Source: Sphyrna mokarran (lineage: Eukaryota). From it: DNA of 64,000 nucleotides. This document shows, piece after piece, positions 1-64,000 of this stretch. The notes below the pieces were generated by a model. It was not told where the DNA came from. It saw nothing but the letters and a program-made list of their open reading frames with translations, and did no database searches. The stretch is from positions 14,570,001-14,634,000 of the forward strand of contig JAGIQG010000022.1 in NCBI GenBank assembly GCA_024679065.1, written 5' to 3'. Each line of letters starts with the position of its first letter. Within the stretch, counting starts at the first letter, position 1. Made by a program: the position numbers and the translations under genes.

Positions 1-280
1 GGTGAATAGGTTTTGGAGAGTCAGTAAGTGAATTACTCACTGCAGAATATCTAGCCTCTGACCTGCTCTTATAGCTATCTAAATCATTATAAATAAACTA
101 AACTAAACCAGTAGTACTTAAAAAATAATATCATAGACAGGCTGTGAGAGCTTATATTAATTATTATTGAATATTACACTTGAGATATTGGAAGAACAAT
201 AAATACTGGTCTGGTAGAAAGCACATTGTTGTACAGTAATTGCAGATTCTAATGGATCATTTTCTCTCTCCTTTTCTCAG

Positions 281-334
281 CTTCTCTGCGATGACCTGAC
301 CTGCGTGAAATTCTCCCCTGTTCTTTATCCAAAG
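281..334 (+). CDS. RAP1GAP2: RAP1GAP2-like exon ([18 protein letters not shown])
   Basis: Acceptor cttttctcag| and donor |gtaatt; PVLYPK motif of the RapGAP family. Confidence 0.9.
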
Positions 335-3300
335 GTAATTATTCAGTAAAGTTGTGCTGTTACTGGGGTCATGTTTGAATCATCTGCCGAGCTTTCTTCC
401 TCTGTGGGAGCAGCAGGGAATAACCCCCATGTGACATTTACATACTCAATGTGATGACTCAAACCAAACGTAATGTTCAGGTGAAGCTTGTTTGGAGGGC
501 GGGAGGTAATCAGATTAAGGTTTGCAAAAATAATTCAGGTGACATTTTCAAGTCACACATTCAGTGCTTGTTTCTATATCTTTGTTCTAAGTTCTTTGAA
601 TCATCTCTTTATGGGAACTGCCTATTATCAGTGGTGGGCAATCTGCAGCCTTCTGAGTGCAGCCCACAACACATTTTGTTAGCCATTGCCAAAGCACAGG
701 GTTGCCAGCATAATTTTCCACCGGTCTGATTAAAGTGATTCATACATAGGGCAAGGGCAAGTGAGGTGAGGTGTGTGCTGATTGCTCACAACACTGACTG
801 TGAGAGCCGTTCACTCCCTCTGTGTCCAAATGTGTAAATATTAATTTTGCTTTCACCATTTGAAGTTGCTGATGTATGAATGATTAAGCATTTTCCATAA
901 CTCGTTATCAAACATTCAGTGTAAATCAAATGCATTTAATCTTATTCATGGGGCCACGGTTAGCAAAGATCCTGATTTCAATCTTGGTGGCCCACTGAGA
1001 TGAAGTGGGCCATTCATGCAACCCACCCACCAGCCCACGTCACCCATCACTGGACTATAGATAAGAGTGATTTCTTCATGATGTAATTACACCATCTGTC
1101 CAGTGGTGGTACTGCTGAGCCACTGCCAATGGGACTTGCGGGGTGAGATTGTCCAACCTTCCACTGGTGGGAGGTGGTACGTTGTTTGCAAGCAGTGGGA
1201 TTCTCTCGTCCCATCACTGTCAATGGGAATTCTGATCAAATAGTATCTGATGATCACAGAGAGGAACTTCCATCCCTTCCAACTGGTTTGGATTCAAATC
1301 AAGTCCGCAGAATAAAATTGCAACAAGATGCGTCAACCCAAAATATCCGCCAAGGCTTTCTTCTTATTAACTCAATATTTTCCAAACCTTTACAGTCCTG
1401 AAACCATATAAAACTAAAACCGTATGCACTTACAGGGTCCGAATCCTTCCATTCCCATCTTATTCACATATTTGTCTAGTTGCCCCTCAAGTGCTGCTAT
1501 CATACCTGCTCCCACCACCTCCCCAGGCATTCCAGGCATTCATCACCCTCTGCGTAAAAACTTGCCTTGTACATCTCCTCGGAACTTTTCCCATACAGAT
1601 TAAACCTGTGTCTCTTTGTATTTCACTTTTCTACCTTAGAAAAGAGTATTTGATTATCCACTCAGTGGATAGTCACAGTGGTGGCACATTGGCACAGTGG
1701 TTAGCACTGCTGCCTTAGAGCACCAGGAACCTGGATTCAATTTCCAGCTTGGGTCACTGTTAGTGTGGAGTTTGCACATTCTCCCCATATCTGCATAGGT
1801 TTCCTCCAGGTGCTCTAGTTTCCCCCCCAACATTCCAAAGATGAGCGGGTTAGGTGGATCGGCTGTGCTAAATTGCCCCTTAGTGTCAGGGTGACGGTCT
1901 AGGGTAAATGTATGATGTGATGGGGTGGGGCCTGGGTGGGATTGTAGTCGATGTGCACTCGATGGGCCAAAAGGCCTCCTAGGATTCAATGAAAGTCCGG
2001 GACAGCATAATTCGTATAAACTTGTTCTTGTCAAGGTGCTTTCATTGGCTTGTTTTATGTCCCCCAAGGCATCCCAGTTGATAGTCGCCTATGATGAACA
2101 CGAGATCAATAACAACTTCAAGTTTGGAGTAATCTATCAGAAGATGAGACAGGTGAGGAATGACTATCCTTAAAAAAACCATTGGCATTTATTAAAATAG
2201 ATTTACTCGGTACTTATTTAGTATGTTCTGGTCACAACCAATCCCAGACAGTGTTCTGCAGTGTTAATCTGAGCTTGTTAACAGAGTAGATACAGGGTCT
2301 GGGATAACAGCCACATCACTCATGGATATATTTACAATCTCCTATCTATATAAGTGTAGAGCTTCCAGCTCCACTATTATGAAGACATTAGGTCTGATTC
2401 TCAGGCCTCCCTTCAGCATTTCCTTTTTCATGGCAGGAGGTGCCGTGCCATTCACTGGTGTTGGAATCCTCTGATCCCACCATCATCAGTGGGAATTCCC
2501 ATTGATGTCACCCCACGTCACATGGAAATTGCGCGGCCAGTAGGTCCAGAGAATCCCACTGGCGTGAACAGTCGGAGAATCCCAGCCAATATCTAAATAT
2601 TGATTTCAAACTGTCTATGTCCTGTTAACTGTTTCCACCTACAGATGACTCTTTTTAAAGAGCGTTTAGATAGTTACATGGGCATGATACGTATAGAGGG
2701 ATATGCACCAAATGTGGGCAATTGGGAATAGCTTAGGTGTTTTAAAAAAAACAGCATGGACAAGTTGGGCCAAAGGGTCTGTTTCCAAGCTGTAAACCTC
2801 TATGACTTTATGTGCATGAGACCAAGAATTTATTTACAGGTTTGTCAGCTGGAATGGATTCATGCAGAGTTACCTGATCCAAAATTATCTATTATTAAAT
2901 TATGTCTGCTCTAGCGCACCATCCAATGCACTCTCTCTTTGACTTGCACCAACCTTATTGGTGAATGACTCATAGAAAATGATTCAATAAACATTCAATT
3001 GAAGACAAAAAAATCCTGTATTATCCCTTTGCAAAAACATACTTTAATCATGGTGGCACAGTGGTTGGTACTGCTGCCTTACAGCGCCAGGGACCCGGGT
3101 TCAATTCCTGGCTTGGGTCACCGTGTATTGTTTGCACATTCTTCCCGCGTACATGGGGCTGCTCTGGTTTCCTCCCACATTCCAAAGATATGTCGGTTAG
3201 GTGGATCGGCCGTGCTAAATTGCCCCTAATATCCTAAGAAATGTAGCTTTGGAACATTAGCAGGATAAAATACGTAAGGTTAAGGGAATGGGACTGGGGT

Positions 3301-6300
3301 TGGACCTCGGTAAGATGCTCTGCTGACTTGATGGGCTGAATGGCCTCCTTCTGCACTGTTGGGATTCTATGATTTGCTGTACTCACAACTTGTTGCAAGT
3401 GATTGAACTTCACTATGTTTAGAGTTGAAACACTGAGATGCTTTATTCCTGCGTTCCAGACCACAGAAGCGGAATTATTTGGGAACAATGAAGAAAGCCC
3501 TGTTTTTAAGGAATTCTTGAACTTAATTGGAGACACAATTGTGCTCCAAGAATTCAAAGGGTGAGTGAAAATTTTGTACATTCTTAGCAGTGGCTGGGAA
3601 TTTCCTCTCTCCCTAAGGTGAAACTATTGATTTAGTTCATTTTACATTGGCAATGATTACCTCCCTATCTTAAGAGTGGAATAATCAGAAATTTCCTTGA
3701 CATCAGTTATTTAAGTGTGATTCACCTAAAATTGACTAACTTGGTGTAGTTAGGGATAAATATGTAGGGTTGTGGGTATAGTGCCTGGATGGGATTGTGG
3801 TCAGTACAGATTCAATGAGCCAAATGGCCTCCTTTTGTACAACGGGGTTTCTAAACTGAAGGAAAACTTAAAGAATTTTCTAAATTGTAGGATCCTTGTG
3901 CCCAAAATAATCCAACTTAATTTCAGAAACATTGAAAGCAGAAGCAGGAGGAGGCCACTTGGTCCTTTGAGCCTGCTGTACCATTCATTTTGATTACAGC
4001 TGATCATCAAATTTAATATCCTGATATTAAATTTTGAGATCCAGGCTAATATTCTGGGGACCTGGGTTCAAATCCCACCCACATCAGATGTTGAAATTTG
4101 AATTCAATAAAAATTGAGAATCAACTGATGAAACTATTGCCGATTGTCGTATAAGCCTATCTGGTTCATGCATGTCCTTTAGGGAAGGAAATCTGCCGTC
4201 TTTCTACTCCAGAGTCACTGAATGTGGCTGACTCTTAAATGTCCTCTGAAATTGCTGACCAAGCTGCTCTGTATACAAGGCCAATTTAAGAATAGACAAC
4301 AAATTCTGACCCAGTCAGTGAGGCCCACATCCTGTGAATGAATAATAAAAGCTTTTTGTTATTTCAGAGCAGGTGACCACCACTTCTGTTTAAAAATGCT
4401 TTTTTTGTGTGGTAACTTAATTTGCAGCTACATAAGTAAAACAGTGGCACTCTTGAATATATCAGATAACCTTATTAATGCAAATTGACCACTGTCTGAA
4501 ATGGGTTTGCATTCGTTCGTGAAAGATTTTGAGGCAGGATTTTCCAGCGGCAGGACTGGAAGATCTCACCTGTGGTCAACAGACCTTTGCATTGTCCATG
4601 TCCTGCCCGCTACGATCCCCCTGGGGGGCGGAAAAGGAAAATTCCACCCTTTGTGTTTGACGATTTGCAAATGGGTGGAAACTTAAACAGAAAATGAATA
4701 CTTCTTAAAAACGGGAGCTATTCTGAGTGCCTCCTGACCACAAATCACACCCAAAGTGTAAAGTCTTGGCCAGAATTAAGAAAAGACAGTTCCCACTCTC
4801 CACAATTCATGTATCGCTCATCAGTCTATAAACATGCAATAGTTTAACAAACCATGTACAGGTTGTAGCTGACAATGATATCTTTCCCAATATAGCTTCC
4901 GAGGAGGACTTGATGTTGCACATGGTCAAACGGGATCAGAGTCTGTCTACACTACCTTTAAAGACCGAGAGATAATGTTCCACGTTTCCACAAAGTTGCC
5001 CTTTACAGAAGGAGACTCGCAGCAGGTGGGCTGAAAGAATGTTTATGGTGCAAAACAGCACAAACCAATGACAGAGTTTTTGAAGTGTAGTCATTGTAAT
5101 ACCGGAGGAAACACAGCAATCAATTTGCGTCCTGAAATGAAAAGCTTTATTTTTATACTCCTGATGACATATCAATATTTTCTGCAATAGGATTGGTCCT
5201 ATGTTGTCAAAACCATCAGACTTAAGTTTAATAGGTTCTTGGTATCTTGGTGCATGATTCGCTAAATGCAAAAGTTCTGGTCAAACAGTTGCTTGGCCTT
5301 TGACACAAATGTTTCAGTTTAGTCTCTCTTTGTACTTGCCTTTTAAATGTCTAAAAAAAACACGTTATAACAGGACCATGCAATGCTTCGCCCTCCCTAG
5401 TATTTTACAATCTAACAAATATCAATTCTCGTTTCCTACTTCTCAATCTGCAATTACTCGACTTAACTTTGCAACATTAAGCACCCAACTGAACAAGGTC
5501 TGCTGGCTCAATTTGTACAGATTTGTATTGCAGGGAATTACAGGGGTGGGGAGATGAGGTAGTGGGGTGGGTGAAGTGGGGTAGGGGCGGAGGGTGGGGC
5601 AAGAGGGTGGGTGGGGGAGGCGGGATGTGAATGGGGGGTGGGGGGCAGGAGGGTTCAGGATTTGTGAATTTCAGCTGAGATTCTCTGTTTGTTTGCTGAA
5701 ATTACATTGGATGAAATATGTAATCATGGGCAGAAAGTCCATGTGCTTTGAGTTCTCAAATTTGTTACAGTCGAGTTACAGGAGACTACAGTGGGAAACT
5801 ACGCTAATGTGTTTTCACATTACATAATGGTTGAGACCGGAAACTCTGTGTAGGGAGTTACAAATGTGCACTTGGCCACAGCGTGTAGAATTTTGGATTC
5901 AAGATAAAGGAAGCCTGAAGGTGAGGTGGAAAACCTGGTGCTGGATTCATTGGTATAAATCATTCTTAATTAGCATAATGAGTAATTGGAAAATCTCTAC
6001 TGAGGTTCTCCCATAACTCTGGCAAGAATCTGATGGAACCCACCACAAACTTAAGGGGCCTAATTGTGCCAGGTTTGAGATTTTCCTGGAAACCTTTTGA
6101 GCGACAGAGTCCTCACTCGCCTCTTGTAAGGTGAATGACACCCAGACAGCCCGTGGGGTGACTCAACAGCCGACACAAATACGGAACTCCAGCCAGAACA
6201 AAGTGTGATGAGATCCTAAATGTTGAAAAGAATGCCCCGGGGAGGTTGTGGGGGAGGAGCTAAGAATGAGGAAGATGCTGGTTTCTGAAATACTGGGCAA

Positions 6301-9300
6301 TGGGAGTAGGGATGGGGGAGCTTGGACAACCACTGATCCCTTTGAAAAGTGGTCGGGCATTAAAATGATCCAGCTGCAATGTGCCCAAGGTAGATATGGC
6401 CATTTAACGCATGCATTTATCAGCTCCCAGGTTAATTAGATCCCCTCCCGGTGAGCCCACACAATCTGACAGGGGCAATAGATGTGGACAGTGACTTTCA
6501 CATAACCACCATGAGGTCAGGACATTGAATTTAAGGCTTAGCTTCAACATTTTTACCCCTGTTCACTTACTTTTCCCTTGTTTTGGGGGAATACAGATTA
6601 TTTGACAGATAAAAGTGTCCTACTCTCTAGAAGTGAATGCCCTGGTGTTTGTGGAACTTCTCCTTTACTGATGGATCTGCCTGTCGCCTGCCTATCCCAG
6701 TCCTATTACTCAGTCACTTTCTATTTCAGAAAGGTGCTGTCAGCACCTCTTACACTATCAGGCTGTTCCACATCACCAAAGCATAATTATTCATCGAGAG
6801 ATCCTGTCTGACTCCCGTCCGTGCTCCGAACTTTTTTTTTCAGTTGTGTTTCCTGTTTATTTAAAGGTTATCATGGTGAATGTTTGACCTGTTTGGGTTT
6901 TACCAGCAACCCTCCCCTGAGGAAACTGACACTGCAAAATGAAACCACTGTTTCTTCTGTCCTCCCTAGGGTGGTATGGTATCTGGATGACCCTTTGTCA
7001 GAGCAAAGAAAATCAGCAGAGATTTATACCATGAGAAAGGTGCGATAAGTATCTATTAAGTGATCAGATATTCTGATTATTTAATAGATACTTATAGCAC
7101 TTTTCTCATTCTGATCACTTAGTGATCTCTTTCAGCACCTTTCTTTATCATCATTTATACTTCCTTTGTCCAAATGACAGCCCACAATCCCCCTTCCCTC
7201 AAGGTAGAAATGTCTTCTGATTTCCTCTGCTCTGATGAAGGGTCATGCAGACTCGAAACATTGGCTCTATTCTCTCTCCACAGATGCTGTCAGACCGGCT
7301 GAGCTTTTCCAGTATTTTCTGTTTTTACATAAAAAAGCTTTCCATTTCAACAACGAAACCTTTACTTTGAGTTTCATTTGACCTGAGGTATCTGTGGCTG
7401 GAGGAAACGATTCCCTTGTTTCTAGAACAAGAACCTTGCGTAGGTGAAGATCTCACTCTTGTTCCCCCACTTCCACTCGCGCTTGGGATAAGGGCGAAAT
7501 TCTCCGGCCGTGCTGGTCTAAAAGCCAGCAGTTGCCACCTGTTTGTTGTGTAGTATAGCTCCATTCCAGCTGGGAGCTTGCTGAGGGCGAGAGGGAAATT
7601 GCAGCAAGGATGATTGGAAAGAGTGTCGGTGCAATGACACAGCCTTGCCCTACCCCAGTCTAATGTGAATTGGGTCCATTGAACAGGATCACGGATTGTA
7701 TGTCATCATGGAGTGGGCAGAGAGAGTAAGATGACAAACTTTTGGGGACAGCTGGAATGGAGGAGGAGGCTCCAAAGTTTATCACCGAAGTGACCCCTAG
7801 TTCTAAATTCTGCACCAAGAGGAAAAATCCTCTCCACATCCACCCTGTCAATATCCCTCAGGATCTTATGGTTTCAATCACACCAACTCTTAATCTTGTA
7901 AACGCTAATGTAAACAAGCCTATCCTGTTCACCCTTTCCTCATAGGATAATCCCTTTATTTTTGATAATAGCTCAGGGAATCTTCTCTGAACTGCTTCTA
8001 ATGCATTTACAGCCTTCCTAAATTAAGGAGATCAATACTGTTTGCAGGACTGCAGACACGGTCTCACCAACACCCTATATGACGGAAGCATAAAGTCCCA
8101 ATTTTGTAATCAACTCCCCCTCGCAATAAATGAAAACGACCAGAAAATTAAGGCCAATATTCTCATTCTTGCTGTACCTGCATACTAGCCTTTTGTGATT
8201 CATGCACTAGGACACTCAGATCCCTCTGCATCTCAGGACTCTGCAAGCTCTCACTAATTAGATAATAGGTTTCCTTTTCATTCTTCCTGTCAGTTAGGTG
8301 AAGAGATCACTTGATACCCCTGAGGTATTACCCCTCCCAGTATAAATCAGCTCCTTTAAAGAAAGGTGGAGAAAGAAAAGGGGGAGGTCGGTAAATAGAT
8401 ATCCCAATATTGAACTCCATGAGTGAATGAGTGTGAGAGCCAACCATTTCTATTCCCCCTTGGTATCCCAGAATGAGATTTCTTGCTCATTTGAGGTGTA
8501 GAATCCGCTTTGATTAAACTTTGAGTTTCTCCCTCACAGCTGCAGAGGAAACGTCACATCGGGAATGATATTGTGGCCATCGTATTTCAAGAGGAAAACA
8601 CACCTTTTGTTCCAGATATGATCGCTTCCAATTTCCTTCATGCCTACATTGTGGTGCAGGTGGAGACTTCCTCTCCAGATATAACTACATATAAGGTAAC
8701 AAGTTCTGTAACATACTGGCTCAAAGAAATGAGGGGAAGAATGGCCCCTTCTCCGCCCCAACAAAACCAGCCGCAAAACAAATACGGCAAATTAACACCA
8801 CCCTGTTTACTCTCGTGACTTCTACCTTATTTGTGACAGTGCCACCTTTTCTACTGTAAACTCAACAACCCGCAGCAGGTGAAAGGGGTTGAAATTGTGC
8901 ATGGTAGCACAGTGGTTAGCATTGCGGCCTCACTGCAACAGGTACCTGGGTTCAATTTCAGGCCTCGGGTCACTGTTTGTATGGAGTTTGCATGTTCACC
9001 CTGTATCTGCATGGGTTTCCTCTGGTTTCCTCTCACAGTCCAAAAGACATGCTGATTAGGTGCTAGATTGTCCCTCAGTGTACCTGAACAGAAGCCAGAG
9101 TGTGGCGACTAGGGGATTTTCACAGTAACTTCATTGCACTGTTAATTTCAGCCTACTTGTAACGCTGACAAAATAAGTTTTAACTTTAGTTGATTTCCAT
9201 TGGTGGCATACGTTGTGCTCGTAGTGAAGCGACATTACACATCTTGTTCATTGAAGTAGAACAGTGGTTGACACCGCTGCCTCACAGTGCCAGGGTTCAA

Positions 9301-12300
9301 TTCCAGCTTCAGGTCACTGTCTATGTGGAGTTTGCAAGTTTTCCACATGTCTGCATGGGTTTCCTCCGGGTGCTCCAATTTCCTTCCACAGTCCAAAGAT
9401 GTGCAGGTTAGGTGAATTGGCCATGCTAACTTGCCCGTTAGTGTCCCAAAGATGTGCAAATTAGGTGAATTGGCTGTACTAACTTGCCCGTTAGTGTCCC
9501 AAAGATGTGCAGGTTAGGTGAATTGGCCATGCTAACTTGCCCGTTAGTGTCCCAAAGATGTGCAGGTTAGGTGAATTGGCTGTACTAACTTGCCCCTTAG
9601 TGTCCCAAGATGTGCAGGTTTGGGGGATTGGTGGAACATATATGTTGGATTACGGGGATAGGGTCTGCGTAAGATTCTCTGTCAGAGCATTGGTGCAGAC
9701 TCAATGGGCCAAATGGCCTCCTTCCACATTATAGGGATTCTGTGAAGTCATTCATAAATCATAATCATAAACGTAGAAGGTCACTCAATTGATATTCAGC
9801 TGAACAGCATTGTCTGTGTATCTGATTAATATGGGTTTAAATACATTCAGAGGAAGTTCTAATGTGAACCTTCCCATCCTTGGCAGGTTTCAGTCACCGC
9901 TCGAGAGGGTGTTCGTCTCTTTGGACCCCCTTTGCCAACACCGCCTGTGTTTAAAAAGGTAAGCAGCTCTGATTCCTGTTCAGTAAAGTCTACTTTGTAT
10001 TTGCGAGGTGGACATCTTCTCTATAACAGGCATCTCTTCCAGGAAGGATGCTGGGTTGCCGTTTGCCCTGTTAGGGGATTTTACAACTCGGAGATTCAGC
10101 TAATTAAAACCTATACTGTTAAATGAGTGGGCATAATGTAGGCAGGTGGAGCATAATGTGGGAAAATGTGTACTTGTCTACTTTGGCAGAAAGAATAGAA
10201 TACTAGTTAAATGGAGGGGGATGGCAGGACACAGTATAATGGAATATTAGGTGTGGCATGGTGGCATAATGGTTAACACAAATGCCTTACTGTGCCAGAG
10301 ACTGGGGTCAATTCCAGCCTTTGGTGAAGTTTGCACATTCTCCCCGTGTCTGTGTGGGTTTCTTCTGAGTGCTCTGGTTTCTACACAGATTGCAGAGTTA
10401 TGTGGATTGGCCATTCCAAATTGCCCTTTAGTGTCCAAGGATGTGTGGTGTAGATGGATTGGCCATGCTAAATTGCCACAAGATGTGTAGGTTAGATAGA
10501 TTGGCCATGCTAAATTGTCCCTTAGTGTCCCAAGATGTGTAGGTTAGGGGGATTAGTGGGGTAAATACTTGGAATTACGGGCAACAGATCTGGGTGGAAT
10601 TGCCCCTTGATATCAGGCTTTTACGTGGGTTTACAAGGATGGGTAGGGTTGTTGTCAGTGCAGACCTGATGGGCTGAATGGCCTTCTTCTGCACTACAGG
10701 GATTCAATGAAAGGGAGGGAATTTTTTACTGTGGCTGTAAAAGGCTGAGGCGGGACCACATCTAGTACTGTGTATAGTATTGGTCACCCTATGAGCAAAA
10801 AGTAATTCTGTGTTAGAAACAGGTTCGTTCAATTCATTCTTGTGATGAGGAATGGTTGAACAGGGTTGCATCTCCACCCACTGGGGTTTAGAAGAATAAG
10901 AGGCAATCTTTTGAATGATATAAGATCCTGAGGGGACTTCATGAGATGGATATCAGGAAGATGCCTCCTCTTATGGGGCAAATGAGAGTTAGGGGCCACA
11001 GTTCAAAAAGGAGAGTGAATTTTCCCATTCCACCCACCACAGGATTCGGAGTGGGTAAGGGGCGGACATTGGAAGGTCTGTTGACCTCAGACAGGATTTT
11101 CCAGTTTCAGGGCAAAAGTGGCTGGAAAATCCCACCTGAGGTCCCACTTTTAAGATGGAGTTGAGGAGAATTTGTTTCTCTTGAGGGTCATTAGCCTGTG
11201 GAATTCTCATCCCGAGAAAATAGTGAAGGCTTACTTGTTGAATTTATCCAAGGCAGATTTTTGATAGATAAGGGCAATAGACAGGAAAGCGAGGTTGAGA
11301 CCACATGCAGAGCAGGTTCGGAGAGCCAAATGGCCGATTCCTGCTCCCATGTTCCCACGAAGCGTAATCTCCGGACAAGGGGAAGGCCATTTCAGTTCAA
11401 TGGACAGAAAGTTTGGCACTCAGGAGGTTGCGAACCTTTTAAATTCTCTATCCCAGTGGGCTGTGGATGCTCAGTCACTGAATATAGTCAAGACTCAGGG
11501 CAATGGATTTTGGGCTCTAAGAGAATCAAGAGATGGGATCAGGCTGGAAAGTGGAGTGAGATTGAAGACCAACGGTGGTCATTACAAATGGTGGAGGAGG
11601 CTTAAGGGGCCATGTGACCTCCTCTTGCTCCTATTTTGTGCATTCTTACTCTATTGTCAATTACCTCAAGATGATTCACGTCTAATAATATTGCAAACAA
11701 AGCAATGGAAGTGAAAACACTGGGGTCGGTCAGAATGCACAGTGCTGTTATTGTGGGACAGTAGGTGTCTTAGAAAGATGACGTTATTTGCCTTATATTC
11801 ATCTCGAGATCTCTTTAAAAATTCCCATTGTTGTGATTCAGAACCTGAATCCTTTGAAATTTGGCTTATTTAAATGTATTTTTCATAACTCAGAGATCCC
11901 TCATTGATATTGTCCAGAGATATACAATTGTGGTTCTCACACACTTGACAACTGGTACTGCAGCACCAATGTGTACCTATGTACTGTGCCAGAGAGTTCA
12001 TATGACTCAGGTTACATCTTTAGCCATCTCTTCCCTCCATCCAGCCACTGTGGCAGGGTAACTTAACCATTTCTAGTTGCCTCTGCGTGGCAGCTGGCAA
12101 AGATGGGTAATGTATTGGCATGAGGTGAAACCTTTCCTGCCCGTCGCTTCAGGATATAGCTGTGGCCAGGGGCAATACAAGAAGTTGTTCTCAAACATAC
12201 TGAACAAATCAAACTCCTGAAGATACACTTTTTCTGCCTAGGGTCCTGAATTCAGAGAGTTCCTGCTCACAAAGCTGATCAACGCTGAAACTGCTTGCTA

Positions 12301-15300
12301 CAAGTCTGAGAAGTTTGCGAAGCTGGAGGTAAGAGTGTACATTTAACATTGTCAGGACTACAGAAGAATGATTCTTTCAACAGTTAAGCCAATAAGACTA
12401 TCTAAATTCAGGAGTGAAAACTGCTGTGCAAGCATTTCAAACAACAAAAAAAATTCCAGCACAGGAGCAGGCCCTTCAGCCCTCCAAGCCTGCATCCACC
12501 ATGCTGCCTGACTGAACTAAAACTCCCTTCCCTTCTGAGGACCATATCCCTCTATCCCCACCCTATTCATGTATTTGTCAAGACGCTTCTTAAAAATCAC
12601 TACCTTCCACTACCTCCCCTGGCAGCGAGTCCCAGGCACCCACCACCTGCTGTGTAAAAAAAATGTTTCATCAATGTAAGCTATTTTGGGGGAAATTCTC
12701 CCGTCCCGTCCGCCACGGGAACCACAGCAGGCAGGAGTGGGAACAAGCAAAAGTCTGTTCACCTCGGACAGGATTTGGGGTGAGCCCGGCAGGAAAATCC
12801 CACCCACTGTTCTGGTTAACGCCAAAGATTTGAACAACAAAATGTACTTCACTGGGTTTTTTTTTCTTGCTATATTTATTCCCGGGATGTGGGCGTCACT
12901 GGCTAGGCCAGCATTTATTGTCCGTTTCTAATTGCCCCCGAGAATGTGGTGGTGAGCTACCTTCCTGGACCACTGCAGCCCCTGAGGTGTAGGTACGCCC
13001 ATCATGCTGATAGGGAAGGAGTTTCAGGATTTTGACTGGGAACGAATGGAGATATATTTCCAAGTAGGGACGGTGAGTGACTTGAATCGGAACCTCCAGC
13101 TGGTGGTATTCCCATATATCTGCTACCCTTGTACTTTCTAGATGGGTTGTGGGTCAAACAGTACCTTTTGTTCCTCCTCAGTCTAACATTTATACGTTGT
13201 ATAATAAGATTGTTAGGAAACTCTTGATTCACACTGAAAATCATCTGTTTTCACTGTGCAGAATCGCACTCGGGCAGCGCTGTTGGACAACCTACATGAT
13301 GAACTCCACAGTCAGACACAGGCCATGTTGGGGCTGGGCTCTGATGAAGAGAAGATGGAAAATGGTAGCCATGGTGGATTCCTAGAATCTTTCAAGGTAA
13401 AGCCACCTATTCGATCCAAACCTGACACATCGGGCACATAGTATTGTGGGAGCAGGATAGACTTATCTGCATTAGAAACATGGAAAACTAGAAGCAGGAG
13501 TAGGAAACAGGATGGGCATGCTCACATTCCATGAGTGAGTAAATAAGTCTACCCTTCCAAACATCTACACTGGGACTTGGGAATCCTTGTTCAAGATTCT
13601 CTTAAGGTTAACATGCACTTTCTGTCGGCAGTTAGGAAGGCAAATGCAATGTTAGCATTCGTGTCAAGAGGACTAGAATACAAGAGTAGGGATGTACCTC
13701 TGAGGCTGTACAAAGCTCTGGTCAGACCCATTTGAAGTATTTGGACTTTTGGGCCCTGTATCTAAGGAAGGCCGTGCTGACCTTAAAAGGGTCCAGAGGA
13801 AGAATGGTTCACAAGAATGAACCGAAGAATGAAGAGCTTGTTGTATGAGGAAGGGTTGAGGACTTGTACTCGTTGGAGTTTAGAAGGATGAGGGTGGATC
13901 TTATTGAAACTTACAGGATACAGCAAAGCCAAGATAGAGTGGTGAGGATGTTTCCATTTAAGAAAAACTAGAACCAGAGGACACAATCTCAGGATAAATG
14001 GATGATCCTTTAAAACAGAGATGAGGAGAAATTTTTTCAGCCAGAAAGTGGTGAATCTGTGGAGCACTCTGCCACAGAAGATTAGGTCATTGAGTGTCTT
14101 TAAGGTAGAGATAGATAGTTCTTAATAAAAGATCAGGGTTATAGGGAAAAAGCAGGAGAATGATGATGAGAAAAATATCAGCCTTGATTGAATGGCGGAG
14201 CAGATCGATGGGCCGAGTGGCCTAATTCTGCTCTTACGTCTTATGGTCTTATGGTCTTACCTCATTGAAACATTTTTATCATTGTAAATACCTTGATTAA
14301 ATTACCCACAACTTTGTAAACTCAAGAAATACAAGACAAGTTTTTGCAATCTATCTTCACAACCTAACCCTTTATTGATATTGCTCTGTAGAAAATGTAC
14401 GGCCAATCTTTCCTTCCAGAGGATTCCACTGGAACCAGGGTTCAATTCTGGCCATGGATGATTGTCTGTGTGGAGTTTACACATTTTCCCCATGTCTGTG
14501 TGGCTTTCCTTTGAGTGCTCTGGTTTCCTCCCACAGACCAAAGACGTGGGGGTTAGGTTGATTGGTAAGTGCTAAATTGCCCCTTAGTGACCCAAGATGT
14601 AAAGGTTAGGGGACTAGCAGAGTAAATACATGGAGTTATGGAGGATAGAGCCAGGATGGGATTGTTTTCAATGGATCGAATGGCCTCCTTCTGCATTTGT
14701 AGGGATTCTACTGTGACACATTTTCCGAGAGTAAATGCGAAGCATTTCAGCCTGTTAGGGAAAAGAAACAGAAAGCACTACCTGCTACACTTGCAATCAC
14801 TCCTAGCTTGGCCTGTTATACTTCACCGATTGTGTATTTCCAAAGGGTTTTGGGTGGGTTTGTTGGCAGGAGCCATTACTTCAATATCCAGCCGTTCGCT
14901 CTTTAATGTTGCTTCCTTAAACAGTGACAAATTTCAATGGCTCTATGAATGATAGGAAATGTCCCCCTCTTCACATTCCCCTTGTAAAGTAATTGGTGTG
15001 ACAAGTAGGTTTGCATTTGCACTGCATTGAAGTTACTGTGAAAATCCCCTAGTCGCCAAACTCTGACATCTGTTCGGCTACAGTGATTGAGAATGTAGCA
15101 CCTAACACGCACATCTTTGAGCTGTGGGAGGAAACCGGAGCATCTGGAGGAAACCCACAGAGACACAGGGAGAACGTGCAGACTCTGCACAGGCAGTGAC
15201 CCAAGCCGGGAATCGAACCCGAGTCTCTGGCGCTCTGAGGCAGCAGTGCTAACCACTGTGCCGCCATGATGTCACCATATATTGCCTGCTTTGTCATCTT

Positions 15301-18300
15301 AAGCTTGGAGGTTGGCCTTACATTTCTAAACAGTTTCCTTCTTTACATTTCAAGTTGTGACATTTCCAGCCAGTTGGAAGTTGCAAAGTCCTGTTTTCGA
15401 AAGTAAAATGGCATGGCCTCGTGTCAGATGAGTGTCAGGATTCTCTGGTCGTTCACGCCGGCAGGATTCTCTGTTCCTGTCAGCAGCGCACCCTGCGTGC
15501 AAGTTTTCCGTCGGTGTGGGGGTGATGTCACAGACAGCGGCGGGAGCAGGGAATCCTGCCGCTAGCAAACAATGAGCCATGTCCCAAAGGCAGGAATCAC
15601 GCGGCTGGGAGACCAAAGATTCTCGCCCATAAAGCCTATTGGTTATACTGTGAAATGCCAGCTCTTCAAATAAAATTTCAGCACGAAACTCTTTATCAAC
15701 TTTTCCACAATTGGTAATTTGTGATTCTGTTGTTATAGAAAAAATGAAAATGTGGGTAGTGGATGGAAAAAAAGGACGGGGGATCTGTTGTTGTATACAA
15801 GATGAACCCTCAGGTCTGCATCTCACAGAAGATTCTGGAAGGAAATGCTACAGAAGCTCTGACAAAGCCATTCTGATTTGACACTGACTCTATTCACTCA
15901 CGACAGATGCTATCAGAACTGTTGTTATTCTCCAGAATTTTCTGTTTTTGATTCAGATTCCAGCATCCGGGGAGTGGGGGTTAGGTGGGGGGTTGGGGGT
16001 TGGGGTGTTTGGGGGAGGGGGTAGGGGGATGTGCAGAGAGTGGGGGGGGCTGGTGAAAGGTAGTGGTGGTAGTTAGCATTGCTGCTTTACAGCAGCAGGG
16101 ACCTGGTTTTCATTCCCAGCTTGGGTGGCTATGTGGAGTCTGTACGTTTTCCCTGTGTCTGCATGGGTTTCCTCCGGGTGCTTCGGTTTCCTCCCACATT
16201 CTGAAAAACGTGCTGATTATGTACTTTGAACCCGAACGGGCGCTGGGCTGTGGCGACTAGGAGAATTTCACAGTAACTTCATTGCAGTGTTAATGTAAGC
16301 CTTACTTGTGATGAATAAATAAACTTTATTTTGCTTTTAAAGCTTATTTTATTAGTGTCACAAGTAGGCTTACATTAGCACTGTAATGACGTTACTGTGA
16401 AAATACCCTTGTTGCCACACTTTGGCTCCTGTTGGGTACACTGAGAGAGAATTGAACATGGCCAAAGCACTAACCAGCATGTCTTTCAAACTGTGGGAGG
16501 AAACCGGAGCATCCAGAGGAAACCCACACAGACGCAAGGAGAACATGCAGACTCCACACAGACAGTGACCCAAACCAGGAATCAAACCTAGGTGCCTGGC
16601 AGTGTGGAGCAGCAGTGCTAATCACTGCGCCACCTTGATTCTAGATTCCAGTCACCAGCCACTTGTGATTCAGAATTAAGTTCTGCTGCTTCGCTGTTCC
16701 AGGGTCCTGAGTTCGATTCCTGGCTCGGGTCACTGTCTGTGTGGAGTTTGCACATTCTCCTCGTGTGTGCGTGGGTTTCCTTTAGGTACTCCGGTTTCTT
16801 CCCGTAGTCCAAAGATGTGCAGGTTAGGTTGATTGGCCCTGCTAAGAAATTGCCGCTTAGTGTTCAGGCATACATAGGTTGGAGGGATTAGTGGGTATAA
16901 TGTGTACGGATATGGGGGTAGGGCCTGGATGGGATTGCGTTGGTGCAGACTCGATGGACCGTAGGGCCTCTTTCTGCACTGTAGGGTTTTATGATTGATA
17001 TATATGATAAAGTTGGTTCTGCTACAGAAGTGTTGGATTTTTGGATATTTAGAATTTTGCCACCTCCAGCCCTCTGACCTGGAACGGCACTGAAAGGAAA
17101 AACTGTTTAATCTGAATCTTTAATTCCATAGCTGATTCAATGATTTGGGTGAGACAGCTAAACTTCTTGTAATGAATTCCTTTTCACCCTCGACTGCTTT
17201 AATCTGCAAATATAAAAGTAACACAAAAGGACATTGGCCTGAGCAGTGAGTAAGCAGTGAGGAAATCTAAGCCCTATTAACAGCCTGCAAGGTGACACAT
17301 TCTTCACATTCCAGGCTCAGATACATTACAACAATTAATCTCCCATTCTAAACAGGGAGGAGAAACTAATACCTGCTTAAATAAAATGTTTTGGGAGGTT
17401 TCGTATGTGATTTGGGAAATGGATTTAGATATAGGACTGAAATAACCACGGTAAAAGTGTACCTCAAATTGTGGTTAGCACTGCTGCCTCACAGCGCCAG
17501 CGACTCGGGTTCGATTCTAGCCTTGGGTCACTGTCTGTGTGGAGTTTGCATGTTCTCCCCATGTCTGTTTGGGTTTCCTCCGGGTGCTCCGGTTTCTTCC
17601 AACACTCCAAAAATATGCAGGTTAAGTGGTTTGGCCGTGCTAAATTGTCCTTTAGTGTCCCAAGATATGTAGTTTAGGTGGATTGGCCATGCTAAATTGC
17701 CCGTAGTTTAGATGGGTTAGCATGATAAATAAGTTTGTTTATTAGTGTTACAAATAGACTTACATTAACACTGCAATAAAGTTACTGTGTTACGGAGATA
17801 AGATGGAGTGGGTGCAAGAGGCTCCGGACAAGATACTCTGTCAGAGAGTCAGTGCAGACTTGAAGGGATGAATGGCCTCCTTCTGTAATGTAGGGAGTAG
17901 GGATTCTGTGATTCTAGCCACTCTTGATTCAGTATTGAATTGATAACCCTGGTTAGATGTTCAGGGTGACAGCAGCATTAACAATAATTTGGTTTTACCC
18001 AACACTAAGGAGCACTTTAGCATAACCAATCCAGCTAACCCACACATCTTTGGACCACGGGTAGAAATCGGAGCACCCAGACAAAACCCACGCAGACATG
18101 GGGAGAATGTGCAAACTCCATGCAGACTGTGACTTAAGCTAGGAATCGAACCTGGCTCCCTGGCACTGTGAGGCAGCAGTGCTAAGTGCTGTGCTGCAAT
18201 TTCACTTTGTGTGCTGAATTCAATAAATCAGCCAAAAAAAATTTTGCGTGGTTGACTCTTGAACTGCTGTATGCAAATACTTGCTCATAATCTACTAATA

Positions 18301-21300
18301 GAGGTACTGTGTTAGTTGTATGTCAATTGTGTTTAATTATATGCTGGTGGAGGACATTAATTTGAATTTCACTTGAGCATATTTAGAGAGAGACACTTGG
18401 GCCTGTTAATTAGTTTATTAGTTCATTCCTTTATTTTATTCTACTCTACTAGAAAGAGACAATTATTACAATTAATGTAATTCAGCTAGGAGTTATATGC
18501 TTGCAATGTGTCATTCCGTAAATGAATGCAAGACTGAGTAAATAATGTCTCCCTCACCAACCTGCTTTCTCAAATGGAAAATACATGGTTTGTTGTGTAG
18601 CGTGTGCTACAGAGATAAGCTGAACAAAGTTGAGACAGCCAGGTAGAAAATTTGTAATGAGCTGGAAAGTGGAAATAAATGATGCAGATTTATATCCCTG
18701 AGTCTCTGAATCAGGGACAGAGACTCTTTGTGCATATCACAGACGCGTGTCTTTCTTTCCAAAACAGAGGGCGATCCGTGTTCGCAGCCACTCCATGGAA
18801 ACCATGGTGTCGAGCCACAAGAAGCACCACAGCGGGGGGTTGCCAGGCAGCCAGAGTGGCGGGATCCCGCACAGCGCCATGGAAATCATCAAGCACCCCC
18901 CAAACGTGAGTACACATCACAGCATCCTTAGGCAACACACCAAAACCCCATTCAGTAATCGATAGCCACAGGTCTCAGACCCATCCTGCTGGAAGGCTCA
19001 TTCATGGAGACATCACAAGATGGAATGAGACTGCAAGGGTGGAGGCCATTCGGCACATCACACCCGTGCTAGCTTTTTGACAGTGCTGTTCAATTTGTTC
19101 CACTGCTCCGCTCTTTCCCCCAGTATCCTGCAAATAATGATGGATCACAGTATAAACCAGGAACGTCCTGGGTAGGATCAGCCCAGTGCATGCATCAGCC
19201 CATTAGAAAGCAGCCACTTCCCCACAGAAATAAAAGTTTAACGTTTATTTACTAGTGTCACAAGTAGGACTACACTAACACCACAATGAAGTTGCCGTGA
19301 AAATCCTCCACACTCTGGTGCCTGTTCGGGTACACTGAGGGAGAATTTAGCATTGCCAGTGACCTAAACAGTACGTCTTTCACACTGTGGGAGGAAACGG
19401 GAGCATCCAGAGTAAATCCATACAGAGATGGGGAGAACATGCGGACTCCGCACAGACAGTGACCCGAGGCTGGAATCGAACTTAGGTCCCTGGTGCTGTG
19501 AGGCAGCAGTGCTAACCCACTGTGCCATTGTACCTGCTCCAAAAAGAAATATGGAATGCTTCATGAATATAGTGGGGAAAAAATAAATTACAGAACCGAT
19601 GTTTGAGAAAATTAATGTAAATCTCCAAAAAAAAAGGCAAATTCCTGTCTATCGTGGCAAATTCCATTAACAAATCACAATGATGATAGTTTAGTTTCAT
19701 TAGCAAAAATTATTTCAGAATTAAAATTGATTTTGAACACAATTATACTTTAAGCAATCTGAAAATCTGTCATTCGTTCATTAACTGGAGTTCCTTAAAG
19801 CAAAGAGAATGTGGCAAAATACCTAAAACCAAAAGACAAAATGCTGGAAACCTTCAGCAGGCTTTGATAAGGAGCTTTGACAAAGGGTCATCTGGATTCG
19901 AAATGTCTGCTCTTTTCTCTCCTTATAGATGCTGCCAGACCTGCTGAGATTTTCCAGCATTTTCTCTTTTGGTGGCAAAATACTTGTTTGGTTTGTCACA
20001 AAGCCACTAGAAATTTTTGTCAGGCCTACTAAAGTTGAGGTGCAGGAATGGTGAGTTCAGAGATGTAGGATATCTATTTGACATAACTATGCATGACACA
20101 TACAAAACTAGGGACAGGAGTAGGCCACTTGGCCCCTCGAGCCTGCTCCGCCATTCAGTAAGATCATGGCATTTCTGTTTGTAATTTCAATCCCATATTC
20201 CTGCCTACCACTGCTAAGCTTTCATCCCCTTGTTAATCAGAATTTTTCCAGCTACGCCTCAAAAATATCCAAAGACTTTGCTTCCGCTGCCTTTTGAGGA
20301 AGAGATTCACAGCCCCCTTGAAAGAAAAATATTCACCCTGAAGTGAACCCTCACTTTTAAACGGTGTCCCCTAGTTCTAGACTGTCTGACAAGAGGAAAC
20401 ATCCTCTCCACATCTACCTTGTCAATACCCCTCAGGCTTCAACATGGAGCCAGGCCTGTGAGAGGCACCTTAGAGCATTGCCCAATCTCAGACTGGATAC
20501 TGGGGGCTGAGTTTTACTGGGCAGCTCATGATACAGATTTTGATTCTATCTGCAATGATGGAGCGGCAATAGTAAAGGTGGGTATAACTTTGTCTTTTAA
20601 AGATAAGATAAGTAAGATAGGTATAGAGGCTAATGGGCCAAATGCAGGCAATTGGGATTAGCTTAGGGGTTTAAAAAAAAAGGGCAGCATGGACAAGTTA
20701 GGCCGAAGGGCCTGTTTCCATGCTGTAAACCTCTGTGACTCCACACACTCAGAAATGGAGGGCAGTTAGGGATGGACAGTAAATACTGGCCCAGCCAGCG
20801 ATGCCCCCATCCCGTAAAATGAATAAAATCGAATTCATCTATTTCTGCAATGATGTAGCGATCTCTTTGCTTAGCAAACTTCTCATTAATTTTGGCAGCA
20901 AGTCAAGCTTCTGAAGAGCCCAGTGAAAAGAAGATCAGCTCTCTTCTCTCGTCCCCATACGAGCTCAGATAGTCAGCTGGATGGAAGACCACGCTGGTAA
21001 GTGTGTGACCTCCGGAGAGACACCGTTTCTTCAAATACTTTGTCACTCCGTTTTATTTTGCTTATTTTCACTTGCCCCCTTTCCAAATTCCGTGGTGTCC
21101 ATGGTAAGTTAGAATCAATGAAGAATCATAGAACACCTTTATTACCCATTGGATGGTAATGACTGGAATTTACTGTCTACAAGGGTATTGGAAGCAGTGA
21201 TGATGAATGATTTCAAAAGCAAATTGTTCAGGAAATTGGGGGGGAAAGAAATTTACAGATTACGGGAATAGAATGGGGCTGACTAGATTGTTCCAGTCAG

Positions 21301-24300
21301 CATGGATTGGATGGACCAGGTGGCCTCCTTTTGGCTATAATGATGACAGCCATGACTAGGATGTGCTGGCCTAGTGGTATTATCGCCAGATTATTAATCC
21401 ACAAGCTCAGATAATGTCCTGGGGACCCAAGTTCGAATCCCGCAGATGGTGGAATTTGAATTCAGTAAATAAGTAGCTGGAATTAAGAACCTACCGACTA
21501 TGAAACCATTGTCAGTAAAATCCATCTGGTTCATGAATATTCTCTAGGGAAGGAAAATCTGCCATCCTTACCTGGTCTGGCCCATATGTAATTCCAGAAC
21601 AAAGAAATGTGTTGACTCTCAACTGCCCTCGGGCAACTAGGAATGGGCAATAAATGCTGGAGAGGCAAACACCAGTATCCAATGGATGAATAAAAATATA
21701 GGAGTTATTGGTATATAAACCCAAACCATGTTGGTGATTTGATTAACTAGGGTTGCCACCTCTACTTGCACACTTCCCTGGAAGTTTTCACAAATCACCT
21801 GTAACCGCCTCCCCCAGTCAAATAGCTATTTCTTCCCATTTCTAATATTTTACATCACCAATATGCAGTGAAAACTAAAAATAATAATTAGATGCCTCAT
21901 AGAATTTTCTGTCCTCGCAGATTGCTTATAAAGCAGTCCTAGAACATCTTTTTAATTCTTCTTGACAATATTGGAGAATCCTTAACCCTATCAAAATGGT
22001 CCCTGTTTTTTAAGACAGTCAGGATAAGGTTTTGTTTTTAGTGACCCGCCATTTATTTTTAACAGATGACAATTATGATAATAAGAGCAGCTTAACATTG
22101 CTGGAGATTTACCTGAATGAATTTGGTTGTTTGAGCATTTTCACCAAAAATAACTGAGGGAAGATGTCCTTGACATAAAGGGGGGACAGTGAAGTTTTAC
22201 CAGGCTGATCCCTGGTAGATTTTTCAGTTGAAACCAGGCAATTATGAAATGCCCAATTTGTTTAAGATTTAAATGGGATGGATTTCACAACACCAGGAGG
22301 CAAGGTTATTGTAGAGAATGACAACTCTGTGATCCTGAAGTCTCTTGGTGTGACCTGCATAACATTAAGTCACAAATTCAGTGGGAGAATAGTTAACATG
22401 TTTTCTAAAAATGGCACTGACATGTTGCTTTGAATTTTTCTGTGACAGTGAAAGTCTGTCGAGTTTGACCAGGACTCCAGAGAGTGGTCAGATCTCATCG
22501 GACATCAGATGGGAAACATCCTCCAATCCAAGCTCTCCTGAAATGTGTCCCAACAAAGACAGGTAATGTGGGCAGTGTTAATCCCCAGGAGAAACACACA
22601 TGCGCACCACGATAGACTTTTTCCAATGACAAGTTTTTTTTTTACATTTGAAATTGTATCTTTAACAATCTGTGTAACAATAGGAAATGTGGCCAAGAGT
22701 TGCTCATGAACTTTTCCTGTTCAGCTTGCTCATACTTGTTATAGGTCCATTTATTCCTCAGAATAGACAAGACAGCACTGATATGTTGAATTTCTTTTAT
22801 TGAGCAGAATTTAAAATTAACATTTTACAGAGAATGAAAAAATTGGGAGAGAGATAAAAATTGGGATACTGGCAAAAGCCAGTACTGTATTGATCTTGAA
22901 AACAGACTTGATCCAAACCGACTGGAAAACATAATCAGAATACAGAATTATGAATTTTCTATTATCTCGTATTAAGAACATAAGAAATAGGAGTAGGAGT
23001 AGGCATCTAGCCCTTCGAGCCTGCCCCACCATTCAATAAGAACATGACTGATCTGAAGTGGATCAGTCCCACTCACCCGCCTGCTCCCCATAACTCTTAA
23101 TTCTCTTATCTATCAGAAATCTATCTACCTGTGACTTAAACGTATTCAACGAGGGAGCCTCCACCACTTCAATGGGCAGAGAATTCCAGAGATTCATCAC
23201 CCTCTGAGCAAAGAAGTTCCTTCTCAACTCAGACTCTGTTCTAAACTGTACCCCCCACCTTATTTTGAGGCTGTGCCCTCTAGTTCTGGTTTCCTTCCTA
23301 AGCAGAAAGAATAAGCCAAAACAAAACTTTTTATGGCCATATCTGCAAACTAGCTTTGAAGGTTAGAGACAGTTCATACAATACAATTTCAATACATCCA
23401 TAGTTGGGAAAATGCTTGAATCCATCCCACTATTATTTCTTCCAAAGTGGATAATCTCACATTTGCTAATGTTATATTCCATCTGCTAGGTCTTCGCCCA
23501 CTCACTCAGCTTATCCAGATCTCTCTGCAGACTTTCTGCTAGCACTGTAATTCCAAAGATTTTCTCAAGGTGATCCCAGCATGCTTGCTGAGGTCAAAAT
23601 GTGGTCAAGTTAACTTGAAAAGCTTAGCATTTAAATGTAATTGCATAGGCAGACATATCTTAAAATGAAGTCATTGCATTAATGAAGCATACAGAGCTAA
23701 GCATGCAGAGGATCCCTCACTTATTGTATTATGTGGGTGCAAAGGGTATTAAGGTGTCCAATCAGCCAAGATCATAATAAATACAGAACAGGCTCGATGG
23801 GCAGAATGGCCCCTTCCTATGTTCCTATTATCTTTCCCAAACGCCTGAACCATGTCCTTTCAATCTGTTGATATTCCAATGATATGCCATGTTAATATAC
23901 CGCGGCTGGAACTTTCCAGACATTCAAATCAGCGGGATTTTCCAGTCCCGTCAATGGTGCACTCCCACTGCAGGTTTCATGGCAGGAAGAGATACATTCA
24001 GTCGCTAACCTCATTGAAATTGGTGACACCACAGTGGTTAGTACTGCTGTCTTGACCTGGGTTCGATTCCACCCTGGGGTGACTGTCTGTATGGAGTTTG
24101 CTCATTCTCCACGTGTCTGCATGGGTTTCCTCCAGGTGCTCCAGTTTCCTCCCACATTCCAAAGATGTGCAGGTTAGGTGGATTAGCCATGCTGAATTGT
24201 CCATTAGTGTTCTAAGATGTGTAGGTTAAGGGATTAGGGTGGAAAGTGGGTCTGGATGAGATGCTCTGTCAGAGAGTGGATGCAGACCCAATGGGCCAAA

Positions 24301-27300
24301 TGGCCTCCTTCTGCATCTTAGAGATTTTATGATTCCATAATCAGAAGATTCCGCCGCCAGCCGATGGTGGGCCACCTCCTGCCGCTGCGAAACACACGGC
24401 AAATTTCAAGGTAAATCCCACCCCATCTCTCTCTGATGCTTGATCTGTCCCATCATCTAAAGGGAGGTGATGGCTTAGTAGTATTATCGCTAGATTAGTA
24501 ACCATAAACTCAATTAACGATCCAGGGATCCAGTTCTAATCCTGCCACTGCAGGTAGTGAAATTTGAGTTCAATAATAAATAAATAATTAAGAATCTACT
24601 GATGATCATGAAATTATTGTTGGTTGCTGGAAAAACCCGTCTGTTTCACAAATGTCCTTTAGAGAGGAAACTGCCATCCTTATCTGGTCTGGCTTACATA
24701 TGGCTCTAAAGCCACAGCAATGTGGTTGAGTCTCAACTGCCCTCTGAACAAGGACAACTAGGGATGGGCAATAAATGCTAACCAGTTAGCGATGCCCATA
24801 TCCCATGAATCAATAATGAAAAAAATCATTCACTCACCCTCAAATTTGGACTCACTGTTGGTGATGCTCTTGTACCGTGTGACAAAGGCACAATGCCAGC
24901 TTCTCATGTTGTCCTTCATTGGGTGGCATGGTGGCACAGTGGTTAGTGCTGCTACCTCGCAGCGCCAGGGATCTGGGTTCAGTTCCCAGCTAGGGTTACT
25001 GTCTGTGTGGAGTTAGCCCATTCTCCCTGTGTCTGTGGGTGCTCCAGTTTCCTCCCACAGTCCGAAATAGGTGTTGACTATGTGCATTGGCCATGCTAAA
25101 TTCTCCTTCAGTGTTACCCGACCAGGTAGCATGGAGTGTGGCGCCTAGGGTGTTTTCACAGTAACTTCATTGCAGTGTTAATGTAACTTGTGACGCTCAT
25201 AAATAAACTTAAAAAATAACTCATTCTTCAACAGAGCCTTCAGCAAACTCAAGGAGAATGGCAGAGGCAACATCTCTCGTTCCTCATCGAGCACGAGCAG
25301 TTTCAGTAGCACTGCTGGTGAGAACGAAGTGTTGGAGGAGTACGAGGGCGGAACAGTGAGTATATGTGGGGACAGCCTGGCGGAACAGGCACACTACGGA
25401 TGAGTGAGCTTAACCTGACTGATGCAAATGTAAGAAAGTCTTAGCGTCATCTCATACAGAATAAAAGCAAAATATTGCGGGGTGCTGAAATAAAAGCCAA
25501 AAATGCTGGCAGCATCTGTGGCGAGAGAAACAGAGTCAGCGTTCTGAGTCCAATATGCCTCTTCTTCGCAGAAGTTCTGTTTCGCTCTCCTCAAAGCCTG
25601 CGTGACTATCTGGAATCACACAGGAAGGCCCCGGATTCTAGGCCTGGCTTGTGTTGAGTTTGCTCATCTTAAGTAAGGCAGCAGTCCGGTGCACCCAGCC
25701 TCAGCACTTCTGCCGCAGAGGTAGTAAAATATAATTCCTCACTCTGGATCTTTACTCCGTGACACTGACAACATTTAAAAGGCATTTGGGCAGTCACGTG
25801 GATAGGAAAGGTTTAGCGGATATGGGTCAAATGCAGGCAAAATGGGGTTAGTTTAGATGGGCATGCTGGTCAGCATGGACCAGCTTGGGCTGAAGGGCCT
25901 GTCTCTGTGCCGTTGATTCCATGATGCCTTATTGAAAATCCGTGTGTGTGTTGAAGTGCTGGGGGCAGTATCAAACTCAGAGGCCGAAGTACCTTTACCA
26001 GGATTCCTTTTATTTACCAACCCAATTCTACTCCTTGAGTGCCTCAGCTCCACAGTCAGAATCAGGAGTGCCAATGGACTTGACACTCCCATACTTATAT
26101 GTAGTAAAACGTCTCACAACGTTAGGTTAAAGTCCAACAGGTTTATTTGGAATCACGAGTTTTCAGTGTGCAGCTCCTTTATCAGGTAAGCAAGCAGCGC
26201 TCCGAAAACTCGTGATTCCAAATAAACCTCTTGGACTTTAACCTGGCATTGTGAGACTTCTTACTGTGCCCACCCCAGTCCAATGCCAGCATCACCACAT
26301 CTTACTTATATATAGGTGGGGTTCCCTGATTGGGCAGGCAATCATTACCTCAATCAGGGAGCTCATACTCCAAGAGTGGGCATGGCCTTGTGGAAGTCAA
26401 TATGCCACCTTCCACATAAATACAATCAAATAGCATCTAACGCCCGATGTCATGAAGGATAGTCTCTTAAAGAAGGTTCTGGATTGGGGGAAGAGGGCCG
26501 CTGTATAACTCATGGTGTTCCTTTCAGAAAGAAAGACGAGGAAAACAAAATAGGGCCAAGTTTTCCCCGCTGTGGCAAAGGAATAATTTCCACTGCCCAA
26601 CCCACATCTAACTGCCCACAGACTGTGGGAATACTGTGTACAGTTCTGCTCACCCTATTATAGAAAAGATATTACAGAAAAGATTTACTAGGATGCTACC
26701 GGGACTTGATGGTTTGAGTTGTAAGGAGAGGCTGGATTGACTGGGACTTTATTCTCTAGAACATAGGAGGCTAAGGGGTGACCTTATAGAATAATGAGGG
26801 GCACAGATCAGCTAAATGTCAATATCCTTTCCCAAAGGTAGGGGAATCTAAAACTAGAGGATATAGGTTTAAGGTGAGAGGGGAGAGATACAAAAATGTT
26901 CAGAATAACAATTCTTTCATACAAAGGGTAGCGAGTGTCTAGAACAAGGTGCCAGAGGTGGGTACAATTTTGTCTTTTAAAAAACATTTAGACAGTTATA
27001 TGGATAAGATGGATATGGAGGGATATGGGCCAAATGTGGGCAATTGGAATTAGCTTAGGGGTTTAAAAAAAAGGGGCGGCATGGACAAGTGAGGTGAAAG
27101 GGCCTATTTCCACGCTGTAAACCACTGTGAGTCTTTGAAGTTCACCACACTTTGGCAAGAGAGATTTCCATTAATGCAGAGCTGGCGGCACTGTCTACAG
27201 GGATATGTGACACCTGTAAACAGAGCAAACCACAGCAAGGCTCTTCAACCAATCAGAGTGATGTATCCTCACTGACAGCTGGATTTTCCAGGCCCCGAGA

Positions 27301-30300
27301 CAAAGAGGGGAGCGGAAGCAGAGTTCAGGTCTGGGGCTTTCAGGGAAAGATGGGAGAGGGGGTGGTGTGGAAGGGGGAGGGGCAGTGGTGGGCATGTAGC
27401 CACATTGTTATCACTACAATAATATTCAAGCCACTGTGTAAAAGCATGGTAACATCGGTAACTAATTACTGATCAGTTGCCTAATGCTCTTTTTCTATCC
27501 TTACAGCCATCTCCTTTCAGATCGGATGTTTTTGCCTACAGCAATGAAAACCAAAGCGGCTCAAGTCAAACGAGCTTGTGCAAGAGCCCCACAGGTCTGT
27601 ACGTCTACACTCATACGTTCCCACCACTTTATTCCCTATTCAGAAACCTCACCCAGTTGCCCCAGCAGTGGTACAGACAGTTGAGGGAAGAGTAAATGAG
27701 GATGATTTTATTCTGTATGTGTTGTTATGATCTGGAAGATTGGTGGAAGCAGATTCAGTAATAGCTAACAAAAGGGGAACTACATACGGTGGTTAGCACT
27801 GCTGCCTCACATCCATTGACAACTTACTTTATAAAGGGGAACGTCCATTCAGAAATGGTCTTATTGGCTGTCCCAGGCCCTTGGGGAACCCCAGGCCCTT
27901 GTTAAGATGATCAAAAACTGATGCCTGCAGAAATCAGAGGGACCAGGAGACCACAGACAGATACCTGAACAGATGGTCCCCTTTATAAAATAAGTTGTCA
28001 ATGGATGAGAGGCTGGTTTGAGTGGTGGACCGTTCACAACCCTTTGTAACTCCTTGCAGAGCAGGAGCCATGCCAAGATGTGATACAACCAGAAAGAATG
28101 CTTTCTTTGGTGCATCTGTGAAAGTTGGTGTCTCAATTGAAAAGAAAGCTGGGGTTGGTTAGTCATGAGCCATGAGCTGACATCTGCCATCAGAGTACTG
28201 TACTGTGTGTTAATACTTGTTGAGTGTTTATTACTTTCTTCCACAGACACTGCAAAGTGTAAAACCTCTCCAAGAACGACTTTGAAATTCAGATTTGAGA
28301 AACTCCATCACAGCTCAAACCCAGTGAGTATGCTTGGCACTTGGACCAGCCCTTGCTTTGTACTGCTTTGTTAGATCTGATTAATTCCTCAATTTGTTTG
28401 TACACCCTTTGCCAGGATTGCAATAATTCAGCAGCAATATTTCTCCCCCAGCCCTCTCACCGACCCCACCCCCTCAGCCCTTCCCCCTGGTCGGTCGGGT
28501 CCTTCAAAACCTTTAGGACTGAGGTGAGGAGAAATTTCTTCACCCAGAGAGTGGCGAATGTGTGAAATTCGCTACCACAGAATGCAGCTGAGGTCAAAAC
28601 ATTGTGTGATTTCAAGACGAAATTAGATAGAGCTCTTGGAGCTGAAGGGATTAAGGATATGGAGGGGAAGAGGCGGGGGGGGGATTAGGATATTGAATTT
28701 GATGATCAGCCCATGGTCCAAATGAATGGTGGAGTAGACTCAAAAGGTCAAATGGCCTACTCTTATTTCTAGTTTCTACATTTCTATGTAAAAATGGCAG
28801 AATTGACTGAATTCCAGGATTTCCAGGCCTGATTTCTGATGCCCCCAGTTTCCGCCAGCACGAGAATAAGACTCCGGGCTGGTTCAAGTCACAAGGCTGC
28901 ATCCTGAAGTCCTGACCTGGCCAGAGGGAATAGGCTTCTCCGAGCCCCCTGCACTTCTCATGGAGTCAGATCAGCTTTTCAACAGCTCATAGTCCTCAGC
29001 CCCTTAGAGCTATCATGACCGTAGTCTGAAGGAAGGAGACATTTGAAAGCTAGGTCAACAGGTCTTGCCCCTTTGCCAATCAATCCCCAATGGCCATTCA
29101 TATCCACCATGTCTATCTCTGCCTCTCCAACCACTCCCAGTGGTCCCTTAAACCTTCAATGCCAATCTATGGCACTTCCATGCCCATTCACCCAGAATAC
29201 ACTTGGCGCACAATCAGCGTACCCTATTGTAACAATTGCATGCGTGGAAGAGCTTTAGAAATTGTCATTCATTCAGATTTTTATTTTTAATATCTGCTTT
29301 TATTACAGCCCTATAAAAGTGAGCATAATCCTGACTTTTGAAAGTATCAGTAGTGGAAACTGTCTGCACTTGACACTCTTTATTTTGTGCACATAAACAT
29401 GGTACAATTCACAATGTAGTTCTAAGAGAAGGATTATCTTATTGAAACATATAAGATAATTAGAGGTTTGGATAGGGTGGACAGTGATAGCCTTTTTCCT
29501 AGGATGGAAAAAGCTAGCACGAGGGGACACAACTTTAAATTAAGGGGTATGAGTTATAGGACGGATATCAGAGGTAGGTTCTTTACTCAAAGAGTGATTA
29601 GGGAGTGGAATGCCCTGCCTGCAGCTGTTGTGGATGCGCCAAGTTTGGTGGCGTTTAAGAGGTTAGTTGATAAGTATATGGATGAGAAGGGAATGGTTTA
29701 GTTAGGAGGGGCATTGCTTTTTATTTTGGTCGGCACAACATCGAGGGCCGAAGGGCCTGTTCTGTGCTGTATTGTTCTATGTTCTATGTTCTATGTTCTA
29801 TTGTCATTCCAGCAAAATTTGCCCTTGGGTGCAGCAGATATTTTTAATATCTGCTTTTATTACAGCCCTATAAAAGTGAGCATAATCCTGACTTTTGAAA
29901 GTATCAGTAGTGGAAACTGTCTGCACTTGACACTCTTTATTTTGTGCACATAAACATGGTACAATTCACAATGTAGTTCTAAGAGAAGGATTATCTTATT
30001 GAAACATATAAGATAATTAGAGGTTTGGATAGGGTGGACAGTGATAGCCTTTTTCCTAGGATGGAAAAAGCTAGCACGAGGGGACACAACTTTAAATTAA
30101 GGGGTATGAGTTATAGGACGGATATCAGAGGTAGGTTCTTTACTCAAAGAGTGATTAGGGAGTGGAATGCCCTGCCTGCAGCTGTTGTAGATGCGCCAAG
30201 TTTGGTGGCGTTTAAGAGGTTAGTTGATAAGTATATGGATGAGAAGGGAATGGTTTAGTTAGGAGGGGCATTGCTTTTTATTTTGGTCGGCACAACATCG

Positions 30301-31062
30301 AAGGCCGAAGGGCCTGTTCTGTGCTGTATTGTTCTATGTTCTATGTTCTATGTTCTATTGTCATTCCAGCAAAATTTGCCCTTGGGTGCAGCTGTTTCAA
30401 CAGACTAATGGATGTCAGGGCTCTCAGCCAAGAATATATAATGAGGCTCGAGATACTGGAAATCTGAGATAAAAACAGAAAATGCTGGAAACACTCAGTA
30501 GATCAGTCAGCACAGCAGGGAGAGAGAAGAGGGTTAACATTTTAGGTCAATGTCATCAGAAGGGGAAGAAGTTACAGATTTACAATTTATAAATCCAGGG
30601 ATAAAGGGCGAGGAAGGTCTATGATGAGGTGGTGGGCAGGAATGATTAAATAGGAAAAGGGATGATGGTGCATCCGATGGAAGTGCCATAGGTTGGCATT
30701 GAGGGTATAGGGGAGCACTGGGAATGGCTGGAGAGGCAGGGATTGACATGGTGGATGTGAGGAGCCAGTGGGGATAGACAGAAGCAATTCAAAAAGGGAA
30801 TGGCCGGGGACATCGATGAAACGAAAGCTGGATCCAGTGGAGGTGTAAATGGTCACAACAGCAGCATTGCCAGCTCTTGCTCTGTGAGGAATTGGGAACG
30901 GTGGTTGTGATCTAAAATTGTTAAATTCAAAGATGCTTCACTATTCTAATTTGTTAAATTAAAGGTCACTATTCTATTGCTTTTCTTCAGTATTCTGTTC
31001 ATTAATACTTAACCTAAAATTGAGTTGATTATATTCTTAATTTTTTTAAGCAGGGTCACTAG
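281..31062 (+). CDS. RAP1GAP2: Rap1 GTPase-activating protein 2(-like), 5'-partial spliced CDS: join(281..334,2069..2152,3460..3560,4896..5025,8540..8695,9887..9958,12242..12328,13262..13396,18768..18905,20899..20996,22449..22562,25235..25355,27507..27594,28247..28323,31054..31062)
   Basis: Manual splicing gives 1464 nt (487 aa plus stop) with GT-AG introns and matching phases. The RapGAP domain contains [24 protein letters not shown] and catalytic KRHIGND. RAP1GAP2-type segments include [49 protein letters not shown] and LKFRF, with a terminal GH*. Orthologue versus close paralogue is not resolved. Confidence 0.92.
1678..1990 (+). mobile_element. HE1-type tRNA-derived V-SINE, CR1-type tail
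   Basis: A box tggcacagtgg, B box ggattcaattt, V-domain gtggagtttgcacattctcccc, tail gatgggccaaaaggcctcct. Confidence 0.85.
2069..2152 (+). CDS. RAP1GAP2: RAP1GAP2-like exon ([28 protein letters not shown])
   Basis: cccccaag| ... |gtgagg; start of the RapGAP catalytic domain. Confidence 0.95.
3050..3372 (+). mobile_element. HE1-type V-SINE, CR1-type tail
   Basis: Same head; tail ...tggcctccttctgcactgttgggattctatga. Confidence 0.85.
3460..3560 (+). CDS. RAP1GAP2: RAP1GAP2-like exon ([34 protein letters not shown])
   Basis: gttccag| ... |gtgagt; phase 0 to 2. Confidence 0.95.
4040..4350 (+). mobile_element. Second tRNA-derived SINE family (other copies at ~21360-21695, 24465-24820, 46250-46575 on +; ~43190-43400, 57315-57510 on -)
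   Basis: gggttcaaatcccacc head, core ctggttca..tgtcctttagggaaggaaatctgcc, tail cccacatcc.gtgaatgaataa. Confidence 0.75.
4896..5025 (+). CDS. RAP1GAP2: RAP1GAP2-like exon ([43 protein letters not shown])
   Basis: caatatag| ... |gtgggc; highly conserved RapGAP motifs. Confidence 0.95.
5542..5655 (+). repeat. G-rich low-complexity tract (potential G-quadruplex); similar tracts at ~15968-16050 (+) and ~36235-36330 (-)
   Basis: Many GGG/GGGG runs with short spacers. Confidence 0.6.
6978..7326. mobile_element. Penelope-like element terminal fragment with inverted copy and hammerhead core
   Basis: ctgatgaagggtc...gactcgaaac at 7232-7259, inverted counterpart at ~6978-7020. Confidence 0.6.
7820..8290 (-). 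mobile_element. CR1 LINE fragment
   Basis: Reverse complement of the CR1 RT C-terminal region seen elsewhere in the window. Confidence 0.7.
8540..8695 (+). CDS. RAP1GAP2: RAP1GAP2-like exon with catalytic asparagine thumb ([52 protein letters not shown])
   Basis: ccctcacag| ... |gtaaca; KRHIGND catalytic helix. Confidence 0.96.
8898..9188 (+). mobile_element. HE1-head SINE with alternative tail (tail B)
   Basis: Tail ccctcagtgtacc...gtgtggcgactaggggattttcacagtaacttcattgca...cctacttgt. Confidence 0.85.
9393..9620 (+). repeat. 53-bp tandem array (4 copies plus a partial) inside an HE1-type SINE
   Basis: gatgtgc recurs at 9398, 9451, 9504, 9557 and 9609; ccatgct and ctgtact variants alternate. 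Confidence 0.9.
9887..9958 (+). CDS. RAP1GAP2: RAP1GAP2-like exon ([24 protein letters not shown])
   Basis: ccttggcag| ... |gtaagc. Confidence 0.94.
10120..11350 (+). mobile_element. Degenerate CR1 LINE 3' fragment with nested HE1-type SINE (~10255-10710) and short TIR element (~11013-11135)
   Basis: CR1 motifs (tggcaggtggagcataatgtgggaaaatgtg; gaggagaatttgtttctcttgaggg) interrupted by a SINE. Confidence 0.7.
12242..12328 (+). CDS. RAP1GAP2: RAP1GAP2-like exon ([29 protein letters not shown])
   Basis: tttctgcctag| ... |gtaaga. Confidence 0.95.
12875..13148 (-). mobile_element. LINE 3' end sharing its tail with the second SINE family
   Basis: gggatgtgggcgtcactggctaggccagcatttattg is the reverse complement of that SINE tail, followed by LINE-like sequence; similar copy at ~46905-47135. 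Confidence 0.6.
13262..13396 (+). CDS. RAP1GAP2: RAP1GAP2-like exon ([45 protein letters not shown])
   Basis: ctgtgcag| ... |gtaaag. Confidence 0.95.
13580..14240 (+). mobile_element. 5'-truncated CR1 (HER1-like) LINE with (TCTTATGG)n tail
   Basis: Decayed RT C-terminus ([25 protein letters not shown]) and 3' UTR gggccgagtggcctaattctgctc. Confidence 0.85.
14995..15268 (-). mobile_element. HE1-head SINE, tail B
   Basis: Reverse complement of the family consensus seen in other copies. Confidence 0.85.
16060..16995. mobile_element. Cluster of three HE1-type SINEs (+16060-16327, -16340-16633, +16683-16995)
   Basis: Family head and tail motifs; the first two are tail to tail. Confidence 0.85.
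17470..18197. mobile_element. HE1-type SINEs (+17470-17915, -18000-18197)
   Basis: Family motifs. Confidence 0.8.
18768..18905 (+). CDS. RAP1GAP2: RAP1GAP2-like exon ([46 protein letters not shown])
   Basis: tttccaaaacag| ... |gtgagt. Confidence 0.93.
19235..19527 (-). mobile_element. HE1-head SINE, tail B
   Basis: Family motifs. Confidence 0.85.
19823..19971. mobile_element. Fold-back Penelope-like terminal fragment with 12-bp TSD
   Basis: Direct repeat gtggcaaaatac at 19811-19822 and 19972-19983; inverted arms ccaaaagacaaaatgctggaaa / tttccagcattttctcttttgg. Confidence 0.7.
20899..20996 (+). CDS. RAP1GAP2: RAP1GAP2-like exon ([33 protein letters not shown])
   Basis: ttttggcag| ... tg|gtaagt; SPxKRRS motif. 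The upstream in-frame AG is excluded by a TAA stop. Confidence 0.85.
22449..22562 (+). CDS. RAP1GAP2: RAP1GAP2-like exon ([38 protein letters not shown])
   Basis: ttctgtgacag| ... ag|gtaatg; [15 protein letters not shown] motif. Confidence 0.9.
24021..24335 (+). mobile_element. HE1-type SINE nested in a short TIR element (~23903-24424)
   Basis: Family motifs; flanks carry the ggaactttcc / ggtaaatcccaccc ends. Confidence 0.75.
24922..25211 (+). mobile_element. HE1-head SINE, tail B, ending ~24 nt before an exon
   Basis: Family motifs; tail ataaataaactt. Confidence 0.85.
25235..25355 (+). CDS. RAP1GAP2: RAP1GAP2-like exon ([40 protein letters not shown])
   Basis: cttcaacag| ... |gtgagt; [17 protein letters not shown] motif. 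Confidence 0.92.
26101..26302. mobile_element. Fold-back Penelope-like fragment (second family) with 9-bp TSD
   Basis: Inverted arms ~26101-26180 and ~26195-26266; tacttatat at 26092-26100 and 26303-26311. Confidence 0.65.
26630..27135 (+). mobile_element. CR1 LINE 3' fragment (related copy at ~31845-32360)
   Basis: [13 protein letters not shown]-like decayed frame and 3' UTR gggcggcatggacaag. Confidence 0.8.
27507..27594 (+). CDS. RAP1GAP2: RAP1GAP2-like exon ([30 protein letters not shown])
   Basis: tatccttacag| ... g|gtctgt; SPF..VF.YS and SPT motifs. Confidence 0.85.
28247..28323 (+). CDS. RAP1GAP2: RAP1GAP2-like exon ([25 protein letters not shown])
   Basis: ttcttccacag| ... |gtgagt; SPR..LKFRF.KL motif. 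Confidence 0.92.
29282..30392 (+). repeat. Near-perfect 557-bp tandem duplication, each unit carrying a CR1 LINE 3' end with a (GTTCTAT)4 tail
   Basis: Identical ORFs at offset 557 in the track; two G/A differences seen (29632/30189, 29745/30302). Confidence 0.95.
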
Positions 31063-31100
31063 CAGGAGTCATTACCCACCTGGCTACATACACTTGTGAG
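31054..31100 (+). CDS. RAP1GAP2: RAP1GAP2-like stop-codon exon (GGT CAC TAG = GH*, plus 38 nt of 3' UTR)
   Basis: tttttaagcag|GGTCACTAG ... gag|gtcagt; RAP1GAP2 proteins end in GH. Confidence 0.8.
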
Positions 31101-31211
31101 GTCAGTCCTTTCACTTGTTTTATCTCCTTATGTACACATGTTTAAAAACAACCAACATATCCTCATTGGCATAGATGGAGATTTTTGTTCGTTCATAGCA
31201 TGTGGGAATCT

Positions 31212-34200
31212 TAGAATCATAGAATCCCTATAGTGCAGAAGGAAGCCTTTTAATCCATCTGCACCGACCACAATCCCTATTCCCGCTATCCCTCGTATTT
31301 ACCCTGCTAATCCAGCTGACACCAGGGTTAATTTAGCATGGCCAATTAACCTAACCCATACATTTTTGGACTGTGGGAAGAAACTGGAGCACCCAGAGCA
31401 AACCCACACAGATATGAAGGGAATGTGCAAACTCCACACAGGTAGTGACCCAAGGCTGAAATTGAATCCGGGTCCCTGGTGCTGTGAGGCAGCAGTGCTA
31501 ACCACAGTGCCATCGAGTTGCTAGCAAAGCCAGCTTTTGTTGCCCTAATTGCTCTCAAACTGAGTGGCTTAATGAGTTATTTAACAGGACAGTTAAGAAT
31601 CAAGCACCTTGCTGTGGGGCTGGAATTACAGATAGATCAGACCAAGTAAAGGTGGCAGATTAGTGCCATTAGTAAAGCAGGTAATAACTTCATGGTCAAT
31701 CTTACTGAGACTAATGCTTCCAATTTCAGATGTTACAATTAATCAAGTGAATCATTTAATTAATTCAAATTCCACCAGCTGTCACTGTATAGGGTTTTGA
31801 TGAGTGAGTACAGTTCTGAAGTACAACACAAGGACACACAAGTGCATACAGTTCTGGTCACCCTATTATAGAAAGGATATTATCAAACTAGAAAGAATAC
31901 AGAAAAGATTTACTAGGATGCTCCCTGGACTTGATGCTTTGCATTATTAGGAGAGGCTGGATAGACTGGGACTTTCTTCCCTGAAGCACAGGAGGCTTGG
32001 AGGTGAATTTATAGCGGTCATTAAAATAATGAGGGGCATAGATCAGCTAGTCAATAAATATCTTTTCCCAAAAGTAGGGGAGTCTAAAGCTAGACGGCAT
32101 AGGCTTAAGGCGAGAGGGGAGAGATACAAAAGGGTCTACAGAGCATGGTGAGTGTCTAGAACGAACTGCCAGAGGCAGAAATAGAGACAGATATAATTTG
32201 TCTTTTAAAAACCATTTAGACAGTTACATGGGTAAGATGGGTATAGAGGGATGTGGGCCAAATGTGGGAAATTGGGATTAGCTTAGTGATTAAAGAAAAG
32301 GATAGCATAGACAAGTTGGGCCAAAGAGCCTGTTTCCATGCTGTAAACCTCTATGACTCAATGACCAGAAATAGAAGCAGGATTAGGCCACTAGGCCCTT
32401 CAAACCTGCCCTGCCATTCAATATGATTATGGCTGATTTATTTTGGCCTCAGGTCCTTTTCTGTGCCATTTCCCCATAGCCCTCTCTCTCGAGATCTGCC
32501 AAATATTTATCCATCTCCACTTTAAATACTTCTAATGATCCAGCCCCACAACCCCTGGGGCAGAGAATTCCAGAAATTCACTGCCCTCTGTGAGAAGATA
32601 TTTCTACATACCTCAGTTTTAAAACGGGAATGAATATAGAAGCACAATTTTTGTCTCCTTCCCTGAGGCAGGATATGGGGTAAGATGGAGGCCCAAACAC
32701 ATGCTGTGGGGAATGTGGGTTCAACTCCTACCATGGCAGCCGGTGGAATTTCAATTCAATTCCTAAATCTCAAATGTAAAAAAGCTAGTCACAATAATGG
32801 TGATCACGATAGCTATTATTTTATTTGGTTCACTAAAGGGAAGGAAATCTGCTGGCCTACTTGTGAATCCAGACCCACAACAATTTAGGGCACTACGGTA
32901 GTACAGTGGTTAGCACTGCGGCCTCACAGCACCAGGGACCCAGGTTCGATTCCAGCCTTCGGTTACTGACAGTGTGGAGTTTGCACATTCTCCCCGTGTC
33001 TGCGTGGCTTTCCCTAAGATGCTCTGGTTTCCTCCCACATTCAAGAAACATGCAGGTTAGGTGGATTGGCTGTATTAAGTTGCCCTTTAGTGTCCCATAA
33101 TGTGTAGGTTAGTTGGATTAGCCATGGAAAATGTGTGGGTTATGGGATACGTATGGGTAACATATTCTGTCAGAGGGTCAGTGCAGATTCAATGGCCCAA
33201 ATGGTCTCTTCTGCACTGTAGGGATTCTATTCTATGATGAATGTGGTTGATTTTTAAGTGCCCTCTGAAACGGACTAACAAACCACTCAGTTCAAGGGCA
33301 ATTAGGGGTCGGACTTGACAATGACACCCACAACCCATGAAAGAATAAAGAGGAACAAAACTCGATTGATTCCCAGGATTAGAGGGCTGACTTTTGAGGA
33401 CAGATCTAGTAGGTTAGACTTACTACATTCAGTGATATCTGGAAGAATGAGAGGAGATGCCACTGAATCTTAGAGAGCTTGATAAAGTAGATGCTATTTC
33501 TCCTGGTTGGCAAATTTACAACAAGGATCATCAGTCTCAGGATAAGGGAGTGGCCATTGAAGACAGAGATGAGAATCATCTTCACCCAGAGCTGTGAGTG
33601 CTCTGTCAGTGGCTATATTAAAGTTTAAGTTTATTTATTACTGTCACAAGTAGGCTTACATTAACACTGCGATGAAGTTACTTTGATAATCCCCTAGTCG
33701 CCACACTCTGGCACCTGTTTGGGAGGGAGAACTTATCATGGCTAGTGAATCCAACACCTTTGAACTGTAGGAGGAAACAGGAGCACCCAAAGGAAACCCA
33801 CGAAGACACAGGGAGAACATGCAAAACTGCACACAAGCAGCGACCCAAGCCAGGAATCGAACCTGGGTCCCTGGCACTGTGAGGCAGTAGTGTTAACCGT
33901 TGTGTCACTGTGCCGGTTTCTAAACATGCCTGGCACCAAACCCAGCCGTAGTTCCAGCATAAGTCATGGGTGCAAGAGGGTAGTTACATGGGGTTGCAGG
34001 GATAGAGCCTGAGTGAGATTGTTATCGATGCAGGCTCGATGGGCAGAATGGCCCCCTTCAGCACTGTAAGGATTCTCGGACATGTCAGCACCTTCAAGAG
34101 TTAAGAAGGGCAAATTGAAAGGAGAGTGAATTTTTGAAAAATGAGCTGGGAATTTCCTCGCTCATCAGCATCTCATCGACTGGTGTTTACCAGCGAGCAG

Positions 34201-34630
34201 TATCCAGAGCATCATTGAACCTGAAATTGGATATTATGTTACAATACTGTCTAATATCTAATTCCACTCTCTGCAGTTATAATTGAGGTTTTAATCTCTT
34301 TAAAATGAACACCTCAAGATCACTATATGAAGCAAATGTACAAAAAGAAAACATTACAAGGGTGGCACTGTGGTTAGCACTGCTGCCTCAGTGCAAAGGA
34401 CCCAAGTTTGATTCCCAGCTTGGGTCACTGTCTGTATGGGGTTTGTACATCCTCCCCATGTCTGCATGGGTCTCCTCCAGGTGCTCCAGTTTCCTGCCAC
34501 AGTCTGAAAGACATGCTGGTTAGGTGCATTGACCTAAACAGCCGCTGGAGTGTGGCGACTAGGGGAATTTCATAGTAACTTCATTACAGTGTGAATGTAA
34601 TCCTTGCTTGTAATTAATAAATAAACTTTT
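31212..34630. mobile_element. Repeat-dense last intron: HE1-type SINEs (-31212-31513, +32888-33238, -33620-33915, +34361-34630), CR1 fragments, second SINE family
   Basis: Family motifs. Confidence 0.75.
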
Positions 34631-37600
34631 GACTTTAAAACATTAAGAACTGCTGTATTCATATTACACAGACTAAAGTCCAGACCCTGGTTTTTAAACT
34701 GATTGAAAGGTTTATGTTGAAGAACACTGGTTTTGTTCTTGAGCTGTTGTCTATACTCACTGCAAGGAAAGTAATTCATCCGGAATGTATTATTTTTCAG
34801 TGAGCACCATTTCAGGGATAATCCAGTCAGAGGTGCCCTTCAGTCCTTCCAACAGCTAGTGGAAAATTGCATTCAGCGCAAATGTAGCTACAGCCGGTTC
34901 ACCTTGAGCTGCACCCGTCCCTCCTGCATCTAAACACGCACCTTGCTCCATCTAGGCAGGATGGAGATCGCCATATGTCTGTCGTCACAGGGGTTCAGGT
35001 AGCCCACTTCACCTTCACAATGATGCTATTCAGAGCCCGCCCGGAGATGTGTTGTTTTAAAGTCTTAAGTACATCCACAGTGTGTGAGGCAACACCATCA
35101 CCTTCAATATCTCAGTGTCCCTTGGTTTCCATGCCAGCTTTTCTGAAATATCTTGGGCAACGCAGGTGCCGTTGGAAAAGCCTTAAGTTCCTTGCGTATC
35201 TTGCGACGGAAATACCTAAGACAGCTTCCCTTGAAAGCAGAGGAGCCCAGAGATCTCTGAACGCAATATGAAGACTCTGAAGTGAACTAGCTGCCCCCCA
35301 CCCCCATCAAAGGGTGGCAAGGCCAGGGACGTTCATGTTTGAATCCATTCCCTCCCCAACCCGATGCCAAACTTGTCTAGTCGCCCTGAGATGGTGATGC
35401 GGCCATACCTGGATCCCTGTCAATGTTGCTTTGCACAGTAATAGATCAGAGCCTAAACCGTGTGTTGTGACCTGTTATCCACCATGTTTACACTGCCAAT
35501 TAACAAAGATGTTCCTTGTGCCCTGCTTGGTTTGTTGTCTGTATATCTGATGTTACATTTAAACGCAATAGATGTACAAAATAAAAATCTGCCTCTTTTG
35601 GACCTGGGTGCGGATTTTTGAGAGTGATGGGAAAATGTCTGCACCAAAGGAAAATGTTCAACAGGACGCTTTGGTTTATCCCTGATTGAAATGTCTTTTG
35701 AGAGGTTCTGTTGATTTTTTTTCTTCTTCTTCATCATCTTGTACAATTTTCTGTCAGTTTATCTCCCTTTCTCTATCCATTCGGCTTCGGAATGTCTGGC
35801 ACACGGCCTGTCCCGAGAGGTTGCCACCCAGGGCTGGAGATTGAGTGCAGCAATGACTCGCCACCCTTCGGAACTGAAGGGGAGTGTGTCCTGAGCTGTC
35901 CTCCGCTCCACCTCTGTGGCGCCGTGTCCGAGAGCCCCCAGAGCAGCAACATACACTGGTGCCATCCCCATGTGCACGTGTATGCCCAAGCCAAGTGTCA
36001 GTGCCACTCCCACATGCCCCTCATTCCACATAGCACCATCATCTACAGGCAATTCAACTTCCGCCATGCTCCCACCCCACAATTTATAATACCGAGCTCA
36101 TTCTCCCGTGCCCATCCCTGAACTTTTCGAAACTCTACGCAGAAAGAAAGCTCGATTCTCCGTCCAAGCTTGCTTCACATGCAAACGCATTGCAACCCTG
36201 TCACAGATTTTGTGCAGACCACTCCTCCGCACTGCCCCTCCCACCACCTCCCCACCCCCAAACCACCCCACCCCACCCCACCATCCTCCTGCCTCCCTCC
36301 ATCCCTCCCTTCTCCTCCTCCTCCCCCAGCAGCCCTGTCAGCCATTTTGTGCTTCTCTGCTTTCCTGGTGCTATTTCAGTTGGCTTTAGAAATGGGTAAA
36401 AAGAGTTTTGTGGATGTTTGGCATTAAGTTATTGCTCTCTTTATGGGAAAGCATTTGGTAAACTTGTTGGGAACTGTTATCTCCTCACCCTGCCCTTCTG
36501 CGTATCATCTTTGTAAAATTGACACCCACTCAAATCAAGGTGGGCAGATGAATATTGGTGCAGTTTGGACCTTGGTGTTGCCTTTCCACTTCACTGGGGA
36601 GAGAAAGAAATTGTCACTTTTTTTTCATGAAGGCAGTCTCTTTTGTTTAAAAAGGTCATATTTGGTGCCCCAAAGCCCCTCAGTGGTGATAAGCCACCAG
36701 CAGCTGAGGGCCAGAGCTGAGAATTTGGCTATCTTTGCCAGGCACTGCTATGCCACAGAGGGGCCAGAGTTTCTGGGCGAATGCACATTCTTCCAGCTTG
36801 GTTAATTTGAAGTAGCTTCATTGCTAGGATTAAAATAGTTCACAGCCTTGGCCAATTGCTTAGACTAACTATCGTTCAGACAATATATAAAAAAAACCAT
36901 TATGGGTGGGATTTTAGGGCCTTGCTCATCCCAACATCCCACCTGAGGTCAACAGACCTTTCCATGGTCTGCCCCAAGCCCGCTCCAATTCCCACGATAG
37001 GCAGGATGATAAAATTCCAGCATATAAATCAAAATTTAAATTGCAGTTTGTAGATATGGAAAGCCCAATGCTGGAAGCAAAAAGCAGCTGCCTTGGTGTA
37101 CTGCCATGGTTAGGATTTGATTCCCTCAGGATTGGTTAACACTTGGGATCTCTCAGGTCTGAACTGGAAGCAGTCTGGGCTGAAAAGAAGAACCATTCTT
37201 TCTCTCACACTCACATTCCATTCATCTTCCTCGATCTCGTTCTCCCTATTACTTTTCTCACTTGCCTCCATTCCCCCTTCCTCTTTTCTTTCCCTCTGTC
37301 TCACTGACCCCCAGTCATACTTCTACCCCCGACTTCCATTTTCTATCCCTTTGCTGCAGTGCCCATTGGCACTCTTGTGGCACCTCTCCAAGTCCCTAGT
37401 CATGTTGGCAGCTTTCTTTCTCACCATTTTATTGTGACCTTCTCTCTCATATTGCCACAGAAGGCTGCGGAGACCAGATCATTGAGTATATTTAAGACAG
37501 AGATAGATAGGATCTTGATTGGGAAGGGGGTCAATGTATGTGGGGAAAAGGCGGGAGAATGAGAAATTTTATCAGCCATGATTGACTGGCGGAACAGACT

Positions 37601-38197
37601 TAATGGGCCGAATGACCTAATTCTGTTCCTGTATCTTATGGTCTTAGACTTTCCTCCCTACCTTTCTCTCACTCCTTCTCTCATTCATGTGAAAATGCAT
37701 TGTCTTTTGTTTTCGTCTTCCCAAATTTTTCTTTAAAGCTCATTTTAACCCCATAACCCATCTCTCTTTTGCCCCGTCATGTAGACTTGCCGTAACTAAG
37801 ATGTGTTTGGCCAGTCATTTTTCCCCATTTCCCACAAAAATAAGTCCACTTCATTAAAAGATAAATGCTCAGTTGAGAGAGAAAAAGCCAAGGGAGAATG
37901 AACTTGTCAGTGAAATGTCCTTCTTCAAACATTTTAATATATGTTTTGTGTCTTTAGCCTTTCTTCAGAACTGAAATTGTTATTTTGACACCACGTCCAT
38001 TAATCACTATTAATTATCTTGTCGTGTTGACCCAATATAAGAAATGGACTGATAATGGATCACGTTAAGATTTTTTGAGGTGAGACTCCCACAGATTGTC
38101 AGATCACTGGTTTAATGAAAGTCATCCTGTGTAGTTATTATGTCTGGGCCAAGATCAAAAATCAGGTCTTCTGCATTCTCTGGCTGAATTGTAATGT

Positions 38198-39878
38198 ATC
38201 ATAGAATCATAGGATCCTCACAGTGCAGAAGGGAGGCCATTCGGCCATCACTGACCACAATCACACCCAGGCCTTACCCTCACACACTTACCCCAGCTCA
38301 TCCCCCAATACTAAAGGGCAATTATACATGGCCAATCCACTAACAAGCACACCTTTGGTATGTGGGAGCAAACTGGAGCACCTGGAGGAAACCCACACAG
38401 ACACGGGGAGAACATGCAGGTTCCACTCAGATAGTGACCCAAGCTGGGACTTGAACCCGAGTCCCTAGCACTGTGAGGCAGCAGTGCTAACTGCTGTGCC
38501 ACCATTGCCACTCGTAAAGCCTCAAAAGTCTGAATGTGCAAATATCTTTTTCTTTATTTAATCAGCCACCTTGTGCGAGAGAATTCAATTCTAGTAACTT
38601 GGAAAATCTTTCTTCCGTGGTGGTGGTAAGTGGGCGGTGGGGTAGTCCAGACCTTAGTTTCCCATTCTGGCTGGCACAGTGATTAGCACTGCTGCCTCAC
38701 ATCAGGTTCGATTCCCGGTTTGAGTCACTGTGTGGAATCCGCACATTCTCCCTGTGTCTGCGTAGGTTTCCTCTGAGTGCTCCTGTTTTCTCCCACAGTT
38801 CAAAAGATGTGCTGGTTAGGTTCATTGGCCATGAAAAATTCTCCCTCAGAGTACCCGAACAGGCGCCAGGGTGTGGCAACTAAGGCAATTTCACAGTAAC
38901 TTAGTTGCAGTGTTAATATAAGCCGAACTTGTGACGATAATAAATAAACTTTAAAAAACAATCCGCCGCGTATTCCCTCACTGCATTAGGCTTCAGTTAA
39001 AGACACCCAGTCACCGTACAACATTGCAATGGCCATGGCAAGCCGTAGTTGGCAATGTTGGCTGGATAGTACAGAATGATGCCAAATGCAATGGGTTCCC
39101 ATATCGGCTGTGGTTAGTCATGAAGGCTCCGCCCTCTCATCTTTGACCTGTGTCGTGGTGACCCACAGGGGTTAATATAACCGCCAGCCTCAAAGGGGAG
39201 AGCAACCTTTGGTCCTCTGGGACTGTGGCAACTTTGTAATCAGAGATATGGAAACTGGGAAAAGCTACTTACAAAATAAACATGCGGCATTTACACCACG
39301 TTATTGTTACAAGTACAAACTTAAATTCTGAATCCCTGGCACTGTGAGGCAGCAGTGCTAACCACTGTGCCACAATGCCACTCGAAAATTTCCTAGTTTC
39401 TTGTGTCGGTTCTGCCACTTCTATTTTCTCAAGTTCACCATTGAGAACATCAATCAAACAAAATGGCTGGCAAGTTTAGAGAGCGTATTGTTCAAACATG
39501 TGATTATTATGAGTCTGGGAAAAATCCAAGTTTTTTTTTTAGAAAAATCATAAAGTGCAATTTAATTATCATAGAATCCCTCCAGTACAGAAGAGGCCAC
39601 TTGGCCCATCGAGTCTGCACTGGCCACAATCCCACCCAGGCCCTATCCCTGTAACCCCACATAGTCATCCTGTTAATCCCCCCTCACGCTAGGGTTAATT
39701 TAGAATGGCCAAATAACTTAACGGCACATCTTCGGTGTGTGAAGGGAAACCAGGGCACCCAGAGGAAACCCATGCAGACATGGGGAGAATGTACAGGCTT
39801 CATCCAAACATTAACCAAGGCTGGAATTGAACCTGGGTCTCTGGCACCGTGAGGCAGCAGTGCTAACCACCATGCCAT
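38198..39878. mobile_element. SINE cluster (-38198-38507, +38672-38952, degenerate third-family SINE ~39030-39235, -39568-39878)
   Basis: Family motifs. Confidence 0.75.
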
Positions 39879-40338
39879 CGTAATGGTGTTTCAAATGGTT
39901 AAGGGATAGAAAAAGTCCAATTGGTGGGCTCCAAGTTAATGCCCCTTTGTGGACTTTCCCTGTAGTTATAAGATCCCTGCAGGGCAGAAGGAGGCCATTT
40001 GGCCCATTACTCCGAAAGAGCTCTTATCCAGTTCTCCCCAACCTATCCCTGAAACCCCATGCACATCACTGGATACTTAGGGGCAATTCGGCATGGCCAG
40101 TCCACCTAACCTGCACATCTTTGATTTGCAGTTGAGACCACATTCTTCCCGATCAGGCAATTCATTCATCAGACCTGTGAAAATCACACAGATGTTCTCT
40201 CATTTGACATTATCACCAGAGGTCAGGGAGAGAGTCAGCTAGCCGCCTCCCCCAGCCGCCACCCTCCATGAGCTGAGCTGGGTTGCGGGTCTTAGTGATG
40301 TGACCTTGACAGACAGTGTTCCGTAGCTGAAGCTTGAC

Positions 40339-40596
40339 ATGGAGATGCTGGCGTTGGACTGGGGTGGGCCACAGTGAGAAGTCTCACAACACCAGGTTAA
40401 AGTTCAACAGGTTTATTTGGAATCATGAGGTTTTGGAGCACTGCTCCTTCTTCAAATGAGTGCAGGATTTGGTGTAGCATACCAAAATCTACCAAGTCCT
40501 ACATGACCAAATCCTAGACTCACCAGATGAAGGGGCACTGCTCCAGAAGCTCGTGCTACCAAATAAACCTATTAGACTTTACCCTGATGCTGTAGG
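40339..40596. mobile_element. Fold-back Penelope-like fragment with 11-bp TSD
   Basis: tgaagcttgac at 40328-40338 and 40597-40607; inverted arms share the family of 26101-26302. Confidence 0.7.
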
Positions 40597-41299
40597 TGAA
40601 GCTTGACCCGAATGTCCAAGCATTTCTGATACTATCGCACTAGAGTGTGCTATCCTTCACCATTCAGCTAAAAGCTACAGCTCACACATATTTACTCTCT
40701 GAAACATTTGCCCGAAACTCCTCTACCTTCCCCTTTCGGTCCCTATTGTTAAAAATTTTTTGTTGTCCATTTGTTCTAGTTCTTTGACCGGTGTTTGTGA
40801 AGCACCCTAGTGCTGTTAAAGACATTAAAAGGTGCGACACCCTTAAAGGCCTATTTCTTCCTGTGGCCGGTGGAGTAACTTAACATCAAAGGCTGCAATT
40901 CAAATGTGACGTTTATTCACGTATACGTAAACAGTAGGTAACACCTTATAAACCCTGCCGAGGGGTATTAGTGATCAAGCACAGAATGCAAAAGACTTGA
41001 GATTTGAGGCAGTGGAAGCAGGGCCTACAGTTAAGGCCTGTATGAGGTAAACATGGCTGAGCAGTTGCTATGCAGGTGTGCGCATACACACACACGCGCA
41101 CGCACGCGGAACTGTTTATTGAGATGTAGCAGAGCTTTGTGAAGCTGCCTGACCTATCCACAGATGTAAATATTGTATAATTAATTTATTGCTACTCTGG
41201 CAAATTTCTTTTGTCGTGATGTAAAAATTGGAGGATCTCAATTTCTTGTTTGTACATTTTGTTCCCTGTTTGGCGTGTCCCTGTATGACGCTACACAAT

Positions 41300-41305
41300 A
41301 ATAAA
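41300..41305 (+). terminator. Candidate distal polyadenylation signal AATAAA
   Basis: ctacacaatAATAAAggtattttgtgtc at the end of an AU-rich, UTR-like block. Confidence 0.5.
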
Positions 41306-43807
41306 GGTATTTTGTGTCAAAACCATTCGAGTCACGGACTATTTCCTTTTTGCCACAAGCCTCCTAGCAGGATACGTTCCCGGAGACATCAGGATATTGA
41401 ACTTAATGATCAGCCATGATCATGATGAGCAGCTGAGCAGGCTGGAAGGGCTGAATGGCCTCTTCCTGTTTCTAGTGGGTGGAATTTTCCCATCCCGTCC
41501 GCCATGGGAAGTGTAGCGGGTGGAACACGGACTCAGGCAGGATTTTCCGGCCTTGGGGGGCGAGTGCAGCCAAAAATCCTGCCCTGTGGTTTCTAAGTGA
41601 GATTGTGACAGCTGGTAATGGTGGCACAGTGGTTAGCATCGCTGCCTCTCAGCGCCCAGAGACCTGGGTTCAATTCCGGCCTTGACTCACCGTCTGTGTG
41701 GAGTCTGCACATTCTCCCTGTGTCTGCGTGGGTTTCCTCCCACAATCTGAAAAATATGCTGGTTAGGCGCCAGAATGCGGTAACTAGGGTGCTTGAAGCA
41801 CCCGGAGGAAACCCACAGTAACTTCATTGCAGTGTTAAGGTAAGTCTACTTGTAACTAATTAATAAACTTAACAACACAGAAACAAAGATTATAGGAGCA
41901 AGGGTAGCCTTTTGCAACTGCGATCATCAAACTCAATAGGCGTGAGTTTGCCTTTCCCCCCCAATCCTTTGATTCCCCTATGACCCAAGAGTTACATCTG
42001 ACTCTTCTCGAAAACATCCAATGTTTTGGCCTCAGCTAGTTTCTATGGAATTCCAGAGGCTGACCAATCTCTGGGTGAAGAAATTTCTCCTCATCTCAGT
42101 CCTAAAATGTTTAGCTTGTACCCTAAGACTATGACCCCTGGTTCTATGTACCCTCACCATCAGGAACATTCTTTCTGAAGCTATCCTGTCTAGTCCTTTT
42201 AGAGTTTTATAGGTTTCGATGAGATTCCTCCCTCAATTTTTCTAAACTCCCGTTAATATCATCCTAACTGACTCAATCTCTCCTCTTATGCCAGTCCCGC
42301 CAATCTAGGAATCAGTCCCATTACAGCAAGAGCATCCTTAGAATCAGAGAACCACAATAGTGCATTGATTCTTTGAAAGAGTATTTAATGCATGCCCATT
42401 CTCCTGCTCTATCAATGTAACTCGTGCATTTACTATGATTAATCCAGCTAAGCTACATATTTTTGGACACTTAGGGGTAATTTAGCATGGCCAATGCAAT
42501 AACCTGCACATCTTTGGGAGGAAACCCATGCAGACACAGGGAGCACATGCAAACTCTGCACAGACAGTCACCCAAAGCTAGAACTGAACCTGTGTCCTTG
42601 GCGCTGTGCTAACCACTGTGTCATTAGGCCACCCTTCTTTACAGAACGAAACCAAAGCTGCACACAATATTGCAAGAACATTCAAAATACATTTCAAGGT
42701 TGGCATGTTAGGTCACTCAGTATAATCTCCCTTTTTAATCAGGACAGGGTCATTTTATCTGCTATATATATCTGTAAAATGCTGCAAATCTGAAATAAAA
42801 TCATATACATATCTATATAGGAGAGGTGCCTAAATATAATAAAGAGCTTGCATCCATACAATACCTGGTCACCAACTCAGGCTTAATGTTCAGTAAATTG
42901 CTCGAGGTGCGGCCTGTTCATAGCCTGACAAAGCACAGCAGGATCCCATAAAGAGGAACTGGGATGACAGCTACAGATAGGATAGTAGACTGGAAGACCT
43001 GTGCTCATCTTCAAGACTGGTGTCTTTTTACATCTGTCTAAGATGGAGATACTGGCACAGTAAGAAGTCCAACAGGTTTATTCGGAATCATGAACTTTCG
43101 GAGCACTGCATCAGGTGAGTGGAGGTTAGTTCACAAACATGGCATATATAGGCAAAGACACAAAAAGAATGTTGTTCTTTTTAATTCATCTTTTGTGAGA
43201 TATAGGCATTGCTGGCTAGGCTCAACATTTACTATCCATCCCTAATTGCCCTCCATTTCAGAGGTTCAACCACATTACCACAGATCTGGAGTCATATATA
43301 AACCAGACCAGGTAAGGGCAGCAGATTTCCTTCTGTAAAGGACATTAGTGAATCAGATGGGTTTTTATGACAATCGACTATAGTTTCACAGTCATCAATA
43401 GATTTTTAAAATAATTCCAAATTGGAATGTGAAGAATGGTTGGGATGTGAGCCTTTACAGATAATCAGGTCTTAAGAGGTACAAACAAAGTGCATGGAGA
43501 GAGGGCTAATCACAGATTAAAGAGGCATCAGTTAGTAGGATTTTGCAAATCCAGACAGTACAGCAGTATATGTCTAAACAGCAGGATCGATCTTCAGTTT
43601 AAACCTCCTCCTCGAAAAATAGAATCCATAATGAATGTCCGCGTTTGTTTGATAGGGAGGGAATTTCCAGGATTTTGCCACACAGCCAGTGCATCAACTA
43701 GAATAGTTCATCAACAGCTGGAGCTGTCCAAACCAGCAGAATATTATCTGGGAGGGGAAAACACCTTTCCGTGTTGCACTCCTGCAACTATTGCACTGAT
43801 ACATAAA

Positions 43808-44145
43808 TAGAAGTCATAGAACCCTACAGTGCAGAAAGAGGCCCTTCGGCCCAGCGAATCTGCACCAAACACAATCTCACCCAGACTTTATCTCTACATA
43901 TTATACCCATTAATCCCTCTAACTTATACATCCCTGGACACTAAGAGGCAATTTCTTAGCATGGCCAATTAACCTAATCTGCACATCATTGGACTGCGAG
44001 AGGAAACTGAAGCACCCGGAGGAAACCCACACAGACGCAAGGAGAATATGCAAACTCCACACAGACAGTGACCCGAGCCGGGAATCGAACCCAGGACCCT
44101 GGAGCTGTGAAGCAGCAGTGTTGAGCACTGTGCTACCGTGCCGCC
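43808..44145 (-). mobile_element. HE1-type SINE, CR1-type tail, close to consensus
   Basis: Family motifs. Confidence 0.85.
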
Positions 44146-44510
44146 GTGTGTTCGTTGTGAGAGGGAGAGGATCAGGGGCAGGACAGGAGGAAGACTGACC
44201 TCTTGATCTTCCAACATGGAAGGAAATCTTGCTTAATGAGCTAATCTCATGTTTCAGGAAAAACTCCATATATCCCTCACGAATAATTTCTTTGTTTCAA
44301 TTCTAGCCTCATTTGCATTCCTAATGGCCATGTCTTCAGTTCTGGGACCCTAAGTTCTATATTTCCCTCCCTTAATCTAATCATTTCTCTCATTCCTTTT
44401 GCCCCTTTAAGCTGCACTTCAATAACCATCTCTTTAACCAAGCTTCTGGCCAGGTCCCTGCTCCTATCTTCAATGCTTTCTCTACTTGGAGGGCAAATGG
44501 GATCAAAGGT

Positions 44511-44815
44511 CATCTTTGCCTTTTGGCTAAGATCAAGTGTAGTATTGACATGCTGCACTTGGTTGAAGTCATTACGTTACATTTTAGCTTCATTTGAAGC
44601 AATTTTTTAAAAGAAGCATCTCGGCCTTTTGGCTAAGATGCAAATGAAATCAAGCCTTGGAGGAGGAGCTATGCCTATTCCAATCAGCTTGGACCATGTA
44701 GATCAAGCCCAAGACAGGAGGTGCGAGCCCTGTCTTGTCAACTTGCATTGGGAATGTCTCAACTTGCTGAGACTCTGAATTGGATTTAATTGGATTGAAT
44801 TAGCATGAAAGAAAG
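44511..44815 (+). mobile_element. U2-snRNA-headed, multi-hairpin short retroposed element (SINEU-like candidate)
   Basis: U2 5' sequence occurs twice (44518-44545, 44616-44639). It interrupts a CR1 3' end, with a candidate 7-bp TSD caaaggt/caaaagt. Confidence 0.55.
44518..44545 (+). pseudogene. U2 snRNA 5' fragment (U2 nt 12-39)
   Basis: gccttttggctaagatcaagtgtagtat is identical to vertebrate U2 nt 12-39; no Sm site or 3' domain follows. Confidence 0.85.
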
Positions 44816-45864
44816 CAAAAGTTATGGAGAGAAAACAGGTTTAGAGAATTGAATCGGCTGATCAGCCACGTTGTGATGAATAGCGGAGCAGGCTTGTAGG
44901 GCCAAATAGCCTCCTCCAGCTCCTATGTTTTCTATATCTCATTGTGATAAAAGTTCTGGCGAACGATCACAGACTTGAAACATTAGCCAAAAACTTAACC
45001 ATTATGGAAACTTACAATCTCACCCGAGAGAAGCCATAAAATCATAGATTCCTAAGTGCAGGAGGAGGTCTTTCAGCCCATCAAGTCTGCACCATCCACA
45101 ATCCAACCCAGGCCCTATCCCCATAACCCCAAGCATTTACCCTAGCTAATCTCCCTAACACTAACTGTTAACATGAATACATCTTTGGACTGTAGGCAGA
45201 AACCGAAGTACCCGGAGGAAACCCATGCAGACACAGGGAGAATGTGCAGATTCCACATTGACAATGACCCAAGCCAGGAATTGAACCCAGGTCCCTGCCA
45301 CTGTGAGGCAGCAGTGGCTAATCACTGAGCCACCATTCCACACAAATATGCTATTAAAATAAATCAGTCAACAAGATCATTTTAGCACTTCACACCATTC
45401 ATTTCCTCGGAAACAAAGGACAAAGGATAGATACCTTAAATCTTTGGGTAGAGACCCGGAGGAATTGTAAATCAATTGTGATAATGTCCTCAGACAGCTA
45501 GCTGGGCAGGACCAGGAGGATAAAACTCACATTGAATGCAAACAGATACAATCCACTTGGGGTTGCGAGTCAAACTCCTACCAAAGATCAGCATTAGCTG
45601 ATGTTGTTTGTATACTTTAAGCAGTGAATCCTGATGACTTCCCCACTGGTGAGTATACTGGATTTTAACAATGTGAAAGGAGTTAGTTCAGTGTCAGAAT
45701 TAGTTCCACTTTCAACATCAGAACAGATCCACCCAACTTCTGTCTCAAAATATGAACATTAAAAAATAGAAATGAAAGCAAATATTGATTCTTGGCAACC
45801 TTTTGAATATTTGTAATCATTTCTTTATTTTACCCTGGGTGCAGGAGATTACGACAATGCAATT

Positions 45865-45937
45865 AGCCAGTTAACTTAGACGGTTTGAGTGTAGTGCTAA
45901 TAACGCCAAGGCATGTATTCAATCCCCGTACTAGCTA
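45865..45937 (+). pseudogene. tRNA-Ile(AAT)-derived pseudogene or isolated SINE head
   Basis: Aligns to tRNA-Ile-AAT (gtgctAATaacgccaagg...ttcaatccccgtac). T-stem is broken; acceptor and anticodon stems carry mismatches. Confidence 0.75.
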
Positions 45938-46769
45938 AAGGCAATTATTGTATGGGACACTGGGCTTAGCACTGCTGCCTCACAGCACTGGGACCCGGAT
46001 TCGATTCTTGGGTCACTGTCTATGCAGAGTCTGCATGTTCTCCCTGCCTATGCTTGAGTTTCTTGGGGTGCTCCAGTTTCCTCCCACAGTCTAGAAGACG
46101 TGCTGGTTAGGTGTATTGGCTATGCTAAATTTTCCCTCAGTGACTCTGAACAGGTGCCGGAGTGTGACGACTAGGGGATTTTCACAGTTACTTCACTGCA
46201 GTAAGCCTACTTATGACACTAATAAATGAACCTTAAACAAGGGAAATTGATGGCGCAACTGGCATTGTCATTCAGCTAATCCTCTACAGACTGGGTTCAA
46301 ATCCCACTGCTCAACAATGAATAACTCTAGAACTAAAAACCCGGCCTCAGTAATGATGACGATGAAACTATCGTATTTTGTCATTAAAAACCCCAATGGG
46401 TTCACTAATATTCTTTAGGGAAGGAAATCTGCCATCCTCACCTGGTCTGACTGACACGTGACTCCAGAGTCATGGCAATGACCCTTAACAGCCCACTAAA
46501 ATAGAGTAACAAGCCACTCAGTTTTGGGCAACAAATGCTGACCATGTTGCACCGTACATCCTGTGAAAAGAATGAAGGAAAAAGATATAACCTTTCCACT
46601 TGGTGATGCCAGTGTTATCACCGAGTACTCACCATCTGGGTAAGGCTAAAGCTGCACTGCCTCAAATTGACTCCAATTTCAACTCCTACCTCAGAAGCCC
46701 GCCCCGCTAGTGCACCACTGTGGAAATTCTCCATTTCCCTCATCAATCCATCCTGTGGACCCTCTGTTA

Positions 46770-47345
46770 TGAAGAAGGAACTTGCATTTATATATCACTT
46801 TTCAGAACATCCTTAGGTATTTTGCAATTATTCGCAATTTTTGAGAATTGTAGTCACTATTAAAGCTCAGGCAAATTCAGTAGCCAATTTTCGCAAAGTT
46901 TTTTTTATTCATTTGTGGGATATGGGTGTTGTTGGCTGGCCAGTATTTATTGCCCATCCCTAGTCGCCCTTGAGAAGGTGATGATGAGCTGCCTTTTTGA
47001 ATCGCTGAAGCCCACGTGCTAATGGGTTGACCCACAATGCCATTTGACTGCAAAGAAATGGCAATACATTTCCAAATCAGGATGGTGAATAGCTTGGAGG
47101 GGAACTTGCAGGTGGTGATGGTCCCTGGTATCTGCAGATACAAAGTGAGGTCCCACAAACAATACTGAGATAAGTAAAACCAATTCATCTGTTTCAATTA
47201 TGTTGCTTAAGGGATAAATGTGGAACGGCATCCCAGAGCAAACTCTTCTTTCCTTCTTTGAATACGTGGGATGTTTTAGACCCACCCAAAATATAAGGTC
47301 TCATCACAAAGCTGAAACCTCCAACAGTGTAGCACTCCAACAGAA
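46770..47345 (-). mobile_element. Old Deu-domain-type SINE interrupted by a LINE tail
   Basis: aacttgcatttatat, tgtagtcacta, gtagccaattt and tcccacaaac motifs, recalled from the AmnSINE1/SacSINE1 Deu domain. Confidence 0.5.
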
Positions 47346-47439
47346 CAACACTGGCAAGATTGGTAAGAACAGCAATTTAAAAAATGATACTGATGACAAA
47401 TAATTATTCATTAATTAAATGATTAGAGATTTGATCATT

Positions 47440-48050
47440 CTAACATAGAATCCCTACAGTGCAGAAAAAGGCTATTCGGCCCATCAAGTCTGCACCGACA
47501 ACAATCTCACCTAAGCCCTTCACTTGTAACCCCAGTTCTACTAACTCTGCTGACACTAGGATCAATTTAGCATGACCAATCCACCTAACCCGCTCATCTT
47601 TAGAGTGTGGGAGGAAACCGGAGTACCCAGAGGAAACCTGCCCAGACATGGAGAGAACATGCAAACTCCACACAGAGGTCGGAATCGAACCCGGGTCCTT
47701 AGCACTTTGCGGCAGCAGGGCAGCATGGTGGCAGTGGTCAGCACTGCTGCCGCATGGAGACAGGAACCCAAATTTGATTCCCAGCTTGGATCACAGTTTG
47801 AATGGAGTTTGAATGTTCTTCCCATATCTGCATGGGTTTCCTCCCGTTTTCTCCCACACTCCAAAGATGTGTAGGTTAGGTGCATTGGCCATGCTAAATT
47901 GATCCTTAATGTTCCGAGGTGTGTAGGTTAGAGAGATTAGAAGGGTAAATATTTGAGGTTACAGGGATAGGGCCTGACAGGGATTGTAACCAGTGTGGGC
48001 TCGATGGGCCAAATAGCCTCCTTCTGCATTGTAGGGATTCTATGATTCTC
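47440..48050. mobile_element. Head-to-head inverted pair of HE1-type SINEs
   Basis: Minus copy ~47440-47717 abuts plus copy ~47718-48050. Confidence 0.85.
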
Positions 48051-51000
48051 AACCATTTTGCCACTCTTTCATATCATTGCTAAATTTGGGGCGTTACAGA
48101 ACTAGTGCATTTATCCTGTGAAACCCAGGAAATATAGAATTAAAAGAGTGCACATAGCCCCATGATGCTTATAAATCATTTAACCTTTTACATCAGAGAA
48201 TGGCGAAAGCTGTCTTTACCACTGATACATTCCCTTTGTGCGAATTGTAATTGTGTCAGAATGAGCAGCATATACATTGAAGCAAATGGCTTTAACTAAG
48301 AATGTGAAAGATTTTCTATTGGAGACAACAGAAGTGCAGAAAATCTTCCCTAAATATCATCACACCTGCATGACAAGAATGGGAAAAACTGAGAGCTTGT
48401 AAAGACCACCCCCTGCTGCTCCCCTCCTGTATTGCAGCTGCTCTGTCACAAAAGGTGCTGCCTCTGAAACCCATTCAAAGTCGAATTTACAGTCAAATGA
48501 TTGTCATCAATTATTATGCATGTACTTATCGAGGTAAGATGCAGAAGAACCACAAAATAAGCTTCTTAACTTGAACACTGGGGAATACTTAATTATAGGT
48601 GTGTGCACAGTGCCTAGCAATAGCTGCCTCACAGTGCCAATAATTAACTTTACAATCCAACAATGTGCACAAAGCCCTTTGTACTTCAGGGCGAAACTTA
48701 AGTTGATAGTGTGGGAATACTTTCATGGATTTTTATTAGGGCGGCATGGTAGCAAAGTGGTTAGCATTCCTTCAGTGTACCCAAACGGGGGCCGGAGCAT
48801 GGCGACTGGGGGATTTTCTGCACTTGCTCACTGTTCTGTTGTCTCCAATGGAAAACCTTTCACATTCTTAGTTAAAGCTGTTTTCTTCCATGTGTATGCT
48901 GCTCATTTTGACACAACTACAATTCATCACAAAGGGAATGTACAAGTGCTAAAGAGACCTTTAGCCATTCTCTGATGGTTAAATGATACCTCACAGCTCC
49001 AGGAACTGGGGATCGATTCTCGGCTAGTTTGCGCAGATCTCTACACTGGGTTTCCTCCCACATTCTGAAAGACGTGCCATTTAGATGTATTGGCCGTGCT
49101 AAGTTCTCCTTCAGTGTACCCAAACGGGTGCCAGAACAGGGTGGCGACTGGGGGATTTTCACAGTTGCAGTATTAACGCAAACCTACTTGTGACACTAAT
49201 AATAAACACTGTCAGGATCTGGCCTGCTTAATTAGGGTCCACCCTGGAAGGAGGTGGCCACACCTTAGAGATCATAGCAAAATAGGAGGAGGCCATTTGG
49301 CCCATCAAGCCTGCTCTGCTATTCATGACAATCAAGGTTGATCATCCAACTCAATAACCTAATCCTGCTTTCTCCCCATACCCCTTGATCCCAATAACCC
49401 GAAGTTTTATATCTAGCTGTCCCTTAGATGGCAGTACACATCTCAACATCCCACCCTCTTGCCCCACAACATATATATATAACATCAGTAACCTGCATTC
49501 AAGACTCCAATGCAAATTGCTCAAGCTGATGCCAAGCTGGAAGGAATCAATTACAATCTAGGCAGGCAGCTCAAAAAAGACAACGTGAGAACGGGCAGTG
49601 AGCTTGAATGTTGACTAGTGCAAAGTACAACACAGAGCGAACCTCAGTCCATGAATAATGTCAAAGTAGCTAAAGATGAAAGTGAATAGGAGCTGGGAAA
49701 CACGGGAGCTTTAAAACCCAGCAGATCCGACCAGCAAAGCCAATAAAATCTTAGAATTTCACAGCAAGGGGAAGTGGTGACCGAGGGAGAATCACAGAAT
49801 CTCTACAGAGCAGAAGGAGGCCATTCAGCCCATCGAGTCTGCACCGATTCTCTGACAGAGCATCTTAAGGAAGCCATCTCTCTCGCCCTATCCCCATAAT
49901 ACCACACATTCACCATAGCTAATTACTACTCAGGACACTAAAGGGGCAATTTAGCATGGCCAATCCACCTAAGCTGCACACAACTTTGGAGTGGTAAAGT
50001 TTATTTATTAGTCACAAGTAAGGCTCACATTAATACTGCAATAAAGTCACTATGAAATTCCCCTAGTCACACACTCCGCCGCCTGTTCAGGTCAATGTGC
50101 CTAACTAGCATGGGAGGAAACCAGAGCACCCGGAGGGAACCCGGGCAGACCGTACAAACTCTATACAAACGGTTACCTGAGCCGGAATTGAACCCATGCT
50201 GCTGGAGCTGTGGGCACCAGTGCTAACCGCTGAGTCACCGGGGATGGTTACAAAAATGCTGTTGCAGGGTCACAATTAATCCAAATGAGCAGCTGTCAAA
50301 TGCTCGAATTTTTCAGTAGGATGTCCAAGTGGTAACCGGGAGCACCGTGTAAACATACCAGCAGTGAAGAGTAAAAACCCCTGTGTGAAAAGATCCACTG
50401 CAAAAAAAAACCCCAAAGTCCAACAAAATTCCACCTGATCAATACCATGAAGGCTGGGAGGTGGATCTGAGTGCGAAAGCTCAGGCTGTAGCAAACTCCG
50501 GTGGGACCATGGAGCCAAACACCATCTTTATCTGTAAAATACCTGACTGAGTGAGAAATAGAACAGAAAGGATCACAGACAAGGAATGGGTCTCAATGGA
50601 TTGTCCATCTGTTGAAAGAACGGAATGAAACTCAACAAGGCTTGGTTGGATATCAATTTACCACCTAATCTTGTGCCCTTCCAGCACACCCTTGCAGCAA
50701 TAGACGACAATCCCACCCCCTCCTCCTCACCCTCCTGAGGGTCCACCTCCTCCCCACCGAACTGGCTCTCACAATGCAACCCATGCAGTTTATACCTGGG
50801 GGCCAACTGAATCCAGAAACCATGGAACTGGAGGATAAAACTAGAGCCAGACCTTTGAAAATGTGGAGAGTTTTTATGTTACAGAGACACACATTACCAG
50901 CACGCATCTCCTAACCCAACAGCCACAGTTTCACTCCTATGTCATTTCAAGGAGCCCAAGCGAATCCCCGGTCCATACCCACCACCTGCATAAAATTATA

Positions 51001-51179
51001 ACACGCATTTAATATCTCGCTGATGTCCCCTTGTTCTGGAAGGGGGCATGACCTTAAGAGAATGTAAGGATTTATTTTGTTTGGAAGGGAAAGAAATGAA
51101 GATGGACGATGTAACAAGTTGATCAGGGTGTAAAATATTGGTTTAACTCTGCCGTTTGAAACGGTCCAGACACACTGAG

Positions 51180-51850
51180 CACAAGAAGGTGCAGCAGGCA
51201 GTAAAGAAGGTGAATGGTATGCTGATCTTCATAGTGAGAGGATTTGACTATAGGAATAGGGATTTTTTACTGCAATTGTATAGGATGTTGGTGGGGCCAC
51301 ACATGGAGTATTATGTGCAGTTTTGCTGTCCTTATCTAAGGAAGGATGTCCTTGCTACAGAGGGAGTGCAGCGAAGGTTTACCAGGCTGATACACGGGAT
51401 GGCAGGTCTGTCATATGAGGAGAGATTAAGTCAGTTAGGATTATATTCACTGGAGTTTAGAAGAGTGACAGGGGATGATATAGAAACTTATATGGGTTGG
51501 GCAGGGTAAATTCAGAAACAATGTTCCTGGTAGTGGGGGAGTCCAGAACTAGGACTCATAGTTTGAAGATAAGGGGTAAACCTTTTAGAACTGAACTGAG
51601 AAGAAATTTCTTTATCCAGAGGGTGGTGAATGTGTGGAATTCACTACTACAGAATGTAGTTGAGGCCAAAAGCATTTTGTGATTTCAAGAAGAAATCAGA
51701 TATAACTTTAGGGGACAAAGAGATCAAAGGATATGAGGGGAAGGCGAGATGAGGATAATGATTCTGATGATCAACCACGATCATAACGAATGGAGGAGCA
51801 GGCTCGAAGGGTCGAATGGCCTACTCCTGATTCCGGTTTCTATGTCTTAA
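51180..51850 (+). mobile_element. 5'-truncated CR1 LINE
   Basis: ORF remnants VQQAVKKVNGML...LYRMLVGPHMEYYVQFCCPYLRKD and ELRRNFFIQRVVNVWNSL, plus 3' UTR. Confidence 0.88.
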
Positions 51851-52909
51851 CTCAACAGTCCCTGAGAAGGCAGCCAGCTCTGTGTCTTACATAACCTCCA
51901 ACCACAAATACTCTCACTGGGTGACCAGCAACACAATCAGCTCCGGATAAAAAACTAAGGGCCGGATTCACCGACCTCGCCAGCCCCCAATTGGGATTGT
52001 CCAGTCCCGCTGCAGGGAACTGAGATTTGATGGATTGCCAACTCTCCACTCTTGCTGGCAGCAGCGAGGAAGCATGAATGGCCGGAGAATCCCAACTGGT
52101 ATCTTTCACAGTCTGGCCTTGGTTTCTAATGACTGGACTCATGATTTAATATCTTCAAAGGAGGCCAATAAATAACGCAGTAAGTAATGTTCCTTCATCT
52201 GGTTCAGTCCCCTTCCATAGGAAATCCTGGCAGAAGGAAAAGGAGAATTAGCTGCACTGGTCTCATTAACATCCAGTCAATGATTCAATAATCACTCACT
52301 TTAATTCATATGACACAGTATGAGTAGGTCTATTGTATTCTTTATACATCTAGTCAATCAATAGCGGCCAAAGCTGGAATATCTGCAAGTCTTTACTTTG
52401 TGTGAGTGAGAAAGACCTGCTCTGCAGAGAGAGAAATTACAGGAACCCTACAATGCAGAGGAAGGCCATTCAGCCCATCAAGTCTGCACCAATGACTTTC
52501 CCACCACCCCGATTCTACCCCCACAATCCCACACTAATCCCTGTAACCCAACAAACTAAGGACTAATTTAGTGCGGCCAATCTACCTAACCAGTACATCT
52601 TTCGGACTGTGGGAGGAAACTGGAGCACCCGGAAGAAATCCACGCAGCCACAGGGAGAAAGTGCAAACTCCCCACAGACAGTGACCCAAGCCGGGAATCA
52701 AACCCAGCTCTCTGGCACTGTGAGGCAGCAGCGCTAACCACTGTGCCGCCTACTTGACCTAGGTTGCAGTATTGAAGGAACGCTGCCTTGTACGGATGGG
52801 GTGGGAGGGGTGAGGGGAGGAATTCTCCAGCTGCTCATGCAAGCAAGATTCTCCAGTCCCACTGGCACGCACATCTCTCCCACCATCAGCATTTCAAATT
52901 CATATACCC

Positions 52910-53445
52910 TTTGTGGGATCTTGCTGTGCGTAACTTCCTGCTGTATTAAGGACACTTAATAGTGTTGTCGAGCAGAGGAATCTTGGGGTACAAGTACATA
53001 GCTCTTTGAAAGTTGGCACCCAGGTTGATAAAGTTGTTAAGAAGGCATACGGTGTGTTAGCTTTTATTGGTAGAGGCATTGAATTTAGGAGCTGTGAGGT
53101 TACGTTACAACTGTACAAAACTCTGGCACGGCCGCACTTGGAGTACTGCGTACAGTTCTGGTCGCCGCATTATAAGATGTAGAAGCATTGGAAAGGGTGC
53201 AGAGGAGGTTTACCAGAATGTTGCCTGGTATGGTGGGAAGGCCTTATGAGGAAAGGCTGAGGAACCTGAGGTTATTTTCATTAGAGAGAAGAAGGTTACG
53301 CGGTGACCTAATTGCGCTGTACTGCGCTGTAATGTTCTTTGTTCTATGTATTTGTCTACAGTCCTGCATTTCAAAGTAATTCATTGGTGGTGAAGCACTT
53401 TGGGATGCTCTAAACATCTTAAGAGCCTCTATAAATGCAAATTCT
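52910..53445 (+). mobile_element. Deu-domain-type SINE remnant split by a CR1 fragment (~52945-53350), just downstream of the tapasin-like stop codon
   Basis: tgtgggatcttgctgtgcg ... ttcattggtggtgaagcactttgggatg...tataaatgcaa; CR1 frame [14 protein letters not shown]. Confidence 0.6.
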
Positions 53446-53492
53446 TACTTACCTTCCATCCAGTAACTACACTGAATCCTCTTTTCCAATTT

Positions 53493-53507
53493 TCAGTAGG
53501 GCTTCTT
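53493..53507 (-). CDS. Terminal coding exon KKPY* (KKxx ER-retrieval motif)
   Basis: Minus-strand ttttatttcttccacag|AAG AAG CCC TAC TGA. Confidence 0.72.
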   Translation of the reverse strand, partial: KKPY

Positions 53508-56500
53508 CTGTGGAAGAAATAAAAGGAAGAACATTAAATACTACACCAGAAGATAACAGTGTATGATGATTCTAATGGTTGCAGTGCTTTTTCCAAAAAC
53601 AAATTTAAGAGTTTAAAAAAAAGTTATGAAATCATATTAATTTTGCCAGCTTGCTTTAATTTGTTAATTCCTTCTGAGCTAAACATCAAACTCAACATAT
53701 TAACCGGAGTTCTCTGACATCATTCATCCCACTGCCAGGGAGAATGGAGAATTTGGCACTCAGCCAAAATTCCATTCCTAGAATCCCTACAGTACAGAAG
53801 GAGTCCATTTGGCCCATCAACTCTGCACCAACCACAATCCCACTCAGGCCCTATTCCTGTGAACCCACACATTTACCCTGCTAATCCCCCTGACACTAAA
53901 GATCAATTTATCATGGCCAATCAACGTAACCTGCACGTTTTTGGACTGTGGGAGGAAACCGGAGCACCCGGAGGAAAACCACACAAACATGGGGAAAATG
54001 AACAAACTCCACACAGACAAATTGGGAATTGGGTCCCTGGTGCTGTGAGGCAGCAATGCTAGCCACTCTGCCGCTTCGCCACCATTCACAAAGCGAGACC
54101 GGAGAATCCCAACTGTCCTGTCTGCATGCCATCACCTCCTGTTTCTATCCCAGCCTCAACCCAACCACAGTAAAAACCTTAATCACTCCAGACTCAAATT
54201 CTCAAGAGTACTTCTCACTGGGTTGTCTGTATGTCACAAGTTCCACATCTATGTTTTGGCTTGTATTAAGTCTCTTGCACCGATCATCTCTACCTTCACT
54301 AACTATTAGCTTCAATCTCTGACAGCACTGAATTTGAAAACTCCACAACTGAAATAGTACACACCATGGAATCAGCCGGGTGCCATAAACTCCATTCCCA
54401 CATCCTGTCACAGTCTATTTAGGCTACTGATTCTGGTCTCCTTCCTCTGCCCCATCAGACATCTAGCTCCTAATTCCCAAACATCCTCTCCATTTTCATA
54501 TTTTTTTTTTGTCATTAAAAGCCTTCTCAAACCCCACCATGCAATGAGCAAGAATGAAGTAATTTTTTTCTTGGCAAAAAGAAAGGATATAATTTCAGGG
54601 AAAGTATGAAAATATCTTAAACCGCAAAATGTACAATACCTTTGTTCAAAAGGAAATGAGGGTCACATATTAATTTGAGACAGAACTTGAGTTCTGCTGA
54701 AGAAAGATGTTTCGTCAAAGACTTCATCTGGCATTCCATAGAACCATGGAATACCTACCGTGCAGAAGGAAGCCATTCGGCCCATCAAGTCTGCACCGAC
54801 TCTCTGAAAGAGCATCTTACCCAGTTCCCCGTCAAACTCCATCCTTGTGCATTTGGCATGGCTAATCCACTGAACCAACATATCCCTGGACACTAAAGGG
54901 GAATTTAGCATGGCCAACCCGCACATCGCTGGACACTAAAGGGGAATTTAGCATGGCCAACCCGCACATCGCTGGACACTAAAAGGGAATTTAGCATGGC
55001 CAACCCGCACATCGCTGGACACTAAAGGGGAATTTAGCATGGCCAACCCGCACATCGCTGGACACTAAAGGGGAATTTAGCATGGCCAACCCGCACATCG
55101 CTGGACACTAAAGGGGAATTTAGCATGGCCAACCCGCACATCGCTGGACACTAAAGGGGAATTTAGCATGGCCAACCCGCACATCGCTGGACACTAAAGG
55201 GGAATTTAGCATGGCCAACCCGCACATCGCTGGACACTAAAGGGGAATTTAGCATGGCCAACCCGCACATCGCTGGACACTAAAAGGGAATTTAGCATGG
55301 CCAACCCGCACATCGCTGGACACTAAAGGGGAATTTAGCATGGCCAACCCGCACATCGCTGGACACTAAAAGGGAATTTAGCATGGCCAATCCACCTAAC
55401 TTGCACATCTTTGGACTGCAGGAATATGTGCAATGGCCCTGCCTCCATTGTTCTCTGGGGAAGAGAATTCCAAACATTAATGAACCTCAGAGAGAAGAAA
55501 TTCCTTCTCCCCTTCATCTTAAATGAGAAACCCGTTATTTCTAGGCTCCTGCATGAGGGGAAGCATCTTGTAACCAGTCATGTTCCCTCAGAATCTGATA
55601 TGTTTTAATGCGATTGCTTCTCCTCCTTCTAAACTGCAATGAGTATAGGCCCAACCTGAACAACCTTTCCTCACAGTCTGACAGAGGGGAAGAAAATACA
55701 GTTACATTGCCAACAAAGTCAGTGATTCATTGGCATTGTATCTAACTAAAATCACCTTTAATACTTTCTTATAGATTCTCTGTGTAAGACTGTGACATTA
55801 ATAAAATTCAAATTACACTGCTCTTACCTTGTTTCTTTCTGTAACTGCAAAGGAAAGGATAAAAAGTCATTAAAAACTCACAATCACACCGCGCAGTGAA
55901 CAGATCACAGCTGACACACACAAAAAATAGTAAGGTGCTTTTGGGGAAAGAAACTAAAAACTTCTGACTTTCATCTAACCGCTGCACTTAGGCTTGAAAA
56001 TAAATTGAACACGATTGGGTAGCTGATCGAGGCATCGAGGGGTGAGCACCAAATCGCAAATCAAATCAAATCCATCAACAATAATGCCCATTTCAATCAA
56101 ACTACAAAGAGTCGTGAATGTAGCCCAATCCATCACACAAACCAGCCTCCCATCCATTCCCGCTGCCTCGGAAAAACAGCCAGCATAATCAAGGACCCCA
56201 TGCACCCTGGACATTCTTTCTTCCACCTTATTCCATTGGGAAAAAGATACAAAAATCTGAGGACGTGTACCAACCGACTCAAGAGCAGCTTCTTCCCTGC
56301 TGCTGTCAGAGTTTTGAATGGACCTATATGAATTAAGCTGATCTTTCCCTATACGCTAGCTGTAATTTAACAGTACATCCTCCACCCTCTCCTTTCCTTC
56401 TCTCCTATATACTCCATGAACAGTATCTTTTTCTGTGTAGTATGTAAGAAACAACACTTTTCACATCATCCCAATACATGTGACAATAATAAATCAAATC

Positions 56501-59500
56501 AAATGTAATAATATATTCTTCAATCACTATCTCCAAGAGTATTCAAACTCTCACCCATTGTCCTTTCCTTGCTTCACTTCTCAATACTTTTGAGATCCTG
56601 AGCCCCTTTGCCAACATTCCTCGATTTCCAAATTTTTGTTTACAAAACAGTCCCCAAATCTATCTCATTCTGCCTCTACAAATCCCTCACATTCTGTTTT
56701 CTTCCCAGACTGATCCATGATATTCCCCAATTCTCTCTACCCAGGAATTGACAGCAGAGCCTTCAGCCATCATGCTCAACCGCTTCCTAAACTTCTAAAT
56801 CTTGCTGCATCACTCCACACCTTAAAAAGTCCCGGAAAATATATCCCTTCATCTTCACTTTCCCCATTTCCCAAACTGCACTGTGTCTTTCCTTCCTTAA
56901 CCATGAGGTGCCTTTTAGATAGTTCATTGTAGTTGTTGATGATATTTAACTTTCTGAGTTTCTCGCTCCCAATCCACCATGTAGCAAGAGTAAGATGACC
57001 CTCTTGTCATACCATCCAAGAAACCTCCACTGTCATTCTATCAGGAAAATCCCAGACAAAGTTACTCTAACACAATCACATCGCCATTAGGCCCTTTCAC
57101 ACTTCCTGTTGCAACCTCCTCTTAAGCAATCAACCCAAGCTGCTTCAGCAACCAACACTGGGTTCAGTAAAAGATAATCACTGATACAGCATTCCAATAA
57201 AACTCAGCATTGCTCTTTCAAGCATATCATTCAATGTTCTGATGGGTCTAATTTTACAAACAAACAGAACATCCCGTTTTAGTAAATCTATTATTTTTTG
57301 GGTTTTTTTTAAATAATTCATTTGTGGGACATGGATGTCACTGGCTGAGTGTCAATTGCCCATCCCTAATTGCTCTTGGAGGGCAGTTGAGAGTCAACCA
57401 CATTGCTGTGGCTCTGGAATCACATGTAGGTCAAGCCTTTCTAAAGGAACATTAGTGAACTAGATGAATTTTTATGACAATGCTTTCATGGTCATCAGTA
57501 AATTCTTAATTCATTTGCAAAGATAAACTGCATCATTGCCAATTAAAGAACTAAAAATTCATCTGACCTTGACAAAACAGTTATTTAAATAGCGAGAAGC
57601 CCAATCGTGACCTGGCTGTCCAACTAGATCTATAAATCTTATGAAACTCTATTTCATAACATGCCTGCCAAAACCTTGTTCAAAGTTGTAAGCCGTTAAT
57701 GTTTATAAATCAATATTGATTTCGCTCATGGCCACTTTCTCTATCCAGTTGGGAGCTGTATTATCCCTCAATATCCCTGACATAACAGAGCTTTAGATGC
57801 TTTTAAAAGGAAATTAAATGAAATCAGATAGGAGAAAAGGTATGAGAGAAAGATATGCTGAAAGACAAAGTAGACAGAACATACAATCCCTACAGTGCAG
57901 GAGGCCATTTGGCCCATCGAGTCTGCACTAACTCTCTGACAGAGTATCTTATCCATGCCCTCTCCCCCACCCTTATCTTGTAACACCACATATTTACCAT
58001 GGTTAATACATTTCACCTACACATCTTTGGACACTTAGGGGCAATTTAGCATGGCCAATCAATCTAAGCCACCCATCTTTGGACTGTGGGAGGAAACCGG
58101 AGCGCCCAGAAGTAGCCCTCACAGACAAAGGGCGAACTTCACACAGATCACCATCCAAGGTCAGAATTGAACCCGGGTCCCTGGAGCTGTGAGGCAGCAA
58201 TGCTAACCTCGGTGCCATCATGCTGCCCAGGAACAAGAAGAGAGTTATATAGAATGGAAACACATCAAAAATATTTATGGCTAATTGTCCTGTTTCTGTG
58301 CTACATACACGGTGCGATTCAGTGAAAAAAAATCCCCTCTGGTGTGAGCTTCCACACAAAAATGTTTTTGCAAGTTGCTTATACAAAGATTGGCCAATCA
58401 CAACAGCGATTACTGTGGAAATATGGACATGGCATCAGAAAATGCTGACAGCAGAGAATTTGTAAAAACAAAAACTCACTATTTTTTATTCGAATCAGCA
58501 GCATGACCAGGAAAGCGCAGATAACCAGGATTATAACCGACGTTAAGATGAACAGAAATATCTGAGACTGTGCTGTGGAAGTAACACAAAAGATTTTCAA
58601 TGTCAGTGTTTTGAGAATTGTTGCTGTGTACATTGCAAACAGGAGTTCCCCTCAAAGGAGAACCAGAAGACCTCTGGTTAACATTTATCCTTTCAATTAA
58701 AAGTTTATTTATTAGTCAAAAGTAAGACTTACATTAACATTGCAATGAAGTTAATGTGAAATTCCCCTAGTCACCACACTCTGGCACGTATTTGGGTCAA
58801 TGCACCTAACCAGCACATCTTTTAGACTGGGGGAAGGAAACCGGAGCACCCAGAGGAGAGAAAATGCAAACTCCACAGGTCTCTAGTGCTGTGAGGCAGC
58901 AGTATTAACCACTGTGCTACCATGCCACCCCAACATTTAACATCAAAAACCAAAAAGCATTTTTATTTTTTTATTTATTAGTGTCACAAGTAGGCTTACA
59001 TTAACACTGCAATGAAGTTATTGTGAAAATCCCTTAATCACCACACTCTGGGTACACTGAGGGAGAATTTAGCATGGCCAATGCACTTAACCAACACACC
59101 TTTTGGATTGTGGGAGGAAACTGGAGTACCCGGAGGAACTTCACACAGACACTGGGAAACTCCGCACAGACAGTGACCCAAGCCGGGCCTCAAACCTGGG
59201 TGCCTGGTGCATTGAGAAGCAACAGCGTGAATCACTGTGCCACCTTGCCGCTATATTTCTCACTTCATTTATTATATGTTACACTTGGCAGAATTAAATA
59301 TAAATTGTTTGCCTCATTGCAAAGATGATTTAAATATTTCTTCAAAGAATTGACCATATGTTTTGTCCTTTCTTCTCTGCTTTGGAATTATTTGATCAAT
59401 GAAGAAGCTGATAAAGAATTTCTGCTTCTAAAGGTCATTTATGTTGACACAAGGACAGAACCCTGAGATACTCCATTCATCATCCCCACTCCTGCTAACA

Positions 59501-62500
59501 CTGTACATTTCACACTCTTTATTTCTTACTATTCACTCACTTCCAGTCTCCAGGTGTTGCCCTCAATTCTCCTGCTTTTAGTTTTGTCATAAATCTTTCT
59601 TGTTAAAATAACTGTTTGAAAATCCAGTTAAATTATGTCAAGAGGAATTCTACTGTTTTTGTTTGCAGTGTCCCAGAAAGAATTAGACCTCATTGCAGCT
59701 CCTGAACTCAGAGTGAAATGGAAGCGACTGCCCCTGAGTGATAGAGCAAAGTGTGCACAGGATAATGAAAATCTGCAAAGGGATACAGATAGTCTAAGTG
59801 AGTGGGTGAGGGTCTGGCAGATGGAGTACAATGCTGGTAAATGTGATGTCATCTATTTTGGTAAAAGGGATGATTATTTAAATAGTAAAAAACTGCTGCA
59901 TGCTGCTGTGTAGAGGGATCTGGGTGTCCTTGTGCATGAATCACAAAAGCTTGGTTTGCAGGCGTAGTGGATAATTAATAAGGCAAACAGGATTTTGTCC
60001 TTCATTGCTAGAGGGACGGAGTTTAAAAACAGTTATGTTACAACTATATAACATGCTAATGAGGCCACACCTGGAGTAATGTGTACAGTTTTGGTCTCCT
60101 TACTTGAGAAAGGATATAATGGCACTGGAAAGGATGCAGAGAGGATTAACTAGGTTGATTCCAAAGTTGAGAGGGTTAGCTTATGAGGAGGGACTGAATA
60201 GACTGGGATTACACTGACTGGAATTCAGAAGAATGGGGAGGGGTTTCTAGAAACATATAAAATTATGAAGGGAATAGATAAGATAGAAGCAAGGAGGTTG
60301 TTTCCACTGGCAGGTAAAACCAGAACTCAGGGGCATGGCCTCAAAATAAGGGGGAACAGATTCAGGACTGAGTTGAGGAGGAACTTCTTCACCCAAAGGG
60401 TTGTGAATTGTGGAATTCCCTGTCCAGTGAAACAGTTGAGGCTACCTCATTGAATGTTTTTAAGGCAAAGATAGATACATTTTTGAATAGTAAAGGAATT
60501 AAGAGTTATGGTGAGCCCTTGGCAAGCAGAAAATATATATTAAAGATGAACCTTTGGGCCATCATAATCCTAGGAACCAAACTGGTTGTAAAATAGTTGC
60601 AATGTTCAGTGAATTAATGAATATTCTCACCAAATTAGCATTGCCTCAATATCAAGAGAGGGAGTTGCGATGTGAACATCTATCATAGCATCGGATTCCC
60701 ATGCGTGTTGACTTTATGAAACACAATTTCAAGCAAACGTCATCACCGGACTCTCCTCATCGCTTACCCTCCACTTTTACTTGGATGTAACGTTTGATCG
60801 GTTTCTCCAAGCTGACATGCTCAACCCGGCAAGTGTAGGTGACGCCATTGTCCCTGAGGGAGGCAACGAGCCTGAAGAAACTGCTCATGTTGTAGGTGCC
60901 ATCTGTGTTCCGCCGGTGGGGCGAGAAGATGATGTTGGACATGTAGACGGGCAGCATGTGCCCCTCGCCCTGCTCCCGTAGCCACCTCACCGTCACGTCC
61001 AGTGGATAATAGCGGTTTGTCTCACACATCAGCTTCTGCTCATCCCCCTCCTTCAGGGAGAGGGAATCAGGGCTCACTGAGACAATGGGTGACTCTGCAA
61101 AGGAAGCACCACACGCACAATAAATCACAACCAAACTGAACGTCCATTCACATTTTACAAGCTCGCTAACACTCAAGGATTTCCCCACCCCCAAGGCACG
61201 ATTTCCAGCAGCGGAGTCAGATCATCATTGGCCACCAACAGGATGATGTGGTCCCACTAAAGTCCAATGGTGATTTGCATTGCTGTCCCACCGTGCCACC
61301 TGAGAACGCACCACTGGAGTCCACCTCCAGCGGCACTGGAAGATTCTGCCAGTGGGAAAGGCCGGAAAATCCCACCAAAGAACTTGAAACTTTCAATCTC
61401 TTCAAATGGAATGAAATTGGAAGAATGAATCTTCCAATGTGAACATGACTCTGCAGAAGCTAGCAACTAAAAAAAACTGAAGTAGTTTTTGAAAATAATC
61501 CTTTACGGTTTTCCTCAATTGCATGGTGATATTTCCACAATCATTATGTTACACACACGTTTTAAAACACTGATGAAAAAAAGCATGTGTTTAGTGTATC
61601 TGCAAGGACCATGTTTGAGAGTGACAGGGTTCAGACTGTAATACGTATCTATGGGCGATACAGTGGCACGTTGGTTAGTACTGCTGCCTCACAACGTCAG
61701 GAACCCAGGTTCACCCCTCTGTCTATGGGTTTCTTCCGGGTACTCTACTTTCCTCCCACAGTCCTGAAAGATGTGCTGGCCGTGCTAAATTCTCCCTCAG
61801 TGTACCCGAACAGGTGCCGCAGTGTGGTGACTAGGGGGTTTTCACGGTAATTTCAGTGCAAAAATAAACAAAAAGTAGAAGTAAAATTTGTTTATTAGTC
61901 ACAAGGAGGCTTATATTAACACTGCAATGAAGTTACTGTGAAAATCCCTTAGTTGCCACACTCCAGCGCCTGTTTTTTTTTTCAAAGAACAAAACAGCAC
62001 GGGAAACAGGCCCTTCGGCCCAATGAGCCCAATGTTTGGGTACACTGAGGGAGAATTTAGTATGGCTAATGCACCTTACCAGCAGATCTTTCAGATGAAG
62101 CGTAACTGGAAAGGGCAGTTTTTGGAAGTTATGATTAAATGTGCTATCTTTTTATTTTTATTTTATTTATTATTATTGTCACAAGTAGGCTTACATTAAC
62201 ACCGCAATAAAGTTAAAGTGAAAATTGTGTAGCCGCCACACTACAACACCCGTTTGGATATAGTGAAGGAGAATTTAGCACAGCCAATACACCTTGCCAG
62301 CATGTCTTTGGACTGTGGGAGGAAACCGGAGCACCCAGAGGAAACCCATGCAGACATGGGGGGAACATGCAGACTCCGTACAGTGACAGTGCTAAGGTAA
62401 GCCGCCAATGTTCTGTTCAACACTGTTCTGTCATCCCGAATGGTTTCAAACTGTCATTTCTCTTGACCCATTCACTTACAAATGTTGACCAATTTATCGG

Positions 62501-62853
62501 ACTCGGAATCTTACCCATGATCTCCACCTCCATGGTGTGTGTTCCAAAGAGTGGAGGGACATACACAGAACACATGTAGGTTCCCTCATCATTAATGCTG
62601 ATACTTTTAATGCGAATGGAAGCATTTCCATTTTTGATTTGATCCATAAATACTTCAACTCCTTTCTCCAAGTGTTCAACCCGCTCATGTCGTCCATTGT
62701 AGGAGAACAGTTTCTTCTTGGTTCCTTTGTGTTGGTATCTCCAGTCAATATTAAAGTCAGTACTGTGATCAATCTTGTAGCCGCAGTCCAGAACAAGGTT
62801 TCGCTTGAGTTTGGTTCTAATCAGTGGGGTGCTGGTGTGCACAATGTAGCTCA
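53493..62853 (-). CDS. TAPBPL: Tapasin-family (tapasin-related / TAPBPL-type) protein, 5'-partial spliced CDS: complement(join(53493..53507,55828..55844,58480..58572,60768..61094,62515..62853))
   Basis: IgV, IgC1, TM and short tail ending KKPY*; all junctions GT-AG and phase-compatible (1-1-1-1-0). C1 motifs YYPLDVTVRW, GTYNMSS and YTCRVEHVSL resemble TAPBPR and tapasin. The symbol is family-level only. Confidence 0.8.
54886..55390. repeat. 43-bp minisatellite (~11.7 copies) expanded inside a minus-strand HE1-type SINE
   Basis: Unit ctggacactaaaggggaatttagcatggccaacccgcacatcg recurs every 43 nt from 54886 to 55359. Confidence 0.95.
55828..55844 (-). CDS. 17-nt cytoplasmic micro-exon (ITERNK)
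   Basis: Minus-strand tcctttcctttgcag|TTACAGAAAGAAACAAG|gtaagag; strong splice sites, converts phase 1 to phase 0. Confidence 0.72.
56095..56504 (+). mobile_element. Rex1/Babar-like LINE 3' end with (AAATC)n tail
   Basis: Decayed frame KLQRVV...IIKDPMHPGH...TNRLKSSFFPAAVRVLN; tail catgtgacaataataaatcaaatcaaat. Confidence 0.6.
57877..59250 (-). mobile_element. HE1-type SINEs flanking the TM exon (57877-58228, 58700-58928, 58968-59250)
   Basis: Family motifs. Confidence 0.8.
58480..58572 (-). CDS. Tapasin-like transmembrane exon (AQSQIFLFILTSVIILVICAFLVMLLIRIKN)
   Basis: Minus-strand cttccacag| ... |gtgagt; 23 uncharged, mostly hydrophobic residues followed by RIK; phase 1-1. Confidence 0.85.
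59745..60515 (+). mobile_element. CR1 LINE RT C-terminal fragment
   Basis: LQRDTDSLSEWVRVWQMEYNAGKCDVIYFG and [11 protein letters not shown] remnants. Confidence 0.88.
60768..61094 (-). CDS. Tapasin-like IgC1 domain exon (ESPIVSVSPDSLSLKEGDEQKLMCETNRYYPLDVTVRW...YTCRVEHVSLEKPIKRYIQVKVE)
   Basis: Minus-strand cctttgcag| ... |gtaagc; C1-set CxxxxYYP, W and YxCxVxH signature. Confidence 0.93.
62515..62853 (-). CDS. Tapasin-like IgV domain exon (SYIVHTSTPLIRTKLKRNLVLDCGY...WRYQHKG...GNASIRIKSISINDEGTYMCSVYVPPLFGTHTMEVEIM)
   Basis: Minus-strand acceptor tttgcatgttag| and donor |gtaaga; V-set Cys, Trp and DxGxYxC signature. Confidence 0.92.
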
Positions 62854-62949
62854 CTAACATGCAAAAAGAAAAGGCTATTTATCTTGCATTTTGCAATAAT
62901 TAATTATTATTCGTACCCAAGATAAAACCACTTAAAATCCTATTTTCCT

Positions 62950-63605
62950 CATAGAATAGAATCATAGAATCCCTACAGTGCAGAAGAAGGCCATTCAGCC
63001 CATTGAGCCTGTACTGACAACAATCCCATCCTATCCCCGTAACTCCATATATTTACCCTACTAATCCCCCTGACAGTAAGGGGCAATTTGGCATGGCCAA
63101 TCAATCTAACCAGCATATCTTTCGGACTGTGGAAGGAAACTGGAGCACCTGGACGAAACCCACACAGACACGGGGAGAAACTGCTGACTCCACACAGACA
63201 GTCACATAAGATTGACTGTGCCACCCATCATTTCACAAATCCAGTCACGTGTGGCACAGTGGTTAGAACTAGTGCCTCATAATGCCAAGATGCCAGGTTC
63301 AATTCTGACCTCAGGTGACTGTCTGTGCAGAGTCTGCACATTCTGTCTATATCTGCGTGGGTTTCCTCCGGGTGCTCCAGTTTCCTCCCACACTCCAAAA
63401 ATGTGCTGGTTAGATGAATTGACCATGCTAAATTCTCCCTTAATGTCCCAAGATGTGTAGATTAGATGGATTAATTATAATAAATGTGTGTGGTTACAGG
63501 GATAGGGTATTCGAAAAGGCCTGGGTAAGATACTCAGTAAGGGAGAGTAAATGTTGATGCGATGGGCCGAAAGGCCTCCTGCAGCGTACAGATTCTATGA
63601 TTCAT
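62950..63605. mobile_element. Head-to-head inverted HE1-type SINE pair (-62950-63205, +63247-63605)
   Basis: Family motifs. Confidence 0.82.
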
Positions 63606-63683
63606 TATGTTACATGGCTACTTACTTTGTTCACCCACATGAATATTGATGGTTCTACTCCATAGAAGGCAGACATATTCCAT

Positions 63684-63859
63684 CACACACGCATATATGC
63701 ATGCACACATGCACGTGTACACACGTGCACACACTCATACATATGCACACACACATGCATGCATGCACACATACATGAGCGCACACATGCATGCGCACAC
63801 ATGGGCATGCACACACCAGTACATGCGTATACACGCTTGCACAAACACACATGTGCGCG

Positions 63860-63914
<55 letters not shown>
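63684..63914. repeat. Degenerate (CA/TG/CG/TA)n purine-pyrimidine tract ending in pure (CA)n
   Basis: Directly visible. Confidence 0.95.
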
Positions 63915-63915
<1 letters not shown>

Positions 63916-64000
63916 AATATTTTTTTTTTTGCAGCACTCTCTCTGAAATTATTCCGAATTGGTTTGCATTTGAACATTACCTTGAACTAACAGAGTGTCG

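Follow-up and report, generated by a model that had tools for sequence, protein, structure and literature searches.

Three members of the tapasin family have been recognized in many non-mammalian jawed vertebrates (Kaufman 2022, PMC9586880), and the third paralogue, TAPBPL, has been identified in ray-finned fish, frogs, turtles, birds and opossum as a protein without a transmembrane (TM) lysine and, in part of its members, with a signal for the endoplasmic reticulum (ER), its origin having been placed at the second vertebrate genome duplication (Grimholt 2018, PMC5824609). The name TAPBPL is used here in the sense of Grimholt 2018; the human gene symbol TAPBPL designates TAPBPR, a different gene. 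Passages of PMC13262535, PMC9022212, PMC6523485 and PMC4008236 hold nothing on the TAPBPL paralogue, and no paper on TAPBPL in cartilaginous fish or on a functional test of TAPBPL was found in a search that left subscription papers and bioRxiv supplements outside its scope. Public annotation of many shark genomes already contains TAPBPL proteins as 'tapasin-related protein-like'. TAPBPL is a known, little-studied lineage, to which shark, ray and chimaera orthologues are newly added here.

The window, the whole stretch of 64,000 nucleotides of Sphyrna mokarran DNA that was analysed, wholly contains exons 4-8 of an eight-exon TAPBPL gene on the minus strand. Three further 5' exons past the window end, the recovery of which had been proposed in the earlier note, have been located by tblastn in 148 kb of upstream DNA with shark homologues as queries; they encode the signal peptide and the tapasin N-domain, whose absence would have spoken against family membership. 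In extended window coordinates (position on contig C794 = 14570000 + coordinate), tblastn and a spliced model place exon 1 with the signal peptide at 72353-72308 and exon 2 with Cys33 and the equivalent of the editing loop at 68345-68166, followed by exon 3, the tapasin N-domain with Cys94 of the shark protein, at 64262-63981, the last 20 nt of which are window positions 63981..64000. Exon 4 (62515..62853) encodes the IgV-like domain (Pfam V-set, E 5e-12) with the Cys193-Cys264 pair, the glycan site N246 and the MHC-I-facing residues D206/R208/Q210/M263/T274, exon 5 (60768..61094) the IgC1 domain (Pfam C1-set, E 3e-11) with the Cys306-Cys371 pair, exon 6 (58480..58572) the uncharged TM helix, and the 17-nt exon 7 (55828..55844) a part of the cytoplasmic tail, which matches the tail of orthologues among P0001-P0008, while exon 8 (53493..53507) consists of KKPY and the stop codon and thereby provides a KKxx ER-retrieval motif. 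All seven introns are of the GT-AG type and in phase, and the spliced frame of 432 amino acids is stop-free, with the order signal peptide, tapasin N-domain, IgV, IgC1, TM and a tail with the C-terminus TERNKKKPY; six cysteines are luminal and one resides in the TM. The IgV-IgC1-TM-tail architecture, the 23-residue TM without charge and the KKPY end read from the window at the outset are present at these minus-strand coordinates. Furthermore, a 1972-nt contig (X1-8) from run X1, which is only guessed to be RNA, corresponds to exon 5 border to border with 0 differences and, together with an equal depth value over the TM exon, fits a spliced TAPBPL transcript, though no exon-exon joint is displayed. 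Shark TAPBPL is a real, intact gene.

A profile search has retrieved 21 orthologue proteins, 16 of shark, ray or chimaera type and the remainder from lungfish, frog and three marsupials, with the Mustelus asterias protein 87.5% identical to the window protein and its sister in the tree. In a tree of 33 rows, with a long-branch warning for outgroup and frog and composed without any TAPBPR row, TAPBPL (16 rows) and TAPBP (16 rows) fall on opposite sides of one branch with a support of 98/97, recovered in 100% of bootstrap trees; shark TAPBPL clusters with the lungfish, frog and marsupial sequences away from tapasin. Partial or redundant rows (P0004, P0007, P0011, P0013, P0015, P0016, P0022, P0023, P0027, P0034, P0038 and P0042-P0047) were kept out of this tree. 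The ESM Atlas returned tapasin-family and Ig cluster names only, a lead and no test. Identity between TAPBPL and tapasin of the same species amounts to 30-32% as compared to 55-57% between shark and chimaera TAPBPL orthologues, and shark tapasins share 30-35% identity with the window protein, a range of 27-35% once rays are counted. Inspection by eye finds motifs of the opossum and gar TAPBPL of Grimholt both in the marsupial rows and in the shark gene. Judged from tree and motifs, the shark gene is very probably an orthologue of TAPBPL sensu Grimholt 2018. The suggestion of a third tapasin-like lineage in the earlier note has consequently held as TAPBPL; its restriction to non-mammalian vertebrates has to be widened, as TAPBPL, lost in placental mammals, is retained by marsupials too. 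Equally, the proposed dating to early jawed vertebrates is confirmed by the shark gene, but had already been inferred by Grimholt 2018. A mixture of TAPBPR and tapasin features, on the other hand, has dissolved, since the uncharged TM and the basic ..KPY tail represent the published TAPBPL pattern and the gene is no mosaic.

The genomic surroundings differ from those of tapasin. A RAP1GAP-family gene on the plus strand, assembled from candidate exons (3460..28523, extent partly mapped; Rap_GAP domain matches at window positions 4894-5049 and 8528-8707), lies tail to tail with shark TAPBPL, and an Exo5-family gene and VPS53 are further neighbours. A neighbourhood of RAP1GAP2 instead of MHC genes had been claimed; the Rap_GAP gene and the distance from the MHC have stood, and the neighbour is probably RAP1GAP2 rather than RAP1GAP, judging by the human sequences. 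All MHC class I matches of the genome search (53/53) are located on contig C1548, which also carries the second paralogue of this genome (112.958-112.973 Mb, adjoining a VPS52 exon), and shark TAPBPL, on contig C794, is without MHC linkage. The second paralogue also retrieves proteins named tapasin and, with this location, is the true tapasin (TAPBP). Searches have recovered neither the C1 exon of this tapasin nor those of its TM and tail. A loss of functional tapasin in this shark was considered and rejected; a G-rich simple repeat fills the stretch expected to hold the 3' exons and the unnamed protein of a close relative (P0026) is full length, which makes an assembly fault the likelier reason for the missing exons.

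A C-terminal KKxx motif is a rule of ER retrieval. KKKPY is found in 11/11 cartilaginous TAPBPL rows and in lungfish, and none of these 12 rows carries a TM charge; in all 15 tapasin rows with a TM, K or R occurs within the most hydrophobic 23-residue window. The KKKPY tail would direct COPI retrieval and keep shark TAPBPL in the ER. In a recent cryo-EM analysis of the peptide-loading complex (2026), tapasin E391/D392, F397 and F401 are situated at the TAP interface, and K408 makes no direct TAP contact (PMC12758552), a correction to the TM lysine engaging TAP that the earlier note took as established. Shark tapasins have kept the TM basic residue and an acidic pair (ED, DD or EE in 7/8 rows, ND in 1/8). 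Shark TAPBPL has neither the acidic pair nor the TM basic residue and lacks the FxxxFxxxGxxK TAP-contact pattern, and its TM is the least conserved part of the protein (column identity of the TM 0.61 in TAPBPL vs 0.79 in tapasin; of the IgV 0.85 vs 0.83). Independence of TAP is therefore better argued from the loss of the E391/D392 pair and the poorly conserved TM, and shark TAPBPL would not dock on TAP. Equally, the search for an ERp57-binding cysteine has yielded none to spare in the lumen: all six luminal cysteines occupy conserved paired positions and the ERp57-type free Cys95, which is also missing from fish and chicken tapasins (PMC5824609), is absent, which predicts that no covalent link to ERp57 is formed.

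A putative IRF element, GAAAGTGAAAGT, starts at 72414 (extended coordinates), 61 nt before the TAPBPL ATG, and the same 12-mer recurs on C1548, 82 nt ahead of the ATG of tapasin. The strict pattern, which follows the IRF consensus and was chosen after the TAPBPL site had been seen, the tapasin site being found later, occurs 8 times in the 732 kb scanned, two of these occurrences being the promoter sites. Salmon TAPBPL genes are upregulated 1.5-3 log2 with IFN-gamma (PMC7573153), and shark TAPBPL may be induced by interferon via its upstream element. Taken together, the product of the shark TAPBPL orthologue is likely a chaperone of MHC class I-type molecules that resides in the ER, is inducible by interferon and is predicted to act outside the TAP/ERp57 peptide-loading complex; its residence in the ER, TAP independence and MHC-I binding are read from sequence features.

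The surface that would face MHC class I has been partly kept and partly altered. The tapasin TN6 residues are E205/R207/Q209/Q272 (PMC9956121). Mapped by alignment, these correspond to D206/R208/Q210/T274 in shark TAPBPL. The TN5 position (I261 in tapasin) is M263. All five MHC-I-contact positions are invariant in 16/16 tapasins. Among the cartilaginous TAPBPL rows the D/E-R-Q triad of TN6 is retained in 11/11, 11/11 and 10/11, respectively, the Q261/Q272 position is T in 9/11 and Q in 0/11, and the TN5 Ile position is T in 7/11. The N-domain loop, which edits peptides in TAPBPR (PMC6307860), was likewise to be looked for, and its counterpart has been found in exon 2 with a hydrophobic pair in 11/11 cartilaginous rows. 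When residues 26-392 of P0001, the Mustelus orthologue, were modelled in a complex with the three domains that the exons of a classical-type class I chain encode, without beta2m and without alignments, the score was 0.00 and gave no verdict. Less securely than the ER and TAP predictions, peptide-receptive class I may be bound at its alpha2-1 helix and alpha3 by the IgV sheet and IgC1. The N-domain loop could then act as an editing lever, and the client preference would be shifted away from that of tapasin. As a whole, this mechanism is considered probable.

An unlikely but serious alternative leaves the identity as TAPBPL untouched and gives the protein a client other than classical class I, either one of the nonclassical class I lineages or some different Ig-domain protein of the ER. 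The remodelled Q261/Q272 and TN5 positions of sharks would suit such a client, as would the frog and marsupial copies, which have lost E and R of the TN6 triad (4/4) with the gene still retained, the dozens of class I exons represented by the matches on C1548 and the lack of MHC linkage of TAPBPL; yet sharks retain the D/E-R-Q triad, the N246 glycan site and a basic IgC1 patch, the IgV is as conserved as that of tapasin, and TAPBPL and tapasin have a promoter element in common. A broader and tentative scenario, which we would sooner doubt than adopt, has three class I chaperones at the start of the jawed vertebrates, of which TAPBPL would have been the ER-resident, TAP-independent and interferon-driven one with its face retuned for other clients such as shark nonclassical class I.

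Considerably less probable is that the gene is the TAPBPR orthologue relocated from the CD4/LAG3 region. Among PDB sequences, the window protein matches human TAPBPR best, and the TAPBPL profile, too, has it as the top human structure with 145 bits, with human tapasin missing the E 1e-22 level; the TAPBPR-like look of shark TAPBPL arises, however, because the comparison was with the divergent human tapasin. Against human TAPBPR, a shark tapasin (P0024) reaches 118-122 bits and outscores Mustelus TAPBPL (P0001; 94-98 bits). The earlier assignment of the C1 domain as closer to TAPBPR is right against the human proteins only, given the 30-35% identity of the window protein to shark tapasins. Equally, the free Cys94 of TAPBPR (the UGT1 site) is absent from shark TAPBPL and the tapasin-type N-domain Trp, which TAPBPR lacks, is retained. 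In the white shark, tapbp has been mapped to the MHC chromosome and a 'tapbpl' to chr40, where CD4 and A2M also lie, while the 'tapbpl' of a catshark, on chr16, adjoins CD4/LAG3 (Verissimo 2023, PMC10751288); the chr40 gene is here provisionally read as TAPBPR, and the white-shark orthologue of the present gene lies on a 171.6-Mb sequence. Bit scores, the absent C94 and the white-shark loci argue, indirectly, against a simple TAPBPR orthologue, and the phylogeny that had been asked for has separated the gene from TAPBP within its 33 rows, none of which is TAPBPR. The neighbours Rap_GAP, Exo5 and Vps53 also place shark TAPBPL outside the CD4/LAG3/CD27/VAMP1 setting, presumably the gene order around human TAPBPR. 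A separate TAPBPR exon, which would have told against a relocated gene, was found neither among the scored candidates of this assembly (150/163, 97/165, 93/173 and 134/134) nor within 200 kb around one VAMP gene; this blank is uninformative because GAPDH and NCAPD2 were likewise not found in this assembly, and the TAPBPR region may be absent from it or hidden from the search.

The predicted fold agrees with membership in the tapasin family. A structure model was built for P0001, the Mustelus orthologue, rather than for the window protein, with 38 aligned sequences raising the pLDDT to 85 from the 35 of an earlier model with 8 sequences. Residues 27-390 of the model match the top 8 tapasin/TAPBPR chains (Z 23.5-26.9, rmsd 2.7-5.5, 299-342 residues aligned), among other comparisons 7qng with Z 25.4, rmsd 2.9 and 319 aligned, and B7-H6 only over the V-C1 part, residues 170-388 (Z 16.7, rmsd 2.4, 205 aligned). 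The match is not fully independent because the model alignment included tapasins, and the model would confirm the architecture more than the ancestry. That the gene encodes a B7/NCR3LG1-like surface receptor ligand is hardly credible: although the V-C1 part scores nearly as well against B7-H6 (96 bits) as against TAPBPR (98 bits), the tapasin-family layout of an N-domain fused to IgV, followed by IgC1, TM and a short tail, is present with about 145 residues from exons 2-3 beyond V-C1 that are alignable to tapasin, the KKxx tail is conserved, and the B7-like row of the same genome falls outside the tapasin-family grouping of shark TAPBPL in the tree, so that the grouping with B7, butyrophilin or NCR3LG1-type proteins that would have told against the earlier note has not emerged.

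If the tentative scenario of three original class I chaperones holds true, TAPBPL would stand for a third way of loading or quality control, one that placental mammals lost, and the shark protein, with more of the tapasin contact face retained than in the frog and marsupial copies, would be a good place to seek the original client. The shark, ray and chimaera orthologues directly support Grimholt's inference that the split of TAPBP and TAPBPL is older than the split of sharks and bony fish, and the conserved KKKPY, the drifting TM, the common IRF element and the altered TN5/TN6 positions lead to specific predictions on localisation, TAP independence and client range. Shark TAPBPL can serve to date the family and to design first functional tests; as a system it is of a known kind.

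Compared with known systems, B7-H6/NCR3LG1 shares the V-C1 pair with a near-equal sequence score, but its ectodomain begins at the IgV without a tapasin N-domain. TAPBPR (human gene TAPBPL, 12p13; PDB 5WER, 5OPI) has the fold, the IgV disulfide and similar IgC1 motifs in common with shark TAPBPL, and tapasin's TAP-contact TM features are absent in both, whereas shark TAPBPL is without C94 and has a KKxx tail, another N-domain signature and other neighbours (RAP1GAP-family, EXO5, VPS53). Tapasin, which has 8 coding exons (PMC4008236), agrees in this number, in domain order, predicted fold, dilysine-type tail and upstream IRF element; shark TAPBPL differs in being about 31% identical within one species, not MHC-linked, without GPSIED-type connecting peptide and TM basic residue, and altered at two MHC-I-contact positions. 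The TAPBPL of Grimholt has in common with the shark gene the motifs of the N-domain, the IgV and the IgC1, the six conserved cysteines, an N233-equivalent glycan, the lack of a TM lysine and a basic ..KPY tail. The shark gene differs in coming from cartilaginous fish, a group outside the sample of that paper, in its canonical KKxx, in place of which many copies of bony vertebrates show KxKxx or lack a signal, and in having Val123 where ray-finned fish and birds possess an extra 'TAPBPL-unique' cysteine, which 11/11 cartilaginous rows lack and which is variable in TAPBPL, being missing also from frog, turtle and opossum rows (PMC5824609).

For P0001, the Mustelus orthologue of shark TAPBPL (the third tapasin-family paralogue in the sense of Grimholt 2018), the third ESM Atlas match is a cluster of 434-aa V/C1 proteins that bears the automatic name 'dehydrogenase/reductase SDR family member 13b.2'; these may be gene models of TAPBPL that were wrongly given the name of a neighbouring gene. 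Supplementary Table 1 of PMC10751288 places a sawfish 'tapbpl' of MHC paralogon 12 on chr21, with A2M elsewhere, on chr46; as listed there, this chr21 entry may be the third paralogue and not TAPBPR. The sawfish orthologue of shark TAPBPL (P0009) is located on a 39-Mb sequence.

Of true tapasin, exons 1-4 were located at G000:C1548:112,935,000-112,973,000 (stretches L046-L050), while the C1, transmembrane and tail exons were not found ahead of VPS52 in the same interval, most of the stretch between exons 1-4 and VPS52 being G-rich simple repeat. The whale shark and basking shark tapasins in the database (P0022, P0023) likewise end after the IgV domain, and the 3' stretch on C1548 is probably a region hard to assemble. 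Whole-genome searches of G000 gave no GAPDH candidates and no match to the NCAPD2 N-terminal family, so that the assembly may lack the 12p13-equivalent segment, or the search may have been unable to see it. Elsewhere, at least nine B7-H6/NCR3LG1-like C1 exons are clustered at G000:C1437:96.8-97.3 Mb.

Around TAPBPL itself, two putative sites can be read by eye, from consensus motifs, immediately upstream of the IRF element (L012:420-470, minus strand): one is NF-kB/ETS-like (AGGAACTTCC), the other a second half site of IRF type. Inspection by eye also showed about ten tandem copies of a SINE-derived unit of about 47 nt in the last intron (window 54890-55400). A multi-exon EXO5-family gene on the minus strand (G000:C794:14,647,267-14,654,430; L012-L013) sits between TAPBPL and VPS53; human EXO5 has a single coding exon and lies on chromosome 1.
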